This document shows positions 1-64,000 of a stretch of 64,000 bases of DNA, in pieces. How positions within the stretch are numbered: the stretch's first letter is position 1; each line of letters begins with the position of its first letter. This stretch comes from Promethearchaeota archaeon (lineage in GTDB: Archaea > Asgardarchaeota > Lokiarchaeia > Sigyniarchaeales > SOKP01). The stretch lies in contig JAHLWS010000068.1 of assembly GCA_019057795.1 (NCBI GenBank), positions 1-64,000 of the forward strand, written 5' to 3'. The position numbers and the translations under genes were made by a program. A model generated the notes under the pieces. That model saw nothing but the letters and a program-made list of their open reading frames with translations. It did no database searches and was not told the DNA's origin.

Positions 1-185
1 GTTTCAATCTTCTTTTTGAAGCTATTTATTCTGTGACTTTTGAGATTTGTAAAATTATAGTGAAGCGTGGTCGAGTTTCAATCTTCTTTTTGAAGCTATT
101 TATTCTGTGACGTCCAAGATTTACAGATGCCAACGAAAAAATAGAAATGTTTCAATCTTCTTTTTGAAGCTATTTATTCTGTGAC
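1..185 (-). CRISPR. CRISPR array, leader-proximal end: 3 repeats of 37 bp and 2 spacers of 37 bp; probably continues left of the window
   Basis: Identical repeats at 1-37, 75-111 and 149-185. The minus strand reads GTCACAGAATAAATAGCTTCAAAAAGAAGATTGAAAC, with the canonical ATTGAAAC 3' end and a CTTC/GAAG stem. Spacers at 38-74 and 112-148. Confidence 0.97.
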
Positions 186-1208
186 TCTTATATATTATAT
201 TATAATAATGTAGGAACAAATATATATTTTTTTTCAATCTTTTAGTAAATATTTTAATCGATTAAATTAAGATTTAATTTTATTTAAAAAATAGGAATTA
301 GCAATTTTTTAGAATATTTCAGAAAAATAATACTAATTTTTAGTAGTTTAGACATGAACTTGAATCTTAACGCTTTTGAATTTTTATAATATCTTTCGAA
401 GATCAAGTAAAGTTAAGATCATTTAAAAGGAAATTCGGAGTAATTAAGATTTAATTTAGGGCTTATAATTTAATTTAATAGCAGGGATTTTACGATATGA
501 GTTGAATTGATCGATTAGAGGGAAGTTTTTATGATCTTTTAAATTCAAGACCATTTCTATTGGAAATGAATGTTAAGGCAAGTTCATTTGATAAAGAGAT
601 TTTACATTTGATAGAAGTTAATTGAACTTCATATAAATCAGAGTTTATTTAGCATATAAACTAAACTTCGGAAAAAAATAATTTTATATTCGAAATTACT
701 TTTATACTTTAAATATTATTTCATAAAAAAAGTTAGTAAAAAATTAGTAAATAATTAAGAAGAAAATTTAGATAATTAAAGATAGAGAAGAATTGGAGAA
801 ATTTTCTAATTTTTAATTATTAACACCATTGTGTATATAAAATTTATCGAAATAATTCTAAAATTTAATTTAACTCCTCGTGATTTGCAGTTTTAAGGTT
901 GCTAATTCTAATATATAAATCTAACTAAAAGAGATTTCAGATTAGTTTAGTTTTGGAAAAGTAAAGATTTAAAAACAAAAAATATATTAATATTTTTGTT
1001 AGCGACATAAATCTCAACACGAGATATACTCTTAAATTCAAAAAAGAATTGAATGTAGGAAATCAAATTTCAAAGATATTATAATAAGAAAGGAATCTAA
1101 AATATTTTAGTTCGTAAACACTGAAAGAAGAGTAAGAATTTTTAACGGGAATATGGATTCTTTTTTATCTTTTAAGAAATATAGAAGTAATTCGATGAAG
1201 GTATTTTC
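186..1208. promoter_or_regulatory. CRISPR leader plus divergent promoter region of the adaptation cluster
   Basis: About 1 kb, very AT-rich and ORF-free, lying 5' of the array in its inferred orientation and 5' of the first gene. Confidence 0.7.
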
Positions 1209-2525
1209 ATGGCTCTAAAATTTAATTCAATTGAATCTATTGCAATAAAGGAAGGATTAATAGGGGATGTATATGAAGGGACAAAAGGAGAACTTGATGA
1301 TTTTGTTATAAATGCATTATCTAATTATTATCCTATTAAAATTGTTAAGCGATTTATTTTCCGTCCGTTATTAGGAAGATGGTATCCATATATAGATGTA
1401 AAATCACCTGGTTATAGTATGCAATTATCATTATTTTTTGGAAAATTAAATATGACCTTTTCATTAGAAAAAATTTGTTCTGTATGTGGAACAGGATTAG
1501 CCTCTAAAAATTCGATTGATAATTATCTACCTTTAGGATTATGTGAAAAATGCCTTTTAAAATTAAATTACAATTACTGGTATTGTCTGAATAAGGTCAA
1601 AAATGAACACAATAGTATAGATCATTCAACTCAAACCCCTAAAGGGAATCAAATATGTGAAAATTTACTTATACCCTCGTGTGGTTTTCCTATGGTTTCG
1701 GAAAAAACGAATCCATGCTTAAAGAATCATGGTATTGGATTAGTAATAACAGATAACATTACGCTTAAAATAATAATTGGGACTTTAGATACTTTAAAAT
1801 ATAAAATAATACGCGGTGGAGGGATAATTGGAATAATTTTAGGTTATTCCGACAGAATTATGAATATTGAAATTTTAGGTGAAATTTTTAAAGATTTCTT
1901 ACAATTTATTCGTTCTTGTGCTAAAGAATTTAATGATAACACTAAATTTAGCTCAAGGAATTTTGATTTTTTCCAAGAAACAACAGTTAAAGTCGCAGTA
2001 AATCACGATATTCTCAGCTCTATCAATGAATCAAAGGAAAACACAATTAGTTGGTGGTTTTTAATAAATTTCCTAAGATATTATGGAAATTACGGAGCAA
2101 AAGTTCTTGTTAGGGATTTATTAAGGAGACCAATAATTATTTTAAAATTCATAGTTGCTCAATTATTAGAGAGTAAAATATTTAATTTTGAAATTCTGGG
2201 AGTCGTAGAAATTTTCAAATCTTTTTCTCCATTAAATCAATCTCTAAGGGATTTTTGTGAAAAAAGAATTCAGAAGAATTTTAAGATTGAGAGAATTAAT
2301 GATTTCTGGTCAACTTTTAGAAAATATTTAAGAAGAAGAGAAATATCCAATTTTTCGAATTTTTTTGACTTAGAATTCATTTCAGATTTAGAAAATATTG
2401 AGAAGGAATTAGAGATTAAAGAAGTGTTAACTTCTTTCGGTCCAAATTTAGTAATAGATTCAAATTTATCAAAAAATCCAATTATAATAAGTATAGATGA
2501 TTTGATCGGTAGAACGATATTTTAG
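1209..2525 (+). CDS. DUF2797-like Cys-rich protein, cas1-linked
   Basis: CSVCG..CEKC..C..C..C..CLKNH cluster followed by LKIIIGT..IIRGGG, and a C-terminal FGPNLVI..ISIDDLIGR, matching the DUF2797 layout. Its TAG abuts the cas1 ATG. Confidence 0.65.
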   Translation: MALKFNSIESIAIKEGLIGDVYEGTKGELDDFVINALSNYYPIKIVKRFIFRPLLGRWYPYIDVKSPGYSMQLSLFFGKLNMTFSLEKICSVCGTGLASKNSIDNYLPLGLCEKCLLKLNYNYWYCLNKVKNEHNSIDHSTQTPKGNQICENLLIPSCGFPMVSEKTNPCLKNHGIGLVITDNITLKIIIGTLDTLKYKIIRGGGIIGIILGYSDRIMNIEILGEIFKDFLQFIRSCAKEFNDNTKFSSRNFDFFQETTVKVAVNHDILSSINESKENTISWWFLINFLRYYGNYGAKVLVRDLLRRPIIILKFIVAQLLESKIFNFEILGVVEIFKSFSPLNQSLRDFCEKRIQKNFKIERINDFWSTFRKYLRRREISNFSNFFDLEFISDLENIEKELEIKEVLTSFGPNLVIDSNLSKNPIIISIDDLIGRTIF

Positions 2526-3623
2526 ATGAGGAAAGAAAGGATGGATATTATTTTAGAAACTCCAGGGACTCGTGTTGGAAAAAAATTAGAGATGTTAAAG
2601 ATTGATGTTTTAAATAAAAGCCCTATTCAAGTTCCTATTAGGGAAGTGGAGAGTATAATTATGGGAAGTGGAGTTCAGATAACATCTCAAGCACTTCAAG
2701 CATTATCTTCACATGCTGTGAATATTGTGTATACAAAATTAGGTAAACCCTATGGATTGTATACACCGTTTGCAAATGTAGGTACGGTATTTACGAGACG
2801 ACAGCAATTATTAGCTTACGAAGATTGGCGCGGAGTGTATTTAGCAACTCGATTTGTTTTTGCTACATTAGAAAATAAAAGGCGTTTACTTCTATATTTT
2901 GCTAAAAGTCGTAAAAAAACAAACCCAGCCAAATATATCCGTTTAAAAGCAGCAGCAAGACATATCGGAAAAATGATTGATGTGTTATTAAAATTTTCAA
3001 AAAACCAAGCAAAAGGTAAAAAAATTAGTGATGTAAGAATGAATTTAATGGGAATTGAAGGTCGTGCTACATCAATCTATTTTTTAGAATATGGAAACTT
3101 ATTTCCACAAGAATTTAAAGTATTAAATCGCACTCGCCGCCCTCCGAGGGATCCTGTAAACTCTTTACTGTCCTTAGGATATACTGTTCTATTGGGGCAT
3201 GTAATTACAGGAATTGCTGCAGCAGGATTGGAATTATATGGAGGATATTTACATAGCGATCGATCAGGAAAACCATCATTAGGATTGGACTTACTTGAAG
3301 AATTTAGGCAACCCGTAATAGATCGCCTTGTAGCAAGATTAATTCAGAAGAAACAATTTAAACCTAAAGATTTTATTAATAGTTTACACGGATTTCGGTT
3401 GAATGATGATAAAAGATCTTTCTATTACAAGAAATTAAGAAGTGAAATTAATGGAGGGAGCAACGAACCAGAAGAATTATTTGGACAACCTAAAGTTAAA
3501 GTTAGTAAAGATAAAGCCGTAAGGTTGAATTATAAAAGAGCAATGGTTCGACAAGCTAGGAGATTAGCAAACTATTTAATCGGGGCGACTTCTTCTTATG
3601 AACCATTTATAATGAATTGGTAA
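2526..3623 (+). CDS. cas1: CRISPR-associated endonuclease Cas1
   Basis: LMGIEG, RRPPRDPVNSLLSLGY, GYLH and DLLEEFRQPVIDR motifs; catalytic E/H/D present. Confidence 0.98.
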   Translation: MRKERMDIILETPGTRVGKKLEMLKIDVLNKSPIQVPIREVESIIMGSGVQITSQALQALSSHAVNIVYTKLGKPYGLYTPFANVGTVFTRRQQLLAYEDWRGVYLATRFVFATLENKRRLLLYFAKSRKKTNPAKYIRLKAAARHIGKMIDVLLKFSKNQAKGKKISDVRMNLMGIEGRATSIYFLEYGNLFPQEFKVLNRTRRPPRDPVNSLLSLGYTVLLGHVITGIAAAGLELYGGYLHSDRSGKPSLGLDLLEEFRQPVIDRLVARLIQKKQFKPKDFINSLHGFRLNDDKRSFYYKKLRSEINGGSNEPEELFGQPKVKVSKDKAVRLNYKRAMVRQARRLANYLIGATSSYEPFIMNW

Positions 3624-3701
3624 TCTTAAATTAATGAAAATAAAATTGGTAGCGAGAAATATTTGAATAAATTGAACAACAATTTTTAGATGTGAAATTG
3701 A

Positions 3702-3995
3702 ATGAAATTTATAATAATTTATGATATCCCAATCGAATTTGATCCAATTAGAGCAAAAATATCCAATGTATTACTCTCTTATAATTTAATTCGCTTAAAT
3801 TTTTCAGTTTTTTTCGGCAATTTAACATACAATCTTGCAGAGGAAATAGCTTTAAGGTTGAAGAAAATAATGGGAAAGGTTCCAGGAGATGTACGAATTA
3901 TTCCTATATGCAAATCTTGTCATTCAAAAGCAATTACAGTAAAATCAAAATTCGCTAATGGATATAAAATGATAGAAGATATCCTTTCTATGTAA
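3702..3995 (+). CDS. cas2: CRISPR-associated protein Cas2
   Basis: IIIYDI start, SVFFG, C-terminal IPICKSC; follows cas1. Confidence 0.95.
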   Translation: MKFIIIYDIPIEFDPIRAKISNVLLSYNLIRLNFSVFFGNLTYNLAEEIALRLKKIMGKVPGDVRIIPICKSCHSKAITVKSKFANGYKMIEDILSM

Positions 3996-4089
3996 TTTTT
4001 AGCACATTATCTTTAGAAACAATATTTAAAAGTAAGAATAAAAAATATAAAATTGTAAATAGACTAAACAATAAGAAAACCTTTAATTT

Positions 4090-4755
4090 ATGAATTCTAT
4101 AGATTCAGAAAATATAAAAGATTATATTTTGAATAAACATCAGTTTAATATTCTTAGATTAAATAATCCAATGATTAATTTATATGAAAAACCAATAATT
4201 GGGACTGAAGAAATAAGACAATTTTCATATTGTAAAAGAATTTTATTCTTTAGACATATAATCCATGCACCAATGAAACAATCATATAAAATGGAATTTG
4301 GAACTAAGAAACATAACATGCTTCAAAAGATTTCTAATAAATCGAAAGAGAATTATACTCAAAAATATTTTAACATTTATTTAACGGATCCTTTTCTCGG
4401 TTTAGTGGGACTTATTGATTATTTTGAGTTTAACGGAAAGGAAGCATATCCAGTAGAAATAAAATCTGGAAATATTCCTCTGGAAAATATTGATAATCCT
4501 CATAAACATCAAGTAACAGCCCAAGCAATATTAATTGAAAAAAATTTTGATTTTTTAGTTAAAAAAGTTCGTGTATATTATTCAAAATATAAAAAGATCG
4601 TTGATTACTCAATAGGAGTAGAAGATAAACTCAAAGTTATCGAAATAATTAGTGATATTAGAAAATTATTAGCATTAGAGCAAATACCCGACCCAACAAA
4701 AGATAGAGGGAAATGTATTGATTGTGAATGTCGAAATTATTGTTTAAGAGGATAA
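4090..4755 (+). CDS. cas4: CRISPR-associated exonuclease Cas4
   Basis: YCKR, GLID, VEIK, QVTAQA and CxxCxxxxxC Fe-S cysteines. Confidence 0.95.
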   Translation: MNSIDSENIKDYILNKHQFNILRLNNPMINLYEKPIIGTEEIRQFSYCKRILFFRHIIHAPMKQSYKMEFGTKKHNMLQKISNKSKENYTQKYFNIYLTDPFLGLVGLIDYFEFNGKEAYPVEIKSGNIPLENIDNPHKHQVTAQAILIEKNFDFLVKKVRVYYSKYKKIVDYSIGVEDKLKVIEIISDIRKLLALEQIPDPTKDRGKCIDCECRNYCLRG

Positions 4756-4778
4756 TTCTGGAAGAAGTGAAGATATAA

Positions 4779-5963
4779 ATGAAAGATATTTTTCAATCCA
4801 ATCCGCTCAAAGAATTTAGAATATTTATAAATAACTCTATTAACCAAATGAAAGAGTCTAAAGGCAAAAATGAGAAAATAGATATTAGTTATAATAATAT
4901 TTTTGGACTTAATATTTGCATCGATGGTATTAACATTGCGATAGACCATTGGAACCCTAATGCAGATATAATATTTGTATCACATGCTCATATGGATCAC
5001 ATCCCTTATATTCCAGAAAAAAACCTAAAAGATTTGGAAAATAAACAATCTCATATAAAATTTATCTGTTCTAAAATTACAAAAAAAATAGCAGAAGCTC
5101 GCACAAGAGGAAGATTTAATTTTCCTGAAAAATTATGGTTGCTTGGAAAAGATAAAAATTATCCTCAATCAATAGATTATAATGGAATTATATTAACTTC
5201 AATTGAGAATGGGCACACTTATGGCTCTTTAAGCTTATTAATTGAGGGTTCCGAAAAAATTCTTTATACAAGCGATTTCATTACAAAAGATCGCCTATTA
5301 TTTAATGGACAACAAGTTATTAAAGGGTTAATTCCAATTAATTGCGATCGATTAATCATGGAATGCACATTTGGGGCTCCAAATTTTATTTTTCCAAGTT
5401 TTCAAGAAATTCGAAAAGAATTAAATAAATATATAGAAAAGGAGATATCTAAAGGGCATCCCGTCATTATTTTAGGCTATGCCTTTGGTAAAAGCCAAAT
5501 TACTTTAAATATTCTAGACCCCTCCCATAGAATTATACTCGATAAAAATATCGTCAAATTAACGGATATTTTAGAAAATGAAGGAATTAAAATCACTAAA
5601 TGGGAACCTTACGGTAATTTTAATAAAAAACAATTAATACGCTTAAATGACTATATTCTTCTAATTCCCCCTTATTATATATTTAGAGAACCTTATAAAA
5701 GTCTAATTAATGCTGGAGCAAAAGTAGTCTATCTTTCAGGAAAAGTTTTAAATGAATCTTCCCGCAGAGAATTTCCCGCAGAAAAATATATCCCATTTAG
5801 CGACCATTGTGATTTTAATGATTTAATAGAATTTGTTGGTAGATGTAACCCCAAAAAGATATACTTAAAACACGGGAAAATCGAAGAATTTTCATATTAT
5901 CTATCAAAAATTAATAGAAATCAACAAATATTTTGTATTCGCGAGAAAATTAAATTAGTTTAA
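4779..5963 (+). CDS. MBL-fold beta-CASP nuclease
   Basis: SHAHMDH, GH, YTSD, ECTFG, YAFGKSQ, FSDH and KHG motifs. Confidence 0.9.
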   Translation: MKDIFQSNPLKEFRIFINNSINQMKESKGKNEKIDISYNNIFGLNICIDGINIAIDHWNPNADIIFVSHAHMDHIPYIPEKNLKDLENKQSHIKFICSKITKKIAEARTRGRFNFPEKLWLLGKDKNYPQSIDYNGIILTSIENGHTYGSLSLLIEGSEKILYTSDFITKDRLLFNGQQVIKGLIPINCDRLIMECTFGAPNFIFPSFQEIRKELNKYIEKEISKGHPVIILGYAFGKSQITLNILDPSHRIILDKNIVKLTDILENEGIKITKWEPYGNFNKKQLIRLNDYILLIPPYYIFREPYKSLINAGAKVVYLSGKVLNESSRREFPAEKYIPFSDHCDFNDLIEFVGRCNPKKIYLKHGKIEEFSYYLSKINRNQQIFCIREKIKLV

Positions 5964-6450
5964 TCAAACCAAATAATTTAAAAAAAGAATTATTGAAAGC
6001 TAAAATGATTAAAAATTATTAAATTTGTTAAGTTCAATAGTTTTATATAGAGCGATTATAAACATATTAAACCCATTTGAAAGATAAAATTTTATATTGA
6101 ATAATTTTTAATCATAACAATTAATAAAATCATTAAACTTATCAAAATGATTTTTATGATTAATTTGGGTATGCTTAATTTATAGTTAGGATTACCAATT
6201 TCAATATCTTGCTTTGAAAAATATTTTAACATATTTCAGAGCTAAAAAAGTAAAGATTTATACACTTATTTTTAATAAATCATAATGGATCATATCAATA
6301 TAATTATTAAAAAAGACATAGTTTCAAGAAAAAAATTATATTTTTTTATTAAAAAAATTTTTGAAGAGCATAATATTCATACTAGAGATTATTGTACAAT
6401 CAAAGACAGAGACGTATGCATAGTTATATTTGATGAATCTAAAGAAAAAT

Positions 6451-6547
6451 AAAATAACTAATTTAGCTTCAATTTGAAGATTGAAATTAATGTTTTATAA
6501 AGATTGTAAAAAGAAAAAAACATTAGCTTCATAAAGAAGATTAAAGA
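6451..6547 (+). CRISPR. Degenerate two-repeat mini-array (candidate regulatory crRNA-like RNA)
   Basis: TAGCTTCAATTTGAAGATTGAAAT (6464-6487; 20/24 to the repeat 3' part) and TAGCTTCATAAAGAAGATTAAAG (6524-6546), 60 nt apart, with the CTTC/GAAG stem kept. Confidence 0.75.
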
Positions 6548-6686
6548 AAATCTGATAAAAAATTAAAAATTTGTTAAGTCTTAAACATTTAAATATTAAA
6601 ACCCATTATTTAATATCAAACATAAGATAATGAACTCCTTGGAGAATAAATAAATTATTAAAGAATTTAGAAAACGATTTGTTAAT

Positions 6687-8207
6687 ATGATTGATAGCAT
6701 AGTTAATCTAGGAAAAGCCTTTGTAGCATTAGAAAGAAATATTGAATTTAATGATGTAAATTCATTAACTTTTAATGAAATAGTTCAATATTTTTCAAAT
6801 CCTCCTTTTAATTTGGATTATTTTATGAATGATATAGAAAATAACTATAAATTTCCAAATATCTTTTTCATTGAATTTAAAATTATTGACAATAATGTTG
6901 AATTTGTTAAAATTAGTAAGGAAATATATAAACAAGAATATGATGATAAAGTTCTAAATTATCCAGCAAGAGGAGGGGTTTATAGTACACCAACTTTAAA
7001 AATAATTCCCAAAGGAAAAAAAACAGATGACATTAAGAAAAAAATTGCAAATGGTATTGAAAATTCATTAAATCATATTAAGAAGTATTTTAATAAATTT
7101 GAAAAAGATAAAAAATACAAAGATTACACGCTTTTAACTAAGATAAGCAAAATTTTTGGAGAAAATTTTTCACAAATTAAACAGCAATTATTAGAGAAAC
7201 AATTAAAGATTTTTCCTTATGAGAATAAAATAAATACAGGTATTAATTCTCTACTTTCTATTAAAATTGATAATAAATTACCCTTTAAGATTAAAGAAAT
7301 AGTCGAAGCTTTTAATGAAAAATTAATGAGTGATTACGACTTTAAAAAAGTAAGTGAAATTAATATTTGTAGCTTATGCCATGATGATAATTCAGATAAA
7401 TTATTATCTGGAAATTTTTCGCCATTTACATTTTATACTTCTGATAAAAGAGGATATATAGCAAGTGGTTTTAATAAGAAATTTGCATATTTAAATTATC
7501 CAGTATGTAAAAAATGCGCGTTTTATGCACTTATTGGTGCTAATATATTAAAAACTCAATTCAATTTTAAACTTGGAGGAATTAAATTTTTCTTAATTCC
7601 ACGAATGTTACTTTCAGATGCTCATATGAAAAAATTCTTAATTCAATTCAGTGATGTTAGAAATAAATTATTTACTAAGAAAATTAGTTATGAACAATTT
7701 TCTCAAGGTGAAGAATTAATTCTTGATGTTTTGGCGGGTTTTAATAACTCTATGGTTTTCAATTTTTTATTTTACGAATTATCTGGTCCTGGTAATTCAG
7801 TATTCAATATATTATTACTTATTCAAGATGTATCTCCAAATCGAATTCAAACAATTAATGATGAAATAAAAAATGTTGATAGCTTTGATAGAAAACCATT
7901 ATTTCCTGGAGTAAATGGTGATAAATATCCTATGGTATTTTCATTTAAAAATTTAAGAAATTTATTTTATGATAAAAATTTAAGATATTTTGATAGAGAT
8001 AAATATTTACAAACCTTATGGATGCTTTTTACTGGAAAAAATATAATGTTTAAGAGACTATTAACATTTTTTTTTAAAAAATTAAAAAATAACTTATATT
8101 TAAATAATGCTAGTACAATCAATTTAAGCTATAATATTAAAGAATTTATTCCAATCGTTTTATTATTTGTGAAATTAAACCAATTAATAATTAAAGGTGA
8201 AAAATGA
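6687..8207 (+). CDS. cas8b: Type I-B large subunit Cas8b (Csh1/TM1802-like), lacking the C-terminal domain
   Basis: CSLC..FTFYTSDKRGY..NYPVCKKC..FFLIP..IQDVSP motifs; first gene of the Cascade operon. Confidence 0.9.
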   Translation: MIDSIVNLGKAFVALERNIEFNDVNSLTFNEIVQYFSNPPFNLDYFMNDIENNYKFPNIFFIEFKIIDNNVEFVKISKEIYKQEYDDKVLNYPARGGVYSTPTLKIIPKGKKTDDIKKKIANGIENSLNHIKKYFNKFEKDKKYKDYTLLTKISKIFGENFSQIKQQLLEKQLKIFPYENKINTGINSLLSIKIDNKLPFKIKEIVEAFNEKLMSDYDFKKVSEINICSLCHDDNSDKLLSGNFSPFTFYTSDKRGYIASGFNKKFAYLNYPVCKKCAFYALIGANILKTQFNFKLGGIKFFLIPRMLLSDAHMKKFLIQFSDVRNKLFTKKISYEQFSQGEELILDVLAGFNNSMVFNFLFYELSGPGNSVFNILLLIQDVSPNRIQTINDEIKNVDSFDRKPLFPGVNGDKYPMVFSFKNLRNLFYDKNLRYFDRDKYLQTLWMLFTGKNIMFKRLLTFFFKKLKNNLYLNNASTINLSYNIKEFIPIVLLFVKLNQLIIKGEK

Positions 8208-8638
8208 TAACCGAAATTATTACAGATGAAAATAATAAAGGAAAATATAGTGATATAATTAATAATTATTTTGAAAAGTATAAGGATTTTTTTAAAAATG
8301 TCGAATCTAGAGCAGTTTTTCTTGAAGGTGTTTTAGCGGGCCTTTTATTAGAAATTCAAAGAGTTCAAAACCCAGATAAGAAAGGTAATGAGGCTTTTTG
8401 GAGATCTTTACATAATTTACGGATAGATAATCGGATACTTCTAGAGCTTTTTCCAAAAATAATAAATAAATTAAAACAATTACAGCGTCCTTATACGAAT
8501 TTAGTGAGTGAAATATCAAAATTTTTACAAGATGCTGGTAAAAAATGGAATTTATCTAATATTGAACTTAGTTGGTATTTTACTCACGGATTAGCTTCAT
8601 ATAAATATTTTAAAATAAAAAGAGGTAAAAAAATATGA
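8204..8638 (+). CDS. cas11: Stand-alone Cas11-like small subunit (C-terminal domain of Cas8b)
   Basis: FLEGVLAGLLLEIQ..KLKQ..WNLS..ELSWYFTHG resembles the Cas8b C-terminus; GGTGA RBS and ATGA overlap. Confidence 0.8.
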   Translation: MITEIITDENNKGKYSDIINNYFEKYKDFFKNVESRAVFLEGVLAGLLLEIQRVQNPDKKGNEAFWRSLHNLRIDNRILLELFPKIINKLKQLQRPYTNLVSEISKFLQDAGKKWNLSNIELSWYFTHGLASYKYFKIKRGKKI

Positions 8639-9588
8639 GTAAAAATGAGATAATAAATAACCGTGCAGAAATAGCATTTTTTTATGATGTTAGAGATAAT
8701 AATCCTAATGGAGACCCTTTGGCAGAAAACAAACCAAGGATGGATGAAGAGACGGGAATAGGTATCGTAACTGATGTTCGACTTAAAAGAACTATTAGAG
8801 ATTATTTAAGGGATTATGAAAATCAAATAATTTTAATAGACGATTTTGAAAAAGACGATAATACTATTAAAATGGCTAGAGAAAGAGCTGAGGATTTTAT
8901 AAAAAAAAATAAAGATTCCAAACCATTAGATCTTTTAATAGAGAATTGCATTGATGTTAGATTATTTGGATGTGCTATTCCTTTGGGAGAAAAAAAGAAA
9001 TCGATCCAATTAACTGGACCTGTTCAATTTAATTATGGCAGGTCAGTTCATAAAATCGAGCCAATCCTCCTTCAAGGGACTGGAGCTTTTGCAAGTAGAC
9101 CAGGTATGAGACAACGTACATTTAGAAATGATTATATAATACATTACGGATTATATAGATTCTATGGTATAATCAATGAGAAATTAGGAGAAATAGCGAG
9201 ATTAACTGAATCAGACATTAAATTATTGATCAAAGCTCTTTGGAAAGGAACTGAAAGATTACAATCGAGATCAAAAATAGGACATTCTCCCCGATTGCTA
9301 GTTAAACTAGAATATAATGAACCCGAATTTTTTATCGGACAAATCGACAAATTAATTATCACTTCTAAAATAGATCCATCAATAGACGACTTAGCACTCC
9401 GAGATATTTCTGAATTTATTTTTGATATAGAGCCATTAGAGCAAAGAATAAAATCTAACATAGATAAAATAAAATGTGTATCTCTTAAGGCAGATCCAAG
9501 CTTAAAATTCAAGGATGATAAGAAAATAATAGATATTATGAATAAATGGAAAGATGAGAAAATTCCTATTGAGGATTTGAATTTTTAA
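8635..9588 (+). CDS. cas7: Type I-B Cas7 (Csh2)
   Basis: NPNGDP..PRMD, TDVRLKRTIRDY, DVRLFG, TGPVQF, SRSK. Confidence 0.97.
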   Translation: MSKNEIINNRAEIAFFYDVRDNNPNGDPLAENKPRMDEETGIGIVTDVRLKRTIRDYLRDYENQIILIDDFEKDDNTIKMARERAEDFIKKNKDSKPLDLLIENCIDVRLFGCAIPLGEKKKSIQLTGPVQFNYGRSVHKIEPILLQGTGAFASRPGMRQRTFRNDYIIHYGLYRFYGIINEKLGEIARLTESDIKLLIKALWKGTERLQSRSKIGHSPRLLVKLEYNEPEFFIGQIDKLIITSKIDPSIDDLALRDISEFIFDIEPLEQRIKSNIDKIKCVSLKADPSLKFKDDKKIIDIMNKWKDEKIPIEDLNF

Positions 9589-9600
9589 GGTATTTTTATA

Positions 9601-10410
9601 ATGGATGAATGTTTAACTTTTGATATTTCGGGAGATTTTGGATACTTTAAGAAGTTTTATACTACTTCATCTCCATTAACTTATGAAATCCCCCCAAAAA
9701 CAGCATTAACAGGGATAATAGGAGCCATTCTAGGATTATCTTATGAGCAACGATATGAATTATTTGAATGTAAATTTGGAATTAAAATTTTAAATGCAAT
9801 TAGAAAGATATATTTAGGAATTAATTGGTTAAATACTAAAGTAAGAAATACAAAAAATTTTCCTAATTCTAATAAAGATTTTCTAAATAGTCTACACTTA
9901 CCTCCTAAACCAAATATTGCTGTGTTTCTAGGAATGGAATGGTTAGGTCAATCACCCCATACTCAAGCAAAGTTAGAATTGCTAAAAGAACCAAAATACC
10001 GAATTTATTATCCAAATACGAACATTTTTTTTAATAAACTTCTAGAAAAAATTAAGGCTCATAAAAGCTATTTTACACCATTTTTAGGAGCAAGTGAATT
10101 TATTTGTAATTTTAAATTTAATGAACTTTTATATTTTACTAAAATTGAGAATAATTCCTCAGAAATCGAAATTAGTACAATTGTTCCAACAAATTTATTA
10201 AACCTTGAAAGCTCCAATCCAATTAATTTTATACATTCAAATTTATACAAAATAAATACTCCTTATATAATGAAAAACCCCCGAATTATACAAGATTATC
10301 AAGATATTCTATATAATCCCTTTGGGAAATCAATTAAGGTTGTTGTGAAAGAATATTATGAATTAAGAGCTAAAAATAATAAAAAAATTGAGAATGTTGT
10401 TTTCTTCTAA
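9601..10410 (+). CDS. cas5: Type I-B Cas5
   Basis: GDFGYFKKFYT..SPLTYEIPPKTALTGIIGAILG, PFLG. Confidence 0.96.
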   Translation: MDECLTFDISGDFGYFKKFYTTSSPLTYEIPPKTALTGIIGAILGLSYEQRYELFECKFGIKILNAIRKIYLGINWLNTKVRNTKNFPNSNKDFLNSLHLPPKPNIAVFLGMEWLGQSPHTQAKLELLKEPKYRIYYPNTNIFFNKLLEKIKAHKSYFTPFLGASEFICNFKFNELLYFTKIENNSSEIEISTIVPTNLLNLESSNPINFIHSNLYKINTPYIMKNPRIIQDYQDILYNPFGKSIKVVVKEYYELRAKNNKKIENVVFF

Positions 10411-13003
10411 TTTGTATAAAATAGAATCTCATCCAAATAAACCATTGAAAAAACATCTTCTAAATGTTATTAAAAGCTCTTTAAAATCTCTTTCATCTAT
10501 TTTAGAAAACAGTAATTTAAGCGATTATGAAGATTTTTTAAAAGATTATCTAATAATTATCGGATATTCCCATGATTTAGGAAAATCTACAGTTTATTTT
10601 CAAAATAAGTTATATTCTGAAAAGAGTATTAGGACAAGAGAAAGTTCTCATTCCCTTATTTCTTCTTTATTTACTTTAGTATTACTAAAAAATTATTTTG
10701 ATAATTATTCAAATCATAATAAAATAAAAGAATTTAAAGAGTTATTTATAATAGCAGGTTTTTCAATTGTTAAAAATCATCATTCTAATCTTAAGAATCT
10801 TTCTTTTCAGTTAGGAGAATTAACATCAAAATATAAAAATCAAGAATATTTAATGAAACAATTGAGCTCTTTAAAAAAAAATTATGATTACTTAGAAAAT
10901 CTTTATCATATTATAATAAAAGACAATATTAACATATTAAAATGTTTAACATTCAAAAATGTTTTTGAAATTGTTGAAGCAATAGTAGAGAAAATGGTTA
11001 ATGGTAAATCTGAAAATATATCAACAAGAACTATTTATCCAGAGATATCGTCTGGGTTTAATATTTTCAAAAGTAAAAAGAACAATGATGATTTGGAAAA
11101 TAAGATCTTTTTATATATTCTAATTAAATTAATCAATTCTATTTTTTTAGAAGCAGACAAAATGGATGCTGCTTTTGATGGAACAAAAGAATTGCAATAT
11201 GAAATATTAAAAGAATTACCGAAAAGAATTCACCAAAGAATTGATAATCTCAGAAATAATACATTAGACAAAGAAAACCACATTTTTATTGACCGAAATA
11301 AAATATTTGAAGAATCTAAAAGTAATTTGATAAAGTATCTTAAAGAAGAAAATAGTTCTAAAGTTTTGACTTTTAATGCTCCAACTGGATTTGGTAAAAC
11401 ACTTTCTGTTATTAATTGTGTATCCGAATTAATCAATTTCTTAAATAAAGGATCAAATAAAGGAGTTATTAATCAAAAGAAATTGATTTTTAACAAAATA
11501 ATATACTGTTTACCATTTTTGAGCATAACAGATCAAATTTTTAATGAATTTCAAAAAATATTAATACTTGAATCTAACAAACCCTCAGAATTAGTAATTT
11601 GTCATAATCACAGAACTGAGATGAATTATTACAATATTAATGAAGAGCAATTTGCAGGATTAGATGCTCGATTGTTAATTGAGGGATGGAATTCTAATAT
11701 TATTGTAACGACATTTCATCAATTATTTTATTCCTTGTTTTTCAATATTAATATGTTAAACATAAAATTCCATAAAATAATTAATAGTGTTGTTATTTTA
11801 GATGAGATTCAGAGCTTTCCTTTAAAATATTGGATATTAATAAGAGAAGTATTTCAGACTTTAATAAAAAACTTTAATGTTAAAATTATTCTAGTTTCAG
11901 CAACATTACCAATGATTTTTAATGAAAAATCTTCTTTTGAACTTGTGAAAGATAAAGAACAATACTTTAATAGTTTAGACCGTATAAACATACTTATTCA
12001 AAAAAGATTTCATTATGAACTGATTGACCTTTTAGATTTTTTCATTCATTATTTAAAAAATCATCCTGAAGAAAAAAAAATTTTATGTGTTTTCAATACA
12101 AGAAAGTCAGCAAGACAATTTTTTCATGCTCTTAATAGAAAAATAGAAAATCGACAAAATTTTTATCTTTTTTTTCTTTCAAGTGATGTGCTTATTAAGG
12201 ATAGGCAAGAAAGGATAAAAATTATAAAAGAATATCTTTCAGAGCGAAATTTAAAAAAGAAATTAATTTTAATTAGTACTCAAGTTATTGAAGCAGGGAT
12301 AGATTTAGATTTTAATGTAGTTTTTCGAGATTTTGCCCCATTAGATTCTTTAATTCAAGTAGCAGGCAGGTGCAATCGTAATAATAGTTTAAAAAAGAAA
12401 GGAGAATTTTATATATTTAGATTATTTGACATTGAAAATGAAAATTATTTTTCAGATTATATTTACGACCTTACTCTTTTAGAAATAACTAAGAAGATAA
12501 TATTCAAATTTAATAATAACTCCGAATTGAATTCCAAATTTCTTAAACTATCAGAAAATGCGTGGTTTGAAATGTCTAAAGAATATTTTCAAAAGATTCA
12601 AAAAGAAAAATACTCTACTCCAGATTATTCTTTGAGAATTCTTAATGAAATATATAAGTTTAATTTTTTTGACATTTCAAAAAAGTTTAAATTAATCGAA
12701 GATTTTTCAAACTTTCAATTCTATTTAAATATTAATGAAGAATCAAATAATATTTGGAAAAAATTCCTTGATTTAAAAAATGAGAGAGATTTAACAAAGC
12801 GGTATTCAAAATACATAAATCTAAAATCAGATCTAGAATCTTATATTCTTAATTATAATGCTAATAGGACAGAAACTAAAAATATTACAGATTTTATGCT
12901 TAAATATAAACTTAATACTTCTAAAAGAAATTTTATTTATATTCCAAGAGAATTAATAGAATTAATATATGATATATGTGGTTTGAATTTTGAACGGTTT
13001 TAA
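10388..13003 (+). CDS. cas3: Cas3 HD nuclease-helicase
   Basis: HDLGK, HH, ADKMDA; APTGFGKT, DEIQ, SAT, QVAGRCNR. Confidence 0.97.
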   Translation: MRMLFSSNLYKIESHPNKPLKKHLLNVIKSSLKSLSSILENSNLSDYEDFLKDYLIIIGYSHDLGKSTVYFQNKLYSEKSIRTRESSHSLISSLFTLVLLKNYFDNYSNHNKIKEFKELFIIAGFSIVKNHHSNLKNLSFQLGELTSKYKNQEYLMKQLSSLKKNYDYLENLYHIIIKDNINILKCLTFKNVFEIVEAIVEKMVNGKSENISTRTIYPEISSGFNIFKSKKNNDDLENKIFLYILIKLINSIFLEADKMDAAFDGTKELQYEILKELPKRIHQRIDNLRNNTLDKENHIFIDRNKIFEESKSNLIKYLKEENSSKVLTFNAPTGFGKTLSVINCVSELINFLNKGSNKGVINQKKLIFNKIIYCLPFLSITDQIFNEFQKILILESNKPSELVICHNHRTEMNYYNINEEQFAGLDARLLIEGWNSNIIVTTFHQLFYSLFFNINMLNIKFHKIINSVVILDEIQSFPLKYWILIREVFQTLIKNFNVKIILVSATLPMIFNEKSSFELVKDKEQYFNSLDRINILIQKRFHYELIDLLDFFIHYLKNHPEEKKILCVFNTRKSARQFFHALNRKIENRQNFYLFFLSSDVLIKDRQERIKIIKEYLSERNLKKKLILISTQVIEAGIDLDFNVVFRDFAPLDSLIQVAGRCNRNNSLKKKGEFYIFRLFDIENENYFSDYIYDLTLLEITKKIIFKFNNNSELNSKFLKLSENAWFEMSKEYFQKIQKEKYSTPDYSLRILNEIYKFNFFDISKKFKLIEDFSNFQFYLNINEESNNIWKKFLDLKNERDLTKRYSKYINLKSDLESYILNYNANRTETKNITDFMLKYKLNTSKRNFIYIPRELIELIYDICGLNFERF

Positions 13004-13022
13004 AAAATTAATTAAGTAAATT

Positions 13023-13886
13023 ATGCTTAAATTAACATTTGAGTTATATCCGGAAGACGGAAGAATCAAGCCTTATGGTCATCCTTATGGTTATATTTTC
13101 CGTGGTGTTATAATGAAGTGGTTAAGTGATATTAAGCCAGAATTAGTTCATAAGCTTCACGAATTCGAGGAAATCCGGCCATATTCCATTAATTATATCA
13201 TCCATAAAAAGGTTCCTAAGCTTGACTTTATCATCGTTTCTTACGATGATGAGATACAAGATGCATTATTTCAAGATTTAATCACTTCTGAAAAAAATAT
13301 AATACATATTGGTCAAAAGGATTACTATATTTCCCAAGTGAGATTTGAGCGTATTAATATTCGAGATCTAATCGATCAATCAAATCCTGTAAAGTCATTT
13401 AACCTTAATTTTATACGCCCCATATATTTTAACACGAGTAAGGGGGATTATCCAGTGAGATTCCCTATTCCTATCCTTTTATTCGGTAATTTGGCGAAAT
13501 TATGGAACGAAACTGCGAAAAATACCTCTGAAATTGACCGAGAAAATTTTTTAAATTGGGTTAATGTTCATGTGTATGTTAGTGGTTATAAAATGAAGTC
13601 AGTTCGCACCGAAATAGGCAAGCCAAAACCTGTGGTAGGAGGTTTAGGAAATGTAAGTTATAGAGTTGTGAAAATAAACAAACATTATTATAAACATATG
13701 TTAAAAGAAATGAATCGTGAATATGATTACAAATTCGTTAACGATGATTATTCGGGTAATTGTCGCTGGTTAGAGATTTTGTGTAAGCTTGGTGAATATA
13801 CGAATGTTGGTGCTAATCGGACGGCGGGAATGGGAGTAATTCATTATTATCCAGGAAATTATTTAACGGAAAAAAACCTGTTATAG
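13023..13886 (+). CDS. cas6: Cas6 endoribonuclease
   Basis: KLHE..RPYS, FP.P..LF..L..W and the G-rich loop GEYTNVGANRTAGMG. Confidence 0.93.
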   Translation: MLKLTFELYPEDGRIKPYGHPYGYIFRGVIMKWLSDIKPELVHKLHEFEEIRPYSINYIIHKKVPKLDFIIVSYDDEIQDALFQDLITSEKNIIHIGQKDYYISQVRFERINIRDLIDQSNPVKSFNLNFIRPIYFNTSKGDYPVRFPIPILLFGNLAKLWNETAKNTSEIDRENFLNWVNVHVYVSGYKMKSVRTEIGKPKPVVGGLGNVSYRVVKINKHYYKHMLKEMNREYDYKFVNDDYSGNCRWLEILCKLGEYTNVGANRTAGMGVIHYYPGNYLTEKNLL

Positions 13887-14212
13887 AGATAAATATCAAG
13901 TTTTTTGTCTCTAAATATTTCTCATCTCCTAATTATTTGTTCAAATTCTATTTTTAATTTTTATTTTTAATATTGGGCATTGATTTTTATTTATCGTTAT
14001 CTTTATCATTAAAGGTATCTATACAAAGTTTAAGGATGAAATTTTCTAAGAAAACTCACTTATCTTAATTAAGAAAAAGTTTTAGGAAAAATATATCAAC
14101 AGAAGAGAATGTTAATTTTTAGATTTATCTAAATTAAAAACAGGTTACTATAATAAAAATAGTAATTTAAATATAAGAAATTATTTTGTATTAGTTTTAT
14201 CATAAAAATTTT

Positions 14213-15838
14213 GGCTAATTTTACAAAAGTAGGATCAATTATAAATTAGCCCTTTTTTTCATTATCTACATTGATATCACCCAATTTTGTATGTTTGGTA
14301 ATTCTAAAACTTTTAAATTGTTCATGTAAAAACTCCCGCGTACATTTCTACTTATTTGGATCTCTTCTAATATTTCGGGCCGATTTTGGACTATTTCAGT
14401 CGCACGAATCCTTCTCTCCACGGATTTAACGGTTTTCGGACCTCTGAGCCTCATCTTCGAATGGAGGATAGAGTTTTTATTCTCGGAAAGATTATATTGA
14501 ATGCTCAGTAGAGCAAAGAGATTAAGTACTTCTGTCAGCGCCGTTGCGAGCGAGGCTCGCAGATTCTTACTTATCTTTACCGTTTTCCTATACGGGTCTA
14601 CTTTTGCGTAAAACCTTTTTCCCTTGTCAAACACTTTAAATACGCCCCCTCTTACCCTGCTTCTTTTTCGTTTTTGGAGGGTTTTTTTTGCGCTTGTTGT
14701 TCGAACCCTTTGGTCTGCCCTTTTTCTTTGAAGGTGGAGGATTTAAAGGAGCTCTCGTTGTCATGTAGTAGCCCTCGCGCTTGGCACGCTTCTTGGTAAT
14801 GTCTGTTTTCACGCCAATTTCAGTGGTTATTCTTTCCGTGTCGGTATATTCGTGTAGCTTTATGACGGCTTTACCGAAGGGTTTTTTATGCTTATGGATA
14901 ACATGGATGATTTCTCTACCCAAATTTTTGACCATCGCAATGGTACTACCCCAAGCGTCCGATGTTACGATTGCAATTGGGTACTTAGTATTCCGTTCTG
15001 CCTCGTCAAACACTTCGCGCATGTCTTTTTCTTTCCTCGTTGGCGAGACTTTTATACCGAGCGTCTTGCGGGACTCATATCCCGTGGCAACGATAATGTA
15101 GATGGGCTTACCTTCAATCTCCAAGAATGTCTCGTCAATGGCAATGGCTCTATCTGGCTGAGGTATATTCACGAGGGAGTCCAGCGTTTGATGCTTCTCA
15201 ATTGCCGTCTCAATCTCAGTCCTAAGAACAGAAATCTGAGACGGTGATACGCCATATTTTTTGGCAATTGTCTTGTTTTTCGCCCCGTCCTTCAGCAAGT
15301 CGTAATATAACTGCTTAAGTTTGGAATTGATTAATTTCTTATACTCGAAAGATGTAGTTACAATAAATTGTCTTCCTTTTTTGCGTTTTCTTTTACTTCT
15401 TTCTTTTAAGCATGCTGGATTTTTACAGATAAAGCATTCAACCCTATTACTACCGCTTTTTTTAGTTCCATTGGTCCCGATCATCGAGCTACCACAATCA
15501 GGACACTTAATTTTTATTTTGAAGAGCGGGATTTGAAGGCCATTCACCATTACGGCAAAAATGGTTCGCCAAATTATTTCTAAATTTTTGAAATTTCTTT
15601 CAGTCATGAAGAATAATTATTATTTAAAAGATAAATGAGTTTTGATGAGAAATCAAATGTTTTAAGATAATTTGAATAAATGATTAAATGCGTTCTTATA
15701 GTCGGCAAAAATCTATAATTTGCAGAAATATAATGTCGTGCAAAAGTGGTAGAAGATCAAAGAAAAGTAGTAAAATGGCTTAATTTACGAAACTAGATGA
15801 ATCAGTTTATAATTGATCCTTCTTTTGTAAAATTAGCC
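14213..15838 (-). mobile_element. Insertion sequence (IS6-like, DDE) with 33-bp terminal inverted repeats
   Basis: GGCTAATTTTACAAAAG(T/A)AGGATCAATTATAAA at 14213-14245 and inverted at 15806-15838 (1 mismatch); no flanking target duplication seen. Confidence 0.9.
14266..15607 (-). pseudogene. DDE transposase split by a frameshift (ORFs 14636-15607 and 14266-14634)
   Basis: Zn ribbon CPDCG, HTH, AIDETF and TSDAW in ORF1; NLSE.KNS in ORF2. Removing one G from AGGGGGC (near 14645) joins them as KRGVFKVFDKG. Confidence 0.8.
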
Positions 15839-15842
15839 GAAA

Positions 15843-16652
15843 TTACTAAATTATTATCGTAATTTTTTATTTAAATCCTAATTACGATGCTATTATTTTA
15901 TTAGGAAAAATTTTAAATTCAAAAACATGGCTCCTAATTTTGGATTTAAACTTAGGCAGTTAATTAATCAATTTTTTTCAAAGTTTCTTTTTTAATATTT
16001 TCCAATTTCGTAGAAAAGTCTTGTTTCTTTATATGTTGAGATAGCTCTCTCATTAATAGTACTTTATTAGTTTTTACTGATGATTTAGCATTTTCTATCC
16101 TTTGGGTAAAATTAGTTATTGCTTTTTTTTTATCTTTTATTGGAAGTTCTTTGATAAATGCTCCCGATAAATCCTTAATTAATTTATCTTTAATAGGATC
16201 TGACCAACCATATTTAGATCTTATAAAATTACACTGAATAAATTTCTCTTTATTTAATTCAAAATAAGGACAACTACGGCAATATAGATCTTGTAAGTAT
16301 AAAGATGTTTTTGGACATAAAACTAAATCTATTTCTATCTTATCAGGTCTAATCGCTATCTTCTTAACTTTCATTTAATCAGGATTTCATAATTACCTTA
16401 CAAAGAGTATTTGAGTTTAAAAACGAATTATCTTAAATAAATAGATAAATTCATCAATTAATTGATAAAAATTGAGTATTATAAACTTATTTAATTCGAT
16501 TTTCTTGATAAGAGACCTTGTTTATACTTGGATTCGAAAATATTTTATGCTTGTATGAAGCCCACAAACCATTAAAAGAATTGGACTTCTTGCATATATT
16601 CATCTTTTCTAATTTGGAAAGTTACTAAATTATTATCGTAATTTTTTATTTA
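15843..16652 (+). repeat. 31-bp direct repeat pair (15843-15873 and 16622-16652)
   Basis: TTACTAAATTATTATCGTAATTTTTTATTTA is identical in both copies; similarity continues to CGATGCT. Confidence 0.9.
15964..16374 (-). CDS. Hypothetical protein with Cys cluster
   Basis: CP..CRSCPYF..C motif; 136 aa. Confidence 0.7.
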   Translation of the reverse strand: MKVKKIAIRPDKIEIDLVLCPKTSLYLQDLYCRSCPYFELNKEKFIQCNFIRSKYGWSDPIKDKLIKDLSGAFIKELPIKDKKKAITNFTQRIENAKSSVKTNKVLLMRELSQHIKKQDFSTKLENIKKETLKKID

Positions 16653-16678
16653 TATACTTTCGATGCTTTGTTGTTTTA

Positions 16679-17380
16679 ATGATTACTCAAGAAACAATAG
16701 GTCAGATCGAAACCTTAAGAAAACAAGAATTAACTTACGACCTGCCATTCGCCAAAGCGTTTGATTCGATCGTAAAAGAATTAAAGTTGCACGAGATGGT
16801 CGAATATAAGAAAGAGTGCCAAGATTTACTCTATCGAGTTCACTCCCGCATCAAAATATATACGAAGTTTAGTAAAGTGCGGTTGTTAGCTCCCATTGTC
16901 GTTTACGCGGTCTTTAGGTCGAAGGGAACGACAATTAAAGCGCGTGACATTTGCCGGGCTTCAAATATTCCCTTAGCCGATTTCAAAAAAGGGTTGCTTA
17001 TCGTCAATCCAGTTTATTTAGAGTACGTTAAGCGCAACTGCGAAGTGTCTGTGTCTCAACTGATCGCTAAAATGATCGCCAAATTTAGCTTGGATTCTAC
17101 CTTTAAGGAAGTGACAAGGGAAATATTTAGAAGGTTTTTCTCGTTGTTTAAAAACACGAAAGACAACATCGCGGCGGGGTTGATTATTACGCTCTCGTTC
17201 GTGGTTCTCGACTACAAACTACCGGTTTTTTCTGAAATATTCGAAGCGCTCGGAACAGATATAACCAGAGCTCACTACCACATAGAGCGTAAAATTTTCT
17301 TGCCGAACCAACTTGGGGCCTTCAAAGGCTTCGCAAAATCAAGGGAACGGCTCAAGCAATTCTTGCTTACGAAAATTTAG
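16679..17380 (+). CDS. Cyclin-fold / TFB core-like protein without Zn ribbon
   Basis: Two helical repeats (LAPIVVYAVFR..IKARDIC and IAAGLIITLS..IFEALG) resembling TFIIB cyclin repeats. Confidence 0.6.
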   Translation: MITQETIGQIETLRKQELTYDLPFAKAFDSIVKELKLHEMVEYKKECQDLLYRVHSRIKIYTKFSKVRLLAPIVVYAVFRSKGTTIKARDICRASNIPLADFKKGLLIVNPVYLEYVKRNCEVSVSQLIAKMIAKFSLDSTFKEVTREIFRRFFSLFKNTKDNIAAGLIITLSFVVLDYKLPVFSEIFEALGTDITRAHYHIERKIFLPNQLGAFKGFAKSRERLKQFLLTKI

Positions 17381-17657
17381 TTTAGAGACGGTTTATTTTA
17401 TTTATTTTTTTTTATCTTTACTGAATTAAAGAACCTCTGGAAATTTAATTTTTCTTTAAATAAGCTCGCCGATATTTGCTATAAAAATAAGAAAAATACA
17501 AACTAATTAACAGGTAAAAGCGGTGATAAGAAGTTTATTCCCTTAAAGAAGTCCAAAAAGTAAAGAATAATAGAAATGTTGTCGTCGATATAGAATCAAA
17601 TAACAATTCTCGCTCGATAGACGATTATTTGACGGTTGGTTGCTCTTCTCCTGACAA

Positions 17658-17927
17658 TTGGGATTCCATGGTTCAAAAGCACTTAAAAAAGAGGTAGTTA
17701 CCGTGAAAAAATTGCGAAATGTCGAGTGGCAGAATTACCGGCACCCCGAATTTCTTCAATCTTTAAGTCTTAGCGTAAACGAGTTGAGATACATTAGATT
17801 ATTCTTAAAAGGCGGTGCCGCTTCTTTAGTTACCGAGATCTTGCGGGAGCGGAAAACTAAGCAGTTCAACTACCATCGAGACAACGACTTAAAAAACTAT
17901 AGCAAACTCGAGAAAATCAAAGCTTAA
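17658..17927 (+). CDS. Small hypothetical protein (start probably GTG at 17703)
   Basis: ORF with a GAGGT RBS before the GTG at 17703. Confidence 0.45.
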   Translation: MGFHGSKALKKEVVTVKKLRNVEWQNYRHPEFLQSLSLSVNELRYIRLFLKGGAASLVTEILRERKTKQFNYHRDNDLKNYSKLEKIKA

Positions 17928-18235
17928 CTCACAATTCTATTTTTGCATATTTTATCGGGAGTTAATTAATTATAAGAGTATTTGCATACTTTAATTGACA
18001 AAAAGGCTTGCATGTATCTAGGGTCGATAATGAGCTAACTTGTTAATAGATTCTCTATTTTTCCTTCGGGTCAATTCAAAACTTACAACCTGTAAGAATC
18101 GCGTTATTTGTTGAATACCTCTAATCCGGAATTTTTACTCTTTTACAATTACAATTAAATATTGGTAGATTTATTATAATATTGAAAATATAGCAGTTAA
18201 ATATTAAATGGGTTAAAAAGAGGCAATTAAATAAA

Positions 18236-18652
18236 TTGAGATATTGTCATTAATGTGGTGGCGAATTTAAAATAGAGTTTGTTTCTACTTATCCAATTAA
18301 AAAATATCAAAAAATTTTTGATAAATATTACGACGATGATGGAAACGAAGAATATGCGGATCTTATTAATAAAATGGAAAAAGATGGAATTAAAGGAGTA
18401 TCAATAAGGTATCACGAAGAGAATCATTGTTGGTACATATGTAAAGTAATCTCTCACGAAGATTGGGTTAAAAGATATAAAAAATTCACGTCTCGTAAAG
18501 AACTGAACGAAGAGAATAAGAGAAAGTGTAGAGAAAAACTTAAAAAATAATTCTCAAGAATTTTTGTTTGTTCAAAATGTGGATTTTCTACTTCAGATCA
18601 ATACTGGAAAGATGAAGAGGGAATAAGAACGACAAGTTATCGTAGTTTTTAA
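18236..18652 (+). pseudogene. Zinc-ribbon protein pseudogene with two in-frame TAA stops
   Basis: TTG start after AAGAGG; reads MRYCH*CGGEF...KLKK*FSRIFVCSKCGF...; stops at 18251 and 18548. Confidence 0.65.
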
Positions 18653-18756
18653 GAAGGCAGAATAAAGGATTCTTTCTCGTACTATTTTATTAAATACAAA
18701 TGCTAATGGTCCTATAAAAAGAAATATAAAAAGATCTTAAAGTATTACTCTCGCTT

Positions 18757-19929
18757 TTAATGCTTTCTTAAGAGTCGCTTTTGAACTACGTAATGCGTTC
18801 TTGTTGGGATCCCGTGCGGAAAAATAGTCTTTATCGCTCGGTCGTTGTTAGCCCAAACGGTAGTTCCTTCGTAGTAGTTAAATCCGTAGGCGTGGGACGA
18901 CAAAAACATTCCTATATTGGAAAGCGCAGAAAATATACCCCTTCCTGCGTATTCTTTTTTTATCATAGCCGTATCTACGTTTAAGTGGGTTAGAGTCTCT
19001 CCGTTCCACAGCTGAAACAAGTTTGGTTGGCACATAATAACGCCTACCAGCTCGTTAGTGTTCCGGTCGAAACCGAACACGGCCATAGGAACGATCTTCT
19101 TAAAGTCGCAAGATTCCCACGTTTCTCGGAACCCGGGATCATCGGCGTAATCTTGGGGAAATTCCTCGCTAACTAATTTAAGTACTTTGCTCGCTTGAGT
19201 GTACCCGTCCATCATTTCTTCGAATCGTGCTCTACCGCCCGGCGCATCGGCAAGTACGGCGTATAGAGATTGAGACGCTAAGCCCATTATTTGTTCCTTT
19301 AAATCCCTTATTTCGTCGAGGGGCAAAAACCTGACCGCTATGTTTTCGTCTAAATCTTTGCCTTTAGCCCACTTTTTTAAGAAAATGTCAAGGCACGAAT
19401 ACTTCGAGTCTTTTTTGTAACCTAATTCTTGTAAGTACTCCAAGATTTTTGATTCGGGTTTGCCGAACGCTAAACCACTCATCATGGGAGCTTCGAACCC
19501 TTCGGTCTGAAACCCGATCCCACCGATAAATTTGGGGTAATTAATTGGACCACGGAGCTTTTTCTTTTTATTTTCGCGAACAAATCTTTCGCACTCGCTC
19601 ATTAACGCTTTACAAGTCTCTAAATTCTGAGCGCGAAGCCAGGCGAAAGTAGGACACTTCATCCCGTAGCTTTTGTACTCGTCGTCGATCTGGCAAGAAA
19701 CAAAGCCCGTTGTTCTTTTGTTTTGACTTGCTACGAAAAATTTTATTTTGTTTTTAGGATTTAAAAATTTAGTTTCGAAATAACTAACTATTTCCGAGAC
19801 GATTTTAGGTTTTAACCTCTCGTCCGGTACCCACAACATTTCTAACATCGCAGACTCTATTTGCGACAAGTTCCTTACTTCAATTACTCCCGAGCTTAAT
19901 TTTTCCGTTTTTGTAGATACTAATTCCAT
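18757..19929 (-). CDS. Tandem-GNAT acyltransferase, YghO / bacterial ceramide synthase-like
   Basis: FFVA..GFVS..FAWL..LRGPIN..EGFEAP..LGYKK and C-terminal GRGI..VWANN. Confidence 0.7.
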   Translation of the reverse strand: MELVSTKTEKLSSGVIEVRNLSQIESAMLEMLWVPDERLKPKIVSEIVSYFETKFLNPKNKIKFFVASQNKRTTGFVSCQIDDEYKSYGMKCPTFAWLRAQNLETCKALMSECERFVRENKKKKLRGPINYPKFIGGIGFQTEGFEAPMMSGLAFGKPESKILEYLQELGYKKDSKYSCLDIFLKKWAKGKDLDENIAVRFLPLDEIRDLKEQIMGLASQSLYAVLADAPGGRARFEEMMDGYTQASKVLKLVSEEFPQDYADDPGFRETWESCDFKKIVPMAVFGFDRNTNELVGVIMCQPNLFQLWNGETLTHLNVDTAMIKKEYAGRGIFSALSNIGMFLSSHAYGFNYYEGTTVWANNDRAIKTIFPHGIPTRTHYVVQKRLLRKH

Positions 19930-20191
19930 AAATCAAATTCACCTCTAAACATCAAAATTTTAAGTTTAACGCCTTATAATCAAGAAGATATTTAAAGGAA
20001 AAATCTAGAAAATGCAGTCTAAGTTAAGCCTCAATGTTAAATGTGATAAATTTACTAAATAATTAGAAATTAATAATAGACAAAAGTGAATAAAGTGGAA
20101 TTTGGAAATAAGAGAATCCTTCTTATTTGAGCAATTTTAATAGCCTTAGGGAAATCTTAATGAAAAAATAAAAAAAAATGAGGTTTAAAAA

Positions 20192-20836
20192 ATGACAAAA
20201 AAAGACGAAGAAGAAGAAGCAAGGGCATATTGTTGTTTATGTATACTTAGTTTAATTTTAATAGTTTTCATCATAATGTATTGGTATATTACCCTTCCTA
20301 CCGCTTTAGTCGGAGGTTGTATTTATTTATTAGCAAAAAAAAAATCAGGTCAACCAAAAAAAATCTCTAATCGAACAATATTAGAATATCAACTACAAGA
20401 AATCCATTTATTGGAATATCCAAAAGATTCTTACCATGAAAATAAATGTCCTCATTGTCTATATCCACTTATAGGAAAAGATATAAGTAGACTTCAGTGT
20501 CCTAAATGTCATATGTCTCTTATACCGATAGAATACTACGCAGAAAAATGTACTTATTGTGGCGAAACTATGATAAAAAATCAAAACACGTGTGAATTCT
20601 GTGGACACGACAAACGACCAGTAGAAGTAGCAGAAAAAAGAAGGCGAAATATTTCTTCTCAAGTTAAACGAGAAGTATGGCGTAGAGATTATGCTAAATG
20701 CGTAGAATGTGGCTCTAAAGAAAGATTAGAATACGATCACATCATTCCATTTTCAAAAGGAGGAAGCAACACAGCTCGAAACATCCAATTGTTATGCGAA
20801 ATTTGTAATCGAAAAAAGCATAATAAAATTGAATAA
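20192..20836 (+). CDS. Membrane-anchored zinc-ribbon HNH endonuclease
   Basis: N-terminal hydrophobic segment, four CxxC pairs, then VWRRD..CVECG..DHIIPFSKGG..N..LCEICN. Confidence 0.9.
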   Translation: MTKKDEEEEARAYCCLCILSLILIVFIIMYWYITLPTALVGGCIYLLAKKKSGQPKKISNRTILEYQLQEIHLLEYPKDSYHENKCPHCLYPLIGKDISRLQCPKCHMSLIPIEYYAEKCTYCGETMIKNQNTCEFCGHDKRPVEVAEKRRRNISSQVKREVWRRDYAKCVECGSKERLEYDHIIPFSKGGSNTARNIQLLCEICNRKKHNKIE

Positions 20837-21099
20837 AAAGGAGGCCACAATTCCCAACGAAGGAAAAAACACGAAAATCTCAAATCAAAAGGAGTAGAAT
20901 TCATCACTTTTCCTGAAATATTAGATTTTTTAGTTAGAAAAATAGAGCCAAAAATGTATCATAATGATTCAGAAATTTTATATGTAATTGGAAAATTTAA
21001 ACTCTATGGTTTTTTTAAGAATTGATAAAAGTGTGGGCGATTTTATACCAAATATAAACAGTCCTAATGGAAAAGATTGAGTCTTCTGGTTTAAAGTAG

Positions 21100-22329
21100 T
21101 TATATTTGCACGCTTAACATGCTTACTAGCTCTTGCCCCTTTGGTAGGAGCTCGGCTTGTGCAACCTCGCCCTCGAAATAGTTAAACACCACGTAATCTT
21201 CGAACTTCTTTTCGGATTTGTTGTAGTTCCAACATGGCACGTATCCTCTCGCCCGAAACCCGAACTCGTAAAATAACTGTTGGTGTTCCGGGCTGAAAGC
21301 CGAAACAAATACTTCGCTGTAGCGAATGACATTTTCTTTCATGCTTTTTAAAAATTCCTCCAAAAACACGTACAATTCCTCAAGCGAATCGACATGGTAC
21401 TTGGTTTTCTCGAAGTTTTGAATTTGAGGCGTGTGTAAAAAAGTAAAGTACGATTTTGCGCCCCTAATAAAGAATTGGTGGTATCCGTACCCGTACTTGT
21501 CGGTAATTAAGTCCTTTCTGAAAGCTTTTTGTAGCTCGAAGATTTTGTCGTAGTCCAAGTTGCAATCGGGAGAGGCCAACTTAAAACTACCTAAGTTGTA
21601 AAGGTTGTCGCAATGCAGAAAGCTGTCCAGAGCGTTCTCGATCAATACCGGCGTTTTTCGATCCCTATACTTTTTAAGCGTCTTTTCGCGATATATAACG
21701 CCCATAACATCTGACTCAACTTGGTCGTAGAAAACATCCTTGTTGGGAAAGAAAGCGACCGTTTTTATCCCGCACACTGAAGTAATGTACTGAGAAGCAG
21801 CGTGAGCTGTTCTGTTTTCGCAATACCACATCAAGATTTCCTTTTTAAAAGTTTTCCACATCCAGGCGTACGAACCAATTATAGATTTAGTTACATCCAG
21901 AGTTTTTTGATATTTTTTCTTCACCATAAACCCGCCAGAATATCCTTTTTTGTGCTCGAAGTCTAACGCACACCGAAAACAACCGGCGACCTCGCCATTA
22001 ATCTCGAACAAAATGAAGTAGTTATCGGAACTCTCGATCATTTTCCTAACCATGCGCTCGTCTTCGATCTCTTTGTAGGGATAAGTACCATCGTACACTT
22101 CCTTACAAATACTTGCGATAACCTTAGCGTCTTTAGGTTTAGCGAGCACTAAAGTGGGGCTTATTTTATCGCTTCCCAATTTAGTGTCGATTAGAAAGTC
22201 AAGGTCCATGCCGTTCTCTAAGTCTAAATCTAAAACACCCTCAAAAATTTCTAAAAATTCGTCGACTGAGTTGGGCCTAAGTTTTTTATACGGTATAATG
22301 GGAAATTGAACTAAATCTTGGGTTATCAT
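21100..22329 (-). CDS. Tandem-GNAT family acyltransferase
   Basis: VYDGTYPY, VKKKYQ, ENRTAHAASQ..GIKTVAFFP and a second domain ending FGFRARGYVP. Confidence 0.7.
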   Translation of the reverse strand: MITQDLVQFPIIPYKKLRPNSVDEFLEIFEGVLDLDLENGMDLDFLIDTKLGSDKISPTLVLAKPKDAKVIASICKEVYDGTYPYKEIEDERMVRKMIESSDNYFILFEINGEVAGCFRCALDFEHKKGYSGGFMVKKKYQKTLDVTKSIIGSYAWMWKTFKKEILMWYCENRTAHAASQYITSVCGIKTVAFFPNKDVFYDQVESDVMGVIYREKTLKKYRDRKTPVLIENALDSFLHCDNLYNLGSFKLASPDCNLDYDKIFELQKAFRKDLITDKYGYGYHQFFIRGAKSYFTFLHTPQIQNFEKTKYHVDSLEELYVFLEEFLKSMKENVIRYSEVFVSAFSPEHQQLFYEFGFRARGYVPCWNYNKSEKKFEDYVVFNYFEGEVAQAELLPKGQELVSMLSVQI

Positions 22330-22502
22330 TTTTTTTTGCGTTGTAACTACGTTTAAATAATTACTCTCACTTAAAGGTCAGTCTATATAAACAAAAATTT
22401 GAAAAGTTGTTAAAAATATTAGTTTAAGAATTTATTTATGCGAATTTTTCTTAAATTTTCTTTTAAATAACTTCGGTAGTTAAGCTATGAAAACGCATCA
22501 AA

Positions 22503-23375
22503 ATGGTTTGTTATAATATGTTTGTTAATCAAAAATTAGATGTTTGGTCAAATTCTTATTGGGAACGCGTTACTCGAAATATTGGTCCTATTACTTTTGA
22601 AGAACAAGAAACTATTAGGACATCGAGAGTCGCAGTCCTCGGAGTAGGTGGGTTAGGCGGACCTTTAGCAGAGAATTTGGTTAGAGCAGGCTGTCAAGAC
22701 TTAGTAATTTGCGATTTCGACATTTTCGACGAGTCCAACTTAAACAGGCAAGTCTGCACTATTGAGGATATCGGTAAGAAAAAAATAGATGTTATGGAAG
22801 AATTTTTGCGAAAAATCGACCCTGAAGTTGCAATAAAAAAATTCTTTAAAATTACCGAGGGAAACATAGATTCCGTACTTAAAGGCGTGAAAGTAGTAGC
22901 TCTCACTTTAGACGACCCCGCTACTTCAATCTTTATCGCCAGAGAGTGTCGGAAACGAGCGATTCCCATGGTCGAGTCGTGGGGAGTTCCCTTTTTGTTC
23001 ACTTGGTGGTTCACTCCTGACAGCATAGACTACGAAAATTGCTACGGTTTAGAAACTTACCATTACGGTTATTCCGAGCTTGCGAACATGAAAGAAAAGA
23101 TAAACCTTGCAACACGTCAAGCCTTATTACCAAAAGTTTTTCGTATGCCAGGAGTTAGAGAAAAATACGATCGCGAACCAGGAGCTTTCGAAGAAATGAT
23201 GTCTGGAAACATCGGAGCTCGCTCCTTTGCACCATTTGTAAGGATTACTTCCGACTTTCTTTCTGTGGATATTATTTTTTCTGGCATACTTAAAGTAAAG
23301 CCGATGAATTTAGCCCCTCACTTGAAGGGATTCGACTACATCAACATGGAAGTCCAAGAAGCTAATTTACTATAA
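22503..23375 (+). CDS. ThiF/E1-like adenylyltransferase
   Basis: RNIG..EEQ, VAVLGVGGLGG, DFDIFDESNLNRQ; no Zn CxxC pairs. Confidence 0.92.
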   Translation: MVCYNMFVNQKLDVWSNSYWERVTRNIGPITFEEQETIRTSRVAVLGVGGLGGPLAENLVRAGCQDLVICDFDIFDESNLNRQVCTIEDIGKKKIDVMEEFLRKIDPEVAIKKFFKITEGNIDSVLKGVKVVALTLDDPATSIFIARECRKRAIPMVESWGVPFLFTWWFTPDSIDYENCYGLETYHYGYSELANMKEKINLATRQALLPKVFRMPGVREKYDREPGAFEEMMSGNIGARSFAPFVRITSDFLSVDIIFSGILKVKPMNLAPHLKGFDYINMEVQEANLL

Positions 23376-23403
23376 AATTCCCATTAATCATAATAAGCTA
23401 ATA

Positions 23404-24201
23404 TTAGATATTATTAATTAAAGACACAATTTTTTCCATAATCTGATAAATAGAACCCTCGATTTTATTTTTGTATCCTTCTCCGTCCCATTTTGTTATT
23501 CTGTTGATCATTAACATTTGTTTTCCGAATAGGTTCTTGAATCTTTCTAATTGAATATTAAATCTATCTTGCTTTTCTTTATTAAAATCATATTGGGAGT
23601 GTTGTAAGTATAGAAATATAAAATAAGGTGAATCGTTATTATCTACATTTAAAGCATCCTTCATTTCTATGAATCGATTTACCACCTTTTCTATTTTCTG
23701 TGCGGATTCCTGATATAGTTTAATTTCGAAAATAGCGACAGGGATAATTTCCATATTATTTTTTTTTATTCCAATAAAAATATCAGGTTTAGTTGATGGT
23801 TTATTGTGAATTTTTAATTTAAAATTAGTTTGAATCGAGATATCTGAACTTAAAATCAATTTATTTCCCTTACAATTCGCTTCGAAATGATGATGGACTC
23901 CTTTAGGGTTAACTGTTTTAATAGTTTCAAATCCAATTTTCAATTTCAAGAATCTTTCTAAGAATTTTTTAATATACAAGAAATACCATAGTTCTGAAAG
24001 GCCTGTTATTCCTCCTCCGGTTCCTTTCGTTTCATTGAGCATTTCTCTAAAGGCAAAATGGGTGGATATTAAATATTCGTCTGGATAATTATCCTCAAAT
24101 TCGAAGGCTTTTTCTATAATACTATCTATCGTTGTGCTAAAAAGATCTTCAATGTTAGCTCTAGCAATCTCCCTTATTTTGTCTACTTCCATGAAGTTCA
24201 C
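23404..24201 (-). CDS. PD-(D/E)xK restriction-endonuclease-like protein
   Basis: GLSE..KPDIFIG..IFEIK motif. Confidence 0.7.
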   Translation of the reverse strand: MNFMEVDKIREIARANIEDLFSTTIDSIIEKAFEFEDNYPDEYLISTHFAFREMLNETKGTGGGITGLSELWYFLYIKKFLERFLKLKIGFETIKTVNPKGVHHHFEANCKGNKLILSSDISIQTNFKLKIHNKPSTKPDIFIGIKKNNMEIIPVAIFEIKLYQESAQKIEKVVNRFIEMKDALNVDNNDSPYFIFLYLQHSQYDFNKEKQDRFNIQLERFKNLFGKQMLMINRITKWDGEGYKNKIEGSIYQIMEKIVSLINNI

Positions 24202-24359
24202 ATTCTATTTTCATTTTTCTATAATTTAAAATAATAATAAACTTCAAAAATAAAAGCTTAATTAAAAGCGAAAATGAAGAAGATCGGCATTTTCTAAGTC
24301 TTATGGTTCATATTGATAATTTTTCTGGCATCAATATTAATACCTTTTTTTTATTTAAT

Positions 24360-25316
24360 TTATAAAACTTCATTTAAAACTTTTTCTTCAATGAATTGAT
24401 GGTTTCGATTGATATAGTTAATTCTTCTATTTTCTTCTAATCGACGATAAAAATAGGATTGGTGTAAAATTACAAAGAAATGTATGTTGTTCCCATAAAA
24501 AGGAAACTTGCCAAAAAAAGGATTATAGTATAATTTTGTCTTCGAATAATCTGGGTCTTCATTATTTGAGTAGTAACATTCAACATCTTCCAAAATCTCA
24601 TCTTCTGAGTCAATTATTTTTTTTCCTAATAGATACTCTATTAAATATTTATAAGGACTCCAACTGTGAAAAATTATGAGGTTAGGATTAATTAATTCGA
24701 TTTCTTCAATAAGATATTTGTCACGACACTCGCCCCATATATCCTTGTTCTTAACATTATCGCCATCCACGACTATATCGTCGTTACACTTACAAAGATC
24801 TGTAATGTAAATCTTTGGTTTAATAACATCTAACTTGTTTAAAAACAAGAGGTTCAAATATTCCCAGAATCTATTCGGTCGAACACTTTTTAAAATAGCC
24901 TTTAATTGAGTTTTCTCTCCCGAATAAATCTCCTCCAATTGATCGAAATTCAGATTACCGCTGTTATCAATGGGATAAAATCCCAATCCGAAAGCAATAT
25001 TGATTTGATCTTCTAGTATTGTAGGAGCTTCTCCGATTATCATAATTTCTTTAGCAGGAGTAGTTCCAGAAAAATCAAGATTTTCGATCCACCCTGGGAA
25101 TTCTAAATTCCTTTTAAAAAAGTTAGGGTTTCTAAAAATGGGCTTACAAGCGGTGCAACCCTCATTCTCTTTTCTCTGATAATTCTTTTTTTCTATTTGA
25201 TTATTGTACTCATCGTTCATTTTTAGGTAGTTTTCGTTCCTCGTAGTAAACGATTTAACTATCCTCTCACCATATATACGTTCGAGCAATTTACAGTAGG
25301 TATCTAATCTTGTCAT
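24360..25316 (-). CDS. Uracil-DNA glycosylase superfamily protein
   Basis: IMIIGEAP, YITDLCKC, C..YLIEEIELINPNLII, ILHQS. Confidence 0.8.
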   Translation of the reverse strand: MTRLDTYCKLLERIYGERIVKSFTTRNENYLKMNDEYNNQIEKKNYQRKENEGCTACKPIFRNPNFFKRNLEFPGWIENLDFSGTTPAKEIMIIGEAPTILEDQINIAFGLGFYPIDNSGNLNFDQLEEIYSGEKTQLKAILKSVRPNRFWEYLNLLFLNKLDVIKPKIYITDLCKCNDDIVVDGDNVKNKDIWGECRDKYLIEEIELINPNLIIFHSWSPYKYLIEYLLGKKIIDSEDEILEDVECYYSNNEDPDYSKTKLYYNPFFGKFPFYGNNIHFFVILHQSYFYRRLEENRRINYINRNHQFIEEKVLNEVL

Positions 25317-25326
25317 AAATTTTTTT

Positions 25327-26172
25327 TCAGCTTAATTGTGTGATTATTCTATTACACTTAGCCTTCTCGTCTTCTGAACCAAAGAACGCGACATATCCAT
25401 TATTGGGGGTTAATATGATTGCCTCTATGTTATCTTGCTCCATAGAATCGAGCGCTAAATCGTGAATGTCGTAGACTATATTTTCGATCTCGTCGTCGTT
25501 AAATTCAAACGAGAAATCGAAATTAAGGCTTCTACATATTTCTTGAGTGATTGGAAACCCGTGATCTGCGTACTTCTCGGTAAAGGTTTCAATAATTTCT
25601 CGCTTGTTTTCAGAGTTTTTAACGCTTGGAACCTCCATAAGATATTGTTTTGCTTCGTCGATAGTTCTATTATAGGCTCCAATTAAGAAGGGATCGAGCT
25701 TATCTGCCATCGTCATTTTTATGTACGGATCACTACTACTTTCTATAAATTTTAACGCGTTTTCAATCGAGGATGCCGGAAAAAACATGTCGAGAGCGGG
25801 ATGTTTTACTTGAGGGTCAACGGGCCCTAATTCACCAGCCTTACCTAAAATCAAGTCGTCCGCGGAGAGAGCAATCATTGTTGCAGCGCTCTTTGCAAAG
25901 AATGGTACAATTACCGTAAATTTCTCAGAATAATTCTTACAAATATTAACAATTTTGACAGCCATCGTAATATCGCCTCCACCTGAATCTATGATTAGAT
26001 CGAGGTTCTCAATGCTCGGTTCCTTACGGATAAGCCTCAAAAACACAGAAGCTTTGTAGTAATCGATGTCTCCTGAAGCGTAAAATAACATCGCTGTCGC
26101 CTTTCTTTTTTCGCTTAATAATGTTAATTTTTCCTTTAATTCACCTAATGGGTCCTTTTCGTTCTCATTCAT
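25327..26172 (-). CDS. SDH-family ClpP-fold serine protease
   Basis: IDSGGG, AKSAATMIALSAD, ELGPVDPQ, DHGFPI. Confidence 0.9.
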   Translation of the reverse strand: MNENEKDPLGELKEKLTLLSEKRKATAMLFYASGDIDYYKASVFLRLIRKEPSIENLDLIIDSGGGDITMAVKIVNICKNYSEKFTVIVPFFAKSAATMIALSADDLILGKAGELGPVDPQVKHPALDMFFPASSIENALKFIESSSDPYIKMTMADKLDPFLIGAYNRTIDEAKQYLMEVPSVKNSENKREIIETFTEKYADHGFPITQEICRSLNFDFSFEFNDDEIENIVYDIHDLALDSMEQDNIEAIILTPNNGYVAFFGSEDEKAKCNRIITQLS

Positions 26173-26326
26173 TCTTCTGAACCAAGTTTGATTGTTGTAA
26201 TTTTTTTCTCATTTCTTTTATATTAATATAATTAGAACTAGACAAGCCAAGCTTTTTTTTAAGTTCTTTATAAATTTCGTACTCTTGTTTGATTTTCAAG
26301 TATTGTTTACTCGTGGATTCTTTCAT
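26165..26326 (-). CDS. 53-aa basic small ORF overlapping the SDH protease start (not in the ORF track)
   Basis: MKESTSKQYLKIKQEYEIYKELKKKLGL...QKNE*; its TGA overlaps the protease start region. Confidence 0.55.
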   Translation of the reverse strand: MKESTSKQYLKIKQEYEIYKELKKKLGLSSSNYINIKEMRKKLQQSNLVQKNE

Positions 26327-26428
26327 CTACAGATAAATATTAGTTAAACTTACTTTTATAACTTTATCATAAATTTTAATCTAAAAAAGAAAAAGTATAA
26401 AGTATAAGACGATAGAGAGATCAACATT

Positions 26429-27328
26429 TTAAGGGTAAAAAACGGTTTTAATTCTTTCCAACATTCTTTTGCGAAAGACAGGATTACCTGTGAGCCGCTT
26501 AGAAAAGAAATCTCTTAAGCAAGAGTAAAAACTTTCCCTGTTGCTCGAAAGAAGCTTAGAATCTAGGCTATTTATTATTAAACATACGAAAACTCTAACG
26601 AACGCCTCTTGAGCCTGCTCAAGGTTGGACGGAGATATATCTTTCATGCTGTGCTGGAAGATATTTCTATTTACAACGTATTTGATTAGTATTGTCTCGA
26701 CTTCTTCTGGAAACCCGAGCCTCACCATTTTATTGGCCATAATATCTTCTCCATCTTTAGCATTATCGTTAAATTTTTCTCTTTCGCCAAATCGTTCGTC
26801 GTAAAGTCCTTCTAACTTAGGGTATAACTTAGCGAAAAACTTATAATCGTCGTACCCGCACATATCGAGCCATTCGTTGACTTTAATTGCCAAAAAAACT
26901 CGTTCTACTTCGATTTTTATTGCGTTTTCCAAACTCATACTTTCATCCACAGCAGAAGCGTTTTTCTTTGCTTTTGACACAAGAGCGCTAATCCTTTTCG
27001 CTACAACTTCCAGCAACTCGTTTTTCTCTGCGATCTCTTGCCGTAATTGGTCGTTTTCCAAACCCGACTGATTTGGGTTAGTAAAATTCCTATCAACCGG
27101 GTCTTGATCGCTATCTTGGTCTACATCAAGGGAATATTTTAAAAAATTAAATATATCTTTTACTATACGTTCTCGAAAGCGGATTAGATTTTGTTTTAGT
27201 AGTTTAGTAGAAATCTTTCCTTGGCTAAAGTTTCTGATGGCGATTCTGAGTTTTTCTAATTCTTTCTCGTCAAACACTATTTTTTCTATCGTTTCTTCAA
27301 TTTCCTCAAAATCCTGCGTGGTTGCCAT
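26429..27328 (-). CDS. Coiled-coil protein with putative HEPN domain
   Basis: RNIFQH (RxxxxH) in a helical C-terminal domain; TAATG overlap with the upstream gene. Confidence 0.55.
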   Translation of the reverse strand: MATTQDFEEIEETIEKIVFDEKELEKLRIAIRNFSQGKISTKLLKQNLIRFRERIVKDIFNFLKYSLDVDQDSDQDPVDRNFTNPNQSGLENDQLRQEIAEKNELLEVVAKRISALVSKAKKNASAVDESMSLENAIKIEVERVFLAIKVNEWLDMCGYDDYKFFAKLYPKLEGLYDERFGEREKFNDNAKDGEDIMANKMVRLGFPEEVETILIKYVVNRNIFQHSMKDISPSNLEQAQEAFVRVFVCLIINSLDSKLLSSNRESFYSCLRDFFSKRLTGNPVFRKRMLERIKTVFYP

Positions 27329-30300
27329 TAAATCGCCCCCCTATCTACATTGATGTATCGTTTAAACCCTTTTAAAATTTTAGAATACTTATCGAAGGTT
27401 TCTTTGCTGCGCTTTTCTACGCCTTCTATTTCGAAAGATACGTTTTCGCAATTAGTAAGGAAATCCGTCAATTGTTCGTTAGAAAACGGAAAACCCTCTA
27501 AATTTGATATTGACGCGATAAATTTGTTGATGTCTGCGCTCGTAACCGCGTAATTAACGCTATAATAACTGTTATAAGTAGCGTGAAGGAAATTTCTAAG
27601 CAAATCTTTTCCGATTTTAAGCGATTTCTCGAATTCTTCGCTATTAATAGATTGATACATTTTAAAATGTTCGTAGTTTAAGATTGTAGCGAAATGTGTG
27701 GCAAAAGCGTTTTTAAGTTTTTTAGCGTTAATTTCTTGTACCTGTGAAGAACTTTCAGAATTGTAGGAATTATCGGAATTATGGGACTCTATATCTAAAG
27801 GTTCGTAGGAAATTGACGCCTCTCTCTGAGCTTCGTAATAGTCTTTTAAGGCTTCGTCGTAGTGTGGTCCGACCGCGAAAGAAGTTTGTAGCGATTCCGA
27901 ACCGTTTGCTCTTCGAGGATGGCTCTCAATTAAGTATCGATGTTTTACCAAAATTTCGAAAGTTTTGTTTTTGATCTCTTTCTCTCTCTTTTTATCTTTA
28001 GTTACCTTTAAAATGTACGGGTGAAGCCATTGCGTTAGCTCTTTCTTAACTTTTTGCTCGTACAAGTTGCCTATTTGGTCTAATTTTTTTAAGTTGTTTA
28101 GAAACTTTATTATACCCTCGATTAAAACGCTATAATCTCCGAAATCCTTCTGAAATAAAGTTTTCTTTGCTAGCTGTATTATTTGCTTTTCGGTATTTTT
28201 TACGTCGTACCCTTGCTTTCCCATGTTGCTTATAATTTCTTCCCAAGATAGAGGGGTGATTTCTCTAATAACTTTCAAATCAAATTCGACAGGAAAAGGT
28301 TGGTAAATGTCTTCTCGTTTAACCACGGCCTCGTCTTCTTTCATGCTCGCGATGTACCTCAATTGGTAGCTTTCTTTTCTAGTGCGACTATAGTGCCCTA
28401 TCCCGTGAAGCGACTCTAAGTTCATAAGAGATTTAAGCGTTGCGCTATCTCTTTTATCGGTCGCTTTAAAGGTAACTAAGTTTTGGAAGTAATTGAACGC
28501 GTTAGAGTGTAAATACCTGATTTGAGAAGCCGAACAGATCGTCCCAAAATTATCTTGCTGAAAAGGTTCGAGAAACTTGTCGATTATACCGTAATTAACT
28601 TTCCTATCTATGAAATCCCCGTTGAAAACCACGTCTAAGTGCGGTACAATTAAGAACTTAGGGTAATAACTTTTTCCGGTTTTTAAGTAGTGGATAAACT
28701 TAGAAAGAACTACGAAGGTAAAAAAACACTTCTTGTCGTAATTTGTAACGTCTGAAAAATCGATAATTACCGTTTTGTCTTGAGTAATTAGCTCGTAAGA
28801 GAGAATGATTCCTTGTTTGTCTAATTGTTGGCGTTGCATGAATTTTATGTCTTGTTGGGTAAATTCGCTGAAAAACGATAGTATCGAATCGTTAACAGGG
28901 GACTTTTCCCAGTCGCTCGTAGTAGATAGGTCTAAAGTTAAAGTAGAGAGGTTTATTTCGGTATTTTTCGCTAAAGATTTCTTGAAAGCTTCGATCGCCC
29001 TTTCGTCTTTTCTGAAGCACAACCCAAAAGCGTCGAACATATATTCCAAATAGCCCATGTTGTCGTTGTCGTAGGGGATTTCTGAAAAAAGAGGGTTGAC
29101 CAGAAAAGTTTTGCCCGCTTTAAGGTACAAAAACTTATCTTCGTATATAGTTCCTTCAAAAAATCTCATTAATTTGGACCAATTGCCTGTGAAATCGAAA
29201 ATAACGGAGGGATATCCCGCTTTCACGAGTTCCAAAACTATTTTTTGGCACAACGCTTCCCTACTCGAGTTAACCCCGTTGACCACTAATAAATTTCGCA
29301 ATTGTTCGAGTGTAAACCCCATCGGAACTTCTTTTTCCAAGAACTCGGTGTTTATGGTGTTCCCAACCGTAATAAGGTTAGTCAAGTGTAGGGGCGTGTT
29401 AAACTCCGCGGCTATCCTCGTTTCGATCCCCTTTTTGAATTGGTCGGATATTTCAGTTATATACGTAAGAGGTTTTCCTTGAAACAACGAGTAACCCAAG
29501 TGGGTACCGTTCCTTCTGAAGAGTCTATTCTTAAAAGCTTCGAACAAGAGCCCCGATTCTAACTCGTTTTTTCTAAGTTGTTTTAACTCGAAATTAACGA
29601 AGTTTTCCTTGAAGCTTAATCGCAACACCGAGTTTTGGTGTTTTAGCTTTTGCTCCATTTCGTCGAGCACCTCGTAGTTGAAAGAAAGAGTTTTTGATAC
29701 TACCGAAGTGGAATAAGTTATAACGGTGTTCCAGATACCCGAGCGAGAGTTTAACCATAGTTTTCCATCTATTTCTGATCTCGTTCTCGCTAGCAATTTT
29801 GCTTTCTCCACCTCTTTTAAGAACTTAAAACCTTCTTTTTTGAACTCGTCAAAATCTAAAGGATTAATCTCGATCGTGGCGGTAAAAGGCATTTTTTCTT
29901 TGATAAGGGCTCCATAAAAATTACTTGGAGTACAATAAGGCGGCGGATAGGTAAAATACAGGTTATTAATCTTGATCCCCCCGATTAATTTTTCCTCGAC
30001 TTGGTAAAAAATAGTCTCGGGCGCTTCCGGTACCTTGAAAAACCTAACTTTAGAAAAGGGATCGACGACCTTGATATCGTTCGATTTGAACAACTTGTTT
30101 TTGATTAGAAAGAAAAACATTTCGCGCCACCAAATTACTATTATTGCTATAAGAATTGCAAGAATCCCTATAGATTGTATTCCTACGGGCAAGTTAAATA
30201 TTAAGAGCAACCGATCCAAGCATATAACAATCGCTAAAACGTAGCTTGCTTTCAATATCGTAGGCTTTATTTTAGGTCTTATCGTTTTACAACTAATTCT

Positions 30301-31110
30301 TTTCGAGTCTCCTTCGATTTGTACGTCCTGTTTCAAAACTGCGATTCTATAAGCGTTTAATAATTTTTCTTCAGAAAACTCAACGACCTTAAAGTGGTGA
30401 AAGTTGGAAGCAAAAGCCGAAGTTAAAGAAACTGCGTATTTTCGTAGTACTTCGCCCATTGTTTCTAATTTCGATTCAGTAATTTTTCCTTTAATTTTGT
30501 AGAAGGTACTAAAGTAAAGCATCATCTCAAAAGTCGAAGATTCGGAACCATCGCTGTTGATACTTGTTTGAAGCTGTTTTTGAATTATTTGGTACGAAAA
30601 CGGCACTTTAAGGGCTTGCAATCCTAAATAAACTTTGTTTAAGTTAGCGTGAACGTTTTCGGGAATTATTTTAATTCTAAAAACCCTTACTCCGGTAGTG
30701 CTGAGCTCCTTGTGATTCGTAAAAAATAAAACCGACTTGTCTTCTTTCATCTGCCAAAAAACAAAGTCTCTAAACGGATCGAAAGAACGAAAATCAAGTA
30801 CATGGCGCAAGCTAAAAAATTGCTTGTGGAAGACCACAATAAAACTAATCGCTACGATCCCTGCAATAACAATCGATAGCACTATGTTGTAAGTCGCGTA
30901 AAGCACAGATATAAAGTATAATAGCCCAATTACAACTAAGGGTATCGCTTTAAGAACCGATTCGGTCGAGTTAATGTCGTCATAAGCGGGGTTTTTATCC
31001 CATATGTCCAAATTCGCATTTTTTTTTTCCTTATCGTCATCGTCCATATCTGGTTTAAACCTATTGTTATTATATGAATCTTTCAAAAAATCTCCGTAAG
31101 CTTTTACCAT
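27328..31110 (-). CDS. Membrane-anchored HerA/VirB4-like protein with degenerate Walker motifs
   Basis: Two TM-hairpin-plus-domain repeats, then ITVG..LRNLLVVNGVNSSRE..SVIFDFTGNW..NPL..VIIDFS..SASQ, which is the HerA/VirB4 layout without GKT or DE. Confidence 0.7.
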   Translation of the reverse strand: MVKAYGDFLKDSYNNNRFKPDMDDDDKEKKNANLDIWDKNPAYDDINSTESVLKAIPLVVIGLLYFISVLYATYNIVLSIVIAGIVAISFIVVFHKQFFSLRHVLDFRSFDPFRDFVFWQMKEDKSVLFFTNHKELSTTGVRVFRIKIIPENVHANLNKVYLGLQALKVPFSYQIIQKQLQTSINSDGSESSTFEMMLYFSTFYKIKGKITESKLETMGEVLRKYAVSLTSAFASNFHHFKVVEFSEEKLLNAYRIAVLKQDVQIEGDSKRISCKTIRPKIKPTILKASYVLAIVICLDRLLLIFNLPVGIQSIGILAILIAIIVIWWREMFFFLIKNKLFKSNDIKVVDPFSKVRFFKVPEAPETIFYQVEEKLIGGIKINNLYFTYPPPYCTPSNFYGALIKEKMPFTATIEINPLDFDEFKKEGFKFLKEVEKAKLLARTRSEIDGKLWLNSRSGIWNTVITYSTSVVSKTLSFNYEVLDEMEQKLKHQNSVLRLSFKENFVNFELKQLRKNELESGLLFEAFKNRLFRRNGTHLGYSLFQGKPLTYITEISDQFKKGIETRIAAEFNTPLHLTNLITVGNTINTEFLEKEVPMGFTLEQLRNLLVVNGVNSSREALCQKIVLELVKAGYPSVIFDFTGNWSKLMRFFEGTIYEDKFLYLKAGKTFLVNPLFSEIPYDNDNMGYLEYMFDAFGLCFRKDERAIEAFKKSLAKNTEINLSTLTLDLSTTSDWEKSPVNDSILSFFSEFTQQDIKFMQRQQLDKQGIILSYELITQDKTVIIDFSDVTNYDKKCFFTFVVLSKFIHYLKTGKSYYPKFLIVPHLDVVFNGDFIDRKVNYGIIDKFLEPFQQDNFGTICSASQIRYLHSNAFNYFQNLVTFKATDKRDSATLKSLMNLESLHGIGHYSRTRKESYQLRYIASMKEDEAVVKREDIYQPFPVEFDLKVIREITPLSWEEIISNMGKQGYDVKNTEKQIIQLAKKTLFQKDFGDYSVLIEGIIKFLNNLKKLDQIGNLYEQKVKKELTQWLHPYILKVTKDKKREKEIKNKTFEILVKHRYLIESHPRRANGSESLQTSFAVGPHYDEALKDYYEAQREASISYEPLDIESHNSDNSYNSESSSQVQEINAKKLKNAFATHFATILNYEHFKMYQSINSEEFEKSLKIGKDLLRNFLHATYNSYYSVNYAVTSADINKFIASISNLEGFPFSNEQLTDFLTNCENVSFEIEGVEKRSKETFDKYSKILKGFKRYINVDRGAI

Positions 31111-31171
31111 TTTTTATTTTCTCCTTTTCTTTTCATTTTTTTTATATCCTTTAATTTTTTTTTACTTTCCT

Positions 31172-32032
31172 CTACTTTCTTTTATTACTAAAATAAGTTT
31201 TATTTACGAAATAAAGCACAATAATGGCCCCAAAACAGACGAGCAAGTTGTAGCTAATGACAACCGACAAGAACCCGTACATTAGTGCCTCAATTAAAGA
31301 AATACTCCCGACCATGGCAAATAAAATTATAATTCCGATAACTAAAAATTGCCCGACCTGTTCCTTCGATTGCGTGTAAGAAATGTTATCTTTTAGCGAG
31401 CCCGAAATAACGATTTTTCTGCTTTTTTTCTTCTCGATGCTTTTTCTAATGGTTTTGAGTTGTATAATTTTCTCAAACGAATTCTTATCGAACTGGTCTT
31501 TGAGCTTGTATTGAAGCGCTTCTTCTTCTTCTCTAAATTTTTGAAGCAATATTGGATTAAATTTGCTTTCGTCTCTGTTTTTTCCACTTTGACCGCCTGA
31601 CAAAAAAGAAAGCAAAGAAATCGTGCGATTTTTTTCGACTACTTCTGGGTTAACGCTGTCGTGTAAGTTGGGAACGTCCAACTTGCGAAGCTCGTAATAA
31701 ACCTCAAATATCTCCTTAGCGTATTCAAAGCGAAGTTCTCCTTCCTTTTTTAAGAACAAAAGCTCTACTCTCTTTAACACGTCGATTAATTCCGGTCTAA
31801 ACACGTGAACGCTGAAATTTACCCCAAAAACCTTGTTTACGAGCTCCATGTATTCGAATATTTTCTCTCCCGCGCTTTTTTCCCTCGAGCGCATTCCTAG
31901 CTTGATTCCGATCTCGTCGACTGCGTTGCTCGTAAGCACAAAACTTACTACCGCTATCTTTTTATGGTTGTGAGTTTCTTTACAGAGCTGGATCAACCGC
32001 TTGAGCTTTAAATCTAACAACTGTTCCTTCAT
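31172..32032 (-). CDS. Hypothetical protein with 2 C-terminal TM helices
   Basis: Helical soluble N-terminus and hydrophobic C-terminal hairpin. Confidence 0.75.
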   Translation of the reverse strand: MKEQLLDLKLKRLIQLCKETHNHKKIAVVSFVLTSNAVDEIGIKLGMRSREKSAGEKIFEYMELVNKVFGVNFSVHVFRPELIDVLKRVELLFLKKEGELRFEYAKEIFEVYYELRKLDVPNLHDSVNPEVVEKNRTISLLSFLSGGQSGKNRDESKFNPILLQKFREEEEALQYKLKDQFDKNSFEKIIQLKTIRKSIEKKKSRKIVISGSLKDNISYTQSKEQVGQFLVIGIIILFAMVGSISLIEALMYGFLSVVISYNLLVCFGAIIVLYFVNKTYFSNKRK

Positions 32033-32036
32033 TCTC

Positions 32037-32771
32037 TTACGTTCGCCCCCGAATCTTTTGTGCTTCTCTTTTAGACGTTGGAGATTCTTTCAAGGACTCG
32101 CTTGCAGATTCAAGCTTAAATTCTTCTTGTGATATCAACTTGTCCCAATCCAATTCTTCTCGAACGCTTTCAACGTGCCGTTTTATCTTATTTTCTGCGC
32201 TAGATTCCTCTTTTTCGAAGGTATTAATTACTGAATGATTGAATATTGCAAAAGGAAAAGTGCAAGCAAACGAGATTAGTTGGAGAAAATATCCAGGACC
32301 GATCGAATAGTAAAAAATAACTCCTAAATCGTAATCGTAATACGCTAAGAAAGGGTAGTACAAACCGTTCGGGAGCAAGAAAAACAACGGGTATATTAAA
32401 ACGAAGAATCCAATCAATGTTACCAAAGATAAGTTGACGAACCCGAATTTTTTTAATCTAAGTAGGTTATCTTTGCGTTCCGCATCGACAAATAATACTG
32501 AATATGCGGACAAAAAAATAACTATTAAGAAAGCGATAACAATGCCAACAGGTAAAGAAGCGTTTTTAGGTTCGTAAAAATCGTTAATGACGGCGCCTTG
32601 AGAAAACGTGGTGCTCCAATCGAACAGCGCGTTGTAAACCCAATAAACTACTATTTCACCGGAATCGCTTACTCCTTGAAAGTAATACCAATCCAAAAAG
32701 ACCGAAGCAAACCCGAGCATCAGACCAACAATAAAAACAATTTTATATCCTGATTTAAAATTTATCGTCAT
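32037..32771 (-). CDS. Hypothetical membrane protein (about 4 TM)
   Basis: Four hydrophobic segments; LDWYY and GPGYFL motifs. Confidence 0.75.
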   Translation of the reverse strand: MTINFKSGYKIVFIVGLMLGFASVFLDWYYFQGVSDSGEIVVYWVYNALFDWSTTFSQGAVINDFYEPKNASLPVGIVIAFLIVIFLSAYSVLFVDAERKDNLLRLKKFGFVNLSLVTLIGFFVLIYPLFFLLPNGLYYPFLAYYDYDLGVIFYYSIGPGYFLQLISFACTFPFAIFNHSVINTFEKEESSAENKIKRHVESVREELDWDKLISQEEFKLESASESLKESPTSKREAQKIRGRT

Positions 32772-32893
32772 ATTAACTTAGACTCTATTAATTTTTACTA
32801 GTAGAACTAAAAAGAAGTATGGTTTTATAAAGAAAAAATTAAAGATTTTATGGAAATTTGTTTTATAGTTTTGCAAAAAAATGTTGTAGATTG

Positions 32894-34906
32894 TTAATCG
32901 TCAAAAAACGAGCTGTATTTTACTTCGCTTTTAGGTTTTTCTTTTATAGAACTATTTCTTGGTTCCGGATCTAATTCGTATAGTTGAGGGGCGTCTCTCT
33001 CTTGTTGTTTTGCTACTAAGTTTTCTTTAATGTTATCTTTTTCGATTTGTTCTAACACCTCAGAATCTTTGTCTTTTCCAAAACACTCGTAGCCAAATTG
33101 AGCCATCTGTTCGCCTGTGAACTCTTCTTTAACGCACAACAAATCGGTTTCGCTAAACTGCGCGTTCTGTAAATAATAAGGGGTTTCAAATTTGGATGTT
33201 AAATCTTTTTTGGTTTTGTAAAACTTAAAGTAGAAGTACGCTATCGTGAAAAAGTAGATCCCTATGGCAGCGAACCCGATGCTGTTGAAAAGTCTCAGAA
33301 GGAAGTACAGCTGCGAAAAATAGATAACAAGCAGTACTACAGAATATCCGAGGAATGGAAGCGAAGCCATCTTTAGACTCGAACGAAACTTAGTGTCTGC
33401 GTTTTGGTATATCTCGATCGAATTAGTTTTTTTAGCTCGAGACTCGATTAGTTTGTACTTTTTTTCCAAAAATCGTAGTAGAGTGGCGATGTTAGGCCAA
33501 TCGATAACGTGTAGATTTGTTTTTCTCTGGTATGGGAACAAAACTGATTTCTCCATGCATTTCGCGGGAATTTTAGTTAGTAAGATGGGTTCGATTAAAA
33601 TTTTGTACTGAGTTTGGCCTGAGACAAAATATAGTTTCTTGCTTCTTGCGCTTTTTTCAGCCGTAAATTTTACTTGCAAGTATTTTTGAAAGAATTCTTG
33701 AAAATTATCGCCGTTAACAACGTCTTCAAACACAGCGTCTTTAGCTTTTAAAAGGTCGATTGCGTAGTTGCGCACTTTAAGTAACGAGTCAGATTCTTGA
33801 GCCTTCGAGTGAGGCTTGTAGTCTATTTTCTCTTCGTGTATTAATATCCTTCCTTCTAAGTCGCAGAACTTGATTGGTACGAGAATTATAAGCTTCGAGT
33901 TGTCGTTAACGCTTACGAGCTTGCAACCCACATAATCGACATCTTGGAAAAACGGTCTTAGAGCTTCGATTCCGTTTGGAATTGAGTAATATCCTATGTC
34001 TTTTAACGATTCGGCGATCTCGCTTGTAAGATCTTCTCGGCGATTTAATATCCTTGAACTCGTTGAAGCTTCTGAAATCTCTGGAATATTTGTATCTACT
34101 AAAACTTCTGGAATATTTGTATCTTCTGAAATCTCAGGAATTTTAGTAACTTCAGGAAACTCGGTATAAGTTGGAGTAACAACGTATTCTTCTCGAGGAA
34201 CCTCTTCTTTTGGTAAGGGCGCTTCGCTCTCGAAGGGTTCTACGGTTGCGTTGTTTTCAAATTGTTCTGGAATTTCTTCTTGGTATTCTTCGATTTCTTC
34301 TTCCTCTTCTTCTTCGACTTCTCTTTGGAACTTTTCCTGTGGGAGTTCCTCCTCAACAAATACTTCGGCAACTTCGAAGGTTTCAATATTATCAACTTCG
34401 GTTTCAGCTTCAATTTCTTCCAGTTCAAGAATTGCGGTTTCAATTTTAACGTCTGGTCGCGCAAGCAATTGCTTGTAGGGCGTAGCATTTCTTAGTTGAA
34501 TGCCTTCCTTACGCTCGAAATCCTCTCCAACTTCAATCTCAGCGATTTCGTTAGTTTTAAGCTCTTCCAACATGGCATCTTCCTGAATTTTTTGAACTAT
34601 AACGGGTTCTTCTTTCGAATGTTCGGGTATTTTGACTTTATTACCTTCCTTTATTCCTTCTAAAAGCTTTTTCGCTTCTTCAATAAATTTTCTAGCCGTA
34701 GCTATACCAACTCCGGGAGCTTCCGATAATTTCTCGGGAGTTATTTCTGCAAGCTGTCGATAGGTGTAGATTTTCCTAACATTTAGCTTCTCGGCGGTGC
34801 CCGAGCCAATACCTTTGATTTTTGTGAGGTCGTTGGTAGTTTGAGACAACGCAATCGTTTTTTCTTCGGGAAGTTCAACATTTATCTTTTCGTATACATC
34901 TGTCAT
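32894..34906 (-). CDS. Helix-hairpin-helix protein with acidic linker and TM hairpin
   Basis: LTKIKGIG..TAEKL and APGVGIATARK (two HhH), a Glu-rich region, a globular domain and 2 TM helices. Confidence 0.8.
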   Translation of the reverse strand: MTDVYEKINVELPEEKTIALSQTTNDLTKIKGIGSGTAEKLNVRKIYTYRQLAEITPEKLSEAPGVGIATARKFIEEAKKLLEGIKEGNKVKIPEHSKEEPVIVQKIQEDAMLEELKTNEIAEIEVGEDFERKEGIQLRNATPYKQLLARPDVKIETAILELEEIEAETEVDNIETFEVAEVFVEEELPQEKFQREVEEEEEEEIEEYQEEIPEQFENNATVEPFESEAPLPKEEVPREEYVVTPTYTEFPEVTKIPEISEDTNIPEVLVDTNIPEISEASTSSRILNRREDLTSEIAESLKDIGYYSIPNGIEALRPFFQDVDYVGCKLVSVNDNSKLIILVPIKFCDLEGRILIHEEKIDYKPHSKAQESDSLLKVRNYAIDLLKAKDAVFEDVVNGDNFQEFFQKYLQVKFTAEKSARSKKLYFVSGQTQYKILIEPILLTKIPAKCMEKSVLFPYQRKTNLHVIDWPNIATLLRFLEKKYKLIESRAKKTNSIEIYQNADTKFRSSLKMASLPFLGYSVVLLVIYFSQLYFLLRLFNSIGFAAIGIYFFTIAYFYFKFYKTKKDLTSKFETPYYLQNAQFSETDLLCVKEEFTGEQMAQFGYECFGKDKDSEVLEQIEKDNIKENLVAKQQERDAPQLYELDPEPRNSSIKEKPKSEVKYSSFFDD

Positions 34907-35387
34907 AGGGATCTAATTTTAAGATATATTCCCATATTTAAAGAAAAAAAAATATCTTCCCAATCTATTAGATTCCTTAAATGTTAAATCACCGAGGAAA
35001 TAAAGAATATCTTTTGGTCTTATACTTTCTTCTATGTTTTGTAGAATAGTTTTATTTATATCTCAATATTCTTAAATGGGCGATTACAATATTTTAATAT
35101 ATTTTTGTGTGATAAATGAAAATCCGCTGTAAAGAAAATCAATATAATTCACATTTTTTAGGAAAATATTAATTTTGAGATGGAAATTTTAAATTCATTA
35201 TATCTGCTTTCTCTACATTTCTGATATTTTTTGCTTTAAGATAATTTTAAATAAAACCTTTTTTATCATAATTTTAACAAAAAATAGATCAAAAATTTGT
35301 CATATTTTTTTGAAAAAAAATGATAACAAAAGAAGTGTGCGAGAAAACTTTATATTAAAACATGTTTTAAAAAGGAAGTAAAAAAAA

Positions 35388-37178
35388 ATGAAAAAAAAAG
35401 TAATGGTTTTAGCGGGAATTATAGTATTAAGTATGTTCTTATTTGTTAAACCTATAATAGACGAAAATAAAGAATCCTCGCCAAGAAATGCGGGGTATTG
35501 GAATATAGATCGTATATTTATCAATGGCAACGATGACTGGGAAGCACTTGCTAATACTTATGATTGGTGTAGTGGTTCTGGTGCAATTGATGACCCTTAT
35601 ATTATCGAGAATGTTACGGTTAATGATGATATTTCAATTGGAGGCTCAAGTGTTTACTTTGTAATTAGAAATAGTTCAGTTAATCGTGGTATTTCAATTA
35701 GAGACTCAAGTGTTTACTTTGTAATTAGAAATTGTTCAGTTTACGAGGGAGGATATTACGGTAAGGGAATCGAGTTAAATAATGTAACTAATTCGATGAT
35801 TTTTAATAATACAGCTTATAACAATTATTATGGAATATATTTAACGGATAGCAATAATAACACACTCTTAGACAATACAGCTTATAACAATGATTTTGGA
35901 ATATATTTAACGGATAGCAATAATAACACACTCTTAGACAATACAGCTTATAACAATTATTATGGAATATATGTAGCCTATAGTAGTATCAACATGATTT
36001 CGGGAAATACTGCAAATGACAATAAATATTCAGGAATACATTTATATTATAGCTACAATAACACGGTTTGGGATAATACCGTAAATTTCAACGATTATAC
36101 TGCAGGAATATGTTTAGATTATAGCTACAATAACACGGTTCGGGATAATACCGTAAATTTCAATGTTAATATTGGAATATTTTTATCTGATAGTTACAAT
36201 AATACAATTGAACTGAATAATGTTAAAAATAATTATGGTGATGGTATAAGTTTATGGGAAAGTAATAATAACGATATCTTGAGAAATGAAGTAAATGATA
36301 ATGATAGATATGGAATATATTTATTCGGATATATGGGGATTAGTAATAATAATAATGTCTCAGAGAACACTGTAAATTCCAACGATGGATTGGCAGGGAT
36401 TTATTTACATGATGCCCATTATAATATAATTTCAGGAAACACCGCAAATGACAATAGTGGTGATGGGATACAATTATCTTACAGTGATTATAATACCATT
36501 TTGGGAAATACAATTATGGACAATAACGAATATGGGGTATTTGGTCATTACAGCGAAAATAATCTTATTTATAATAATATATTTATTGGGAACATATTTG
36601 GGAATGCCGTAGACGACTCTTTTAATATTAACTATTGGGATAATGGAACTCTTGGAAATTATTGGGCAGACTATGAGGGTTTTGATAATAATGGCGATGG
36701 AATAGGCGATACTCCTTATTCCATAGGTGGAATAGCGGGAGCGATAGATAATTATCCAATATGGGATATACCAAAGCCAGATCCCGAATTTCCAACATCA
36801 TTCACACTTACTTCTAATGCTGATACTCCCGATACAGATGGTATCTTTACATTATATTGGACAAATTCCGAATACGCAAATAACTATTCTCTTTACCAGA
36901 ACGATGTTTTATTGGTTAGTGGATTAACAGGGCTTTATTGTTCAATGAAAATCTATTCAAATGGTAGTTATAGCTTTAAAGTAATAGCTTTTAATAACTA
37001 TGGATATACGAGTTCAAATGAAATAATTGTTGACATAGAGATACCAGTAGAACCAGAGACAACACCAGATTTGATACCAAGCTTTAACCCATTAATAATT
37101 GTTGGATTAATTGTTGGAATATCTAGCATATTGGCTATTGGAATTAAGAAAAGAATGTTATTGCGAACTGAATTGTAA
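35388..37178 (+). CDS. Cell-surface parallel beta-helix (NosD/CASH-like) protein with FN3-like domain and C-terminal TM
   Basis: Signal peptide, GIYL..S.NN.I..N repeats, GNYWADY.G.D..GDGIGDTPY, TM anchor. Confidence 0.9.
   Translation: MKKKVMVLAGIIVLSMFLFVKPIIDENKESSPRNAGYWNIDRIFINGNDDWEALANTYDWCSGSGAIDDPYIIENVTVNDDISIGGSSVYFVIRNSSVNRGISIRDSSVYFVIRNCSVYEGGYYGKGIELNNVTNSMIFNNTAYNNYYGIYLTDSNNNTLLDNTAYNNDFGIYLTDSNNNTLLDNTAYNNYYGIYVAYSSINMISGNTANDNKYSGIHLYYSYNNTVWDNTVNFNDYTAGICLDYSYNNTVRDNTVNFNVNIGIFLSDSYNNTIELNNVKNNYGDGISLWESNNNDILRNEVNDNDRYGIYLFGYMGISNNNNVSENTVNSNDGLAGIYLHDAHYNIISGNTANDNSGDGIQLSYSDYNTILGNTIMDNNEYGVFGHYSENNLIYNNIFIGNIFGNAVDDSFNINYWDNGTLGNYWADYEGFDNNGDGIGDTPYSIGGIAGAIDNYPIWDIPKPDPEFPTSFTLTSNADTPDTDGIFTLYWTNSEYANNYSLYQNDVLLVSGLTGLYCSMKIYSNGSYSFKVIAFNNYGYTSSNEIIVDIEIPVEPETTPDLIPSFNPLIIVGLIVGISSILAIGIKKRMLLRTEL
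35808..35972 (+). repeat. 66-bp in-frame tandem repeat (2.5 copies) in the beta-helix gene
   Basis: Units start AATACAGCTTATAAC at 35808, 35874 and 35940. Confidence 0.9.
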
Positions 37179-37583
37179 ATTTAAATTTTTATTTATTATT
37201 TTTTTTCGTTTCTTAAATTTAATATCTTTCCTAATTTGTACTCTTTTCATCTTAAGACAATATTTAAGACAATTTTGGCAATAATAGGTTGTATTTGCCA
37301 AACAATAAAAACCAATCTCAATTGTAGCCATACAATCCCTAAATTATAACAACACTCACTAATAAAATTAAATTGGTTTTTTTATTTATATACTTTAAGC
37401 TGTTTTGGGTAGTATGGTCCTTGTCGAATTACTTTACATACCATCTAGACTAGACTTTTTTTCCCCTAATGGGTTTTTTCGCCTTTTTTCATATTTCATA
37501 CTCGTTTTTAACAAATAGGTAGGTAAATCGGCAAGTACTTTTCTTTTTTTTTTCTTTATATTTGAAGGCAATTAACTCTTTAC

Positions 37584-37913
37584 ATGGAAAGTAAAAGCAC
37601 AAGTAGAAATAGAAATTTTGAAAGGAAAATAAGCGAGTTGTTAAAGCAAAACGCGAAAAACCTCCATACTTGCCCGTTGTGCGGAGAGAGGATCGAGATC
37701 GGGATCGAAAAAGGAGTTTTATCTGAGATTTCGAAGGACGGTAATTACCCGTTCCCTCACATTCACCTACACGGAAGCCCTCTTCACGCTATGATCTGCT
37801 ACGTGGACACGCACTTTGTCGTTCGAGGGGTAGGGAGCGTTCGCAGTATCGAGATTTCCCGAGACTCAGACACTTTACAGCAGTTCGTGAAAAAATGGTC
37901 GAACGCGTATTAA
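37584..37913 (+). CDS. Small Cys/His hypothetical protein
   Basis: CPLC..FPHIHLHG..HAMICYVD. Confidence 0.8.
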   Translation: MESKSTSRNRNFERKISELLKQNAKNLHTCPLCGERIEIGIEKGVLSEISKDGNYPFPHIHLHGSPLHAMICYVDTHFVVRGVGSVRSIEISRDSDTLQQFVKKWSNAY

Positions 37914-38025
37914 TTGGTGATAAAAGATTTCTTTAACTAACTTTACAAGCGCTCCAAAGGATAAGAAAGACCTAAAAGACGAGGAGATCTTTAGGTATAT
38001 ACAGGACGAAAGAATACTTCGAGTT

Positions 38026-40449
38026 TTGTTCGAGCTAAAGATATTTAACTTGCGAGAAATTCAGAAAGAAGCGATTCAGAGAGGGTTATTTTTTCGCAAG
38101 TCCTTTTTAGTGTGTGCTCCCTCTGGAAGCGGTAAGACCTTAATAGGAGAAGTGTGTGCTGTTAACAACGTGTTTCAAAAGTTCGGTAAATCCATATATC
38201 TCGTGCCGTATAAAGCTTTAGCCACCGAGAAATACGTTCACTTTAAAAAAAGCTACAAGCGTTTTGGGGTTAAAACCGAGCTGTCCATCGGCGATTACGA
38301 CGTGGATGACGACAAGTTAGAACAAGCGGACATAGTGGTAACCACGTACGAAAAAATGGATTCAATTCTAAGAAATTTTTACGACAAAGAATGGATTTTC
38401 GATATATCTACCATAATTATAGACGAAATACACATAGTCGGTGAGTCCGATCGTGGCCCTCGTTTAGAATCTCTAATAGTAAGATTGAACGAGTTTTTAC
38501 ACAACCCGCAAATTATAGGGCTTTCGGCAACCATCGCGAACCCCGAATTTTTTAACGATTGGCTCACATCTTTAGGAAACCAAACTACTCTTATCATCTC
38601 GGACGACCGACCTGTGCCTCTCCACTATAGAATTGAAGTGACTCAGAACAAAGATTCTACCCTTAAGAAAATAATTAAGGCCACTCTAAACGATGGCGGT
38701 CAAGCGTTGATTTTTCTAAACAGAAGAAAATCGACTCAAATGACGGCTCAAAACTTAAAAAACTTAGTTAAAGCGCTCATCTCCGAAAAAGAGCTGAAAG
38801 CGTGCAAAAAAATAGGCGACAAACTCAACAAAATTAAAGGAAGGCACAGCGAGTTAAAGAAAGTAGTAAAATGTGGGGTTGCGTTCCATCACGCGGGATT
38901 GCTTCCCAAAGAAAGAAAGTTCGTCGAGGACGCTTATCGGAAACACGCCTTAAAAGTTATCTGCTGTACCACTACATTAAGTGCGGGCATAAACGTCCCT
39001 GCTCGAGTAGTGGTATTAAAAGACTTCAAAAAATACGTCACTTCAGGGCACAACATAAAGAATTTTAAAGGATTTTACGAAAACGGAGACGGATTTTCTT
39101 ACTTTAAAGCGTTTTCCGCTAACGAGGTGTTTCAGATGCTTGGTCGCGCAGGTAGACCCGGTTTAGACGAAGTTGGGTACGGTATCGTGCTAGTAAAGGG
39201 TGTTGAGGAGCGGGATTGGGTAGAAGATCACTACTTTCAAAATTCTTTTCCGTCTAAAACTTATTTACCGAAATACAACGATTTGGTTTCTGGGTTAAAC
39301 AGAATAAACACCTTAAAAGAGCAAGTTCTACTGCGCGTGTACGAAGAGAAGCGCATAACGCTCGAAAAATTAAAAGAATTCTTTCAGAAAACTTACTTTT
39401 GGTACGGCGTAAAAAACAAGATGAAAACACAAGACATTCCCATCGACCAAATCCTAATGATTAAAGAAATCACTCCGAAAAACATTTTAAAGCTTCATTC
39501 CGACCCTCAAAAAGTAAAAAAACTGACTAACAACCACCATCAAATAAAAATTACTAAGCTTAACAGTTCAACGATTTCGGGTTATATCAAGACCGATTTT
39601 GGCGTGTTTCTTTGCGAGTTCGACGTGGACCTCGGTATCAGGTGCTCTTGTGGTTTTGAAAACGGTATATCCGATAACTACGCAAACGACCAGTTTTCCT
39701 TCGAGTTTTGCGACCACATCACCGCCTTTTTGCTTCATCTAATAGAAATACCGGACAAGAACTTCCAAAAATACGTGAACGACATTGTACCAAAATCCGT
39801 TAAGAACCAATACATCCTCAATTATCTCTTCGAGAAAGGATTGATTTTAAAGCGCGAGGATGGTACTATTAAATGCTCGCAGTTTGGTAAGCTTATAATT
39901 CGGCTTTACCTATACCCCGTCTCTGGAGTGTTGATAAGGTACAAGCTGGAAAAAGTCGAAATAGAGACTGTTAAAGACGTCGTAAAAGCAGCTTACGAAG
40001 TTCTGAAAGCAGAAGGGAGAACGAGGAACTACAAGTTGCTCCAACCGGTATTAGAGTGGTGCGACGAGGAACCGTTAGACGATATTTTAGAAAGACACAA
40101 AATTATGGCGGGCGACCTTTACAGTACCAGAGACAACCTCGAGAGGATTATTACTTTTATAGGAATTATTGCTATGCACTTGGCTGAGTCCGACTTCGAC
40201 TTGCAAGACAAGTTGATAAACATAACCGAGATGGCGGAAACGCTAAGAATTAGGATGCATTACGGAATAAGAGAGGAATTGTTCGACTTAGTGCTAAGGT
40301 TAGACAACGTGGCGAGGGTTCGAGCGCGGATGTTGTATAACGCGGGTTATCACACGGTAGCGCAGGTCAGGAAAGAAAACCCCTACGTATTAAATCGAAA
40401 AACCGGGTTAGGGATTAACCTGTGTAAAAAAATAATTGGAAAAAATTGA
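38026..40449 (+). CDS. Hel308/Ski2-like SF2 helicase with SWIM zinc-finger insertion (start possibly ATT at 37927)
   Basis: APSGSGKT, DEIH, SAT, FHHAGL, QMLGRAGR; CSC..CDH insert; C-terminal HhH. Confidence 0.9.
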   Translation: MFELKIFNLREIQKEAIQRGLFFRKSFLVCAPSGSGKTLIGEVCAVNNVFQKFGKSIYLVPYKALATEKYVHFKKSYKRFGVKTELSIGDYDVDDDKLEQADIVVTTYEKMDSILRNFYDKEWIFDISTIIIDEIHIVGESDRGPRLESLIVRLNEFLHNPQIIGLSATIANPEFFNDWLTSLGNQTTLIISDDRPVPLHYRIEVTQNKDSTLKKIIKATLNDGGQALIFLNRRKSTQMTAQNLKNLVKALISEKELKACKKIGDKLNKIKGRHSELKKVVKCGVAFHHAGLLPKERKFVEDAYRKHALKVICCTTTLSAGINVPARVVVLKDFKKYVTSGHNIKNFKGFYENGDGFSYFKAFSANEVFQMLGRAGRPGLDEVGYGIVLVKGVEERDWVEDHYFQNSFPSKTYLPKYNDLVSGLNRINTLKEQVLLRVYEEKRITLEKLKEFFQKTYFWYGVKNKMKTQDIPIDQILMIKEITPKNILKLHSDPQKVKKLTNNHHQIKITKLNSSTISGYIKTDFGVFLCEFDVDLGIRCSCGFENGISDNYANDQFSFEFCDHITAFLLHLIEIPDKNFQKYVNDIVPKSVKNQYILNYLFEKGLILKREDGTIKCSQFGKLIIRLYLYPVSGVLIRYKLEKVEIETVKDVVKAAYEVLKAEGRTRNYKLLQPVLEWCDEEPLDDILERHKIMAGDLYSTRDNLERIITFIGIIAMHLAESDFDLQDKLINITEMAETLRIRMHYGIREELFDLVLRLDNVARVRARMLYNAGYHTVAQVRKENPYVLNRKTGLGINLCKKIIGKN

Positions 40450-40634
40450 AATTAGAATAGATTTCAAGCTCAACTACCATCGAAACAATAGCTTAATCTT
40501 AGGGAAGAAATAAGTTAAGTTTATTAATTAAAACGATTCTTTATAGCCTTGGTTTCTATTTTTTGACCTTTTTCCTTTTCAATTGCTCAGGGTTATTTAT
40601 TATTCATAATTTTTTTGCTTCTAAATTTAAAACT

Positions 40635-42317
40635 TTAGCTAAAATCAAATTCAAAATAGGGAGGAAAAACAAATAATCTAATTTTGATTAAGTTGCTACC
40701 TGATGTTTTAGAATAACCGCTAAGCATTCCTTGGATTTTTAACATTAAATTAGTATCAATTTCTGATTTCAATACAATTGGTGAATGAGATTCAACAATT
40801 TTATCTATTGACGAATGTTCAATTTTGTCGGATGAGAAAGATTGATTATAATCATATACAATATCCAAATTAATCCTTTGTGTTATTTTAAATTCTTCAT
40901 TACTAATTTCCATATCAATTGATTTATCGTACACATTCTTTATAGAGCTATGTTTTTGGTTCAGTTCCTCGATAATAGGGAATAATTCGCTATGTTTTTC
41001 GTAATTATTTTTTTGGAATTTATTTATTTCTTCAAATGATGCAGTCATAGCGATGTCCTTGAAAGGGTAATTAACTTTTAAGGTTTGGAAACATTTATTG
41101 CGCTTATAAAACTTAACTTTATCAGATTTAATGATGCTAAATAATATTCTTTCTATCAGAAGGCAAAAACAATTCATATCTTCGTGAAATTTTTTATCAT
41201 TTGGATCAGGAAGGATGCCATTATGAAAGAAATTATTTCTATGTTCATAGAATTTATCAATAATATTGTAAATATCTTTTAAATTTGATCTTGATATCTC
41301 CAGATCCTTATGATTTGGTAATAATGCCTTATCGGCAAACAACTTAACCTTCTTCCTTATTGATATATGGTTATTTAATTTGTCTTTAACTTGGTCAACA
41401 AAATCGTCTTTAAGATCTTCTATACAAACTAATTCGCTTCTAGGTATTTTTTGTACAAATGATTTTAGGTTTTTTTTTAATTCTCCTAATTGCTTTCTAG
41501 TAAATAATTTCAAATTATAATTATGTATCTGCTTGAAATATAAAGTAGATAAAACTTCAAGGCAAATCCAATAATCAGATATTTTGCGAATTATCTGCGT
41601 TGCAGTCTTACCTTCTTTATATAAAAACCAGCATAAGAAGAAATTATAATAGAAATCATTGATATTGCGTATATCTTTCACATTATTAAAAGATTCATTT
41701 AGAAATGATTGTAAATTTCCTGTATGAATACGTTTTCCAAAAATAAACGGATCTGTGGTTTTAAGTTCTCTCTTTATTATATAATCATAGATTCTTACAA
41801 CTCGATATTCATTCTCAACCAGTTCCAAAATATTGACAGTTTCGAGCTTTAAATGATTTGTAAATATTAATCCAATTAGAGAGATAAAAAAATCGTAAAT
41901 CTTAGGAATTATGTCTGAGACGTTATTGATATCAGAGTTAAATTGAATATCTTTTTTTAATTGAACATAGATTTCAGATTTATTATTCCATTCACAGGTT
42001 ATATCTGGGATGTTGGTATTATCTTTACATAGTTCTAAAAGTTCGTCTAATTTTTGTTTATAATCTGATGGAATTATGAATAAAAGGTCTGTTTCTATAA
42101 TATACGATATGTCTAAACCAGAATATTTGAGACACATAAAGTATTTCTTATTTCCTTTTGTCATACTCATCCCTACTCTAACGCGAGTAGTTTCCCTTTT
42201 CGTTATTTTTGTCTTTGTTTTTACTTTTACTTTTTGGGCTTTACAATTTTCATTAAAAGAAACAAAGTGTAAAGATCCAAAAATTCTATCGCTCCTGGCA
42301 TAATCACCACAAATCAA
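40635..42317 (-). CDS. ApeA-like HEPN domain protein (true start probably near 42170)
   Basis: YWICLEVL and RNNFFHNG (RxxxxH). Confidence 0.7.
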   Translation of the reverse strand: MICGDYARSDRIFGSLHFVSFNENCKAQKVKVKTKTKITKRETTRVRVGMSMTKGNKKYFMCLKYSGLDISYIIETDLLFIIPSDYKQKLDELLELCKDNTNIPDITCEWNNKSEIYVQLKKDIQFNSDINNVSDIIPKIYDFFISLIGLIFTNHLKLETVNILELVENEYRVVRIYDYIIKRELKTTDPFIFGKRIHTGNLQSFLNESFNNVKDIRNINDFYYNFFLCWFLYKEGKTATQIIRKISDYWICLEVLSTLYFKQIHNYNLKLFTRKQLGELKKNLKSFVQKIPRSELVCIEDLKDDFVDQVKDKLNNHISIRKKVKLFADKALLPNHKDLEISRSNLKDIYNIIDKFYEHRNNFFHNGILPDPNDKKFHEDMNCFCLLIERILFSIIKSDKVKFYKRNKCFQTLKVNYPFKDIAMTASFEEINKFQKNNYEKHSELFPIIEELNQKHSSIKNVYDKSIDMEISNEEFKITQRINLDIVYDYNQSFSSDKIEHSSIDKIVESHSPIVLKSEIDTNLMLKIQGMLSGYSKTSGSNLIKIRLFVFPPYFEFDFS

Positions 42318-42473
42318 TTTACCTATTTAAATCATTGTTCGGGATTAGTAATAATTGTTTATTTTTGGTATTTTTTTTTATTTTTTAATAATTTTATAAG
42401 TTTTGAATCTTCCAGCAACCTAAAACTATTAAAATTTTTCCTTTTTAAATTCTTAATCTAAGATCTTTCTATA

Positions 42474-42758
42474 ATGGACTCTAAGACTAAAGACGATCCG
42501 TCTGATCCGTTTGACCTGAACTTCAAAAGAAAAGTTAGGATAAAGGATTTTTTAGTCTTCAAAGAATCGAAGGACGACCAAGATAACTACGTAATCAAAC
42601 GATTCGAAAAAACAAAAGAGCAGAACCTTGAAGTTTTACAATTCATCCAGAAAATGATTAGGAGCAATCCGGACATGAACTCGAGTCAAGTAAAAATTTA
42701 TTTAAAGCACCAACGTTTCTTTATAAAACTATATTTGAAAGAAATCAACAAAGAATAA
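42474..42758 (+). CDS. Hypothetical protein
   Basis: 94-aa ORF with codon usage like its neighbour. Confidence 0.6.
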   Translation: MDSKTKDDPSDPFDLNFKRKVRIKDFLVFKESKDDQDNYVIKRFEKTKEQNLEVLQFIQKMIRSNPDMNSSQVKIYLKHQRFFIKLYLKEINKE

Positions 42759-42839
42759 TAATGATATATAATTTTTTTTTAAATACATGTGCGATTTTTT
42801 GGTAGTAAAAAAACATAAATCGTAAAAAAGCAGATTAAA

Positions 42840-43871
42840 ATGAGTTCACAAGCAGAAAAGAAAGAAAATCGCGAACCGCTCATAGTAGAGGTTTTGGAGT
42901 ACGACAACCTAGAAATTATTATTTCGAAAATAGTAGTCCCTTTTTCTAATTTTGAGAAAACCTCAAACGCTCCCGACTTATATTCTGGTAGCGAAAAAAT
43001 ACCTTTCCAAGCGCGCGACCCGCTATATAAAAGTGCGATGAGTCTTTCGATTTTCCAGAAACAAAAAGAAAACCTCAACGATAGTTTCAAAAGGGAATTT
43101 GCCGAGCTTAAAAAGGTAAAAGCCAAAAAGCTCGATCAGAACATCGCCACGCCAGAGTTTGACCGAAAAAGGTTTACCGTTCTATTATCGTTACAACTTA
43201 GAATCTTTTCCGAGGATTTTAACAATCTAATACCCAACTCTGAGAATTTTACAACCGATTTAGAAGGAAAGTGGCTCGATTTATTAGAAGTTTTTAAGGA
43301 CTTTTGCAACCGCGTTTTCAACGGTAGAGGGTACTTAAAAGCAGAAAAGAGCTTCCGAAACCTGCAAAGTGAGATCGCTTCTGATTACGCTTATAGTACG
43401 GATAGACTCGAACAAGCTCGTAAAAGAATAGTTCAACACAACCAATTGGTAGAGGAACTATTTAACGGAAAGGAAGACGAAATGAAAGTCAATTTCGACC
43501 AAATACAAAGAGGAACGCACTTATATTTTGTTACTTCAAAGGGTAAAAGCAGTTTCAATTTTAGACAAAGTTCGGATTATTTCAACATTGGAAGAAGTAA
43601 AAGAGGGGAAAAGTGGGAAGATGTAGACCTCTCCTCAGTAGACAGTTTTCGAACCTACGACCTTTCTGAGACTCAAGAAGTTCCAGAAAACCCCATCTAC
43701 AGAGTTAAAGAGGTTAAACCTAACGAGATCGTGCTTATCGACACGGACACGAAAGAGACCGTAAAAATCTTAGCGAACAGAAAGTACTCCCCTCAGGTTA
43801 TTTACTTTCACCACCAATACAAGCCACAAGTTAAAACTTACAAGAAAACCGACCTAAAAGAGTTTTTTTAA
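42840..43871 (+). CDS. Hypothetical protein
   Basis: 343-aa ORF, no recognised motif. Confidence 0.75.
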   Translation: MSSQAEKKENREPLIVEVLEYDNLEIIISKIVVPFSNFEKTSNAPDLYSGSEKIPFQARDPLYKSAMSLSIFQKQKENLNDSFKREFAELKKVKAKKLDQNIATPEFDRKRFTVLLSLQLRIFSEDFNNLIPNSENFTTDLEGKWLDLLEVFKDFCNRVFNGRGYLKAEKSFRNLQSEIASDYAYSTDRLEQARKRIVQHNQLVEELFNGKEDEMKVNFDQIQRGTHLYFVTSKGKSSFNFRQSSDYFNIGRSKRGEKWEDVDLSSVDSFRTYDLSETQEVPENPIYRVKEVKPNEIVLIDTDTKETVKILANRKYSPQVIYFHHQYKPQVKTYKKTDLKEFF

Positions 43872-44030
43872 CCTTTTTTAACAAAAGTTTACAGTTTTCT
43901 TATCCTCACCGTATTTAAACAAAAAAAAGAGATAGGGTATAATTAGTTTGCTAATTATATAAAAGTTGAAATCACTTGTTTCTTTTAATAATAAATAAAT
44001 CTTATTATTTGATTCGTATAATTTATTATT

Positions 44031-46628
44031 ATGTTAATTTGCATAAGTAACTTAATTGAAACTGAAAGAGATTCAGAAGAGATTTCGCTGCTTCCAAGCC
44101 CTCTCTATTATAAGCTAATTAATTCTCAACTTTTACAATTCAGCGGAAAATCTTTAATTTTAACTGATATACCTAAAGAAAATTGGTTTGTTTTAGATCA
44201 GTTTATAGATCATTTTCAGCATTATGAAAAAGAATTTGAATTAGATATACAGTACGACATGAATCATTTGAATACAGCAGAGAACGATAAAGTGATTTCG
44301 AGTTTGTGTAAAAATTATTTCCCACAACTAGATTTAAATAGTATTAAAACAAACCAAAACGCAATCGAACAAGGATACTTTCTTTTTTCTAAAAATTCGA
44401 CAGTACATTTAAAAGCAGATTCTCTTCAAGGATTTTTCTATGGGATTCAAACTTTAATTCAACTGATGAATTCGACTTCGACTAAGAAATTGATAAGTCA
44501 AGTAGCCATTATTGATTACCCCCTATTAACAATTAGAGGAGTGTCGGATGATATTTCGAGAGGTCAAGCAGCAACGGTAGAAAATCTCAAGAAGTTTATC
44601 AAAGTACTGAGTCATTTCAAAATAAACCATTATTATTTAGTTTATATGCAGGATATGTTTAAATTTGAAAAATATCCTGATATTGGCAAAGGCAGAGGAG
44701 CTTATTCTAAAGCAGAAATAAAAGATTTATTCGCTTATGCGAAAAAACATTTTGTAGAATTAATACCTATTTTTCAAACGATTGGTCACTGGGACAACAT
44801 TCTTCACAATGAAAAATATTGGCAATATGGGGAATTTCCAGGCTCAAATAGTTTGAACATCGCAAACGACAAAATCTATGAGATATTAGATTGTATGATA
44901 AGGGATTTAAGTGAAGTGTTCAAATCGGAATACTTCCATATAGGCGCAGATGAAAGTTGGGATGTAGGGAAAGGAGCTTCAAAAGAATATGTAGACAAGA
45001 GAGGAATTGGTAATGCGTACTTAAAACATTACAAAAAGATTTACGAAATCGTTAAAAGTCATGGATATAAAAAAATCATTATATACCATGATATCCTCTA
45101 CAAATATCGAGAAGTTTTAGAAGGTTTACCCAAGGATACGATTGTAATGTATTGGAAATATAATACCAAAGAAAACCATCCAATTTTAAAAAAAATAAAA
45201 GAATTTAAATTTCCCATAATTGTTAGCCCTTCTATTAAAGATTACAATCGATTGTTTCCATCGTTCACCCGCTCTGAAAAAAACATATCAAACCTAATTA
45301 AAAACGGTTATGAAAACGGAGCTATAGGAGAAATAAGTTCGAGTTGGGGAGATTATAGAAACAAAGAAATCAGAGAAAATAGAATTTACGGATTTATTTA
45401 CTCTTCTCAAGTAGGCTGGAATCCAATAAAGGATGTAAATCCAATTAAATTTTGGAAAAGTCTTTTACTTCATTTTTATGGAATTAACGATCTTAGGTTA
45501 TTTAAAATTATAAGAGCCTTAAGAGCTGTTGAAGATAAAAAGCGTTTACATACAAGACCTACTTTTTATTATAATCACTTTTTCAGCCACCCATATAACA
45601 AAAAAAGTTCGTTATATAGAAAAAATCTAAAGACTTCTAAATTTGATTCTTTAATCAAAAATATGGATGAAATCATTGTCATATGTAAGGATTTAGAGAA
45701 AACTGTGCCAAAGAACAAGGAAAACATTAGAGTCCTAGCCTTCATTGCGAAGCATATTAAATTTTACTGCAATAAGAGAATTAACTCTAAAAAATTAGTT
45801 GATTTTCGGCCTAAAAGGGTAAAAGACGAATATTTATTACTCGTAATAAAAGAAATCGAGGCTTTAAAAAGGGAGTTAAACGAACTCCTAAAGGAATACG
45901 AAATCTTGTGGTTGAGCGTTGCAAAAGAAGATGGTTTTGAATCAATAAAGAGGAAATATTTGTGGTTACTGAAATTTTACGATGAAAAAGTCGAAGAAAC
46001 TCAAAACAGAAGCAAATGGCGGGACCCAAATATTCCTAGTGAATTAATTTACCTAGATGCTAAGAAAAAGCACCAAATTCACACTACTTACTTTAAAAAA
46101 ACGATTGAAATCGACGAAGAAATTGAAAGTGCTTACTTACAAGTAATTGGAGGGACTTTTGCAAAAATCAGCCTAAATAAGAATCATATCGGCCATGTAA
46201 TAACTAAACATTCGTTAAATTATGTAGTTTTAGAAAATAATATTCAAATATTTGATATTAAAAAGTATCTAAAACATGGTGAAAATCAAATCATTATCGA
46301 AAATAAGGATTATAGCGGAGGAATTGGACCAATTAACATATATGGCGAAATTAAACTAAAATCAGGTCAGACAAGTCTAATTAAATCTGATAAGACATGG
46401 TTAGGGGCAAGAAATCACGATGGTCCATGGAAAATTGTTAAAAGTTTTGGTAGCCCTCCTAAAGTTACTGGAGGATTATGTTATCCCGATTTTGAGCACA
46501 ATATTCATTCATTAGAAGGCGATATGATGACTGTTTTTAACGCTTTAATTGGTCGGATTCCAAGAAAGTTATATTGGGTTTTAAAAATAGTTATAAAGCT
46601 ATTTCACCGTTACGACATTCTAGAATGA
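44031..46628 (+). CDS. GH20 beta-N-acetylhexosaminidase-like protein with C-terminal sugar-binding-like domain
   Basis: [32 protein letters not shown]. Confidence 0.9.
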
Positions 46629-46683
46629 ATATTAAGATGATAAAATTAAAAAAAAAAAAAAAAATAAATAAGTTGCTCAATTA

Positions 46684-47976
46684 TCAATCTTTTTCTCTTA
46701 TTACAATTGGTTCAGGATTGTAAAGAATTTCTTGTATTTTAAGCCTATCTCCTGCGTCCGCTCTTCCTTTCGAAAGAATTGCAATTGTCAACCATTCAAA
46801 GGACCCCTTGAACTCTACTTTTTCCCACAGTTTTACTATTATATACCAAAAGAGAACAACAATAGCAAGAAGTAGCAAAAGTTGGTAACCGTTTAGTTTT
46901 CCATCTAAAGCACCCCACCCGGTTACGGCATCGAAAATCAATACAGGGAAGATAGTAAGCCATTGAAAACTCCAAATTGTCAATAACAACATGTTGAATC
47001 GTCTAAAGAAGATAGTTTTCTTTCCAAACTTTTCTGCTTTTCCCCTATAATCTACTAAATGAAGAATTAAAGTACCAATGGCTATCTCTCCAGCTGCTAC
47101 AAAACTAAACAAGAATAAACTATCGCCTTCTAAATCAAAACCAAGTATTAACCCTGAAATAATCGCAGTTATGAAAAGGAACAAAGCGCTCAAATAAGAC
47201 CATTTTAAAAAATTCTTTGTTATTCTTCCCTCGCCTATATAAGAGCCCGCAATCAAACCAAAAAGTGAAATCGAGAGAAAAGGGATAAGAGGAGTAAATC
47301 TATTTATAAACGGTACAATTAAGATATAGGTGAAATTAGTCCAAAAATCGCGATTAATCCAATTGTTCCAAGGACTCCTGAAATCTACCATGTAGGCATT
47401 CCCTAATTCAGTTACTAAGGGGCGTAAAAGCAAAATGATAATTAAGAGAGTAAGAGAAAGGATTAGAATCTTCTTAGTAGACCATCCTTTATACAAACAA
47501 TAAGCGTAAATTCCACTGATAATTATGGTGGCAATACCTACAGTTTGCAAAACATTGATTCGAAATAATTCATTCCCCAGATTCAACCAAACATCGCTTT
47601 CACCTAAGATTACATCTAATAGCAAGCCATTAAGCAACCCTTCTGATATAAAGCCAAAAACCCAAATTATAAAGCCCCGTATCGCTTGATTTTTAAATAC
47701 TTTTAAGGCTGCCGGTTTTTTCTCCATTATCTCGATATTCTTATTCCACTGTCTTCTAGTTGAAATTGTATTGCCAATGGCAGACATTAAGATAAAAAGA
47801 CCATCGAAATATCCTAAGTAAACCAGAACTACGCCTAAAAGCAATATTAATATGTGAGCATCTCCAGCTATGATCTTGTCAATTTCATCAGAAAACGCAA
47901 CATTTAGAACATGAAAGCATACAACTCCCAAAATACCAACGCCTTTGATAAAGTCGAAACTTATATATCGTTTCAT
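46684..47976 (-). CDS. HGSNAT/DUF1624-like polytopic membrane acyltransferase
   Basis: R..SFDFIKG.GI..V.FH N-terminal motif, NVLQTVG, about 11 TM helices. Confidence 0.7.
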   Translation of the reverse strand: MKRYISFDFIKGVGILGVVCFHVLNVAFSDEIDKIIAGDAHILILLLGVVLVYLGYFDGLFILMSAIGNTISTRRQWNKNIEIMEKKPAALKVFKNQAIRGFIIWVFGFISEGLLNGLLLDVILGESDVWLNLGNELFRINVLQTVGIATIIISGIYAYCLYKGWSTKKILILSLTLLIIILLLRPLVTELGNAYMVDFRSPWNNWINRDFWTNFTYILIVPFINRFTPLIPFLSISLFGLIAGSYIGEGRITKNFLKWSYLSALFLFITAIISGLILGFDLEGDSLFLFSFVAAGEIAIGTLILHLVDYRGKAEKFGKKTIFFRRFNMLLLTIWSFQWLTIFPVLIFDAVTGWGALDGKLNGYQLLLLLAIVVLFWYIIVKLWEKVEFKGSFEWLTIAILSKGRADAGDRLKIQEILYNPEPIVIREKD

Positions 47977-48152
47977 TTTCCATCAATCTTTTTGTGAAAT
48001 TTATTTATTTAAAAATTAAATAACACTTTGCTGTTAAAGTATATAAAATTGAAACATATTTTAGAAAGAATATAATTTTTTAGCCCAAGTTAAGAGAAGT
48101 TCCATTTCATCAAATATTATCACTAATTAAGATCTTCTTCAAATAATATCAA

Positions 48153-49370
48153 TTAAGTATCTTCCCTTAATTTTTTCTCAGTAATATCTTGAGCAATGAC
48201 TTGGATTAAAATCTCTTCATGCAATCGAATTAATGTAGCTGTGTAACAAACCCATATTAATTTTCCTTCCTTATTATAACCTTGAATTTCGCTTTGTTCT
48301 ACATCTTGTCCTTTAATTAATCGCTCGTATACTTTATGAAGAATGGATAAGGTACTTGAAGGTAAAGCCATGAGTTGTAGAAAGTTTTTACCAACCAAAT
48401 CTTCTTTTTTGTACTTAAACAACTTATAAGTAGCATAATTACAATCTATTATAGTACCTCCAAAATTTAAGATTACTACTGCGTTTGGGGAAGTTTGGAA
48501 TAAGTGCCGAAACTTTTTATCCGAATCTTTTAAAGCTAGTATTTTCTCACGATATTTATTTTCTAAATCCTTTTCTAGGTTTTCATATTTTAATATATAT
48601 TCTTGTATTTCTTCATCGAATTTTTTTTGTTCTTCTATTTCTCTAATAACTGAAATAAACCTAAAATTTTCATTCTCCATAAAAACGCCCCCTTTTGCCG
48701 AGACTAAGATGTAATGTCCATCTTTATGGCGAGTTCTGTATTCTGCTGAACGAAGCTCCCCCTTATTTATTGCTTCCTCGAGTTTTTTAATAATTTTGGG
48801 TAAATCTTCTGGATGGATAAAATTAAACGCGTTTAAACCTATCAATTCTTCAGGTTGATAACCAAATAATTTGAAAGTTTGAGGACTACAATAAAGAAAT
48901 GTACCATCTGAATCTATTTCCAAAATTACATCCAAAATATTGTTAATAAGATAACGATATTGGTCCAATGTATTCTTTTTAACTACTCTTTTACGTTTAT
49001 CTTTATCCAAACTAGTTAATTCTGATTCAGAAGCGCTAAGATCGTCTAATTTTTGTGTTTTCTCGTAAAAATTTTTAATTTCGTTCAGTTCTACAGTAAT
49101 TAATGTATGATTTGTATGGACTCTTTCAAACGATTTTATTTGATTTTGATTAGTCGGATCGTTCGGATTAATGGTTATATATTTCTTACATCTAACACAC
49201 GCTCTAACTCTAATTTCCTTCTCATCCCATTGTTGTTGAATAAAATGCAAAAATGATCTTAAACTTATACTATTATTTGTAAAAATTTTAAAATAATTAA
49301 ACTTTATCTGTAACCTCATTTTTTTTGACTTTTCCCACCTTCCTAAGATTTTGACGCACACGCCGAGCAA
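48153..49370 (-). CDS. Double-PAS sensor protein without output domain (start probably downstream of 49370)
   Basis: GYQPEELIG..FIHPED..RHKDG and a second PAS ending QDITEKK; N-terminal CVRC..H..H domain. Confidence 0.85.
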   Translation of the reverse strand: MLGVCVKILGRWEKSKKMRLQIKFNYFKIFTNNSISLRSFLHFIQQQWDEKEIRVRACVRCKKYITINPNDPTNQNQIKSFERVHTNHTLITVELNEIKNFYEKTQKLDDLSASESELTSLDKDKRKRVVKKNTLDQYRYLINNILDVILEIDSDGTFLYCSPQTFKLFGYQPEELIGLNAFNFIHPEDLPKIIKKLEEAINKGELRSAEYRTRHKDGHYILVSAKGGVFMENENFRFISVIREIEEQKKFDEEIQEYILKYENLEKDLENKYREKILALKDSDKKFRHLFQTSPNAVVILNFGGTIIDCNYATYKLFKYKKEDLVGKNFLQLMALPSSTLSILHKVYERLIKGQDVEQSEIQGYNKEGKLIWVCYTATLIRLHEEILIQVIAQDITEKKLREDT

Positions 49371-49422
49371 ATCTGCTGCAAAAGCAGATTTTCCTTAAGC
49401 TTCGTCGTAAAAGGGAGGGAAA
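49331..49422. ncRNA. Candidate structured RNA (nested stem-loop)
   Basis: Nested pairings TTTCCC/GGGAAA, GACG/CGTC and AAATCTGCT/AGCAGATTT in a GC-rich patch. Confidence 0.4.
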
Positions 49423-49715
49423 TAAATTAAACTCAATTTTGAAATAATTAGTTTTAAAGCTCTTATGATATTTTGGAACGAAAATAAGAATCTAATTTAT
49501 TTGTCTTATTTTTTGTCTTATATCTCTTTTTCCCACTAGATCCAACCGAACATTTCGAAACATACGATCAAAGCGAGGTAATTAACGAACTTGGCGACTT
49601 TAGATGATATTCCGAAAATTTTTAACATTATACCAATACCACGAAATAGCAAATCCCTATTTTCAAATGGGCGAAATTCTATATAAATTAAAAAAAAGTA
49701 AAGAAATTGATTTAA

Positions 49716-50675
49716 TTAAAAATTCGAGTAAATCATAAATTTGTTTGCAGAACCTAAACTGTAAATTTCGAATTTGCTACCGCGCTTTGTCTCGCAAAAC
49801 ATTTGGATCATCGGAAAAAGATATATTTGCGTGGTGATTTGTGCTTCCTTATCTTTTGAGTGACTTTTGTAGTCGCTTCCTGCTGAATTAATCGTTTTTT
49901 TAATGTTTTTATTCCAATAACCTAAAGAGGCTTCCGCTTTCGACTCTAGATCTTTAAAATCGTTAAATCTTATACCCTCAACTTCTTCTATAATTTGGTG
50001 AAGATCTCGCTCAATTTCTTTTTCGTATTTTGTTTGTGCGCTGCTATGGAGTACTGGAATTCCAGTAACGACAGTTTTAAAAGGGACGGGTAGAATTTGA
50101 TATTTAAACAAGCTTTTATGACCTTCACAATCATTACATTTTACTTTACTCGTACCTGTGCCAAAACAGACCCCACATGGATAAGAAAACGGTTTATTCT
50201 CCTTTTTCTGTTCTTCACCAGTTAACACAGTCAATTTTTCTTCGATTTTTCCTGTTCCTTTACATGTTTTACATTTTTCTTCTATAAAACCTTTACCGCT
50301 ACATTTTTTACAAGAAACTGCTTGAATTGTTTCGTATGTAGGTACTTTTTCATCGCCTTTCCAATTTTCTTTATTAAGCTTACCTGCACCCTTAAAAGAG
50401 TAAAATGTTTCTCTCACAACTCTTGGGGCAAGAACAATTTTTTCTTCCGTACCTTTGGGTACCGCACCAATAGTTTTTTTAATCGCAAAATAAATTGCGG
50501 CTTCCTTTTGGGTATCTTTTACGTATTCCGCTGCACTTACAGCGTCTAACGAAAAAACAGCACCTTTGGTGCCAAATTGTTTTTCCATCTTTTTCTTATC
50601 TTTTCTTATGGCACGTTGCTTCCACTTTTCAAAAATTTCGTCTAAATTAGGAGTCTTTATTCTTACATCTGGCAT
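49716..50675 (-). CDS. DnaJ-type CxxCxGxG zinc-finger protein (SSUH2-like, no J domain)
   Basis: CKKCSGKG, CKTCKGTG, CGVCFGTG, CNDCEG. Confidence 0.75.
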   Translation of the reverse strand: MPDVRIKTPNLDEIFEKWKQRAIRKDKKKMEKQFGTKGAVFSLDAVSAAEYVKDTQKEAAIYFAIKKTIGAVPKGTEEKIVLAPRVVRETFYSFKGAGKLNKENWKGDEKVPTYETIQAVSCKKCSGKGFIEEKCKTCKGTGKIEEKLTVLTGEEQKKENKPFSYPCGVCFGTGTSKVKCNDCEGHKSLFKYQILPVPFKTVVTGIPVLHSSAQTKYEKEIERDLHQIIEEVEGIRFNDFKDLESKAEASLGYWNKNIKKTINSAGSDYKSHSKDKEAQITTQIYLFPMIQMFCETKRGSKFEIYSLGSANKFMIYSNF

Positions 50676-50795
50676 AATAATATCACATTAATTTTTTAAT
50701 ACTTGAATATATTTATTTAATAACTTTAGAATTAAATAAATATAAAATAGAATAATTTATAATTTTATTAAAACTAAATTAAAAAAAAAAAGAAA

Positions 50796-50957
50796 ATGTC
50801 AACAGAAGAGCGTCAAAGTGTAGAATACTTCTTACAATGGATTAAACAAGGAGGATTGAAGGATTGGATTCAGCACTTCATTGACCAAGGAGATGAGGTA
50901 AAGTTAAGGCAAGTAAAAGATATTTACGATAAAATCAAAACTGTTTTTGGATTTTAG
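50796..50957 (+). CDS. 53-aa small protein (not in the ORF track)
   Basis: MSTEERQSVEYFLQWIKQGG...KTVFGF*; a GC-richer patch in AT-rich DNA, just after a TATA-like repeat. Confidence 0.6.
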   Translation: MSTEERQSVEYFLQWIKQGGLKDWIQHFIDQGDEVKLRQVKDIYDKIKTVFGF

Positions 50958-51095
50958 TTTCTAATTTTTGTTATTTTAGTTTAATAAAAGTTCTTAAAAA
51001 TTGAACGGTTTTTCTTTTGGCTACTCCTTCTAAAGATTAAGAGATTTTTCAAGCGAAAAAAAAAAAGAAAATATTAATTGTTATAGGTTTAAGAA

Positions 51096-51500
51096 TTAAT
51101 TCGAGATTTTGCTATTTTCAAGCGAAAAAAAAGGTTTAGTAGAAAATACTCTTTTAAACTTTGAATTTTCTTTTAAAAAAATTGGAATATCTTTTATAGG
51201 ATTATTTCGTAAATCAAAAGTACTCAATTTTAAAGTCTTGAATATGTCTGGAATTGACTTTAAATTATTATTCTTTAAATATAACGATCTAAGATTCTTA
51301 AGATTTCCAAATGACACGGGTAAACTTTCTACCTGATTATAGGATAAATAAATTGATTCCAATGAAGTTAAACTCCCCATATTAGACGGAAGGTTTTTAA
51401 TATTATTGTTTATTAAATACAACCTTTTTAAATTTTAATATTATTGTTTATTAAATACAACCTTTTTAAATCACTAAGTTTTCCAGTAATTGGACTAGCG
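51096..51500 (-). pseudogene. Leucine-rich repeat gene remnant disrupted by a 38-bp tandem duplication
   Basis: LxxLxLxxNxLxxLP repeats; duplicated units at 51395-51432 and 51433-51470. Confidence 0.75.
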
Positions 51501-51870
51501 AAAAGTTGGCATATATAAAAATACTTAGAATTAAACCGACTTGAAACGCATTCAAACCTAAAGATAACCCTAAAAATGGGATTATGGGCATCACACTGCT
51601 AAATCCTAAAACTTCCGTAAATTGGATCATGAAAATGATTAATAGGCGTTTATCGAACTTTTTATCTTGATCTGCTTGTAGCGAACTAATTAGTCTTCAC
51701 ATCACTAAAAATTGATATCAAAAATTAGCTTTTATAGGAGAGAGATGTAAATAAATTAAGTTTTATGTCTATATAAAATTAAAATTATGACTTTTTTTTT
51801 GGCGTAAGTCTTAAAAAAAATAATATTTAAATAACATAACAATGAAAACATTATATGTAATACGACAAAT

Positions 51871-52533
51871 GTGTTAAAAATAATGGAGTTGATTTATGAC
51901 TTGGACGAATTAAAAAAATCAATTTTAGAAGGAGATCCAGAATTAGCTGAAGAGTTAGCTAAAAGCATTCTGGAATCCGGAGTTAGTAGTTTGAAGGCTA
52001 TCAAAGATGCAGTAATTCCAGGCATCCTTGAAGCAGGAGAGCTTTGGAAACAAGGTGTGTACTTTGTTCCAGACATAGTATTAAGCGCTGAGGCTTTTAA
52101 AAGCGCAATGGCAGTCCTTGAAAAAGAACAAACTGGTGCTAACAGAAAAAAAGTAGGAAAGTTTCTCATTTGTTCGGTTGAAGGAGACATTCACGACCTT
52201 GGTAAGAATATTGTAAGTTCAATGCTCAAGGCATCAGGGTTCGAGATTCATGATATAGGCGTAGATGTCCCCATTTCAAAGTTCATTGAGAAGGTAAAGG
52301 AGGTCCGACCTGATATCGTTGGGTTAGGTGCCTACATGAGTACGACTGCTGCAACTATTAAAGATTACATACAAGCTCTTGAGAGTGAAGGTTTGAGAAG
52401 CGGTCTAAAAGTGATGGTTGGAGGGGTCAGGATAAGCGAGCAGTACGTGAAAGAACTTGGCGCTGATGAATGGGGAAGAGATGGGGTTCATGCAGCGGAA
52501 AACGCTTTGAAACTCATGGGGGGTGAGAGCTGA
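51871..52533 (+). CDS. Corrinoid (B12-binding) protein of a methyltransferase system
   Basis: EGDIHDLGKNIV, GLGAYMS, KVMVGG. Confidence 0.95.
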   Translation: MLKIMELIYDLDELKKSILEGDPELAEELAKSILESGVSSLKAIKDAVIPGILEAGELWKQGVYFVPDIVLSAEAFKSAMAVLEKEQTGANRKKVGKFLICSVEGDIHDLGKNIVSSMLKASGFEIHDIGVDVPISKFIEKVKEVRPDIVGLGAYMSTTAATIKDYIQALESEGLRSGLKVMVGGVRISEQYVKELGADEWGRDGVHAAENALKLMGGES

Positions 52534-52535
52534 GT

Positions 52536-53816
52536 ATGTCACCTACTATAGGAGAAGCATTGAAGGGAATATTATATACGAAGGGGTTGAAATTCATCAA
52601 GCTCACTCCTGGAAGTAGGGCTGTAGCTTCTATGTTTGGAAAACCAGACTATTTCCCATCACTCGCTGCCCAGATGCATGTTCATTCGATGTCCGTAGCT
52701 AAGGCCGATCCAGAGAGGTTCATCTACACGGATGGCCGATATTGCACTGGTGTACAGATATCCGTGCAGAAGTGGTACGGTTTCGAACAACCCGCGTTAT
52801 TTCCCCCCGGAAATTATAATTACGAAGTTGAAGCATTAGGGGGGAAGGTCAAAAAAAGTGGAAATCATATGCCCTCCCTAGATCAATCGGATCCATTGAT
52901 TAAAAATCCAGAGGATATCGAAAAGGTCAAAGTTCCGATTGAAAGAGATTCAGGGAGCATTCCCTATGTTATAGATTCCTATAAAGCAATTGAAGAGTTT
53001 ACAGGATCTAAAGGTCCTGGTTATGTCACAGCGCCTTTCAGTTTTATTTGTGGCATCCATTCATATGTCAGAGTGATTCGAAATATTAAGAAGAATCCAG
53101 AGTTCATTCATAGACTTTTAACATGGAGTGTTGATGAAGTATTACTACCCTTTATGGAGCTTCTCAAAAAGGAAACAGGGTTTAAAACCTACACCGCTCC
53201 TGATGCATGGGCGGCAGTACCGAATACTAATAAGATGATACTTGAGGAATTTATCTTTCCATGTTATGAATACTTTGCTGAACAAGCTAAGAAGAAAAAA
53301 CTAAGAGTAGTTGCCGCAGGCGCTGGAGATTATTGCGAAGAAAATCCAGATCGATTCGATCCCGAGTTCATGAAATGGTGCTGGTACCAAATGGGAAAGT
53401 CATATCTAGGTAGACCAGCTTTATTCATGGGAATGGGTCAAACTCAACTTTGGCCCATTGATGTAATGAAGGAATACATCGAAGAAAATACTACAAAAAA
53501 GTGGAGACCACCGATAATTGCTGGTTGTAGTGCTAGTTTCATAAGGGATGCTTCACCTCAAGATATTATCGATTACGTCAAAAAAATCATTGACAATCTT
53601 GGCAGAGAGGGAAGCATGAGCTTTATGCTCATCCAGGTACCAGTTGATACACCGCCATTGAACGTACACACTTTTAATAAGGCTGTCAAGGTTTATGGGA
53701 AATATCCAATAGCTGAAAATTTGGACGATATTGAGTACACTCCCCCTGAATACAAAACATATGAAGAGTGGTACAAAACTGCCGTTTCTGAAGGAAGAGC
53801 ACCAGATTATGAATAG
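52536..53816 (+). CDS. UroD/MtaA-family methyltransferase
   Basis: YEVEALGG, APFS, K.PEFIHRLL, EEFIFP, VPVDTPP.N. Confidence 0.85.
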   Translation: MSPTIGEALKGILYTKGLKFIKLTPGSRAVASMFGKPDYFPSLAAQMHVHSMSVAKADPERFIYTDGRYCTGVQISVQKWYGFEQPALFPPGNYNYEVEALGGKVKKSGNHMPSLDQSDPLIKNPEDIEKVKVPIERDSGSIPYVIDSYKAIEEFTGSKGPGYVTAPFSFICGIHSYVRVIRNIKKNPEFIHRLLTWSVDEVLLPFMELLKKETGFKTYTAPDAWAAVPNTNKMILEEFIFPCYEYFAEQAKKKKLRVVAAGAGDYCEENPDRFDPEFMKWCWYQMGKSYLGRPALFMGMGQTQLWPIDVMKEYIEENTTKKWRPPIIAGCSASFIRDASPQDIIDYVKKIIDNLGREGSMSFMLIQVPVDTPPLNVHTFNKAVKVYGKYPIAENLDDIEYTPPEYKTYEEWYKTAVSEGRAPDYE

Positions 53817-53870
53817 TAAATTAATTTATTTTTTTTATTTTTTTTTCTAATGTAATTATTCTAAAAGAGC

Positions 53871-54788
53871 TTGAGATTAATGTTCAAATACGATAAAGAG
53901 CAGGAGATCTATAATATAGCCGGGGTGAAATTAGGAGGTCAGCCAGGCCAATTACCAACTGTATTGTTTGGAAGTATATTCTATGACGGACATGATATCG
54001 TCAAAGATGCAAAGAAAGGTGAGTTTGACAAAGAAAAAGCACAGCAACTTATCAAAACTGCGGAAGAGCTGTCAGATCAGACGGGTAACCCAATAATTTT
54101 TGATGTATGTTGTTCGTGGCCCGGTGCTTTTGAGAAGTTTATTGATTTTGTGGCTCACAATAGCGATAGTCCATTTGCGATAGATGGGACTACTGCTGAG
54201 GTAAAGATGATTGGGGCTAGATATGCTAAGGATACTGGATTATCTTCAAGGGTTGTTTACAATTCGATAATGCCACATGCAAAGGAGGATGAAATAGTGG
54301 CAATCAAGGAGTCAGGAATCGAATCTGCGATTTTACTTACTCTAAACACGACAAAACCTACACTTACGGGTAGACTTGAGGTCATGGATGATGTGCTTAG
54401 TATTGCACAACAGGCAGGAATCACCAAACCAATTGTGGATACAACTGTTATCGATAAACCGGATATAGGTCCCATTAGTAAAGCCATCCACATGGTCAAG
54501 GACAAATACGGAATCCCTACAGGAGCGGGTGTACACAATGCAGTTGCCAGGTGGGCTGAAATGAGTGATTTATCCCCTAAAAAGCAGGATCTTGCAAGCG
54601 CAGTTGCCAACTCATTTCCAATAGCTTATGGAGCAGATTTTTTGCTATATGGACCAATCGATCAATCAAAAGAGGCTTTTTTCACAAGTTCCTTGGCTGA
54701 TGCATATGTTGCGTTTAATGCAAGACAGGAGTTCAGAATGCGCCCGTTAACAAGTGAACATCCATTGATGAAGATTTTCAGAACTTGA
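53871..54788 (+). CDS. mtrH: MtrH/MtgA-like corrinoid:pterin methyltransferase
   Basis: MFKYDKEQ..GGQPGQLPTVLFGSIFY, YNSI, GAGVHN, GADFLLYGPI. Confidence 0.9.
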   Translation: MRLMFKYDKEQEIYNIAGVKLGGQPGQLPTVLFGSIFYDGHDIVKDAKKGEFDKEKAQQLIKTAEELSDQTGNPIIFDVCCSWPGAFEKFIDFVAHNSDSPFAIDGTTAEVKMIGARYAKDTGLSSRVVYNSIMPHAKEDEIVAIKESGIESAILLTLNTTKPTLTGRLEVMDDVLSIAQQAGITKPIVDTTVIDKPDIGPISKAIHMVKDKYGIPTGAGVHNAVARWAEMSDLSPKKQDLASAVANSFPIAYGADFLLYGPIDQSKEAFFTSSLADAYVAFNARQEFRMRPLTSEHPLMKIFRT

Positions 54789-54814
54789 GATTGAATTTTA
54801 TTAAATTTACTTTA

Positions 54815-55192
54815 CTACTCTCTCTTGACATTTCCTTTAAACGATGAAAATTGATTAAATATCTTTGCATCCCCTTCAATCTTGGCAAAAATATTGACCG
54901 GTGATGCTGCTCGTGGTTTTTCATCTTTACTCACGGGAGTTGGTCCAAAAAAAATGCAGAATCCTTTCCCATCGGGCCAATATCCAATATCACCTACTTC
55001 ACAATCAACCTGTGAATTCTCCTTTTCAATTGAGACTGGGATTTCTCCATAGAGTTCTTCACCCCATCTAGACAAATTCAATTCAAAAGGCAGTTTATCC
55101 CATATTGCCTTACAAGTTTCAGGATTTTTATTAGTCAGTAATTTAGCTTTAATTTGACCAATTTTCTCGTTTTCAATAATTATGTAATCCAT
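54815..55192 (-). CDS. Cyclophilin-like fold protein (DUF369/TM1367-like)
   Basis: P.T..IW..LP, WGEELY, GDIGYWP.G..FCIFFGPTP. Confidence 0.9.
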   Translation of the reverse strand: MDYIIIENEKIGQIKAKLLTNKNPETCKAIWDKLPFELNLSRWGEELYGEIPVSIEKENSQVDCEVGDIGYWPDGKGFCIFFGPTPVSKDEKPRAASPVNIFAKIEGDAKIFNQFSSFKGNVKRE

Positions 55193-55322
55193 AAAATAAT
55201 CACTAAAATAAAGAATATTACATTAGATAATTACCTTTCATATTTAAACAGAGTTTTAATAAACAATAAGATTATTAAACATAATAAAAAGAAGATATTA
55301 AGGGAATTTAAGTTGAAATTTT

Positions 55323-56120
55323 ATGATCTTAGAGAGCACCGTTAAACTTGTTCTAGATATCTACAAATATCATAAAATCATACCACCAAGAGTCAGCAAA
55401 GTAGTTATTGGGTTGGGATATACGGGCGTTGAATTAGAAGCATTAGCTTACGGTCCCTTTTTAGGGTTAGCGGCGACTCTACCCGCTATGATACAATCAA
55501 CCGATTGGCAAGAAGATAATCCTTTTACTGAAGAACAAAATCGAGAAAATTATAGTCTAACTTGGCTTTTTAGTTCGGGAGACCAAAACAGATTAAATAC
55601 TGATTTTCAAAGTTACGTTAAAAATAAAGAAGATGGCATAAAACGGAGGCTGAGATTAAGCAACGTTGAAGACGCACCAGAAGACGTTCTAGACGCGCTC
55701 GATAGATATAGAAAAGAAGTTTACAACAAAATCTTAGCAGATTTAAGGGGCAAACAAGCTGCGCCTTCAATGGCTATTACGGGGAGCTCAAATTACAAAG
55801 GTAACTTCGACAAAAGAGAAAGCATCGAAAGAAACGCGTACGAGAAATACAAAAAAGTAGATAACGCGGTAGATAGGGTCGTAGGGCAATACGCAAACTT
55901 AAAAAAAATCAGAACCGCTGAGGAGAGAAGGCAAGAATACCGAGAAATGATCACGCCTAAATTAATAGAAGCTAAGGCAAAAGGAAAGAAAGCGTTTTCT
56001 TACCTTGATAATAGATGGTACGACATAATTAGAGTGAACAAGAAATCCATAACGGTTCGTTCGGATTTTATGGGAGATTTTACGATATACAAGCACTTCA
56101 TCAAATCAATTGAGAAATAA
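55323..56120 (+). CDS. Chimeric ORF: DUF364/DUF4213-like N-terminus fused to an MGE-like domain
   Basis: VVIGLGYTGVEL..GLAATL, then an abrupt switch near 55505 to PSMAITGSSNY..WYDIIRVNKKSITV. Confidence 0.55.
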   Translation: MILESTVKLVLDIYKYHKIIPPRVSKVVIGLGYTGVELEALAYGPFLGLAATLPAMIQSTDWQEDNPFTEEQNRENYSLTWLFSSGDQNRLNTDFQSYVKNKEDGIKRRLRLSNVEDAPEDVLDALDRYRKEVYNKILADLRGKQAAPSMAITGSSNYKGNFDKRESIERNAYEKYKKVDNAVDRVVGQYANLKKIRTAEERRQEYREMITPKLIEAKAKGKKAFSYLDNRWYDIIRVNKKSITVRSDFMGDFTIYKHFIKSIEK

Positions 56121-56410
56121 CGAGGTTAAGAAATTGGCTAAAAAACTCCGATACCTTTTTCCCCAAGATCCTGACCAGCAAAACCCTTTACAACAAGCTA
56201 TTTGAAGAAATCTGATTCTAATTTTCAAGAATAGTGTTTGGAATCGAATTTAAATTTTTAACTTGACATTTTGTTAAAATAATCATTATCTTTGATTTTA
56301 TTTGACTTTAGCAGCAATTTTGCTATAATTTAATAAAAATATAAAAATATAAAATAGAATAATTTATAATTTTATTAATTTATAATTTTTTTTATTTTTG
56401 AGTTTTTCTT

Positions 56411-59074
56411 TTGACTACCACTTCTAAGGATTATTTCATTGTCTTTGATAGAAATTTTCAAAAAAAACTATATTTCAATGTAAACTTCTTTTATCTGAAA
56501 TCGTATAAGAAAAAAAGACAAATCTTTTCTTACATCAATAAGCCATTCTTTAGAGGTTTAGTACTTTTTGGGTTAGACTTTAAAGATAAAGTACGCCCCG
56601 TAAATTTTTCCAAGATTCAAGAAAACGACCATTTAGAGCAAATAAATCCGCGGCTCCTTAAAAAATTTTTAATTGACGAAAAAAATAAATTTATTGGTTT
56701 TTCAAGCCAAACTGATCCAGAAGAATTCAAACTAATAAAACAAATGCTTGAAAATTTTCAGTTCGACGAAAATAATATTGTCTACCTAACATTTTGCAAA
56801 TCTTGTTTAGAGGATAAAAAATTCACTATTTTAAGCGAAAAAACCAAGATAAAATCGTTATTAAATCAATATATTTGCTCTGATTGCGCGTTGGATATTG
56901 TTCTAAAACAAGCACAAGTTGCGGGCCTTATTTCTTCTCATAAAATCAATCTTAAACTTAAGAATTTTTTTAATCATTTAATTTTAAAATTTAGGGATAC
57001 TAATAGAGTACTAAAAGCTTTTAAAGTGGATTTTAACCCCGTTAAAAACAAGGACTTGACATTGTATGATGTCGACAGAAATCCTCCAATTAGCAAAAAA
57101 TACCTCAACTATTCGATTGATAACCTTAAAATTCACAAAGATTTTAAAGCTTTGTTAAAAACGCTTAATATTTTGACTTTACTACCGATACAAGTAATTT
57201 CAATTGAAAGAGGTTTGATAGAAGAGCATAATAATCAATTGGTTATGGCACCCACATCTGCAGGTAAAACTTTAGTTGGCGAATTAGCAGGGATTACAAG
57301 AGTGTTGAGTGAAAAGCGTAAAATGCTTTATTTAGTACCGATAGTAGCACTAGCTAATGTTAGAACAGAAGAATTTAAGAGTAAATATAAAAAACTTAAC
57401 TTAAAAATTATTAAGAAAGTCGGAGAATCTATCCTTGAAAAAAAAGGACCGGACGATTTAGGCACACTGAGAACCGCTGATGTGATTATCGGTACATACG
57501 AAGCTATTGATTACATTTTAAGAAGTGGTAATAAAGAAAAACTAGGAACAATAGGATCAATAATTATCGATGAGATTCAGACTTTAAGCGATCAAAACCG
57601 AGGGTTCATTTTGGATGGTTTTATAGCGAGATTAAAGTCTATCTTTAAAGATGTGCAATTTTTATATTTAAGCGCAACAATAGGTGCGCCAGAAGCTTTA
57701 GCGAAGAAGTTGGGTTGCATTTTGATTAATTACAATAATAGACCTGTTCCTATTGAACGCCATTTAATATTATGTCTCAATGAATCAATAAAGCTCAGAA
57801 ATATTACAAAATTAGTGCGAGCTGCATACTCAGAAACCTCTACATATGGGTTTAGAGGTCAATCTATAATATTCACAAATTCAAGAAAAAAGTGCGAATC
57901 ACTAGCTAATTACCTACAAAATAAAGGATTAAAAGTGATGTCATATCACTCTGGGCTAACACATGAAGAGCGTAAAGTAATTGAATTTAAATTTCAAAAG
58001 CAACATATTTCAGCAGTTGTCGCAACAGCAGCTTTAGCGGCTGGAGTAGATTTTCCGGCAAAACAAGTGATTTTTGAATCGCTAGTTATGGGGATCAGCT
58101 TATTAACTGTTGCCGAATTTGAGCAAATGTTAGGAAGGGCTGGAAGGCTAAAAAAACATGATGTTGGATTGGCATATCTACTTGTAGAACCGGGAAAAAT
58201 ATGTTCTCATGAAACTAAAATAACCGAAGAAAATATTGCTATTAACTTATTAAATGGAAAAATAAAAGACTTTGAATTACAGCTTGACGAGGATAAATTT
58301 TTAACGGAGCTATTAGCGTTCATCTCAACATATAATGAAGGAGTCGAGAAAGAGAAAATATATAAATTCTATAACTTTTTAATTAATTCTGATTACGAAT
58401 TAGAAGAGTTTTTAAAAAAATTATTAAAACTTAAACTTATTCAAATACAAAATAATTCTCTATATAAACCCACTTTATTAGGTCAAGCCGTTGCTAAATC
58501 TTTTTTAACCGTTGAAAAAAGCCTGGAAATTATTAATAGCTTAAAAAAGAAAGAGAAAAAGATTATTGATATTGTTCTTGAATTAAAAGCATTGAGAAAC
58601 GTTTATTTAACAAAAAAAGTTGTAGCAGATTTATCGAAAAACTATCAAAGATCAAAATATTTTTCTAATAATTTCTTCAGCGCAGCAGTCTTATCGTTGA
58701 TGGATGCTAATTATGTGAAGAAAAGAAAAACATTTTCCCGCGAATTTATAGAATATATTGTTAAATGGACAAGAGAAATTTTCAACTGCGATTGTAAGGA
58801 TAGCCCTTATTGTGAATGTGGAAGGTTGAACTTAGAGAGAATCATCTTGAATTTAAGAATTGAGGACAACTTCTCAATTGAAGAGCTTAGTAATTACTTA
58901 GAAGAAGAATACAACATTTTAGTATTTAAAGGGGATCTTATTAACTATCTGGAAAGTTTAATATATTCGTTTGAAAGCATATTTAATATTTCAAAAGGGC
59001 TGCCCAAGCTGGATTCTGATTATAAGAAGGAACTTTTAGAGATTCCCGAAATAATAGAAAGAATTAAGAATTGA
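56411..59074 (+). CDS. Archaeal SF2 helicase (COG1202 / DUF5814-type)
   Basis: APTSAGKTLVGELAG, DEIQ, LSAT, YHSGL, AAGVDFPA, QMLGRAGR, CDCKDSPYCECG. Confidence 0.93.
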   Translation: MTTTSKDYFIVFDRNFQKKLYFNVNFFYLKSYKKKRQIFSYINKPFFRGLVLFGLDFKDKVRPVNFSKIQENDHLEQINPRLLKKFLIDEKNKFIGFSSQTDPEEFKLIKQMLENFQFDENNIVYLTFCKSCLEDKKFTILSEKTKIKSLLNQYICSDCALDIVLKQAQVAGLISSHKINLKLKNFFNHLILKFRDTNRVLKAFKVDFNPVKNKDLTLYDVDRNPPISKKYLNYSIDNLKIHKDFKALLKTLNILTLLPIQVISIERGLIEEHNNQLVMAPTSAGKTLVGELAGITRVLSEKRKMLYLVPIVALANVRTEEFKSKYKKLNLKIIKKVGESILEKKGPDDLGTLRTADVIIGTYEAIDYILRSGNKEKLGTIGSIIIDEIQTLSDQNRGFILDGFIARLKSIFKDVQFLYLSATIGAPEALAKKLGCILINYNNRPVPIERHLILCLNESIKLRNITKLVRAAYSETSTYGFRGQSIIFTNSRKKCESLANYLQNKGLKVMSYHSGLTHEERKVIEFKFQKQHISAVVATAALAAGVDFPAKQVIFESLVMGISLLTVAEFEQMLGRAGRLKKHDVGLAYLLVEPGKICSHETKITEENIAINLLNGKIKDFELQLDEDKFLTELLAFISTYNEGVEKEKIYKFYNFLINSDYELEEFLKKLLKLKLIQIQNNSLYKPTLLGQAVAKSFLTVEKSLEIINSLKKKEKKIIDIVLELKALRNVYLTKKVVADLSKNYQRSKYFSNNFFSAAVLSLMDANYVKKRKTFSREFIEYIVKWTREIFNCDCKDSPYCECGRLNLERIILNLRIEDNFSIEELSNYLEEEYNILVFKGDLINYLESLIYSFESIFNISKGLPKLDSDYKKELLEIPEIIERIKN

Positions 59075-59118
59075 AGAAATTTCACTCCTAATACTTTTGT
59101 GCCATCGAAGATTGGAAT

Positions 59119-59655
59119 TCAAACTTGCTTTCCAATGAGTTCACTTCCACAAAATTCACAAATTTTTTGGTTTTCTTCAGTAATTTCCTTTTTACAAAAT
59201 GAACAATATTTATCATAAGGTAAATTCTTAGGAATTTTTGTCTGAATTAAGGGATACTCAAGTTTTTCTTGGGATGGCATTATTATAAATTTCCATGTAA
59301 AAGATAAATTCGAAATTTTACTACCAAAAGAGATTTTATGTTTTCCTGATATAATATTTGAACGATTTGGGAAAATTAAAACGAAATTATCTATTGGAGT
59401 TATATTTTCATTAAAAATTTTAGAGAGATCTTGATTATTATAAAAAACACCGTTTAACCTTATATGAAAACTATTAGGGAAGAGATCTATGTCAAAAATT
59501 ATAGTTCCATCTATTTTAATTGTTAAACCTTTTAATTCTTCCAAGAAATTCCGTTTTAATGTTTCAACTTTTATAGAAAATTCTAAGTAATCGCCATTTA
59601 TTTCTACTTTCATAAATCTTTTTAACAAAAATGAAGGTACGCGCAGTAAACACAC
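59119..59655 (-). CDS. Hypothetical protein with C-terminal zinc ribbon
   Basis: YCSFC..ICEFCG. Confidence 0.7.
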   Translation of the reverse strand: MCLLRVPSFLLKRFMKVEINGDYLEFSIKVETLKRNFLEELKGLTIKIDGTIIFDIDLFPNSFHIRLNGVFYNNQDLSKIFNENITPIDNFVLIFPNRSNIISGKHKISFGSKISNLSFTWKFIIMPSQEKLEYPLIQTKIPKNLPYDKYCSFCKKEITEENQKICEFCGSELIGKQV

Positions 59656-59812
59656 CTTACTTAATTTTTTTATTCTCTATATATTTTATAAACAATCATT
59701 TTACAATATTTAACTAAGAAATAAAATAATATTTTTAGTAATTAATTGATTAAGGTTATTTTTAATTTCCCTTCATGGAATTAAAATTTTATTCTATTAT
59801 TGAATTTTATAA

Positions 59813-61018
59813 TTATGAAACAGCAATAGAATACGGATATAACCCTATACCCTCTATCCCATCAACCAATACGGCATTTGGGATTACTTTCTTAATTATA
59901 TTATACCCCGCGTTGACATCGGCGTTCAAAATAATTCCTTTCTTGCTTCGAAATAGCCCCCTGTTAATTCGCTTTCCGGCATAGTTTTTTTGTTTTTGAA
60001 TCGATTCGCTATCTAAAAAACTGCATTTAGAGGTATAAGATTCCTCTTCTAAGATAACATCGATTCCTACTAATTTGGATTTGTATTGAATTTGAGAAAT
60101 CAATTTGAAATAGGGTAGCTGAACGAATCTTTGGTTATTTCTCCGCCCCATGTTTATTTTTTGTTTCCAGAATCGATTATAACCTATAATTATCGTTCCA
60201 AGATTATTATCGACGCAATAATTAATAATTATTCTTGAAATTTTGTGAAATTGGTCGTTAATTTTATTATTTCGCTTTTTAGTTAGTTTTTGAATTCTTC
60301 TCGTTTCAAACGCGATCCCTCGCTTATCTTTAACGCTTTTATATCTTGCTAATTGTTTGTTATAGAACTGATTAATGGCCTTCGCAATACCGCCTTTAAT
60401 AATTGCTGGTTGTAGTCCGGCATTATTTACCATAGTTACGATATTTACCAATCCTAAATCAATCCCTAAAATTCTTTTTTTATCTAACTTTAGATTTTTT
60501 ACGTCTTTCTCGTATATAATCTCTACAACGTAGTATATTCCCTTAGGAACGAGCCTTACCTGATGTAATTGGCTTTTAATTCGCGCTTTTATAGGAGTTA
60601 TGGCTACTTTTTCAGGATAATACAAATAACCTTCCTTGATTCGGCATTGTTGATTAGTGAAAATAAGCACGAACTCTCCGTTCTTCTTCTTATATTTTGG
60701 AGGTCTGGGTCGGCTTTGATACTTTCTTGGTTGAGCCCTCCATTTTTTAAGGGAATTAAAAAACGATTTCAAATTCTTATCAACTAATCTTAATATCTGT
60801 TGGGCTGTTTGTGAGGGAAGTTTCTGATACGCCTCTTTATCTTTTAACATGTACCATAAATCGTAGTATCTTAGCCAGTTTCCTAAATAAAAAAATTCTT
60901 GCCTTACATAATAATTTGCCACATTATAGATATTTTTGGATAAATGGCATAAACACGAGAGGTTTGCTGTCTTTTTTATCTGGATTTGTTCAGTCAGTCT
61001 CATTCCTATGAGTTTCAA
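59813..61018 (-). CDS. tnpB: TnpB RNA-guided endonuclease (IS200/IS605 family, no tnpA)
   Basis: GIDLG, EESYTSK and NADVNAGYNI RuvC motifs; hairpins at 61024-61056 and about 59760-59786. Confidence 0.95.
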   Translation of the reverse strand: MKLIGMRLTEQIQIKKTANLSCLCHLSKNIYNVANYYVRQEFFYLGNWLRYYDLWYMLKDKEAYQKLPSQTAQQILRLVDKNLKSFFNSLKKWRAQPRKYQSRPRPPKYKKKNGEFVLIFTNQQCRIKEGYLYYPEKVAITPIKARIKSQLHQVRLVPKGIYYVVEIIYEKDVKNLKLDKKRILGIDLGLVNIVTMVNNAGLQPAIIKGGIAKAINQFYNKQLARYKSVKDKRGIAFETRRIQKLTKKRNNKINDQFHKISRIIINYCVDNNLGTIIIGYNRFWKQKINMGRRNNQRFVQLPYFKLISQIQYKSKLVGIDVILEEESYTSKCSFLDSESIQKQKNYAGKRINRGLFRSKKGIILNADVNAGYNIIKKVIPNAVLVDGIEGIGLYPYSIAVS

Positions 61019-61192
61019 AAGACATTTACACTAATATAAAACGAGAGGGTGTAAATTTACAGATAATTTAGAGGCATTTTAAGGAATTTGTAAATGAATA
61101 AAAATAAAATAATTGAAATATTATATAATAATTAATTACTTGATTAAATCGAAGATAAAAGTAAAGAATTAATAAAACAAACTTCTAATTAT

Positions 61193-62140
61193 ATGATTTA
61201 TACTATTTTTCTTTATCAAAGCCACACAGGTTTACTGATATACGATAAGAATTTTCAAGAGATAAATGCTGGAAAAATGGAAATGTTTAATTCATTTTTT
61301 TCTACAATAAAATCTTATGTTTCCGAACTAGTACTTGACGGTTCAAAAGAATTAAAAAACGTCGAGCTAGGCGATTATACGGTTTCAATTACTTCGCTCT
61401 CTAAGGTTAAAGTTGATATGGTTATTATCGCTGATAAAGAGGATGCTAAAGTTATAAACAAATTAATTCCTAAGTTAATTAAATTACTTCAGAAGTACGA
61501 ACAACAATTTCTTTCTTGGGATGGGAAAAGCGAAGAATTTAAAATATTGGATCATCCACTTACTGAATTAGTATTAGCAAATGTAAAAGATGTGAAGAAA
61601 ACATTGCTTAAAAGCCCTGAGCAGATACTTAAATCAATATGGCCTCATAAAAAGAAATTAACAGAAGAAGAGTTTGAAAATCTAGTCCAGGAAAGAGATC
61701 TCTTGATTTTTAAGATAGAAAACGCTGTTAATATCCCAAGTAAACTAGCGAAGTCTTAAACGGTTGTAGAGCTTTCAGAAAAATTACAAGATGAGGACAC
61801 ATTTTTGAAATACCAAGGTGAGGTAAGCAAATTTAAAAATGAATTGAAGGATGCAAAGTTCAAATTGAATTATTATTTAAACAAGATCAAGACTTCGCTA
61901 AACGAAGCTATTGATAATTTAGGTAATAACCCAATTCATTTGGGAGATTTTAAAAATTCTTATCTAAATTTGTACTCATTTAGCACAAAATTAAAACTAG
62001 TAAAGGAAAACGGTTGGGAACTTTACCGTGAACTAGCAAGCAAGCTCATTGATAAAGATTCTTTGTCCGATCATGAACTCTCTGAAATCGTTCAAACTTT
62101 ATTAAATATGAGTACTAATGTGGAAGATTATCTAAATTAA
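61193..62140 (+). pseudogene. Longin-like plus helical-domain gene interrupted by one in-frame TAA (61757-61759)
   Basis: ORFs 61193-61759 and 61805-62140 share a frame with open codons between them; the N-terminus TGLLIYDK..MFNSFFSTI is longin-like. Confidence 0.7.
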
Positions 62141-62166
62141 AAATTTTTATGAAGAAAACTTAGCAC

Positions 62167-63366
62167 TTATTTTATGTGTAATTCTATAATATCATTTTCT
62201 TTTAATTCGTAATCTAATCCCACTTTCTTCTTTAATTGTCGAGCATCTTTTCGAATGACTATTGCGTAATCAAAAGACTCAAAAAATTTACGGTGTATTT
62301 TTATGGATACATCTCTTACCGTTGGGATAGGATCAATATCCAAAATTAAAGGTTTTTCAGCAACAACACCCTTATTCATTGTATAAACCTTCATTTTTTT
62401 TAAATGGTTTAAGATCACTTCCCCAAAATTATTGGGAATCACTTTCTTTCTTACGCTTGTCCCAATTATTAGGGGAAATTTATCTGAATACAACTCTTCT
62501 AAGTTATGAAATGTATTTTCTGTTAGCGATAGGTCTCCTTTTGTTCCCAGAATAATTGCTTTTTTATAAACTACGGAAGAATTTAAAGTATCGACAATGT
62601 GGTCGAGAGTAATCTTCCCAAAAACTCTTACAATAGCATTTCGTATACCTCCTGCGTGTGTTATTTCTCTGATTCTTTCAGTCAATTCTTCAATGTTGTT
62701 GTTATTTTTAGATTCACTAGTTAGATAGAATACTTGTATCTTATTGGCTCCCGATTTTTCAATCGTAATTGGAGGAGGGGGCACATTGATTCTTACATGA
62801 GATTTGCTCAGCTCGCTTAAAAGTAAATCCATTTGCTCCTTATAGTCTCGAGATAAATCGACGCAAAAGCACAGTAAATCCGCCGCTCTTAATTGCGATA
62901 TGATTTCTTTACCATTTCCTATTCCAATTGAAGCTCCTTCCATAATCGAAGGCATATCAACAATTTGATAGCGGACTTTATCGTATTCATATATTCCTAT
63001 CTCCGGGATAGATGTGAATTTGCCAATTTTTTCTTTAGCAGCCCCCGTCAATAAATTTAATAGAGAGGTTTTTCCTACACCGGGAGTGTGATAATCGCTT
63101 ATTAATATTACTTGAATGCCTTCCTTTTTAATCGAGAAAGGACTAACCATTTTACTGATGGATTTGACTCGTGCTTTTTCCGAATCTTGTTCTCTCCTAA
63201 GTTTTGCGAGGCGAGATTTATTCAAAGCCACTATTTTTTCTGTAGATTTATGTTTCGGAACTAAAGATAGAAATTCTTCAAGACGTTTTATTTTCTCGTC
63301 TATAGAAGAAGCATCCAGATACTTATTGTATGCTGCTTGAGCTTCAGCCCCAATATTTGAGCTCAT
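62167..63366 (-). CDS. DRG/OBG-family GTPase with TGS domain, atypical G motifs
   Basis: PKHKSTEK, VGKTS, FTS, DMPSIMEGA, TKGD, KKVGLDYEL.END. Confidence 0.9.
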   Translation of the reverse strand: MSSNIGAEAQAAYNKYLDASSIDEKIKRLEEFLSLVPKHKSTEKIVALNKSRLAKLRREQDSEKARVKSISKMVSPFSIKKEGIQVILISDYHTPGVGKTSLLNLLTGAAKEKIGKFTSIPEIGIYEYDKVRYQIVDMPSIMEGASIGIGNGKEIISQLRAADLLCFCVDLSRDYKEQMDLLLSELSKSHVRINVPPPPITIEKSGANKIQVFYLTSESKNNNNIEELTERIREITHAGGIRNAIVRVFGKITLDHIVDTLNSSVVYKKAIILGTKGDLSLTENTFHNLEELYSDKFPLIIGTSVRKKVIPNNFGEVILNHLKKMKVYTMNKGVVAEKPLILDIDPIPTVRDVSIKIHRKFFESFDYAIVIRKDARQLKKKVGLDYELKENDIIELHIK

Positions 63367-63378
63367 AAAGATAATACC

Positions 63379-63834
63379 TTAAAAAATTGATCGAAATCTA
63401 TCTTCCGTTTTTAATTTCAAATCTCCTATGATATCGTCGACACGGCTTTCAAATTTCTTAAAGAATTTTTCTTTTTTTGAAAAAATATCATTAAGAGAAT
63501 ATCTATTAAGAAAATGCGATTCAATTTCTTCTAGATGTCTTTTAACGATCCCTGAGTCCGTTTCTTTTTCGGTAATAGCAAAAGAAATCAATGGTTGTTT
63601 ATTTGATTCATCATTTGGTAATGAAATTAATTCACAATAACAGACTAGTTTAAACGAGGCTAAAGAAATAACATTAATATCATCTCCAAAGACTTCTGTT
63701 GTGAAGCTTTCAAGAGCAGATAGAAATCCCGCCCTCAATTCTGGGTCTAACCCCACTCCGGTATCTGAATCGTAATATCTTATGTTTAGGATATTACGTA
63801 TGCCTAAATTTATACCAAGTTCTAAAATAGCCAT
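63379..63834 (-). CDS. Longin-like domain protein
   Basis: LRAGFLSALESFTTEVFG..I..I..FAI..L..I..F pattern. Confidence 0.7.
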   Translation of the reverse strand: MAILELGINLGIRNILNIRYYDSDTGVGLDPELRAGFLSALESFTTEVFGDDINVISLASFKLVCYCELISLPNDESNKQPLISFAITEKETDSGIVKRHLEEIESHFLNRYSLNDIFSKKEKFFKKFESRVDDIIGDLKLKTEDRFRSIF

Positions 63835-64000
63835 ATTTTTAAAAATTTCTTAATTTTTAAGATTGGGATAAAATTTAATCCTAAGCATATTAGGTCGTAG
63901 ATATATTAATAATTTAACTTATATTTTTAACTATTTAATAGACCATTTTTGATTCCGTTTTTATATGATTTTTTCGTTTATAAGAATGGTCTATTGTAAC

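What the first reader, a model, noticed from the sequence alone, without database searches (positions are those of the whole stretch)
1209..5963. Extended CRISPR adaptation module: DUF2797-like, cas1, cas2, cas4, beta-CASP nuclease
Seen: five co-directional genes between the leader and the Cascade operon. The first abuts cas1 (TAG|ATG) and the last starts 23 nt after cas4. Known: adaptation needs prespacer trimming and leader-specific integration, usually supplied by Cas4, DnaQ-type nucleases or host factors; neither flanking family is a standard type I-B component as far as I know. Inference: a self-contained acquisition machine with a Zn-binding DNA/leader-binding subunit and a 5'-3' prespacer-generating nuclease. 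This is the best candidate for an undescribed system here.
Basis: partly seen in the sequence, partly recalled or inferred. Interest (0 to 1): 0.88.

Follow-up and report, generated by a model that had tools for sequence, protein, structure and literature searches.

The report
Five-gene CRISPR spacer-acquisition cassette in Lokiarchaea
Next to a CRISPR array, this Asgard archaeon carries the usual spacer-acquisition genes (cas1, cas2, cas4) flanked by two extra genes, a zinc-finger protein distantly related to DUF2797 and an intact beta-CASP nuclease, and these five genes travel together in every related locus found; one of the two extras is already in a published catalogue, but neither has been tested.

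Summary
Five co-directional genes lie at 1209-5963, between the leader of a 37-nt-repeat array and a type I-B effector operon.

Both flanking genes are truly cas-linked:
- In 400 genomes of the phylum, ORF1 and the close beta-CASP occur in the same 11 genomes. In the 135 genomes of the family, close Cas1 is confined to those same 11.
- ORF1-cas1-cas2-cas4-betaCASP is the order in all 12 of their loci, two of them cut inside ORF1 by a contig end.
- The neighbouring effector modules differ: I-B TM1802, I-B Cst1 and I-D.
- In another family of the same order, distant versions of both genes flank cas1-cas2-cas4 in a different order.

ORF1 is a remote DUF2797 homologue (hhalign 97%, fold TM 0.72/0.50). 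It has eight invariant Cys, and its GIY-YIG-like core lacks the tyrosine and arginine that DUF2797 conserves. The beta-CASP keeps every catalytic motif.

ORF1's family is already listed as "UAS-44, Acquisition (DUF2797 large zinc finger protein)" in Altae-Tran et al. 2023. I found no mention of the beta-CASP partner.

The mechanism is inferred: either prespacer 5'-3' processing or crRNA processing. I rate this a new variant of a known kind, of moderate interest.

The parts
1..185 (-). CRISPR array: three copies of a 37-nt repeat, cut by the contig start. The crRNA sense is the minus strand, because the reverse complement of the repeat ends in ATTGAAAC.
186..1208 (.). Leader and divergent promoter region of about 1 kb between the array and ORF1. 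The first ~60 nt next to the repeat form a conserved AT-rich TATA-like block. The array, a 0.85-1.55 kb gap and then ORF1 recur in five other loci.
1209..2525 (+). ORF1, 438 aa. A Cys-rich protein with eight invariant Cys (a zinc ribbon plus a second site). It is a remote DUF2797 homologue with a degenerate GIY-YIG-like core and about 200 extra residues. It belongs to the family catalogued as UAS-44.
2526..3623 (+). cas1
3702..3995 (+). cas2
4090..4755 (+). cas4
4779..5963 (+). Small beta-CASP metallo-beta-lactamase nuclease, 394 aa, with all catalytic motifs present. It belongs to a cas-linked clade separated by a long branch from housekeeping small beta-CASP proteins.
6687..13886 (+). Type I-B effector operon (cas8b, cas11-like, cas7, cas5, cas3, cas6). 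This is context, not part of the conserved cassette, except that cas6 stays 55-69% identical across the seven related loci where it was found.

Best explanation
Positions 1209-5963 are an extended CRISPR adaptation operon, found so far only in Promethearchaeota (Lokiarchaeia-type Asgard archaea). Its core is the Cas1-Cas2 integrase plus Cas4. Two lineage-specific accessory genes are inherited with that core as one unit, while the effector module next to it is swapped.

Shown:
- The five genes are linked, and they co-occur exclusively with one another in the genomes searched.
- The nuclease is intact.
- ORF1 is a DUF2797 relative with two Cys4-type sites, and it lacks the tyrosine and arginine that DUF2797 conserves in its GIY-YIG-like core.

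Inferred:
- The beta-CASP is a metal-dependent 5'-3' exo/endonuclease. It resects or cuts invader DNA, or flapped intermediates, to give 3'-overhang prespacer precursors. Cas4 and Cas1-Cas2 then measure, trim and integrate these.
- ORF1 is a non-catalytic zinc-dependent nucleic-acid-binding or adaptor subunit. It either captures DNA ends or branches for the complex, or directs integration to the leader-repeat junction.

The confidence given is for the linkage claim, that both genes are functional members of the adaptation module. The specific DNA-processing mechanism deserves about 0.35.
For: - Co-occurrence: ORF1, the close beta-CASP (43% identity or more) and close Cas1 (63% or more) occur in exactly the same 11 genomes. 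That holds for all three within the 135 genomes of the family, and for ORF1 and the beta-CASP across 400 genomes of the phylum.
- Gene order: tblastn finds ORF1-cas1-cas2-cas4-betaCASP in that order in 10 of 11 fetched loci. In the eleventh, only the last 59 residues of ORF1 lie before the contig end. Another metagenome contig shows the same order.
- Operon spacing: cas4-to-betaCASP gaps are 6-57 nt in 13 loci. ORF1-to-cas1 gaps are 0-128 nt in 10 of 11 loci.
- Effector swapping: the cassette sits next to I-B TM1802, I-B Cst1 and I-D Cas10d/Csc modules.
- Rearranged order: in family f2, locus L062 reads betaCASP-like, ORF1-like, cas1, cas2, cas4, cas8b. The beta-CASP matches at 27% identity (E 7e-19) and the ORF1-like protein at hhalign 97.3%.
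- A decayed remnant still keeps cas4 and the beta-CASP adjacent.
- Distant beta-CASP homologues (37% identity or less) lie beside proteasome-alpha and M48 peptidase genes, or MFS and LysR genes, not cas genes.
- The cas-linked clade is split off by a branch with SH-aLRT 100 and length about 1.3.
- Motifs 1-4 and A-C are conserved (D56, H69xH71xD73H74, H146, D166, E195, H343, H365). The model has pLDDT 92.6 and matches beta-CASP nucleases at Foldseek E down to 2e-17.
- No fused or stand-alone ORF1 form appears among the 51 hits in 1.84 billion representatives.
Against: - No expression, interaction or activity data exist, and no RNA run was listed.
- The DNA-versus-RNA preference of the nuclease is open. 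Pfam matches RMMBL ('RNA specificity domain', E 1.4e-6) better than DRMBL (E 0.007). Motif C is His, the residue of the RNA-acting members by my recollection of Callebaut 2002. The top fold matches are CPSF-73, aCPSF1, RNase J and Cas14, ahead of Apollo and Artemis.
- cas6 and the repeat also stay conserved with the cassette where cas6 is present. Co-inheritance therefore does not by itself separate an adaptation role from a crRNA-processing role.
- ORF1 pI ranges from 5.0 to 9.2, so there is no uniform basic charge.
- ORF1 keeps K197, Y198, R216, N219 and E221 (13 of 15 sequences), so a remodelled active site is not excluded.
- The distribution is narrow (one order of MAGs), so part of the conservation is shared descent.
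Confidence: 0.85

Rival explanations
1. The beta-CASP is an RNase that matures CRISPR transcripts, for example by 3'-handle trimming after Cas6 cleavage or by processing the leader or pre-crRNA. It is not a prespacer nuclease. It sits in the adaptation operon only because it co-evolves with the repeat and Cas6.
For: - It matches Pfam RMMBL, has His at motif C, and its best PDB sequence and fold matches are Ysh1/CPSF-73, aCPSF1, TTHA0252/RNase J and the type VII Cas14 RNase.
- Cas6 (55-69% identity) and the repeat (5-8 mismatches in 37) travel with the cassette while the effectors change.
- A host RNase J takes part in crRNA maturation in Synechocystis (PMC12464536, title and abstract only).
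Against: - The gene lies 6-57 nt after cas4 in all 13 loci, at the far end from cas6 in the loci that carry cas6.
- In L062 it moved next to ORF1 and cas1, not next to cas6.
- A remnant keeps the cas4-betaCASP pair without cas6.
- The nearest NCBIfam model is the ligase-associated DNA-damage exonuclease TIGR04122 (E 4.8e-32).
Confidence: 0.25
2. ORF1 is a transcription or array-binding regulator, a functional analogue of Csa3 or Cbp1. It controls the divergent array and cas1 promoters in the 1-kb leader region and is not a subunit of the integrase complex.
For: - It is the first gene after the leader, and the array, a ~1 kb gap and then ORF1 recur in six loci.
- It has a zinc ribbon and no conserved canonical nuclease residues.
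- One locus (L039) adds a separate Csa3-like gene, so regulators do occur in these loci.
Against: - The stop and start codons abut cas1, and the short gaps in other loci suggest coupled, stoichiometric expression.
- No HTH, wHTH or other regulator domain was found.
- A 430-570 aa protein with a conserved GIY-YIG-like core is large for a repressor.
- L039 carries both ORF1 and a Csa3-like protein.
Confidence: 0.15
3. The two flanking genes are passengers. They entered one ancestral locus and persist through shared descent in a narrow lineage, with no role in CRISPR.
For: - All known members are Promethearchaeota MAGs: 7 of 7 loci in a scan of 185,579 species genomes.
- Only about 30 full-length clusters at 50% identity exist.
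Against: - ORF1 pairs have diverged to 27-44% identity and the beta-CASP to 41-73%, yet the order, the reading frames and all catalytic motifs are kept.
- Linkage survives three effector swaps and one gene-order rearrangement.
- No copy was found outside a cas locus in 400 genomes.
Confidence: 0.05

Closest known systems
UAS-44 'Acquisition (DUF2797 large zinc finger protein)' in Altae-Tran et al. 2023, Science (PMC10910872, supplement)
   Same: It is the same protein family. The published representative is GCA_016840085.1 JAEOTA010000034 18467_19766 (-). My locus L033/L066 is that contig, 62,406 bp. Its ORF1 homologue lies at 18471-19766 (-), with 43% identity over residues 1-438 and E 3e-103. 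Both analyses class it as acquisition-linked.
   Different: The publication gives only a label and a count (8 / 9.2) in a supplementary figure. The held text gives no function. It does not mention the beta-CASP partner, the effector swapping, the rearranged L062 variant or the loss of GIY-YIG-type residues.
Canonical Cas1-Cas2-Cas4 adaptation modules (types I-A/B/C/D/G, II-B, V)
   Same: Cas1, Cas2 and Cas4 are all present above family cut-offs, lie next to a leader and array, and recombine as a module with different effectors.
   Different: Two extra conserved genes bracket the trio. Cas4 is retained, so the beta-CASP adds to the usual trimming nuclease rather than replacing it.
Cas14, the beta-CASP effector RNase of type VII CRISPR-Cas
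   Same: It has the same fold and catalytic motifs and is CRISPR-associated (Foldseek E 6e-15 to 9j9e).
   Different: The NCBIfam Cas14 model scores 45 bits against a cut-off of 800. This protein has 394 aa and no Cas10-like C-terminal domain. [quoted passage not shown]
Ligase-associated DNA-damage-response exonuclease (TIGR04122) and the archaeal 'putative mRNA 3-end processing factor' small beta-CASP proteins
   Same: This is the closest sequence family (E 4.8e-32), of similar size, with about 30% identity to Nitrososphaeria and Asgard housekeeping copies.
   Different: The score of 111 bits is far below the cut-off of 325. The cas-linked clade is separated by a long branch, carries an N-terminal helix and an insertion at about residues 80-125, and has a different genomic context.
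DUF2797 (PF10977), reported to hide a GIY-YIG-like fold (bioRxiv 10.64898/2026.10.10.758204)
   Same: It is a remote homologue: hhalign 97% with E 1e-10 over 145 columns, and atlas fold TM 0.50/0.72 over 255 residues. Both have a zinc ribbon followed by a beta-beta-alpha-beta-alpha core. My own VIA search gave weak hits to the GIY-YIG nucleases Slx1 and HIGLE (Z 3.9-4.5).
   Different: There is no Pfam hit at any threshold. ORF1 is about 140-270 residues longer. DUF2797's conserved Tyr (VYL) is an invariant Gly here and its conserved Arg aligns to a variable column. Ordinary Asgard DUF2797 genes are near-universal in some families but absent from this one, 0 of 40 genomes sampled.
Accessory trimming nucleases of adaptation: DnaQ/DEDDh fused to Cas2 or host-encoded; RecJ
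   Same: The concept is the same: an extra exonuclease serving Cas1-Cas2 prespacer processing.
   Different: Those enzymes have a different fold, and the DnaQ enzymes have the opposite polarity (3'-5'). They are used in systems that lack Cas4, whereas here Cas4 is present. This comparison rests on my own knowledge and on abstracts seen.

Membership tests
CRISPR adaptation module (Cas1-Cas2-Cas4) | Cas1, Cas2 and Cas4 family matches above curated cut-offs | tested here: met
   PF01867 scores 236 bits (cut-off 22), PF09827 scores 55 (cut-off 24) and TIGR00372 scores 111 (cut-off 65).
CRISPR adaptation module (Cas1-Cas2-Cas4) | Next to a CRISPR array, on the leader side | tested here: met
   The array lies at 1-185, and the repeat orientation puts the leader at 186 onward. 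The same layout occurs in L033, L035, L037, L038 and L042.
beta-CASP nucleases (metallo-beta-lactamase superfamily) | MBL motifs 1-4 (D, HxHxDH, H, D) and beta-CASP motifs A (D/E), B (H) and C (H/V) | tested here: met
   D56, H69/H71/D73/H74, H146, D166, E195, H343 and H365 are present. Most are invariant or at least 90% conserved in A3 and A4.
beta-CASP nucleases (metallo-beta-lactamase superfamily) | Two-domain MBL plus beta-CASP fold | tested here: met
   The model has pLDDT 92.6. Foldseek gives E 2e-17 to 2xr1, 8e-16 to 6i1d and 1.6e-12 to Apollo 5aho (TM by target 0.71).
Ligase-associated DNA damage response exonuclease (TIGR04122 equivalog) | Score above the curated cut-off of 325 bits | tested here: not met
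   The score is 111 bits. No ligase or Lhr neighbour was seen in the loci examined.
Cas14 (type VII effector) | NF045584 above 800 bits, a C-terminal Cas10-like domain, and an operon with cas7-cas5 | tested here: not met
   The score is 45 bits, the protein has only 394 aa, and its neighbours are cas4 and a 723-nt gap.
DUF2797 (PF10977) | Pfam gathering score of 25 bits | tested here: not met
   None of the 15 family members gave a hit, even at E up to 5.
DUF2797 (PF10977) | Remote homology by profile and by fold | tested here: met
   The A1 profile reaches Pfam-confirmed DUF2797 proteins at E 7e-7 to 1.7e-4. hhalign gives 97% with E 1e-10. The only row of the atlas fold search is a DUF2797 cluster, TM 0.50/0.72.
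GIY-YIG nucleases (active enzyme) | Conserved Tyr (GIY), Arg and Glu/Asn catalytic residues | tested here: not met
   The position of DUF2797 Y112 is an invariant Gly (G177). The position of R134 is variable (K/H/N/Q/R/M/Y). N219 is invariant and E221 is present in 13 of 15 sequences. The fold resemblance itself is weak, Z 3.9-4.5.
UAS-44 of Altae-Tran et al. 2023 | Homology to the published representative gene | tested here: met
   The contig is JAEOTA010000034.1 and the coordinates match. Identity is 43% over the full length, E 3e-103.
Type I-B CRISPR-Cas (context) | Cas8b with cas7, cas5, cas3 and cas6 | tested here: met
   PF09484/TIGR02556, PF05107, PF09704, TIGR01587 plus TIGR01596, and PF10040 all match.

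The most novel reading that the evidence does not exclude
Together with Cas1-Cas2-Cas4, the beta-CASP nuclease and the DUF2797-derived zinc protein form a self-contained prespacer-generating machine. It would carry out 5'-3' resection or flap cutting together with structure-specific DNA capture. This would give these archaea, which have no RecBCD/AddAB, their own route from invader DNA to integration-ready fragments. It would also be the first beta-CASP enzyme and the first GIY-YIG-derived protein with a role in CRISPR adaptation.
Probability: 0.3. Interest if true: 0.75.

Novelty: new variant of a known kind. Interest (0 to 1): 0.6.

Why it matters
How prespacers are produced and trimmed on the 5' side is poorly understood, and so is how archaeal integrases find the leader without IHF-like host factors. 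This cassette hard-wires an intact 5'-3'-type nuclease and a zinc-finger, nuclease-derived protein to cas1-cas2-cas4. That makes both questions directly testable with five small genes. A compact, self-sufficient acquisition module could also interest people who build molecular recorders. If the nuclease instead trims crRNA, it would be a second, independent recruitment of a beta-CASP RNase by CRISPR systems, after Cas14.

Tried and rejected
- Pfam, NCBIfam and PADLOC gave nothing significant for ORF1.
- A PDB sequence search with the ORF1 profile found only a small zinc-finger match at E 0.038.
- Foldseek of the ORF1 model against the PDB gave no match with E below 0.2.
- VIA-align wide gave no match with Z of 5 or more. 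The best were BAH/SH3-like barrels at Z 4.9 and GIY-YIG nucleases at Z 3.9-4.5. These are leads only.
- The ESM Atlas feature search gave no usable hit.
- No listed sequencing run is on record as RNA, so co-transcription could not be examined, and read laying was not used.
- I looked for a fused ORF1-Cas1 or other fused form. None of the 51 profile hits is longer than 543 aa.
- I considered that the beta-CASP might be the ligase-associated repair exonuclease or Cas14. Both were rejected on score and context.
- Literature searches for a beta-CASP or metallo-beta-lactamase gene in adaptation modules found no description. The Shmakov 2018 CRISPR-linked-genes paper is not held, so that source remains unchecked.
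- ORF1 net charge gave no uniform signal as a test of nucleic-acid binding.

Full report
**What is in the window**

The window is the first 64 kb of contig C68 of a 4.95-Mb, 87-contig genome.

- Positions 1-185 hold three copies of a 37-nt repeat with 74-nt spacing, cut by the contig start. The reverse complement of the repeat ends in ATTGAAAC. The crRNA sense is therefore the minus strand, and the leader lies to the right of the array, facing ORF1.
- After about 1 kb with no ORF of 60 aa or more come five + strand genes: ORF1 1209-2525 (438 aa), cas1 2526-3623, cas2 3702-3995, cas4 4090-4755, and a 394-aa metallo-beta-lactamase/beta-CASP gene 4779-5963.
TAG|ATG sits at 2523-2528, and a 23-nt purine-rich gap separates cas4 from the nuclease gene.
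- A 723-nt gap follows, and then a type I-B operon: cas8b of the TM1802 family, a separate cas11-like ORF, cas7, cas5, cas3 and cas6.

**Are the two flanking genes really cas-linked?**

- In 400 genomes of the phylum, close homologues of the nuclease (43-73% identity) occur in 10 other genomes, all in the window's own family. None occur in the 41 other genomes of its genus.
- The ORF1 profile finds exactly the same genomes.
- Within the 135 genomes of the family, Cas1 at 63% identity or more is again confined to the same 11 genomes.
- I fetched 11 loci from these genomes. tblastn with the window's proteins gives ORF1-cas1-cas2-cas4-nuclease in that order in ten. In the eleventh, only the last 59 residues of ORF1 remain before the contig end, and the rest sits on another small contig.
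- A 112-kb metagenome contig shows the same five genes.
- cas4-to-nuclease gaps are 6-57 nt in 13 loci. ORF1-to-cas1 gaps are 0-128 nt in 10 of 11.
- The array, a 0.85-1.55 kb gap and then ORF1 recur in five other loci. Their repeats differ from the window's at 5-8 of 37 positions, and about 60 nt of leader next to the repeat are conserved and TATA-like.

**The cassette behaves as a module**

- The neighbouring effector genes differ between loci. The window, L033 and L035 have I-B with Cas8b/TM1802. L037 has I-B with Cas8b1/Cst1, Cst2 and Cas5t. L039 has I-D with Cas10d/Csc3, Csc2, Csc1 and Cas3', plus a Csa3-like gene.
- In a genome of another family of the same order (L062), the order is different: beta-CASP-like, ORF1-like, cas1, cas2, cas4, cas8b, cas11-like. 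That nuclease is 27% identical (E 7e-19) and the ORF1-like protein matches at hhalign 97.3%.
- Linkage that survives both effector swapping and a gene-order change is the classical signature of functional coupling.
- A decayed remnant, with truncated cas4 and a truncated nuclease between toxin-antitoxin pairs, still keeps the two genes adjacent.
- More distant nuclease homologues (37% identity or less) are near-universal in other Asgard families. They sit beside proteasome-alpha and M48 peptidase genes, or MFS and LysR genes, with no cas genes nearby.
- In a quick maximum-likelihood tree, the 33 close sequences are split from those homologues by a branch with SH-aLRT 100 and total length about 1.3. 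The group was chosen by similarity to the query, so the informative point is the long stem, not the monophyly.

**The nuclease**

- All MBL and beta-CASP motifs are present and conserved: D56, H69xH71xD73H74, H146, D166, E195, S341-D-H343 and H365.
- The AlphaFold model is confident (pLDDT 92.6). It matches archaeal and eukaryotic CPSF-73-type enzymes (E 2e-17 to 1e-15), TTHA0252/RNase J, the type VII Cas14, and then Apollo and Artemis (E about 1e-12, TM by target 0.71 for Apollo).
- The best NCBIfam model is the ligase-associated DNA-damage exonuclease, TIGR04122, but at 111 bits against a cut-off of 325. Cas14 scores 45 bits against 800. It belongs to neither family.
- Compared with the housekeeping clade, it has an N-terminal helix (residues 9-29) and an insertion at about 80-125. 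These are candidate docking surfaces.
- Whether it acts on DNA or RNA cannot be settled from sequence. The RMMBL match and the His at motif C point to the RNA-acting members. The nearest curated family and the gene's position point to DNA.

**ORF1**

- Pfam, NCBIfam and PADLOC give nothing.
- The family is small. There are 7 clusters in the word-indexed search and 51 hits in an exhaustive profile search of 1.84 billion representatives. About 30 of those hits are full-length, none is fused, and none exceeds 543 aa.
- A pattern scan of 185,579 species genomes finds 7 loci, all Promethearchaeota MAGs.
- Fifteen sequences share eight invariant cysteines. C90, C93, C112 and C115 form a zinc ribbon. 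C126, C150, C158 and C170 form a second site.
- The model (pLDDT 75, pTM 0.77) has three elements: a small barrel built from N- and C-terminal strands, the ribbon, and a beta-beta-alpha-beta-alpha core followed by long helices.
- Foldseek finds nothing in the PDB. VIA-align gives only weak rows, three of which are GIY-YIG nucleases covering residues 172-336: Slx1 at Z 4.3 and 3.9, and HIGLE at Z 4.5.
- The ESM-Atlas fold search returns a single row, a DUF2797 cluster (TM 0.50 by query, 0.72 by target, 255 residues, rmsd 3.4 Å).
- The weakest significant profile hits are Pfam-confirmed DUF2797 proteins.
- hhalign of the ORF1 alignment against an alignment of Asgard DUF2797 proteins gives 97% probability and E 1e-10 over 145 columns.

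A 2026 preprint reports a cryptic GIY-YIG-like fold inside DUF2797, which agrees with my weak structural hits. In the profile alignment, the tyrosine that DUF2797 conserves (VYL) is an invariant glycine in ORF1 (G177). The conserved arginine aligns to a variable column. N219 is invariant and E221 is present in 13 of 15 sequences. A canonical GIY-YIG active site is therefore unlikely, though a remodelled one is not excluded. Net charge varies (pI 5.0-9.2), so there is no generic signal of DNA binding.

**Prior art**

The supplement of Altae-Tran et al. [quoted passage not shown] My locus L033/L066 is that very contig, and its ORF1 homologue lies at 18471-19766 on the minus strand.

The association of this family with acquisition genes is thus already catalogued, as a label without text. 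A second entry, UAS-13 (a shorter DUF2797), is also classed as acquisition-linked, so the DUF2797-adaptation connection may be wider.

I found no statement about a beta-CASP gene in adaptation modules. This covers that paper's held text, the 2025 CRISPR classification (which discusses beta-CASP only as Cas14 of type VII, a type that lacks adaptation modules), the Cas4 phylogenomics paper, and the full-text searches. The 2018 survey of CRISPR-linked genes is not held.

**How it most likely works**

Shown: there is a five-gene unit with tight operon-like spacing. The unit is inherited together, found only in cas loci, and carries an intact nuclease and a Cys-rich DUF2797 derivative.

Inferred, at about 0.35:
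- The nuclease supplies 5'-3' exo- or endonucleolytic processing of invader DNA or of flapped intermediates.
- That processing yields the 3'-overhang precursors that Cas4 trims on the PAM side and that Cas1-Cas2 integrates.
- ORF1, translated in step with Cas1, is a zinc-dependent, non-catalytic binder. It captures DNA ends or branches, or positions the integrase at the leader-repeat junction.

The main rival, at about 0.25, is that the nuclease is an RNase that trims crRNA. cas6 and the repeat also travel with the cassette, so co-inheritance alone cannot exclude this. A regulator role for ORF1 (about 0.15) and pure hitch-hiking (about 0.05) are less likely. No RNA run was listed, so co-transcription remains untested.

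**Verdict**

This is a real, conserved and well-delimited extension of the CRISPR adaptation module in Lokiarchaeia-type Asgard archaea. One of its two accessory families is already in a published catalogue. The pairing with a beta-CASP nuclease and the anatomy of both proteins are, as far as I could check, undescribed. I rate it a new variant of a known kind, with interest 0.6.

Noticed in passing
window 6464-6546 (+): Two degenerate repeat-like units in crRNA-sense orientation, TAGCTTCAATTTGAAGATTGAAAT and TAGCTTCATAAAGAAGATTAAAG, are separated by 36 nt. They lie about 140 nt upstream of cas8b and look like a cr-like mini-array of the regulatory kind described by Shmakov et al. 2023. I only read the sequence.
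   Followed up: partly
window 6687-8638 (+): cas8b is split. ORF 6687-8207 covers TM1802 profile positions 22-468 of 602. An overlapping ORF at 8204-8638 covers positions 484-600, so it is a separately encoded Cas11-like small subunit. The same split is seen in L033, L035 and L062.
   Followed up: partly
L063 9504-10948 and L064 824-2268: This is a decayed remnant of the cassette. A truncated cas4 (160 aa) and a truncated beta-CASP (315 aa) remain, without cas1 or cas2. They sit between PIN/VapB and HepT/nucleotidyltransferase toxin-antitoxin pairs.
   Followed up: no
L043 3978-5104; G273:C17:52125-53264: Two copies of the cas-linked beta-CASP look broken. One is split into two ORFs (173 and 195 aa) and the other has one in-frame TAG.
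   Followed up: no
G000:C29:15644-16216: The same genome holds a second, distant Cas1-like gene, 27% identical to the window's Cas1. It could belong to a casposon or to another CRISPR type.
   Followed up: no
L036 635-9457 and L065 11558-20239: A third kind of effector module lies next to the cassette. It has two unannotated proteins of about 470-530 aa, two Cas7-like genes, a Cas5-like gene and a large Cas3. I did not assign a subtype.
   Followed up: no
L046 5886-7598, L047 9400-11119, L049 9551-13632: In family f13, the housekeeping small beta-CASP gene lies next to an 810-848-aa M48-type peptidase gene. In L046 and L047 the proteasome alpha-subunit gene is on its other side. This conserved neighbourhood is unrelated to CRISPR.
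   Followed up: partly
Altae-Tran 2023 supplement, entry UAS-13: A shorter, ordinary-length DUF2797 gene (GCA_018238085.1 JABCUA010000354 227_1190) is also catalogued as acquisition-linked. The link between DUF2797 and adaptation genes may therefore have arisen more than once.
   Followed up: no

What the first reader, a model, noticed from the sequence alone, without database searches (positions are those of the whole stretch)
1209..2525. cas1-coupled DUF2797-like protein appears to have lost its nuclease-like residues
Seen: Cys/His ligands are retained (CSVCG, CEKC, CLKNH), but where I recall DUF2797 having VYLA..KVG.T..RW..QGA this protein has GIGLV..KIIIGT..KIIRGGG. Inference: an inactivated GIY-YIG-like fold exapted as a DNA-binding scaffold or regulator for Cas1, comparable in role to Csn2 or IHF.
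Basis: partly seen in the sequence, partly recalled or inferred. Interest (0 to 1): 0.75.

Follow-up and report, generated by a model that had tools for sequence, protein, structure and literature searches.

The report
Dead-nuclease DUF2797 gene heading cas1 operon
The first gene of this Asgard archaeon's CRISPR spacer-uptake operon is an enlarged zinc-binding relative of the uncharacterised DUF2797 family that has lost its nuclease-type residues and always travels with an extra beta-CASP nuclease; the family is already listed, untested, in a 2023 CRISPR catalogue.

Summary
Pfam does not recognise the protein. Profile-profile comparison (96.6%, E 5.5e-10, N-terminal half) and predicted fold (TM 0.71/0.51 to a DUF2797 cluster) nevertheless tie it to a cas1-linked DUF2797 branch of other Asgard families.

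All eight Cys are invariant. The DUF2797 invariants Y, K, R and Q are not kept (Tyr position: G28/A2/S1 of 31).

The gene precedes cas1-cas2-cas4 plus a beta-CASP nuclease in 13 of 13 loci. None of 7 canonical DUF2797-cas1 loci has that nuclease.

Best reading (about 0.5): a non-catalytic zinc protein of the adaptation complex, with cutting passed to the beta-CASP enzyme. Cas1 binding has only weak predicted support.

It is not new as a link. Its 43%-identical homologue is the type locus of UAS-44, 'Acquisition (DUF2797 large zinc finger protein)', Altae-Tran 2023. This scan also reached the same reading before on another genome. Function is untested.

The parts
1..185 (-). End of a CRISPR array cut by the contig start: three 37-nt repeats (1-37, 75-111, 149-185). 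They begin GTTTCAAT on the + strand, so the reverse complement ends ATTGAAAC.
   Evidence: Near-identical repeats form arrays of 13 and 19 copies at the same place in L001 and L003. Transcription from the - strand is inferred from the ATTGAAAC repeat end typical of type I-B handles (own knowledge, not tested).
186..1208 (.). About 1 kb of AT-rich non-coding DNA between the array and the operon: leader plus operon promoter region.
   Evidence: No ORF of 60 aa or more. A gap of similar length is present in L001 (1040 nt) and L003 (about 790 nt), with conserved blocks. Function not tested.
1209..2525 (+). The gene in question (P0001, 438 aa): a derived, enlarged DUF2797-like protein and a member of catalogue family UAS-44.
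1338..1475 (+). N-terminal beta-sheet domain (residues 44-89). In the model it packs against the C-terminal strands into a small barrel.
1476..1553 (+). Cys4 zinc ribbon, CxxC...CxxC (C90, C93, C112, C115).
   Evidence: Invariant in 31 of 31 members. Aligned to C63, C66, C79 and C82 of cas-linked DUF2797. Metal binding is inferred.
1584..1718 (+). Second four-Cys cluster (C126, C150, C158, C170), within the motif NPCLKNH.
   Evidence: Invariant in 31 of 31 members. Aligned to C93, C106, C113 and C123 of cas-linked DUF2797. Whether it holds Zn or Fe-S is unknown.
1728..1937 (+). GIY-YIG-like beta-beta-alpha-beta-alpha core (residues 174-243) lacking the DUF2797 Y, K, R and Q invariants. It has its own near-invariant residues: H174, I176, G177, K197, Y198, G204, G205, I217 and N219.
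1938..2408 (+). Mostly helical region (residues 244-400), about 130-140 residues longer than in canonical DUF2797. This is what makes the protein 'large'.
   Evidence: Helices 245-386 in the model, against helices 196-230 in the 303-aa canonical model.
2409..2522 (+). C-terminal beta hairpins ending in DLIGRxI (G411 near-invariant, G434 invariant).
   Evidence: The same ending (..DL..L.GR.I) occurs in cas-linked DUF2797. Weak hhalign match of this segment.
2526..3623 (+). cas1, with catalytic residues intact. The real start is probably the second Met at 2541.
   Evidence: PF01867 4.5e-70. E178, H243, D255 and E258 are invariant in 17 Cas1 sequences. Relatives align from residue 6.
3702..3995 (+). 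cas2
   Evidence: PF09827 8e-15.
4090..4755 (+). cas4
   Evidence: PF01930 2.8e-15.
4779..5963 (+). MBL-fold beta-CASP-like nuclease (394 aa, HAHMDH motif present). It is the constant fifth gene of this module.
   Evidence: RMMBL 1.4e-6. TIGR04122 ligase-associated exonuclease 4.8e-32, below its cut-off. Translation. Present after cas4 in 13 of 13 derived-type loci and in 0 of 7 canonical loci.

Best explanation
P0001 is the first product of a five-gene spacer-acquisition operon (X-cas1-cas2-cas4-beta-CASP) found in one Asgard family (NCBI label Promethearchaeota). It descends from the cas1-linked branch of DUF2797, which has a small barrel, two Cys4 metal sites and a GIY-YIG-type core. X has kept the barrel and both metal sites, replaced the residues that are invariant in DUF2797 and correspond to the GIY-YIG Tyr, Arg and neighbours, and gained about 135 helical residues. 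Most likely it no longer cuts DNA. It would serve as a zinc-dependent structural or DNA-holding subunit of the Cas1-Cas2-Cas4 machinery, for example holding prespacer ends or the leader-repeat junction. The beta-CASP nuclease that always accompanies it would have taken over the cutting step performed by the intact DUF2797 enzyme in sister systems. Shown: gene, homology, residue loss, synteny, co-occurrence. Inferred: loss of catalysis, binding to Cas1 or DNA, division of labour with the beta-CASP enzyme.
For: Synteny: X lies directly before cas1-cas2-cas4-MBL in 13 of 13 distinct loci with enough flank, next to two different effector modules (TM1802-type I-B, and Cas_CXXC_CXXC/DevR).

Homology: hhalign A1 against cas-linked DUF2797 gives Prob 96.6%, E 5.5e-10 over residues 43-185, including all 8 Cys. 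Against all 29 DUF2797 it gives Prob 66%, E 5.4e-5 over residues 46-211. The Atlas fold match to a DUF2797 cluster has TM 0.71/0.51.

The canonical branch is cas-linked too: 9 of 9 subgroup-2 DUF2797 genes, from 7 Asgard families, sit before cas1-cas2-cas4. All pass the PF10977 cut-off.

Residue loss. Invariant DUF2797 Y112 maps to position 177 (G28/A2/S1). R134 maps to 199 (Q9/K8/R6 and others). Q138 maps to 203 (E10/G4 and others). K122 maps to 187 (K in only 15 of 31). In the canonical cas-linked set Y, K, R, Q and E are 9 of 9.

Nuclease swap: an MBL gene follows cas4 in 13 of 13 derived loci and in 0 of 7 canonical loci.

The gene is maintained: dN/dS is 0.38, with 12 invariant columns.

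Predicted complex of X with Cas1: weak support. Score 0.43 (runs 0.43, 0.00, 0.45) against a best control of 0.00. The mark was reached by 58 of 80 solved complexes and 2 of 110 mismatched pairs, but at 0.60 or under by only 7 of those 80 and by both mismatches that passed. The runs agree in at least 0% of contacts; partner pLDDT is at least 67.
Confidence: 0.5

Rival explanations
1. X is still a nuclease with a re-wired active site. Family-specific K197-Y198 in helix alpha1, H174 before strand beta1, N219 and E/D221 at the start of helix alpha2 would replace the classical GIY-YIG Tyr, Arg and Glu. X would then trim or generate prespacers itself, alongside Cas4 and the beta-CASP enzyme.
For: K197 (30 of 31), Y198 (29 of 31), H174 (27 of 31), N219 (29 of 31) and an acidic residue at 221 (24 of 31) are conserved inside the GIY-YIG-like core. 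H174 is shared with the canonical cas-linked branch (C-x3-H before strand 1). dN/dS of 0.38 shows the gene is constrained.
Against: The position of the invariant beta1 Tyr is Gly, Ala or Ser in all 31 members. The Arg and Gln positions are variable. The glutamate candidate is missing in 7 of 31 members. hhalign against the cas-linked branch stops exactly where the core begins, so the core is the most diverged part. X diverges about twice as fast as Cas1 in the same loci: 27-44% identity to the window's copy, against 62-77% for Cas1.
Confidence: 0.2
2. X is a DNA-binding regulator or leader-recognition factor. It would bind the unusually long (0.8-1 kb) array-proximal region to control transcription of the operon or array, or to mark the integration site, in the way IHF does in type I-E and I-F.
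For: The layout array, then about 1 kb AT-rich gap, then X is conserved in three loci, with conserved sequence blocks in the gap. The protein has two Cys4 sites and a small barrel of the kind often used for nucleic-acid binding. It is the first gene of the operon.
Against: No HTH or other known sequence-specific DNA-binding domain was detected. Conservation in AT-rich DNA is easily overstated. Nothing links the conserved blocks to X.
Confidence: 0.15
3. X is a decaying or functionless remnant of a DUF2797 gene that merely persists in the operon.
For: It has lost the family signature and is the fastest-evolving gene of the operon.
Against: The full-length open frame is kept in 13 loci and in 31 aligned full-length members out of 45 cluster representatives. 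There are 12 invariant and 22 near-invariant columns. dN/dS is 0.38. The AF2 model is confident (pLDDT 78.8, pTM 0.80).
Confidence: 0.03

Closest known systems
UAS-44, 'Acquisition (DUF2797 large zinc finger protein)', Altae-Tran et al. 2023, Science (PMC10910872, supplement)
   Same: Same family. The catalogue's type gene GCA_016840085.1 JAEOTA010000034 18467_19766_-1 is my locus L001 gene P0004 (record positions 18468-19766, minus strand). It is 43% identical to P0001 over the full length (E 7.7e-97) and has the same X-cas1-cas2-cas4-MBL-I-B order.
   Different: The catalogue gives only a label and a locus count (8 loci); DUF2797 is not mentioned in the main text. Loss of the signature residues, descent from the cas-linked canonical branch and the constant beta-CASP partner are worked out here. 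This scan also reached the dead-nuclease reading earlier on another genome.
UAS-13, 'Acquisition (DUF2797)', same catalogue: the canonical cas1-linked DUF2797 of other Asgard families
   Same: First gene of cas1-cas2-cas4 operons. Same barrel, the same 8 Cys and the same C-terminal GR.I ending. hhalign Prob 96.6%.
   Different: About 300 aa, passes the PF10977 cut-off, keeps Y, K, R, Q and E in 9 of 9, and has no beta-CASP gene after cas4 in 7 of 7 loci. That my subgroup 2 is UAS-13 is inferred from the label; its type locus was not fetched.
GIY-YIG nucleases (Slx1, At-HIGLE, UvrC N-terminal domain)
   Same: The beta-beta-alpha-beta-alpha core topology. Slx1 also couples the core to a zinc-binding domain (own knowledge).
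Csa1 and Cas4 (PD-(D/E)XK nucleases that accompany cas1)
   Same: An accessory gene placed in the adaptation operon, with a four-Cys metal cluster, presumed to act on prespacer ends.
   Different: Unrelated fold. Cas4 is present as well in every locus, so X does not replace it.
Csn2 (type II-A) and IHF (type I-E and I-F): non-catalytic adaptation factors
   Same: Proposed role only: a protein without catalytic activity that helps Cas1-Cas2 by binding DNA.
   Different: No sequence or fold relationship. The role of X is untested.

Membership tests
DUF2797 (Pfam PF10977) | Scores above the PF10977 gathering cut-off (25 bits) | tested here: not met
   No PF10977 hit for P0001 or its halves even at E<=10. 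The genome-wide six-frame search of the window's own genome gave no hit at this gene. All 27 control DUF2797 proteins do hit.
DUF2797 (Pfam PF10977) | Detectable homology to family members by profile-profile comparison | tested here: met
   A1 vs cas-linked DUF2797 (A4): Prob 96.6%, E 5.5e-10, residues 43-185. A1 vs all 29 (A3): Prob 66%, E 5.4e-5. A1 vs non-cas DUF2797 only (A7): Prob 7.8%.
DUF2797 (Pfam PF10977) | Same overall predicted fold | tested here: met
   The only ESM-Atlas row is a DUF2797 cluster (PF10977 in 94% of members): TM 0.51 by query, 0.71 by target, 258 aligned, rmsd 3.4. The order of secondary-structure elements is the same in the two AF2 models.
DUF2797 (Pfam PF10977) | Eight conserved Cys (CxxC...CxxC plus four more) | tested here: met
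   31 of 31 for all eight, aligned one-to-one with the eight Cys of the cas-linked branch.
DUF2797 (Pfam PF10977) | Signature VYLA / KVG / R(W) / QG / E (invariant Y, K, G, R, Q, G, E) | tested here: not met
   Invariant in 29 DUF2797 proteins. In X the mapped positions are G177, K187 (K in 15 of 31), K199 (variable) and G203 (variable); only the Gly (G204) is kept. The Glu candidate E221 is E in 20 of 31.
GIY-YIG nuclease superfamily | beta-beta-alpha-beta-alpha core fold | tested here: inconclusive
GIY-YIG nuclease superfamily | Catalytic Tyr in strand 1, Arg in helix 1, metal-binding Glu in helix 2 | tested here: not met
   The Tyr position is G, A or S in 31 of 31. The Arg position is variable. 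The Glu is only partly kept. Mapping is by alignment, not superposition.
UAS-44 (Altae-Tran 2023 catalogue) | Homologous to the catalogue's type gene and placed in a cas acquisition module | tested here: met
   The type gene is P0004 in L001 (coordinates match). P0001 vs P0004: 43% identity, residues 2-438, E 7.7e-97. The gene order is identical.
Non-catalytic adaptation factor (Csn2/IHF-like role) | Binds Cas1-Cas2 or DNA and is needed for spacer integration | not testable with these tools
   The only result is a weak in-silico pass for X with Cas1: 0.43 against a best control of 0.00. The mark was reached by 58 of 80 solved complexes and 2 of 110 mismatched pairs, but at 0.60 or under by only 7 of those 80 and by both mismatches.

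The most novel reading that the evidence does not exclude
In one Asgard lineage the adaptation module has swapped its nuclease. The ancestral cas1-linked GIY-YIG-type DUF2797 enzyme became a pseudo-nuclease kept as a zinc-dependent adaptor. A newly recruited SNM1/Artemis-like beta-CASP DNA nuclease now does the prespacer cutting. X would physically bridge that nuclease to Cas1-Cas2-Cas4, giving a five-protein integrase-processing complex of a kind not described for any CRISPR system.
Probability: 0.25. Interest if true: 0.65.

Novelty: new member of a known kind. Interest (0 to 1): 0.42.

Why it matters
Spacer acquisition is the least understood stage of CRISPR immunity in archaea, and no Asgard system has been studied biochemically. 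Two forms of an unstudied protein, one apparently intact and one apparently dead, head cas1 operons across the phylum. The dead form always comes with a beta-CASP nuclease. This natural comparison makes the role of both proteins in prespacer processing directly testable. It would also give DUF2797, a widespread family without a known function (present in Pseudomonas and Acinetobacter according to papers), its first functional context. The link itself is already catalogued, so the value lies in the mechanism, not in the discovery of the association.

Tried and rejected
**Searches that found nothing**
- Pfam, NCBIfam and PADLOC scans of P0001 and its halves gave nothing meaningful. The best rows were E2 phage protein at E 0.21 and PD-T4-10_B at E 0.016.
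- A profile search of PDB sequences with A1 gave only a generic CPxCG zinc finger at E 0.1. The same search with the DUF2797 profile A5 gave nothing related.
- Foldseek against the PDB found no match at E<=0.001 for either model.
- The protein-atlas search by features gave no usable hit.
- hhalign of A1 against a shallow 8-sequence non-cas DUF2797 alignment gave Prob 0.3%. Homology appeared only when the cas-linked subgroup was included.
- A viral-contig scan with A1 found no relatives, so there is no sign of a virus-borne copy.

**Ideas rejected**
- X as a Cas6 substitute: cas6 is present at 13023-13886.
- X as a replacement for Cas4: cas4 is present in all loci.
- The gene as a chance ORF or pseudogene: see the rival explanations.

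**Limits**

Full report
**What is there**

The window starts inside a CRISPR array, with three 37-nt repeats at 1-185. About 1 kb of AT-rich non-coding DNA follows. Then comes a co-directional gene row:
- ORF 1209-2525 (P0001, 438 aa)
- cas1 2526-3623, cas2 3702-3995, cas4 4090-4755
- an MBL/beta-CASP-like gene 4779-5963
- cas8b in two ORFs (6687-8207 and 8204-8638), cas7, cas5, cas3 and cas6 (13023-13886)

This is a type I-B locus. The cas island has 21-30% G+C, against 29-41% further along the window.

**Is it DUF2797?**

Direct family searches say no. There is no Pfam, NCBIfam or PADLOC family, even at E<=10. A six-frame PF10977 search of the whole genome does not hit this gene.

The protein does have relatives. 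There are 45 cluster representatives at 50% identity. All named ones come from 'Promethearchaeota archaeon' MAGs, that is Asgard archaea.

An AF2 model built on 31 of them is confident (pLDDT 78.8, pTM 0.80). The only row returned by the ESM-Atlas shape search is a DUF2797 cluster (TM 0.51 by query, 0.71 by target, 258 residues, rmsd 3.4).

To test this with real sequences I searched 301 Asgard genomes with PF10977. 118 carry a bona fide DUF2797 gene of about 300 aa, but 0 of 68 do in the window's own family.

Aligning 29 of these proteins shows invariant C49, C61, C74, C77, Y112, K122, G124, R134, Q138, G139 and E159.

The DUF2797 proteins fall into two groups. In the first, the neighbouring genes checked (L009-L018) are not cas genes, and none of the loci has a cas hit by tblastn. 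All nine members of the second group, from seven Asgard families, lie directly before cas1-cas2-cas4.

Profile-profile comparison places P0001's family next to that cas-linked group:
- P0001 family vs cas-linked group: Prob 96.6%, E 5.5e-10, residues 43-185, covering the N-terminal sheet and all eight Cys.
- P0001 family vs the non-cas group alone: Prob 7.8%.
- The two DUF2797 groups against each other: 99.7%, E 8.7e-27.

P0001 is therefore a divergent offshoot of the cas1-linked DUF2797 branch. It has moved too far for the Pfam model.

**Is the core GIY-YIG-like, and is it dead?**

I modelled a canonical cas-linked DUF2797 protein (pLDDT 85.1) and searched 48,161 PDB chains with it.

Using the alignment anchored on the invariant Gly (G204 = G139), the DUF2797 invariants map as follows:

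| DUF2797 invariant | Position in P0001 | Residues across 31 family members |
|---|---|---|
| Y112 | 177 | G28 / A2 / S1 |
| K122 | 187 | K in 15 of 31 |
| R134 | 199 | Q9 / K8 / R6 and others |
| Q138 | 203 | E10 / G4 and others |

The likely Glu equivalent, E221, is E in 20 of 31 and D in 4. In the nine canonical cas-linked proteins Y, K, R, Q and E are all 9 of 9.

The family has its own near-invariant residues: H174, I176, G177, K197, Y198, G204, G205, I217 and N219. It also carries about 135 extra helical residues.

So the loss of the signature is real and family-wide. That it means loss of catalysis is an inference, for two reasons. No DUF2797 protein appears to have been assayed: only five papers in the library mention the family, and none of their titles or abstracts concerns its function (the papers were not opened). 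I also could not superpose coordinates.

**Context**

In 13 of 13 distinct loci with enough flank the order is X-cas1-cas2-cas4-MBL. It sits next to either a TM1802-type I-B effector module or a Cas_CXXC_CXXC/DevR one, so the five genes move as a unit.

The MBL protein has the HxHxDH motif. It is closest to the ligase-associated DNA exonuclease family (TIGR04122, 4.8e-32, below cut-off).

None of seven canonical DUF2797-cas1-cas2-cas4 loci has such a gene after cas4. In two, cas8b follows directly, and in one a long CRISPR array (about 8 kb) follows.

The derived form was found only in the window's own family (5 of 68 genomes plus this one; 0 of 232 elsewhere). That family has no canonical DUF2797 at all. 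The contrast is therefore probably one evolutionary event, not 13 independent ones.

X is the fastest-evolving gene of the operon. Its identity to the window's copy is 27-44%, against 62-77% for Cas1. It is still under purifying selection (dN/dS 0.38 over 59 differences).

The layout of array, then a 0.8-1 kb gap, then X recurs in L001 and L003.

**Mechanism**

The best reading (about 0.5) is a non-catalytic, metal-binding subunit of the adaptation machinery, with the nuclease job handed to the beta-CASP enzyme.

A predicted X-Cas1 complex gave only weak support. The score was 0.43 (runs 0.43, 0.00, 0.45) against a best control of 0.00. The mark was reached by 58 of 80 solved complexes and 2 of 110 mismatched pairs, but at 0.60 or under by only 7 of those 80 and by both mismatches. 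The runs agree in at least 0% of contacts; partner pLDDT is at least 67.

The rivals are a re-wired nuclease using K197, Y198 and E221 (0.2), a leader-binding or regulatory factor (0.15) and a functionless remnant (0.03).

**Prior knowledge**

A look-up in this scan's own notes pointed to Altae-Tran et al. 2023. I checked it.

The supplement lists UAS-44, 'Acquisition (DUF2797 large zinc finger protein)', with type gene GCA_016840085.1 JAEOTA010000034 18467_19766_-1, and UAS-13, 'Acquisition (DUF2797)'. That type gene is exactly P0004 in my locus L001 (record 10468-27766 reversed, gene 8001-9299). It is 43% identical to P0001.

DUF2797 is not discussed in that paper's main text. The terms Asgard, GIY-YIG and zinc ribbon do not occur in the 2025 CRISPR classification, whose beta-CASP passages concern the type VII effector. 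That paper is also not among the five that mention DUF2797.

The scan has also reached the 'dead-nuclease DUF2797 ahead of cas1' reading before on another genome (e1-5573321).

The window's gene is thus a new member of a catalogued but untested family.

Noticed in passing
window 186-1208; L001:6962-8000; L003:7213-8000: The non-coding gap between the last CRISPR repeat and the first cas gene is unusually long (0.8-1.0 kb) in three loci. It contains blocks conserved among them, for example around window 500-530 (TTCGAAATTA...TTTAAATAT) and the first 50 nt next to the repeat. They could be leader and promoter elements or a small RNA. AT-richness inflates the apparent identity.
   Followed up: partly
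window 6687-8207 and 8204-8638: cas8b (Cas_TM1802) is split into a 506-aa and a 144-aa ORF. The same split (508 + 147 aa) is called in the related loci L001 and L002. It therefore looks like a real, conserved large-subunit plus small-subunit arrangement and not a sequencing error.
   Followed up: partly
window 1-14000 versus 14000-64000: The CRISPR-cas island has 21-30% G+C, against 29-41% for the rest of the window. A DDE transposase-like ORF (14636-15607, minus strand) lies just past cas6. This suggests the island was acquired horizontally.
   Followed up: no
window 20192-20836: A stand-alone HNH endonuclease gene (PF01844, 3.8e-14) lies between a GNAT-like gene (18757-19929) and an ORF without a family (21100-22329). 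It is possibly a mobile insert.
   Followed up: no
L027 and L041 (G074:C1:1044100-1059000): One Asgard genome has a canonical DUF2797-cas1-cas2-cas4 module followed directly by a CRISPR array of about 8 kb. The 37-nt repeat is GTTGCAATTAGGATCTCAGAATAGTGAGAATTGAAAT. No effector genes lie within 10 kb on that side.
   Followed up: no
Asgard genomes, the genome search: Non-cas DUF2797 is nearly universal in some Asgard families (f9 62 of 76, f7 24 of 28, f29 11 of 11) and was not found in others (f1 0 of 68, f14 0 of 19). In L009, L010 and L017 it lies next to a Cys-rich ORF (..CDLCARRC..GFCRVR..) that looks radical-SAM-like; that annotation was not tested. This may be a lead to the family's ancestral role.
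   Followed up: no
L003:13042-17290: The same X-cas1-cas2-cas4-MBL module is joined to a different effector set (Cas_CXXC_CXXC large subunit, DevR-type Cas7) in another metagenomic contig. This shows the adaptation module is shuffled between effector modules.
   Followed up: no

Follow-up and report, generated by a model that had tools for sequence, protein, structure and literature searches.

A conserved degenerate mini-CRISPR upstream of cas8b in a Loki-type Asgard archaeon: a candidate CreA-type guide for an adjacent small gene

Upstream of cas8b in the type I-B CRISPR locus of a Loki-type Asgard archaeon, a spacer-like sequence is enclosed by two repeat-like copies that lie apart from the array and adjoin the cas operon; the question raised by this arrangement is whether it encodes a regulatory guide RNA and, if so, which promoter such a guide would address. 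To our knowledge, regulatory mini-CRISPRs (CreA, CreR and others) have been recognised recently, and their tested cases come from haloarchaea and bacteria. The original prediction was of a CreA- or CreR-like regulatory mini-array; its anatomy and conservation are borne out below, whereas the target sites then proposed and an action on the cas8b promoter are not. The reading that accounts best for the locus is that the mini-array is probably a creA-type gene, whose crRNA-like product would pair partially, together with Cascade, at the promoter of an adjacent small ORF and repress it.

The window, by which is meant the whole 64,000-nt stretch of DNA that was analysed, is the start of contig C68 in a genome of 4.95 Mb, 31% GC and 87 contigs. 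Its nearest Cas8b relative, at 70% identity, is found in another Promethearchaeota archaeon MAG (genome G211, contig L003), and a second contig with the small ORF (L022) is identical to the window and therefore comes from the same organism. Promoters of the archaeal TATA type are to be expected in an Asgard archaeal host; a scan for bacterial sigma-70 promoters and terminators, irrelevant in such a host, gave nothing above shuffled sequence. The locus is of type I-B, with Cas8b, Cas7, Cas5, Cas3 and Cas6, an adaptation module and a repeat ending in ATTGAAAC, and its genes follow the order array, 438-aa gene, cas1, cas2, cas4, MBL/beta-CASP nuclease, intergenic region, cas8b, cas11-like, cas7, cas5, cas3, cas6 (Table 1). 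The plus strand of the array reads GTTTCAAT onward, and its sense strand, the one that ends in ATTGAAAC, is the minus strand, an orientation supported by a leader motif adjoining the first array repeat that is common to the related genome G211. The mini-array consequently lies on the opposite strand and is co-directional with cas8b.

Two further features of the operon may be recorded here. What corresponds to the Cas11-like C-terminal part of Cas8b is encoded by an ORF of its own, overlapping the end of cas8b, and since the same split occurs in all fetched loci of the subfamily (G187, L052-L055) it is a stable feature of that subfamily and no assembly error. Just downstream of cas6, on the minus strand at 14636-15607, is a DDE-transposase-like ORF with weak Pfam matches. 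As had been noted before, no regulator of the Csa3 or WYL type is visible: Pfam and NCBIfam recognise none in the locus or its flanks. Rfam gives no match in positions 1-7000.

Table 1. Features of the window in and around the candidate regulatory mini-array
Feature	Position	Strand	Remarks
CRISPR array, leader-proximal end	1-185	-	37-nt repeats ending ATTGAAAC, 37-nt spacers; array cut by the contig end and continued on contig C19
Intergenic region, nuclease gene to cas8b	5964-6686		723 nt
Possible repeat remnant before distal block	5982-5999	+	comprises loop, 3' stem, ATTGAAAG; scores 24 in a local alignment, weak on its own
Distal copy of promoter block	6021-6049	+	TATA-like TTTATATA at 6042-6049
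Putative TATA-like box ATTTATAC	6255-6262	+	about 23 nt before the ATG at 6285; sequence inference only
Predicted target (protospacer, strand reading like the guide)	6263-6285	-	11/12 pairing positions among 1-14
Predicted PAM, CCA	6286-6288	-	flank TCCA; overlaps codons 1-2 (ATGGAT) of the small ORF
55-aa ORF, candidate Cascade-repressed cargo or toxin gene	6285-6452	+	stop codon overlaps the start of psiR1
psiR1, first degenerate repeat	6451-6487	+	hairpin TAGCTTC-loop-GAAG 6464-6479; 8-nt 5' handle ATTGAAAT 6480-6487
psiS, 23-nt pseudo-spacer	6488-6510	+	guide region extends to 6523
psiR2, second degenerate repeat	6511-6547	+	hairpin 6524-6539 intact; handle decayed to ATTAAAGA
Proximal cas8b promoter block	6567-6593	+	TTTGTTAAGT, then TATA box TTTAAATA (6586-6593)
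cas8b	6687-8207	+	506 aa, effector complex large subunit
cas11-like	8204-8638	+	
cas7	8635-9588	+	
cas5	9601-10410	+	
cas3	10388-13003	+	
cas6	13023-13886	+	PF10040, E 1.8e-10; presumed processing enzyme for array and mini-array

The anatomy of the mini-array is as it was first described. The hairpins of its two copies start at 6464 and 6524, 60 nt apart (74 nt in the array), the 23-nt short spacer lies between the copies, and 139 nt separate the end of psiR2 from the ATG of cas8b; the array lies on the other strand. Both copies read TAGCTTC, a 5-nt loop and GAAG, after which psiR1 continues with ATTGAAAT and psiR2 with ATTAAAGA. Decay is found in the 5' 13 nt of both copies, which in psiR1 are not repeat-like, and in the handle of psiR2, while the handle of psiR1 and the 3' hairpin of psiR2 are kept. 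The kept handle agrees with the array handle at 7 of its 8 positions and is identical to the normal repeat handle of G211 and of a more distant relative, G187. The distance from handle to next hairpin is 36 nt in the mini-array against 50 nt in the array, which makes the guide region 14 nt shorter than that of a normal crRNA.

This likeness to the repeat is not one of overall identity. Of the full 37 nt, no more than 23 in one copy and 25 in the other agree with the repeat, which alone is not significant; the signal resides in the contiguous core of hairpin plus handle. With at most one mismatch allowed, the core TAGCTTC-N5-GAAGATT, kept with changes in the loop, is found five times in the window (three array copies and the two of the mini-array) against 0.04 expected, far beyond chance, and in the 4.95-Mb genome the exact core is confined to the array, the two mini-array copies and one solitary copy on contig C21. 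The two-copy pattern is present in 2 of 400 genomes of the phylum, both times directly upstream of cas8b, and a reversed control pattern in none. In RNA folding of the mini-array the repeat hairpin has only 4 bp (CUUC/GAAG) and z-scores are unremarkable.

The solitary copy on C21 (97665-97701, equal to L024:5666-5702) is identical to the array repeat over its 3' 29 nt, including ATTGAAAC, and is followed by no second copy. The stop codon that it overlaps belongs to an ORF of 518 aa to which Pfam gives no match; this ORF interrupts a pyruvate:ferredoxin oxidoreductase operon, standing between its gamma/delta and alpha subunit genes.

If the mini-array is to act as a guide, it might be expected to find a PAM-flanked match near a promoter of its own locus. 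With CCN taken as the working PAM, the intergenic region offers 12 candidate sites, the best of which is read on the minus strand from 6285 to 6263, at the start of the small ORF. It matches the pseudo-spacer at positions 1, 3-5, 7-11, 13, 14, 16 and 18 and differs at 2, 6, 12, 15 and 17, and only 23 of 20000 shuffled guides match as well at a CCN site (p ~0.001). Type I Cascade leaves every sixth guide position unpaired, and partial, PAM-proximal pairing is what would be expected of its use as a repressor. A mismatch at seed position 2 usually weakens binding in the type I systems that have been studied, and the guide in this assembly has such a mismatch. In a co-occurring strain variant the guide carries a T at this position (6489 A>T) and would match the site of the window at 12 of 12 positions, a score reached by 0 of 20000 shuffles.

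The matched site lies between a TATA-like box, predicted to be the archaeal promoter of the small ORF, and the ATG of that ORF, whose transcript may be leaderless; in G187 the layout is alike, with TATA-like box, target and ATGGAT. The pseudo-spacer matches, in its PAM-proximal part only, a PAM-flanked site at a promoter predicted from sequence alone. The PAM was inferred as CCN from only three guide-target pairs (the window, G187 and the metagenome contig L054) and not from real protospacers: the 17 spacers had no matches in their own genome and none in a phage collection, and a DNA search across the family returned almost only arrays.

A second, more decayed guide-like site lies on the minus strand at 6113-6135, where positions 1-9 match except 6 and the flank is GTT; when the two loci are aligned, this site occupies the position of the G187 target. 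The stretch 6075-6139 appears to be an older tandem copy of 6213-6289, a unit composed of TTTGAAAG, the TATA-like box and the target.

The targets first suggested for the guide, on the minus strand near 6579-6590 and 6614-6625, do not hold: each is at chance level, with several mismatches in the pairing seed and without a CCN PAM. The variant alters guide position 2 together with base 6623 of the second candidate, and the pairing becomes no better. The seed-plus-PAM scan of locus promoters that had been recommended gave a match at the start of the small ORF and no CCN-flanked one at the cas8b TATA box. Exact words of at least 10 nt shared by the guide and the cas locus are only runs of A.

An exhaustive protein search placed the window in a small subfamily with a Cas8b of about 500 aa, from which four contigs were fetched (L052-L055); a Cas8b scan of metagenomes gave no relatives. 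In G187, which belongs to a different genus, the genes follow the same order (437-aa gene, cas1, cas2, cas4, MBL nuclease, intergenic region, cas8b), although identity to the window proteins is only 53% for the MBL nuclease, 50% for Cas7 and 28% for Cas8b. Within its 694-nt intergenic region are an ORF of 80 aa, a mini-array in which handle and hairpin are likewise 36 nt apart and, after psiR2, the promoter block TTTGTTAAGT followed by TTTAAATA. The proposed check for conservation upstream of related cas8b genes thus has a positive outcome in a distant relative, at the same place. The intergenic region of G187 also contains, on the other strand than creA and flanked by TCCA, a site that agrees with the G187 guide at positions 1-20 except 6 and 18, which are positions that type I Cascade leaves unpaired. 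Similarity falls to chance beyond position 20, and none of 3000 shuffled guides did as well.

On L054, a metagenome contig of higher GC whose Cas8b is 34% identical, a mini-array of two copies lies at 632-798 and points away from cas8b; its repeat is a different one, and its ATTGAAAC handle is perfect. Its guide matches at positions 1-17 except 6 a site flanked by CCC and situated about 145 nt upstream of cas8b. This target, in or next to the predicted cas8b promoter, fits a CreR-like layout. Across the three loci, a conserved anatomy is accompanied by a guide-target match next to a common PAM.

The module is not universal in the subfamily. In G211/L003, despite a Cas8b 70% identical, only about 160 nt separate the nuclease gene from cas8b and there is no mini-array; on inspection none was found in L055 either, nor, where the inspection had no cognate repeat to go by, in L052 and L053. 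Its lack in G211/L003 and L055 indicates that the module is dispensable.

A weak repeat-like stretch was also noticed in G187, on the strand of the target, at L051:13704-13750 (plus strand of G187:C225). It consists of CTTTC, an A-rich loop, GAAG, ATT and GAAAT, with small indels, and begins 39 nt after the start of the target, the same spacing as in the mini-array; its alignment score is at background level. It gives a weak hint that the G187 target may have arisen as an inverted copy of a spacer-repeat unit.

The small ORF at the matched site looks coding on several grounds drawn from sequence comparison and modelling. The 55-aa product aligns weakly (E 0.002), with an in-frame gap, to the C-terminal portion of the G187 ORF of 80 aa that has the corresponding location, and single-sequence AF2 models of the two (pLDDT 67 and 75) have in their aligned parts a common strand-helix-strand-strand core. 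Nine substitutions between strains in the 3' part of the ORF comprise four synonymous and five non-synonymous changes, none of them at codon position 2. No homologues of the small ORFs were found in Pfam, in a search of 5.8 billion proteins or in the Atlas, a Foldseek search of the PDB with the models returned only de novo designed proteins, and the language-model 'recognition' score of the small protein is below that of typical proteins. At the ATGGAT that overlaps the PAM, G187 has a mini-ORF of 5 codons and the window the ORF of 55 codons. The product of the 55-aa ORF may be regarded as a candidate cargo or toxin, no more.

Taken together, the kept hairpins and handle amid otherwise decayed copies, and the presence of Cas6 and of all Cascade genes, make it probable that the mini-array is a creA-type gene acting on the small-ORF promoter. 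There is reason to think that the element would work as follows. The mini-array would be transcribed on the plus strand, and Cas6 would cut after the CUUC/GAAG hairpins (after 6479 and 6539) to release an RNA of about 60 nt, made of the handle AUUGAAAU, the 36-nt guide region and the 3' hairpin; a search for RNA evidence listed no run that contains this region. This RNA would be loaded into the type I-B Cascade, and guide nucleotides 1-14 would pair with the DNA at 6263-6285 next to CCA, blocking initiation of the 55-aa ORF. Because the pairing is only partial and PAM-proximal, Cascade would be expected to sit there as a repressor and not to recruit Cas3. The small gene would be off as long as Cascade is present and would come on if the effector were lost, titrated or inhibited, which is the addiction or alarm logic of CreTA; a toxic action of the small protein is supposed in that logic. 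The repressed promoter faces creA and cas8b, and a self-limitation of creA, as well as control of the cas operon through read-through, would therefore be possible. As the predicted target is at the small ORF, some 400 nt upstream of cas8b, the element looks more like CreA than CreR.

The alternative that survives best, although we consider it rather unlikely, is that the mini-array is a non-functional relic of repeat duplication or recombination, and that guide and site resemble each other through common ancestry as an inverted spacer-repeat duplicate. The surroundings lend themselves to such a history, the intergenic region being built of duplicated blocks, with 7 weak repeat-like remnants where shuffled sequence leads one to expect 2.7, and the repeat-like stretch that follows the G187 target with the 39-nt spacing of the mini-array would suit it as well. 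The absence of the module from G211 and L055 is also compatible with a relic, as is the state of the strains, the guide of the window having its seed mismatch and the variant having lost the target. The variant, contigs of which turned up in three public runs (sediment, cold seep) belonging to at least two studies, is about 95-97% identical to the window. It keeps the mini-array with stems unchanged, differing at four loop bases of psiR1, the first base of the handle and guide position 2; 6027-6319 is replaced by 19 nt, which removes the target and the start of the ORF. Base differences from the window reach about 20% over 6395-6489, and over 6490-6622 there are none except one added A, a distribution that suggests a recombination breakpoint inside the pseudo-spacer. 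With a seed mismatch in one strain and a deleted target in the other, both may carry a partly disabled or decaying module.

Neutral decay would nonetheless leave a different record. Loops and flanks vary within the window, in the variant and in G187, at about 50% protein divergence, yet stems and handle persist. In G187 and L054 guide and site are about 90% identical over the PAM-proximal 17-20 nt, with mismatches only at sixth positions, and identity then falls abruptly to chance; moreover, in the place where duplication should have left a repeat there is a CCN flank. None of these features, the kept stems, the sixth-position mismatches, the abrupt drop or the CCN flank, is predicted by neutral decay.

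Quite improbable is the proposal that the element is a CreR proper, whose guide takes Cascade to the cas8b promoter and so auto-represses the effector operon. In its outline the locus does resemble CreR, a stand-alone degenerate mini-CRISPR upstream of the effector genes with partial complementarity to a promoter (Liu et al., bioRxiv 10.1101/2023.03.10.532045), and the mini-array is directly upstream of, and co-directional with, the conserved cas8b promoter block. The L054 target, which lies between its mini-array and cas8b with no clear cargo ORF, points the same way, and in the window itself the targeted promoter is directed toward cas8b, such that read-through could couple the two. The promoter that is matched here is, however, that of the upstream small ORF and not that of cas8b: around the cas8b TATA box at 6586-6593 no CCN-flanked seed match is found, the nearest CCA site (6606, plus strand) reaching 8 of 12 seed positions. 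The two minus-strand stretches of the original prediction lack a PAM and are mismatched in the seed, and the convincing site is far upstream of cas8b, behind a separate promoter block. For the window, control of the small gene remains the better account.

A guide acting in trans, which would have Cascade occupy the promoter belonging to an AbrB/MazE-like gene of contig C64 instead of, or besides, the site in cis, has a comparably low probability. The site at C64:4325-4303 (minus strand; equal to L023) is identical to the guide over 1-16 from position 1, followed after one extra base by 6 more matches, and is the longest match of the guide in the genome. The site coincides in part with a TATA-like motif, some 35-45 nt ahead of the ATG of an operon headed by the AbrB/MazE-like gene. 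A second match of this kind was obtained with 1 of 1500 shuffled guides and with 1.3% of real AT-rich 23-mers of the genome; p ~0.01 is, however, within reach of a genome-wide search. The flank is AAA instead of CCN; C64 measures 5.9 kb and belongs to a MAG whose contamination is estimated at 7.5%, which makes its linkage to the organism uncertain; and relatives of the gene, sought in order to test promoter conservation, were sporadic and partial only. In the AbrB/MazE-like gene the frame is apparently broken in a run of 11 T, and glycosyltransferase-like and YaaC-like genes follow it.

It is very improbable that the two hairpins are merely Cas6-binding or processing sites in a long cas8b 5' leader, serving Cas6 titration or mRNA processing with no guide function, for while both are close to and co-directional with cas8b, and the near-perfect solitary repeat in the unrelated operon on C21 indicates that lone Cas6 sites do occur in this genome, this leaves unexplained the kept 5' handle, the conserved 36-nt spacing and the PAM-flanked seed matches in three loci.

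Several studies have described systems with which a CreA-type element controlling the small gene can be compared. That mini-arrays regulate cas or cargo genes is already established; one survey (Shmakov et al., bioRxiv 10.1101/2023.03.03.530964) puts their frequency in archaeal I-B loci at about 17%, and those that it covers have a degraded distal repeat, spacers of 20-60 bp and intergenic targets in the same locus, some of them controlling cargo or toxin-antitoxin genes. The closest parallel is CreTA of the Haloarcula hispanica type I-B system, with its CreA antitoxin RNA and CreT toxin RNA (Li et al. 2021, via bioRxiv 10.1101/2023.03.10.532045, PMC9458426). Like the window, CreTA has a degenerate two-repeat mini-CRISPR in a type I-B cas locus, next to cas8, in which psiR1 keeps the 5' handle and psiR2 the hairpin (bioRxiv 10.1101/2023.03.10.532045), and a pseudo-spacer whose match to a site at the adjacent small gene's promoter is confined to the PAM-proximal part. 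The differences lie in the host (a haloarchaeon in CreTA, an Asgard archaeon here), in the PAM (TTC in CreTA, CCN as inferred here) and in the layout, which is divergent around the target in CreTA, whereas cargo, creA and cas8b are co-directional here.

The cargo differs as well. CreT is a small RNA in which a mini-ORF of rare codons sequesters tRNA (bioRxiv 10.1101/2023.03.10.532045, PMC9458426), whereas the window and G187 appear to carry a protein gene of 55-80 aa. A circuit of the CreTA type with a protein toxin, in which a CRISPR effector represses a toxic protein gene that is released when the effector is inhibited, is described in one report (bioRxiv 10.1101/2024.01.05.574328); the toxin of that system is phage-derived, whereas the small protein here has no recognisable relatives.

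A limited full-text search of the literature found no description of a CreTA or CreA-type module in Asgard archaea. New features are the lineage of the host, guide-target pairs with a CCN flank whose architecture is conserved between genera, the probable protein cargo and the co-directional layout; compared with the survey of Shmakov et al., the present analysis works out the target, the PAM and the cross-genus conservation in a Cas8b subfamily whose Cas11 gene is separate. The locus thus extends the principle of mini-CRISPR regulation to Asgard (Loki-type) archaea and supplies a testable triplet of guide, target and PAM for a poorly known Cas8b subfamily. The uncharacterised small protein is the likely controlled cargo and, if toxic, would be a new type of toxin in a CRISPR addiction circuit, and the CCN PAM, as inferred here, would make it easier to assign Asgard viruses by means of spacers.

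A further step, tentative and put forward as a possibility somewhat beyond the evidence above, would be to see in the 55-80-aa protein a new toxin or alarm factor held off by Cascade, and hence the first Asgard addiction module of the CreTA type. The two cas8b promoter blocks between which the cassette stands would then also serve as the recombination joint for the exchange of whole effector modules, with guard and effectors swappable as units, and its target might stem from an inverted spacer-repeat duplication.

As to the blocks themselves, the proximal one is conserved with L003/G211, G187 and L055, and in L055 a block of the distal type directly precedes a different cas8b. From its sequence contexts the promoter block looks like a joint at which adaptation and effector modules recombine. 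When L055:1900-2170, from a metagenome contig, is set beside window 5935-6033, the two contigs prove nearly identical through cas4, the MBL nuclease gene and the intergenic DNA beyond it, up to the block ending in TTTGTTAAGT; past the block L055 has a different cas8b (29% identical) and no mini-array. A partial copy of the promoter block is also found at the deletion joint of the strain variant.
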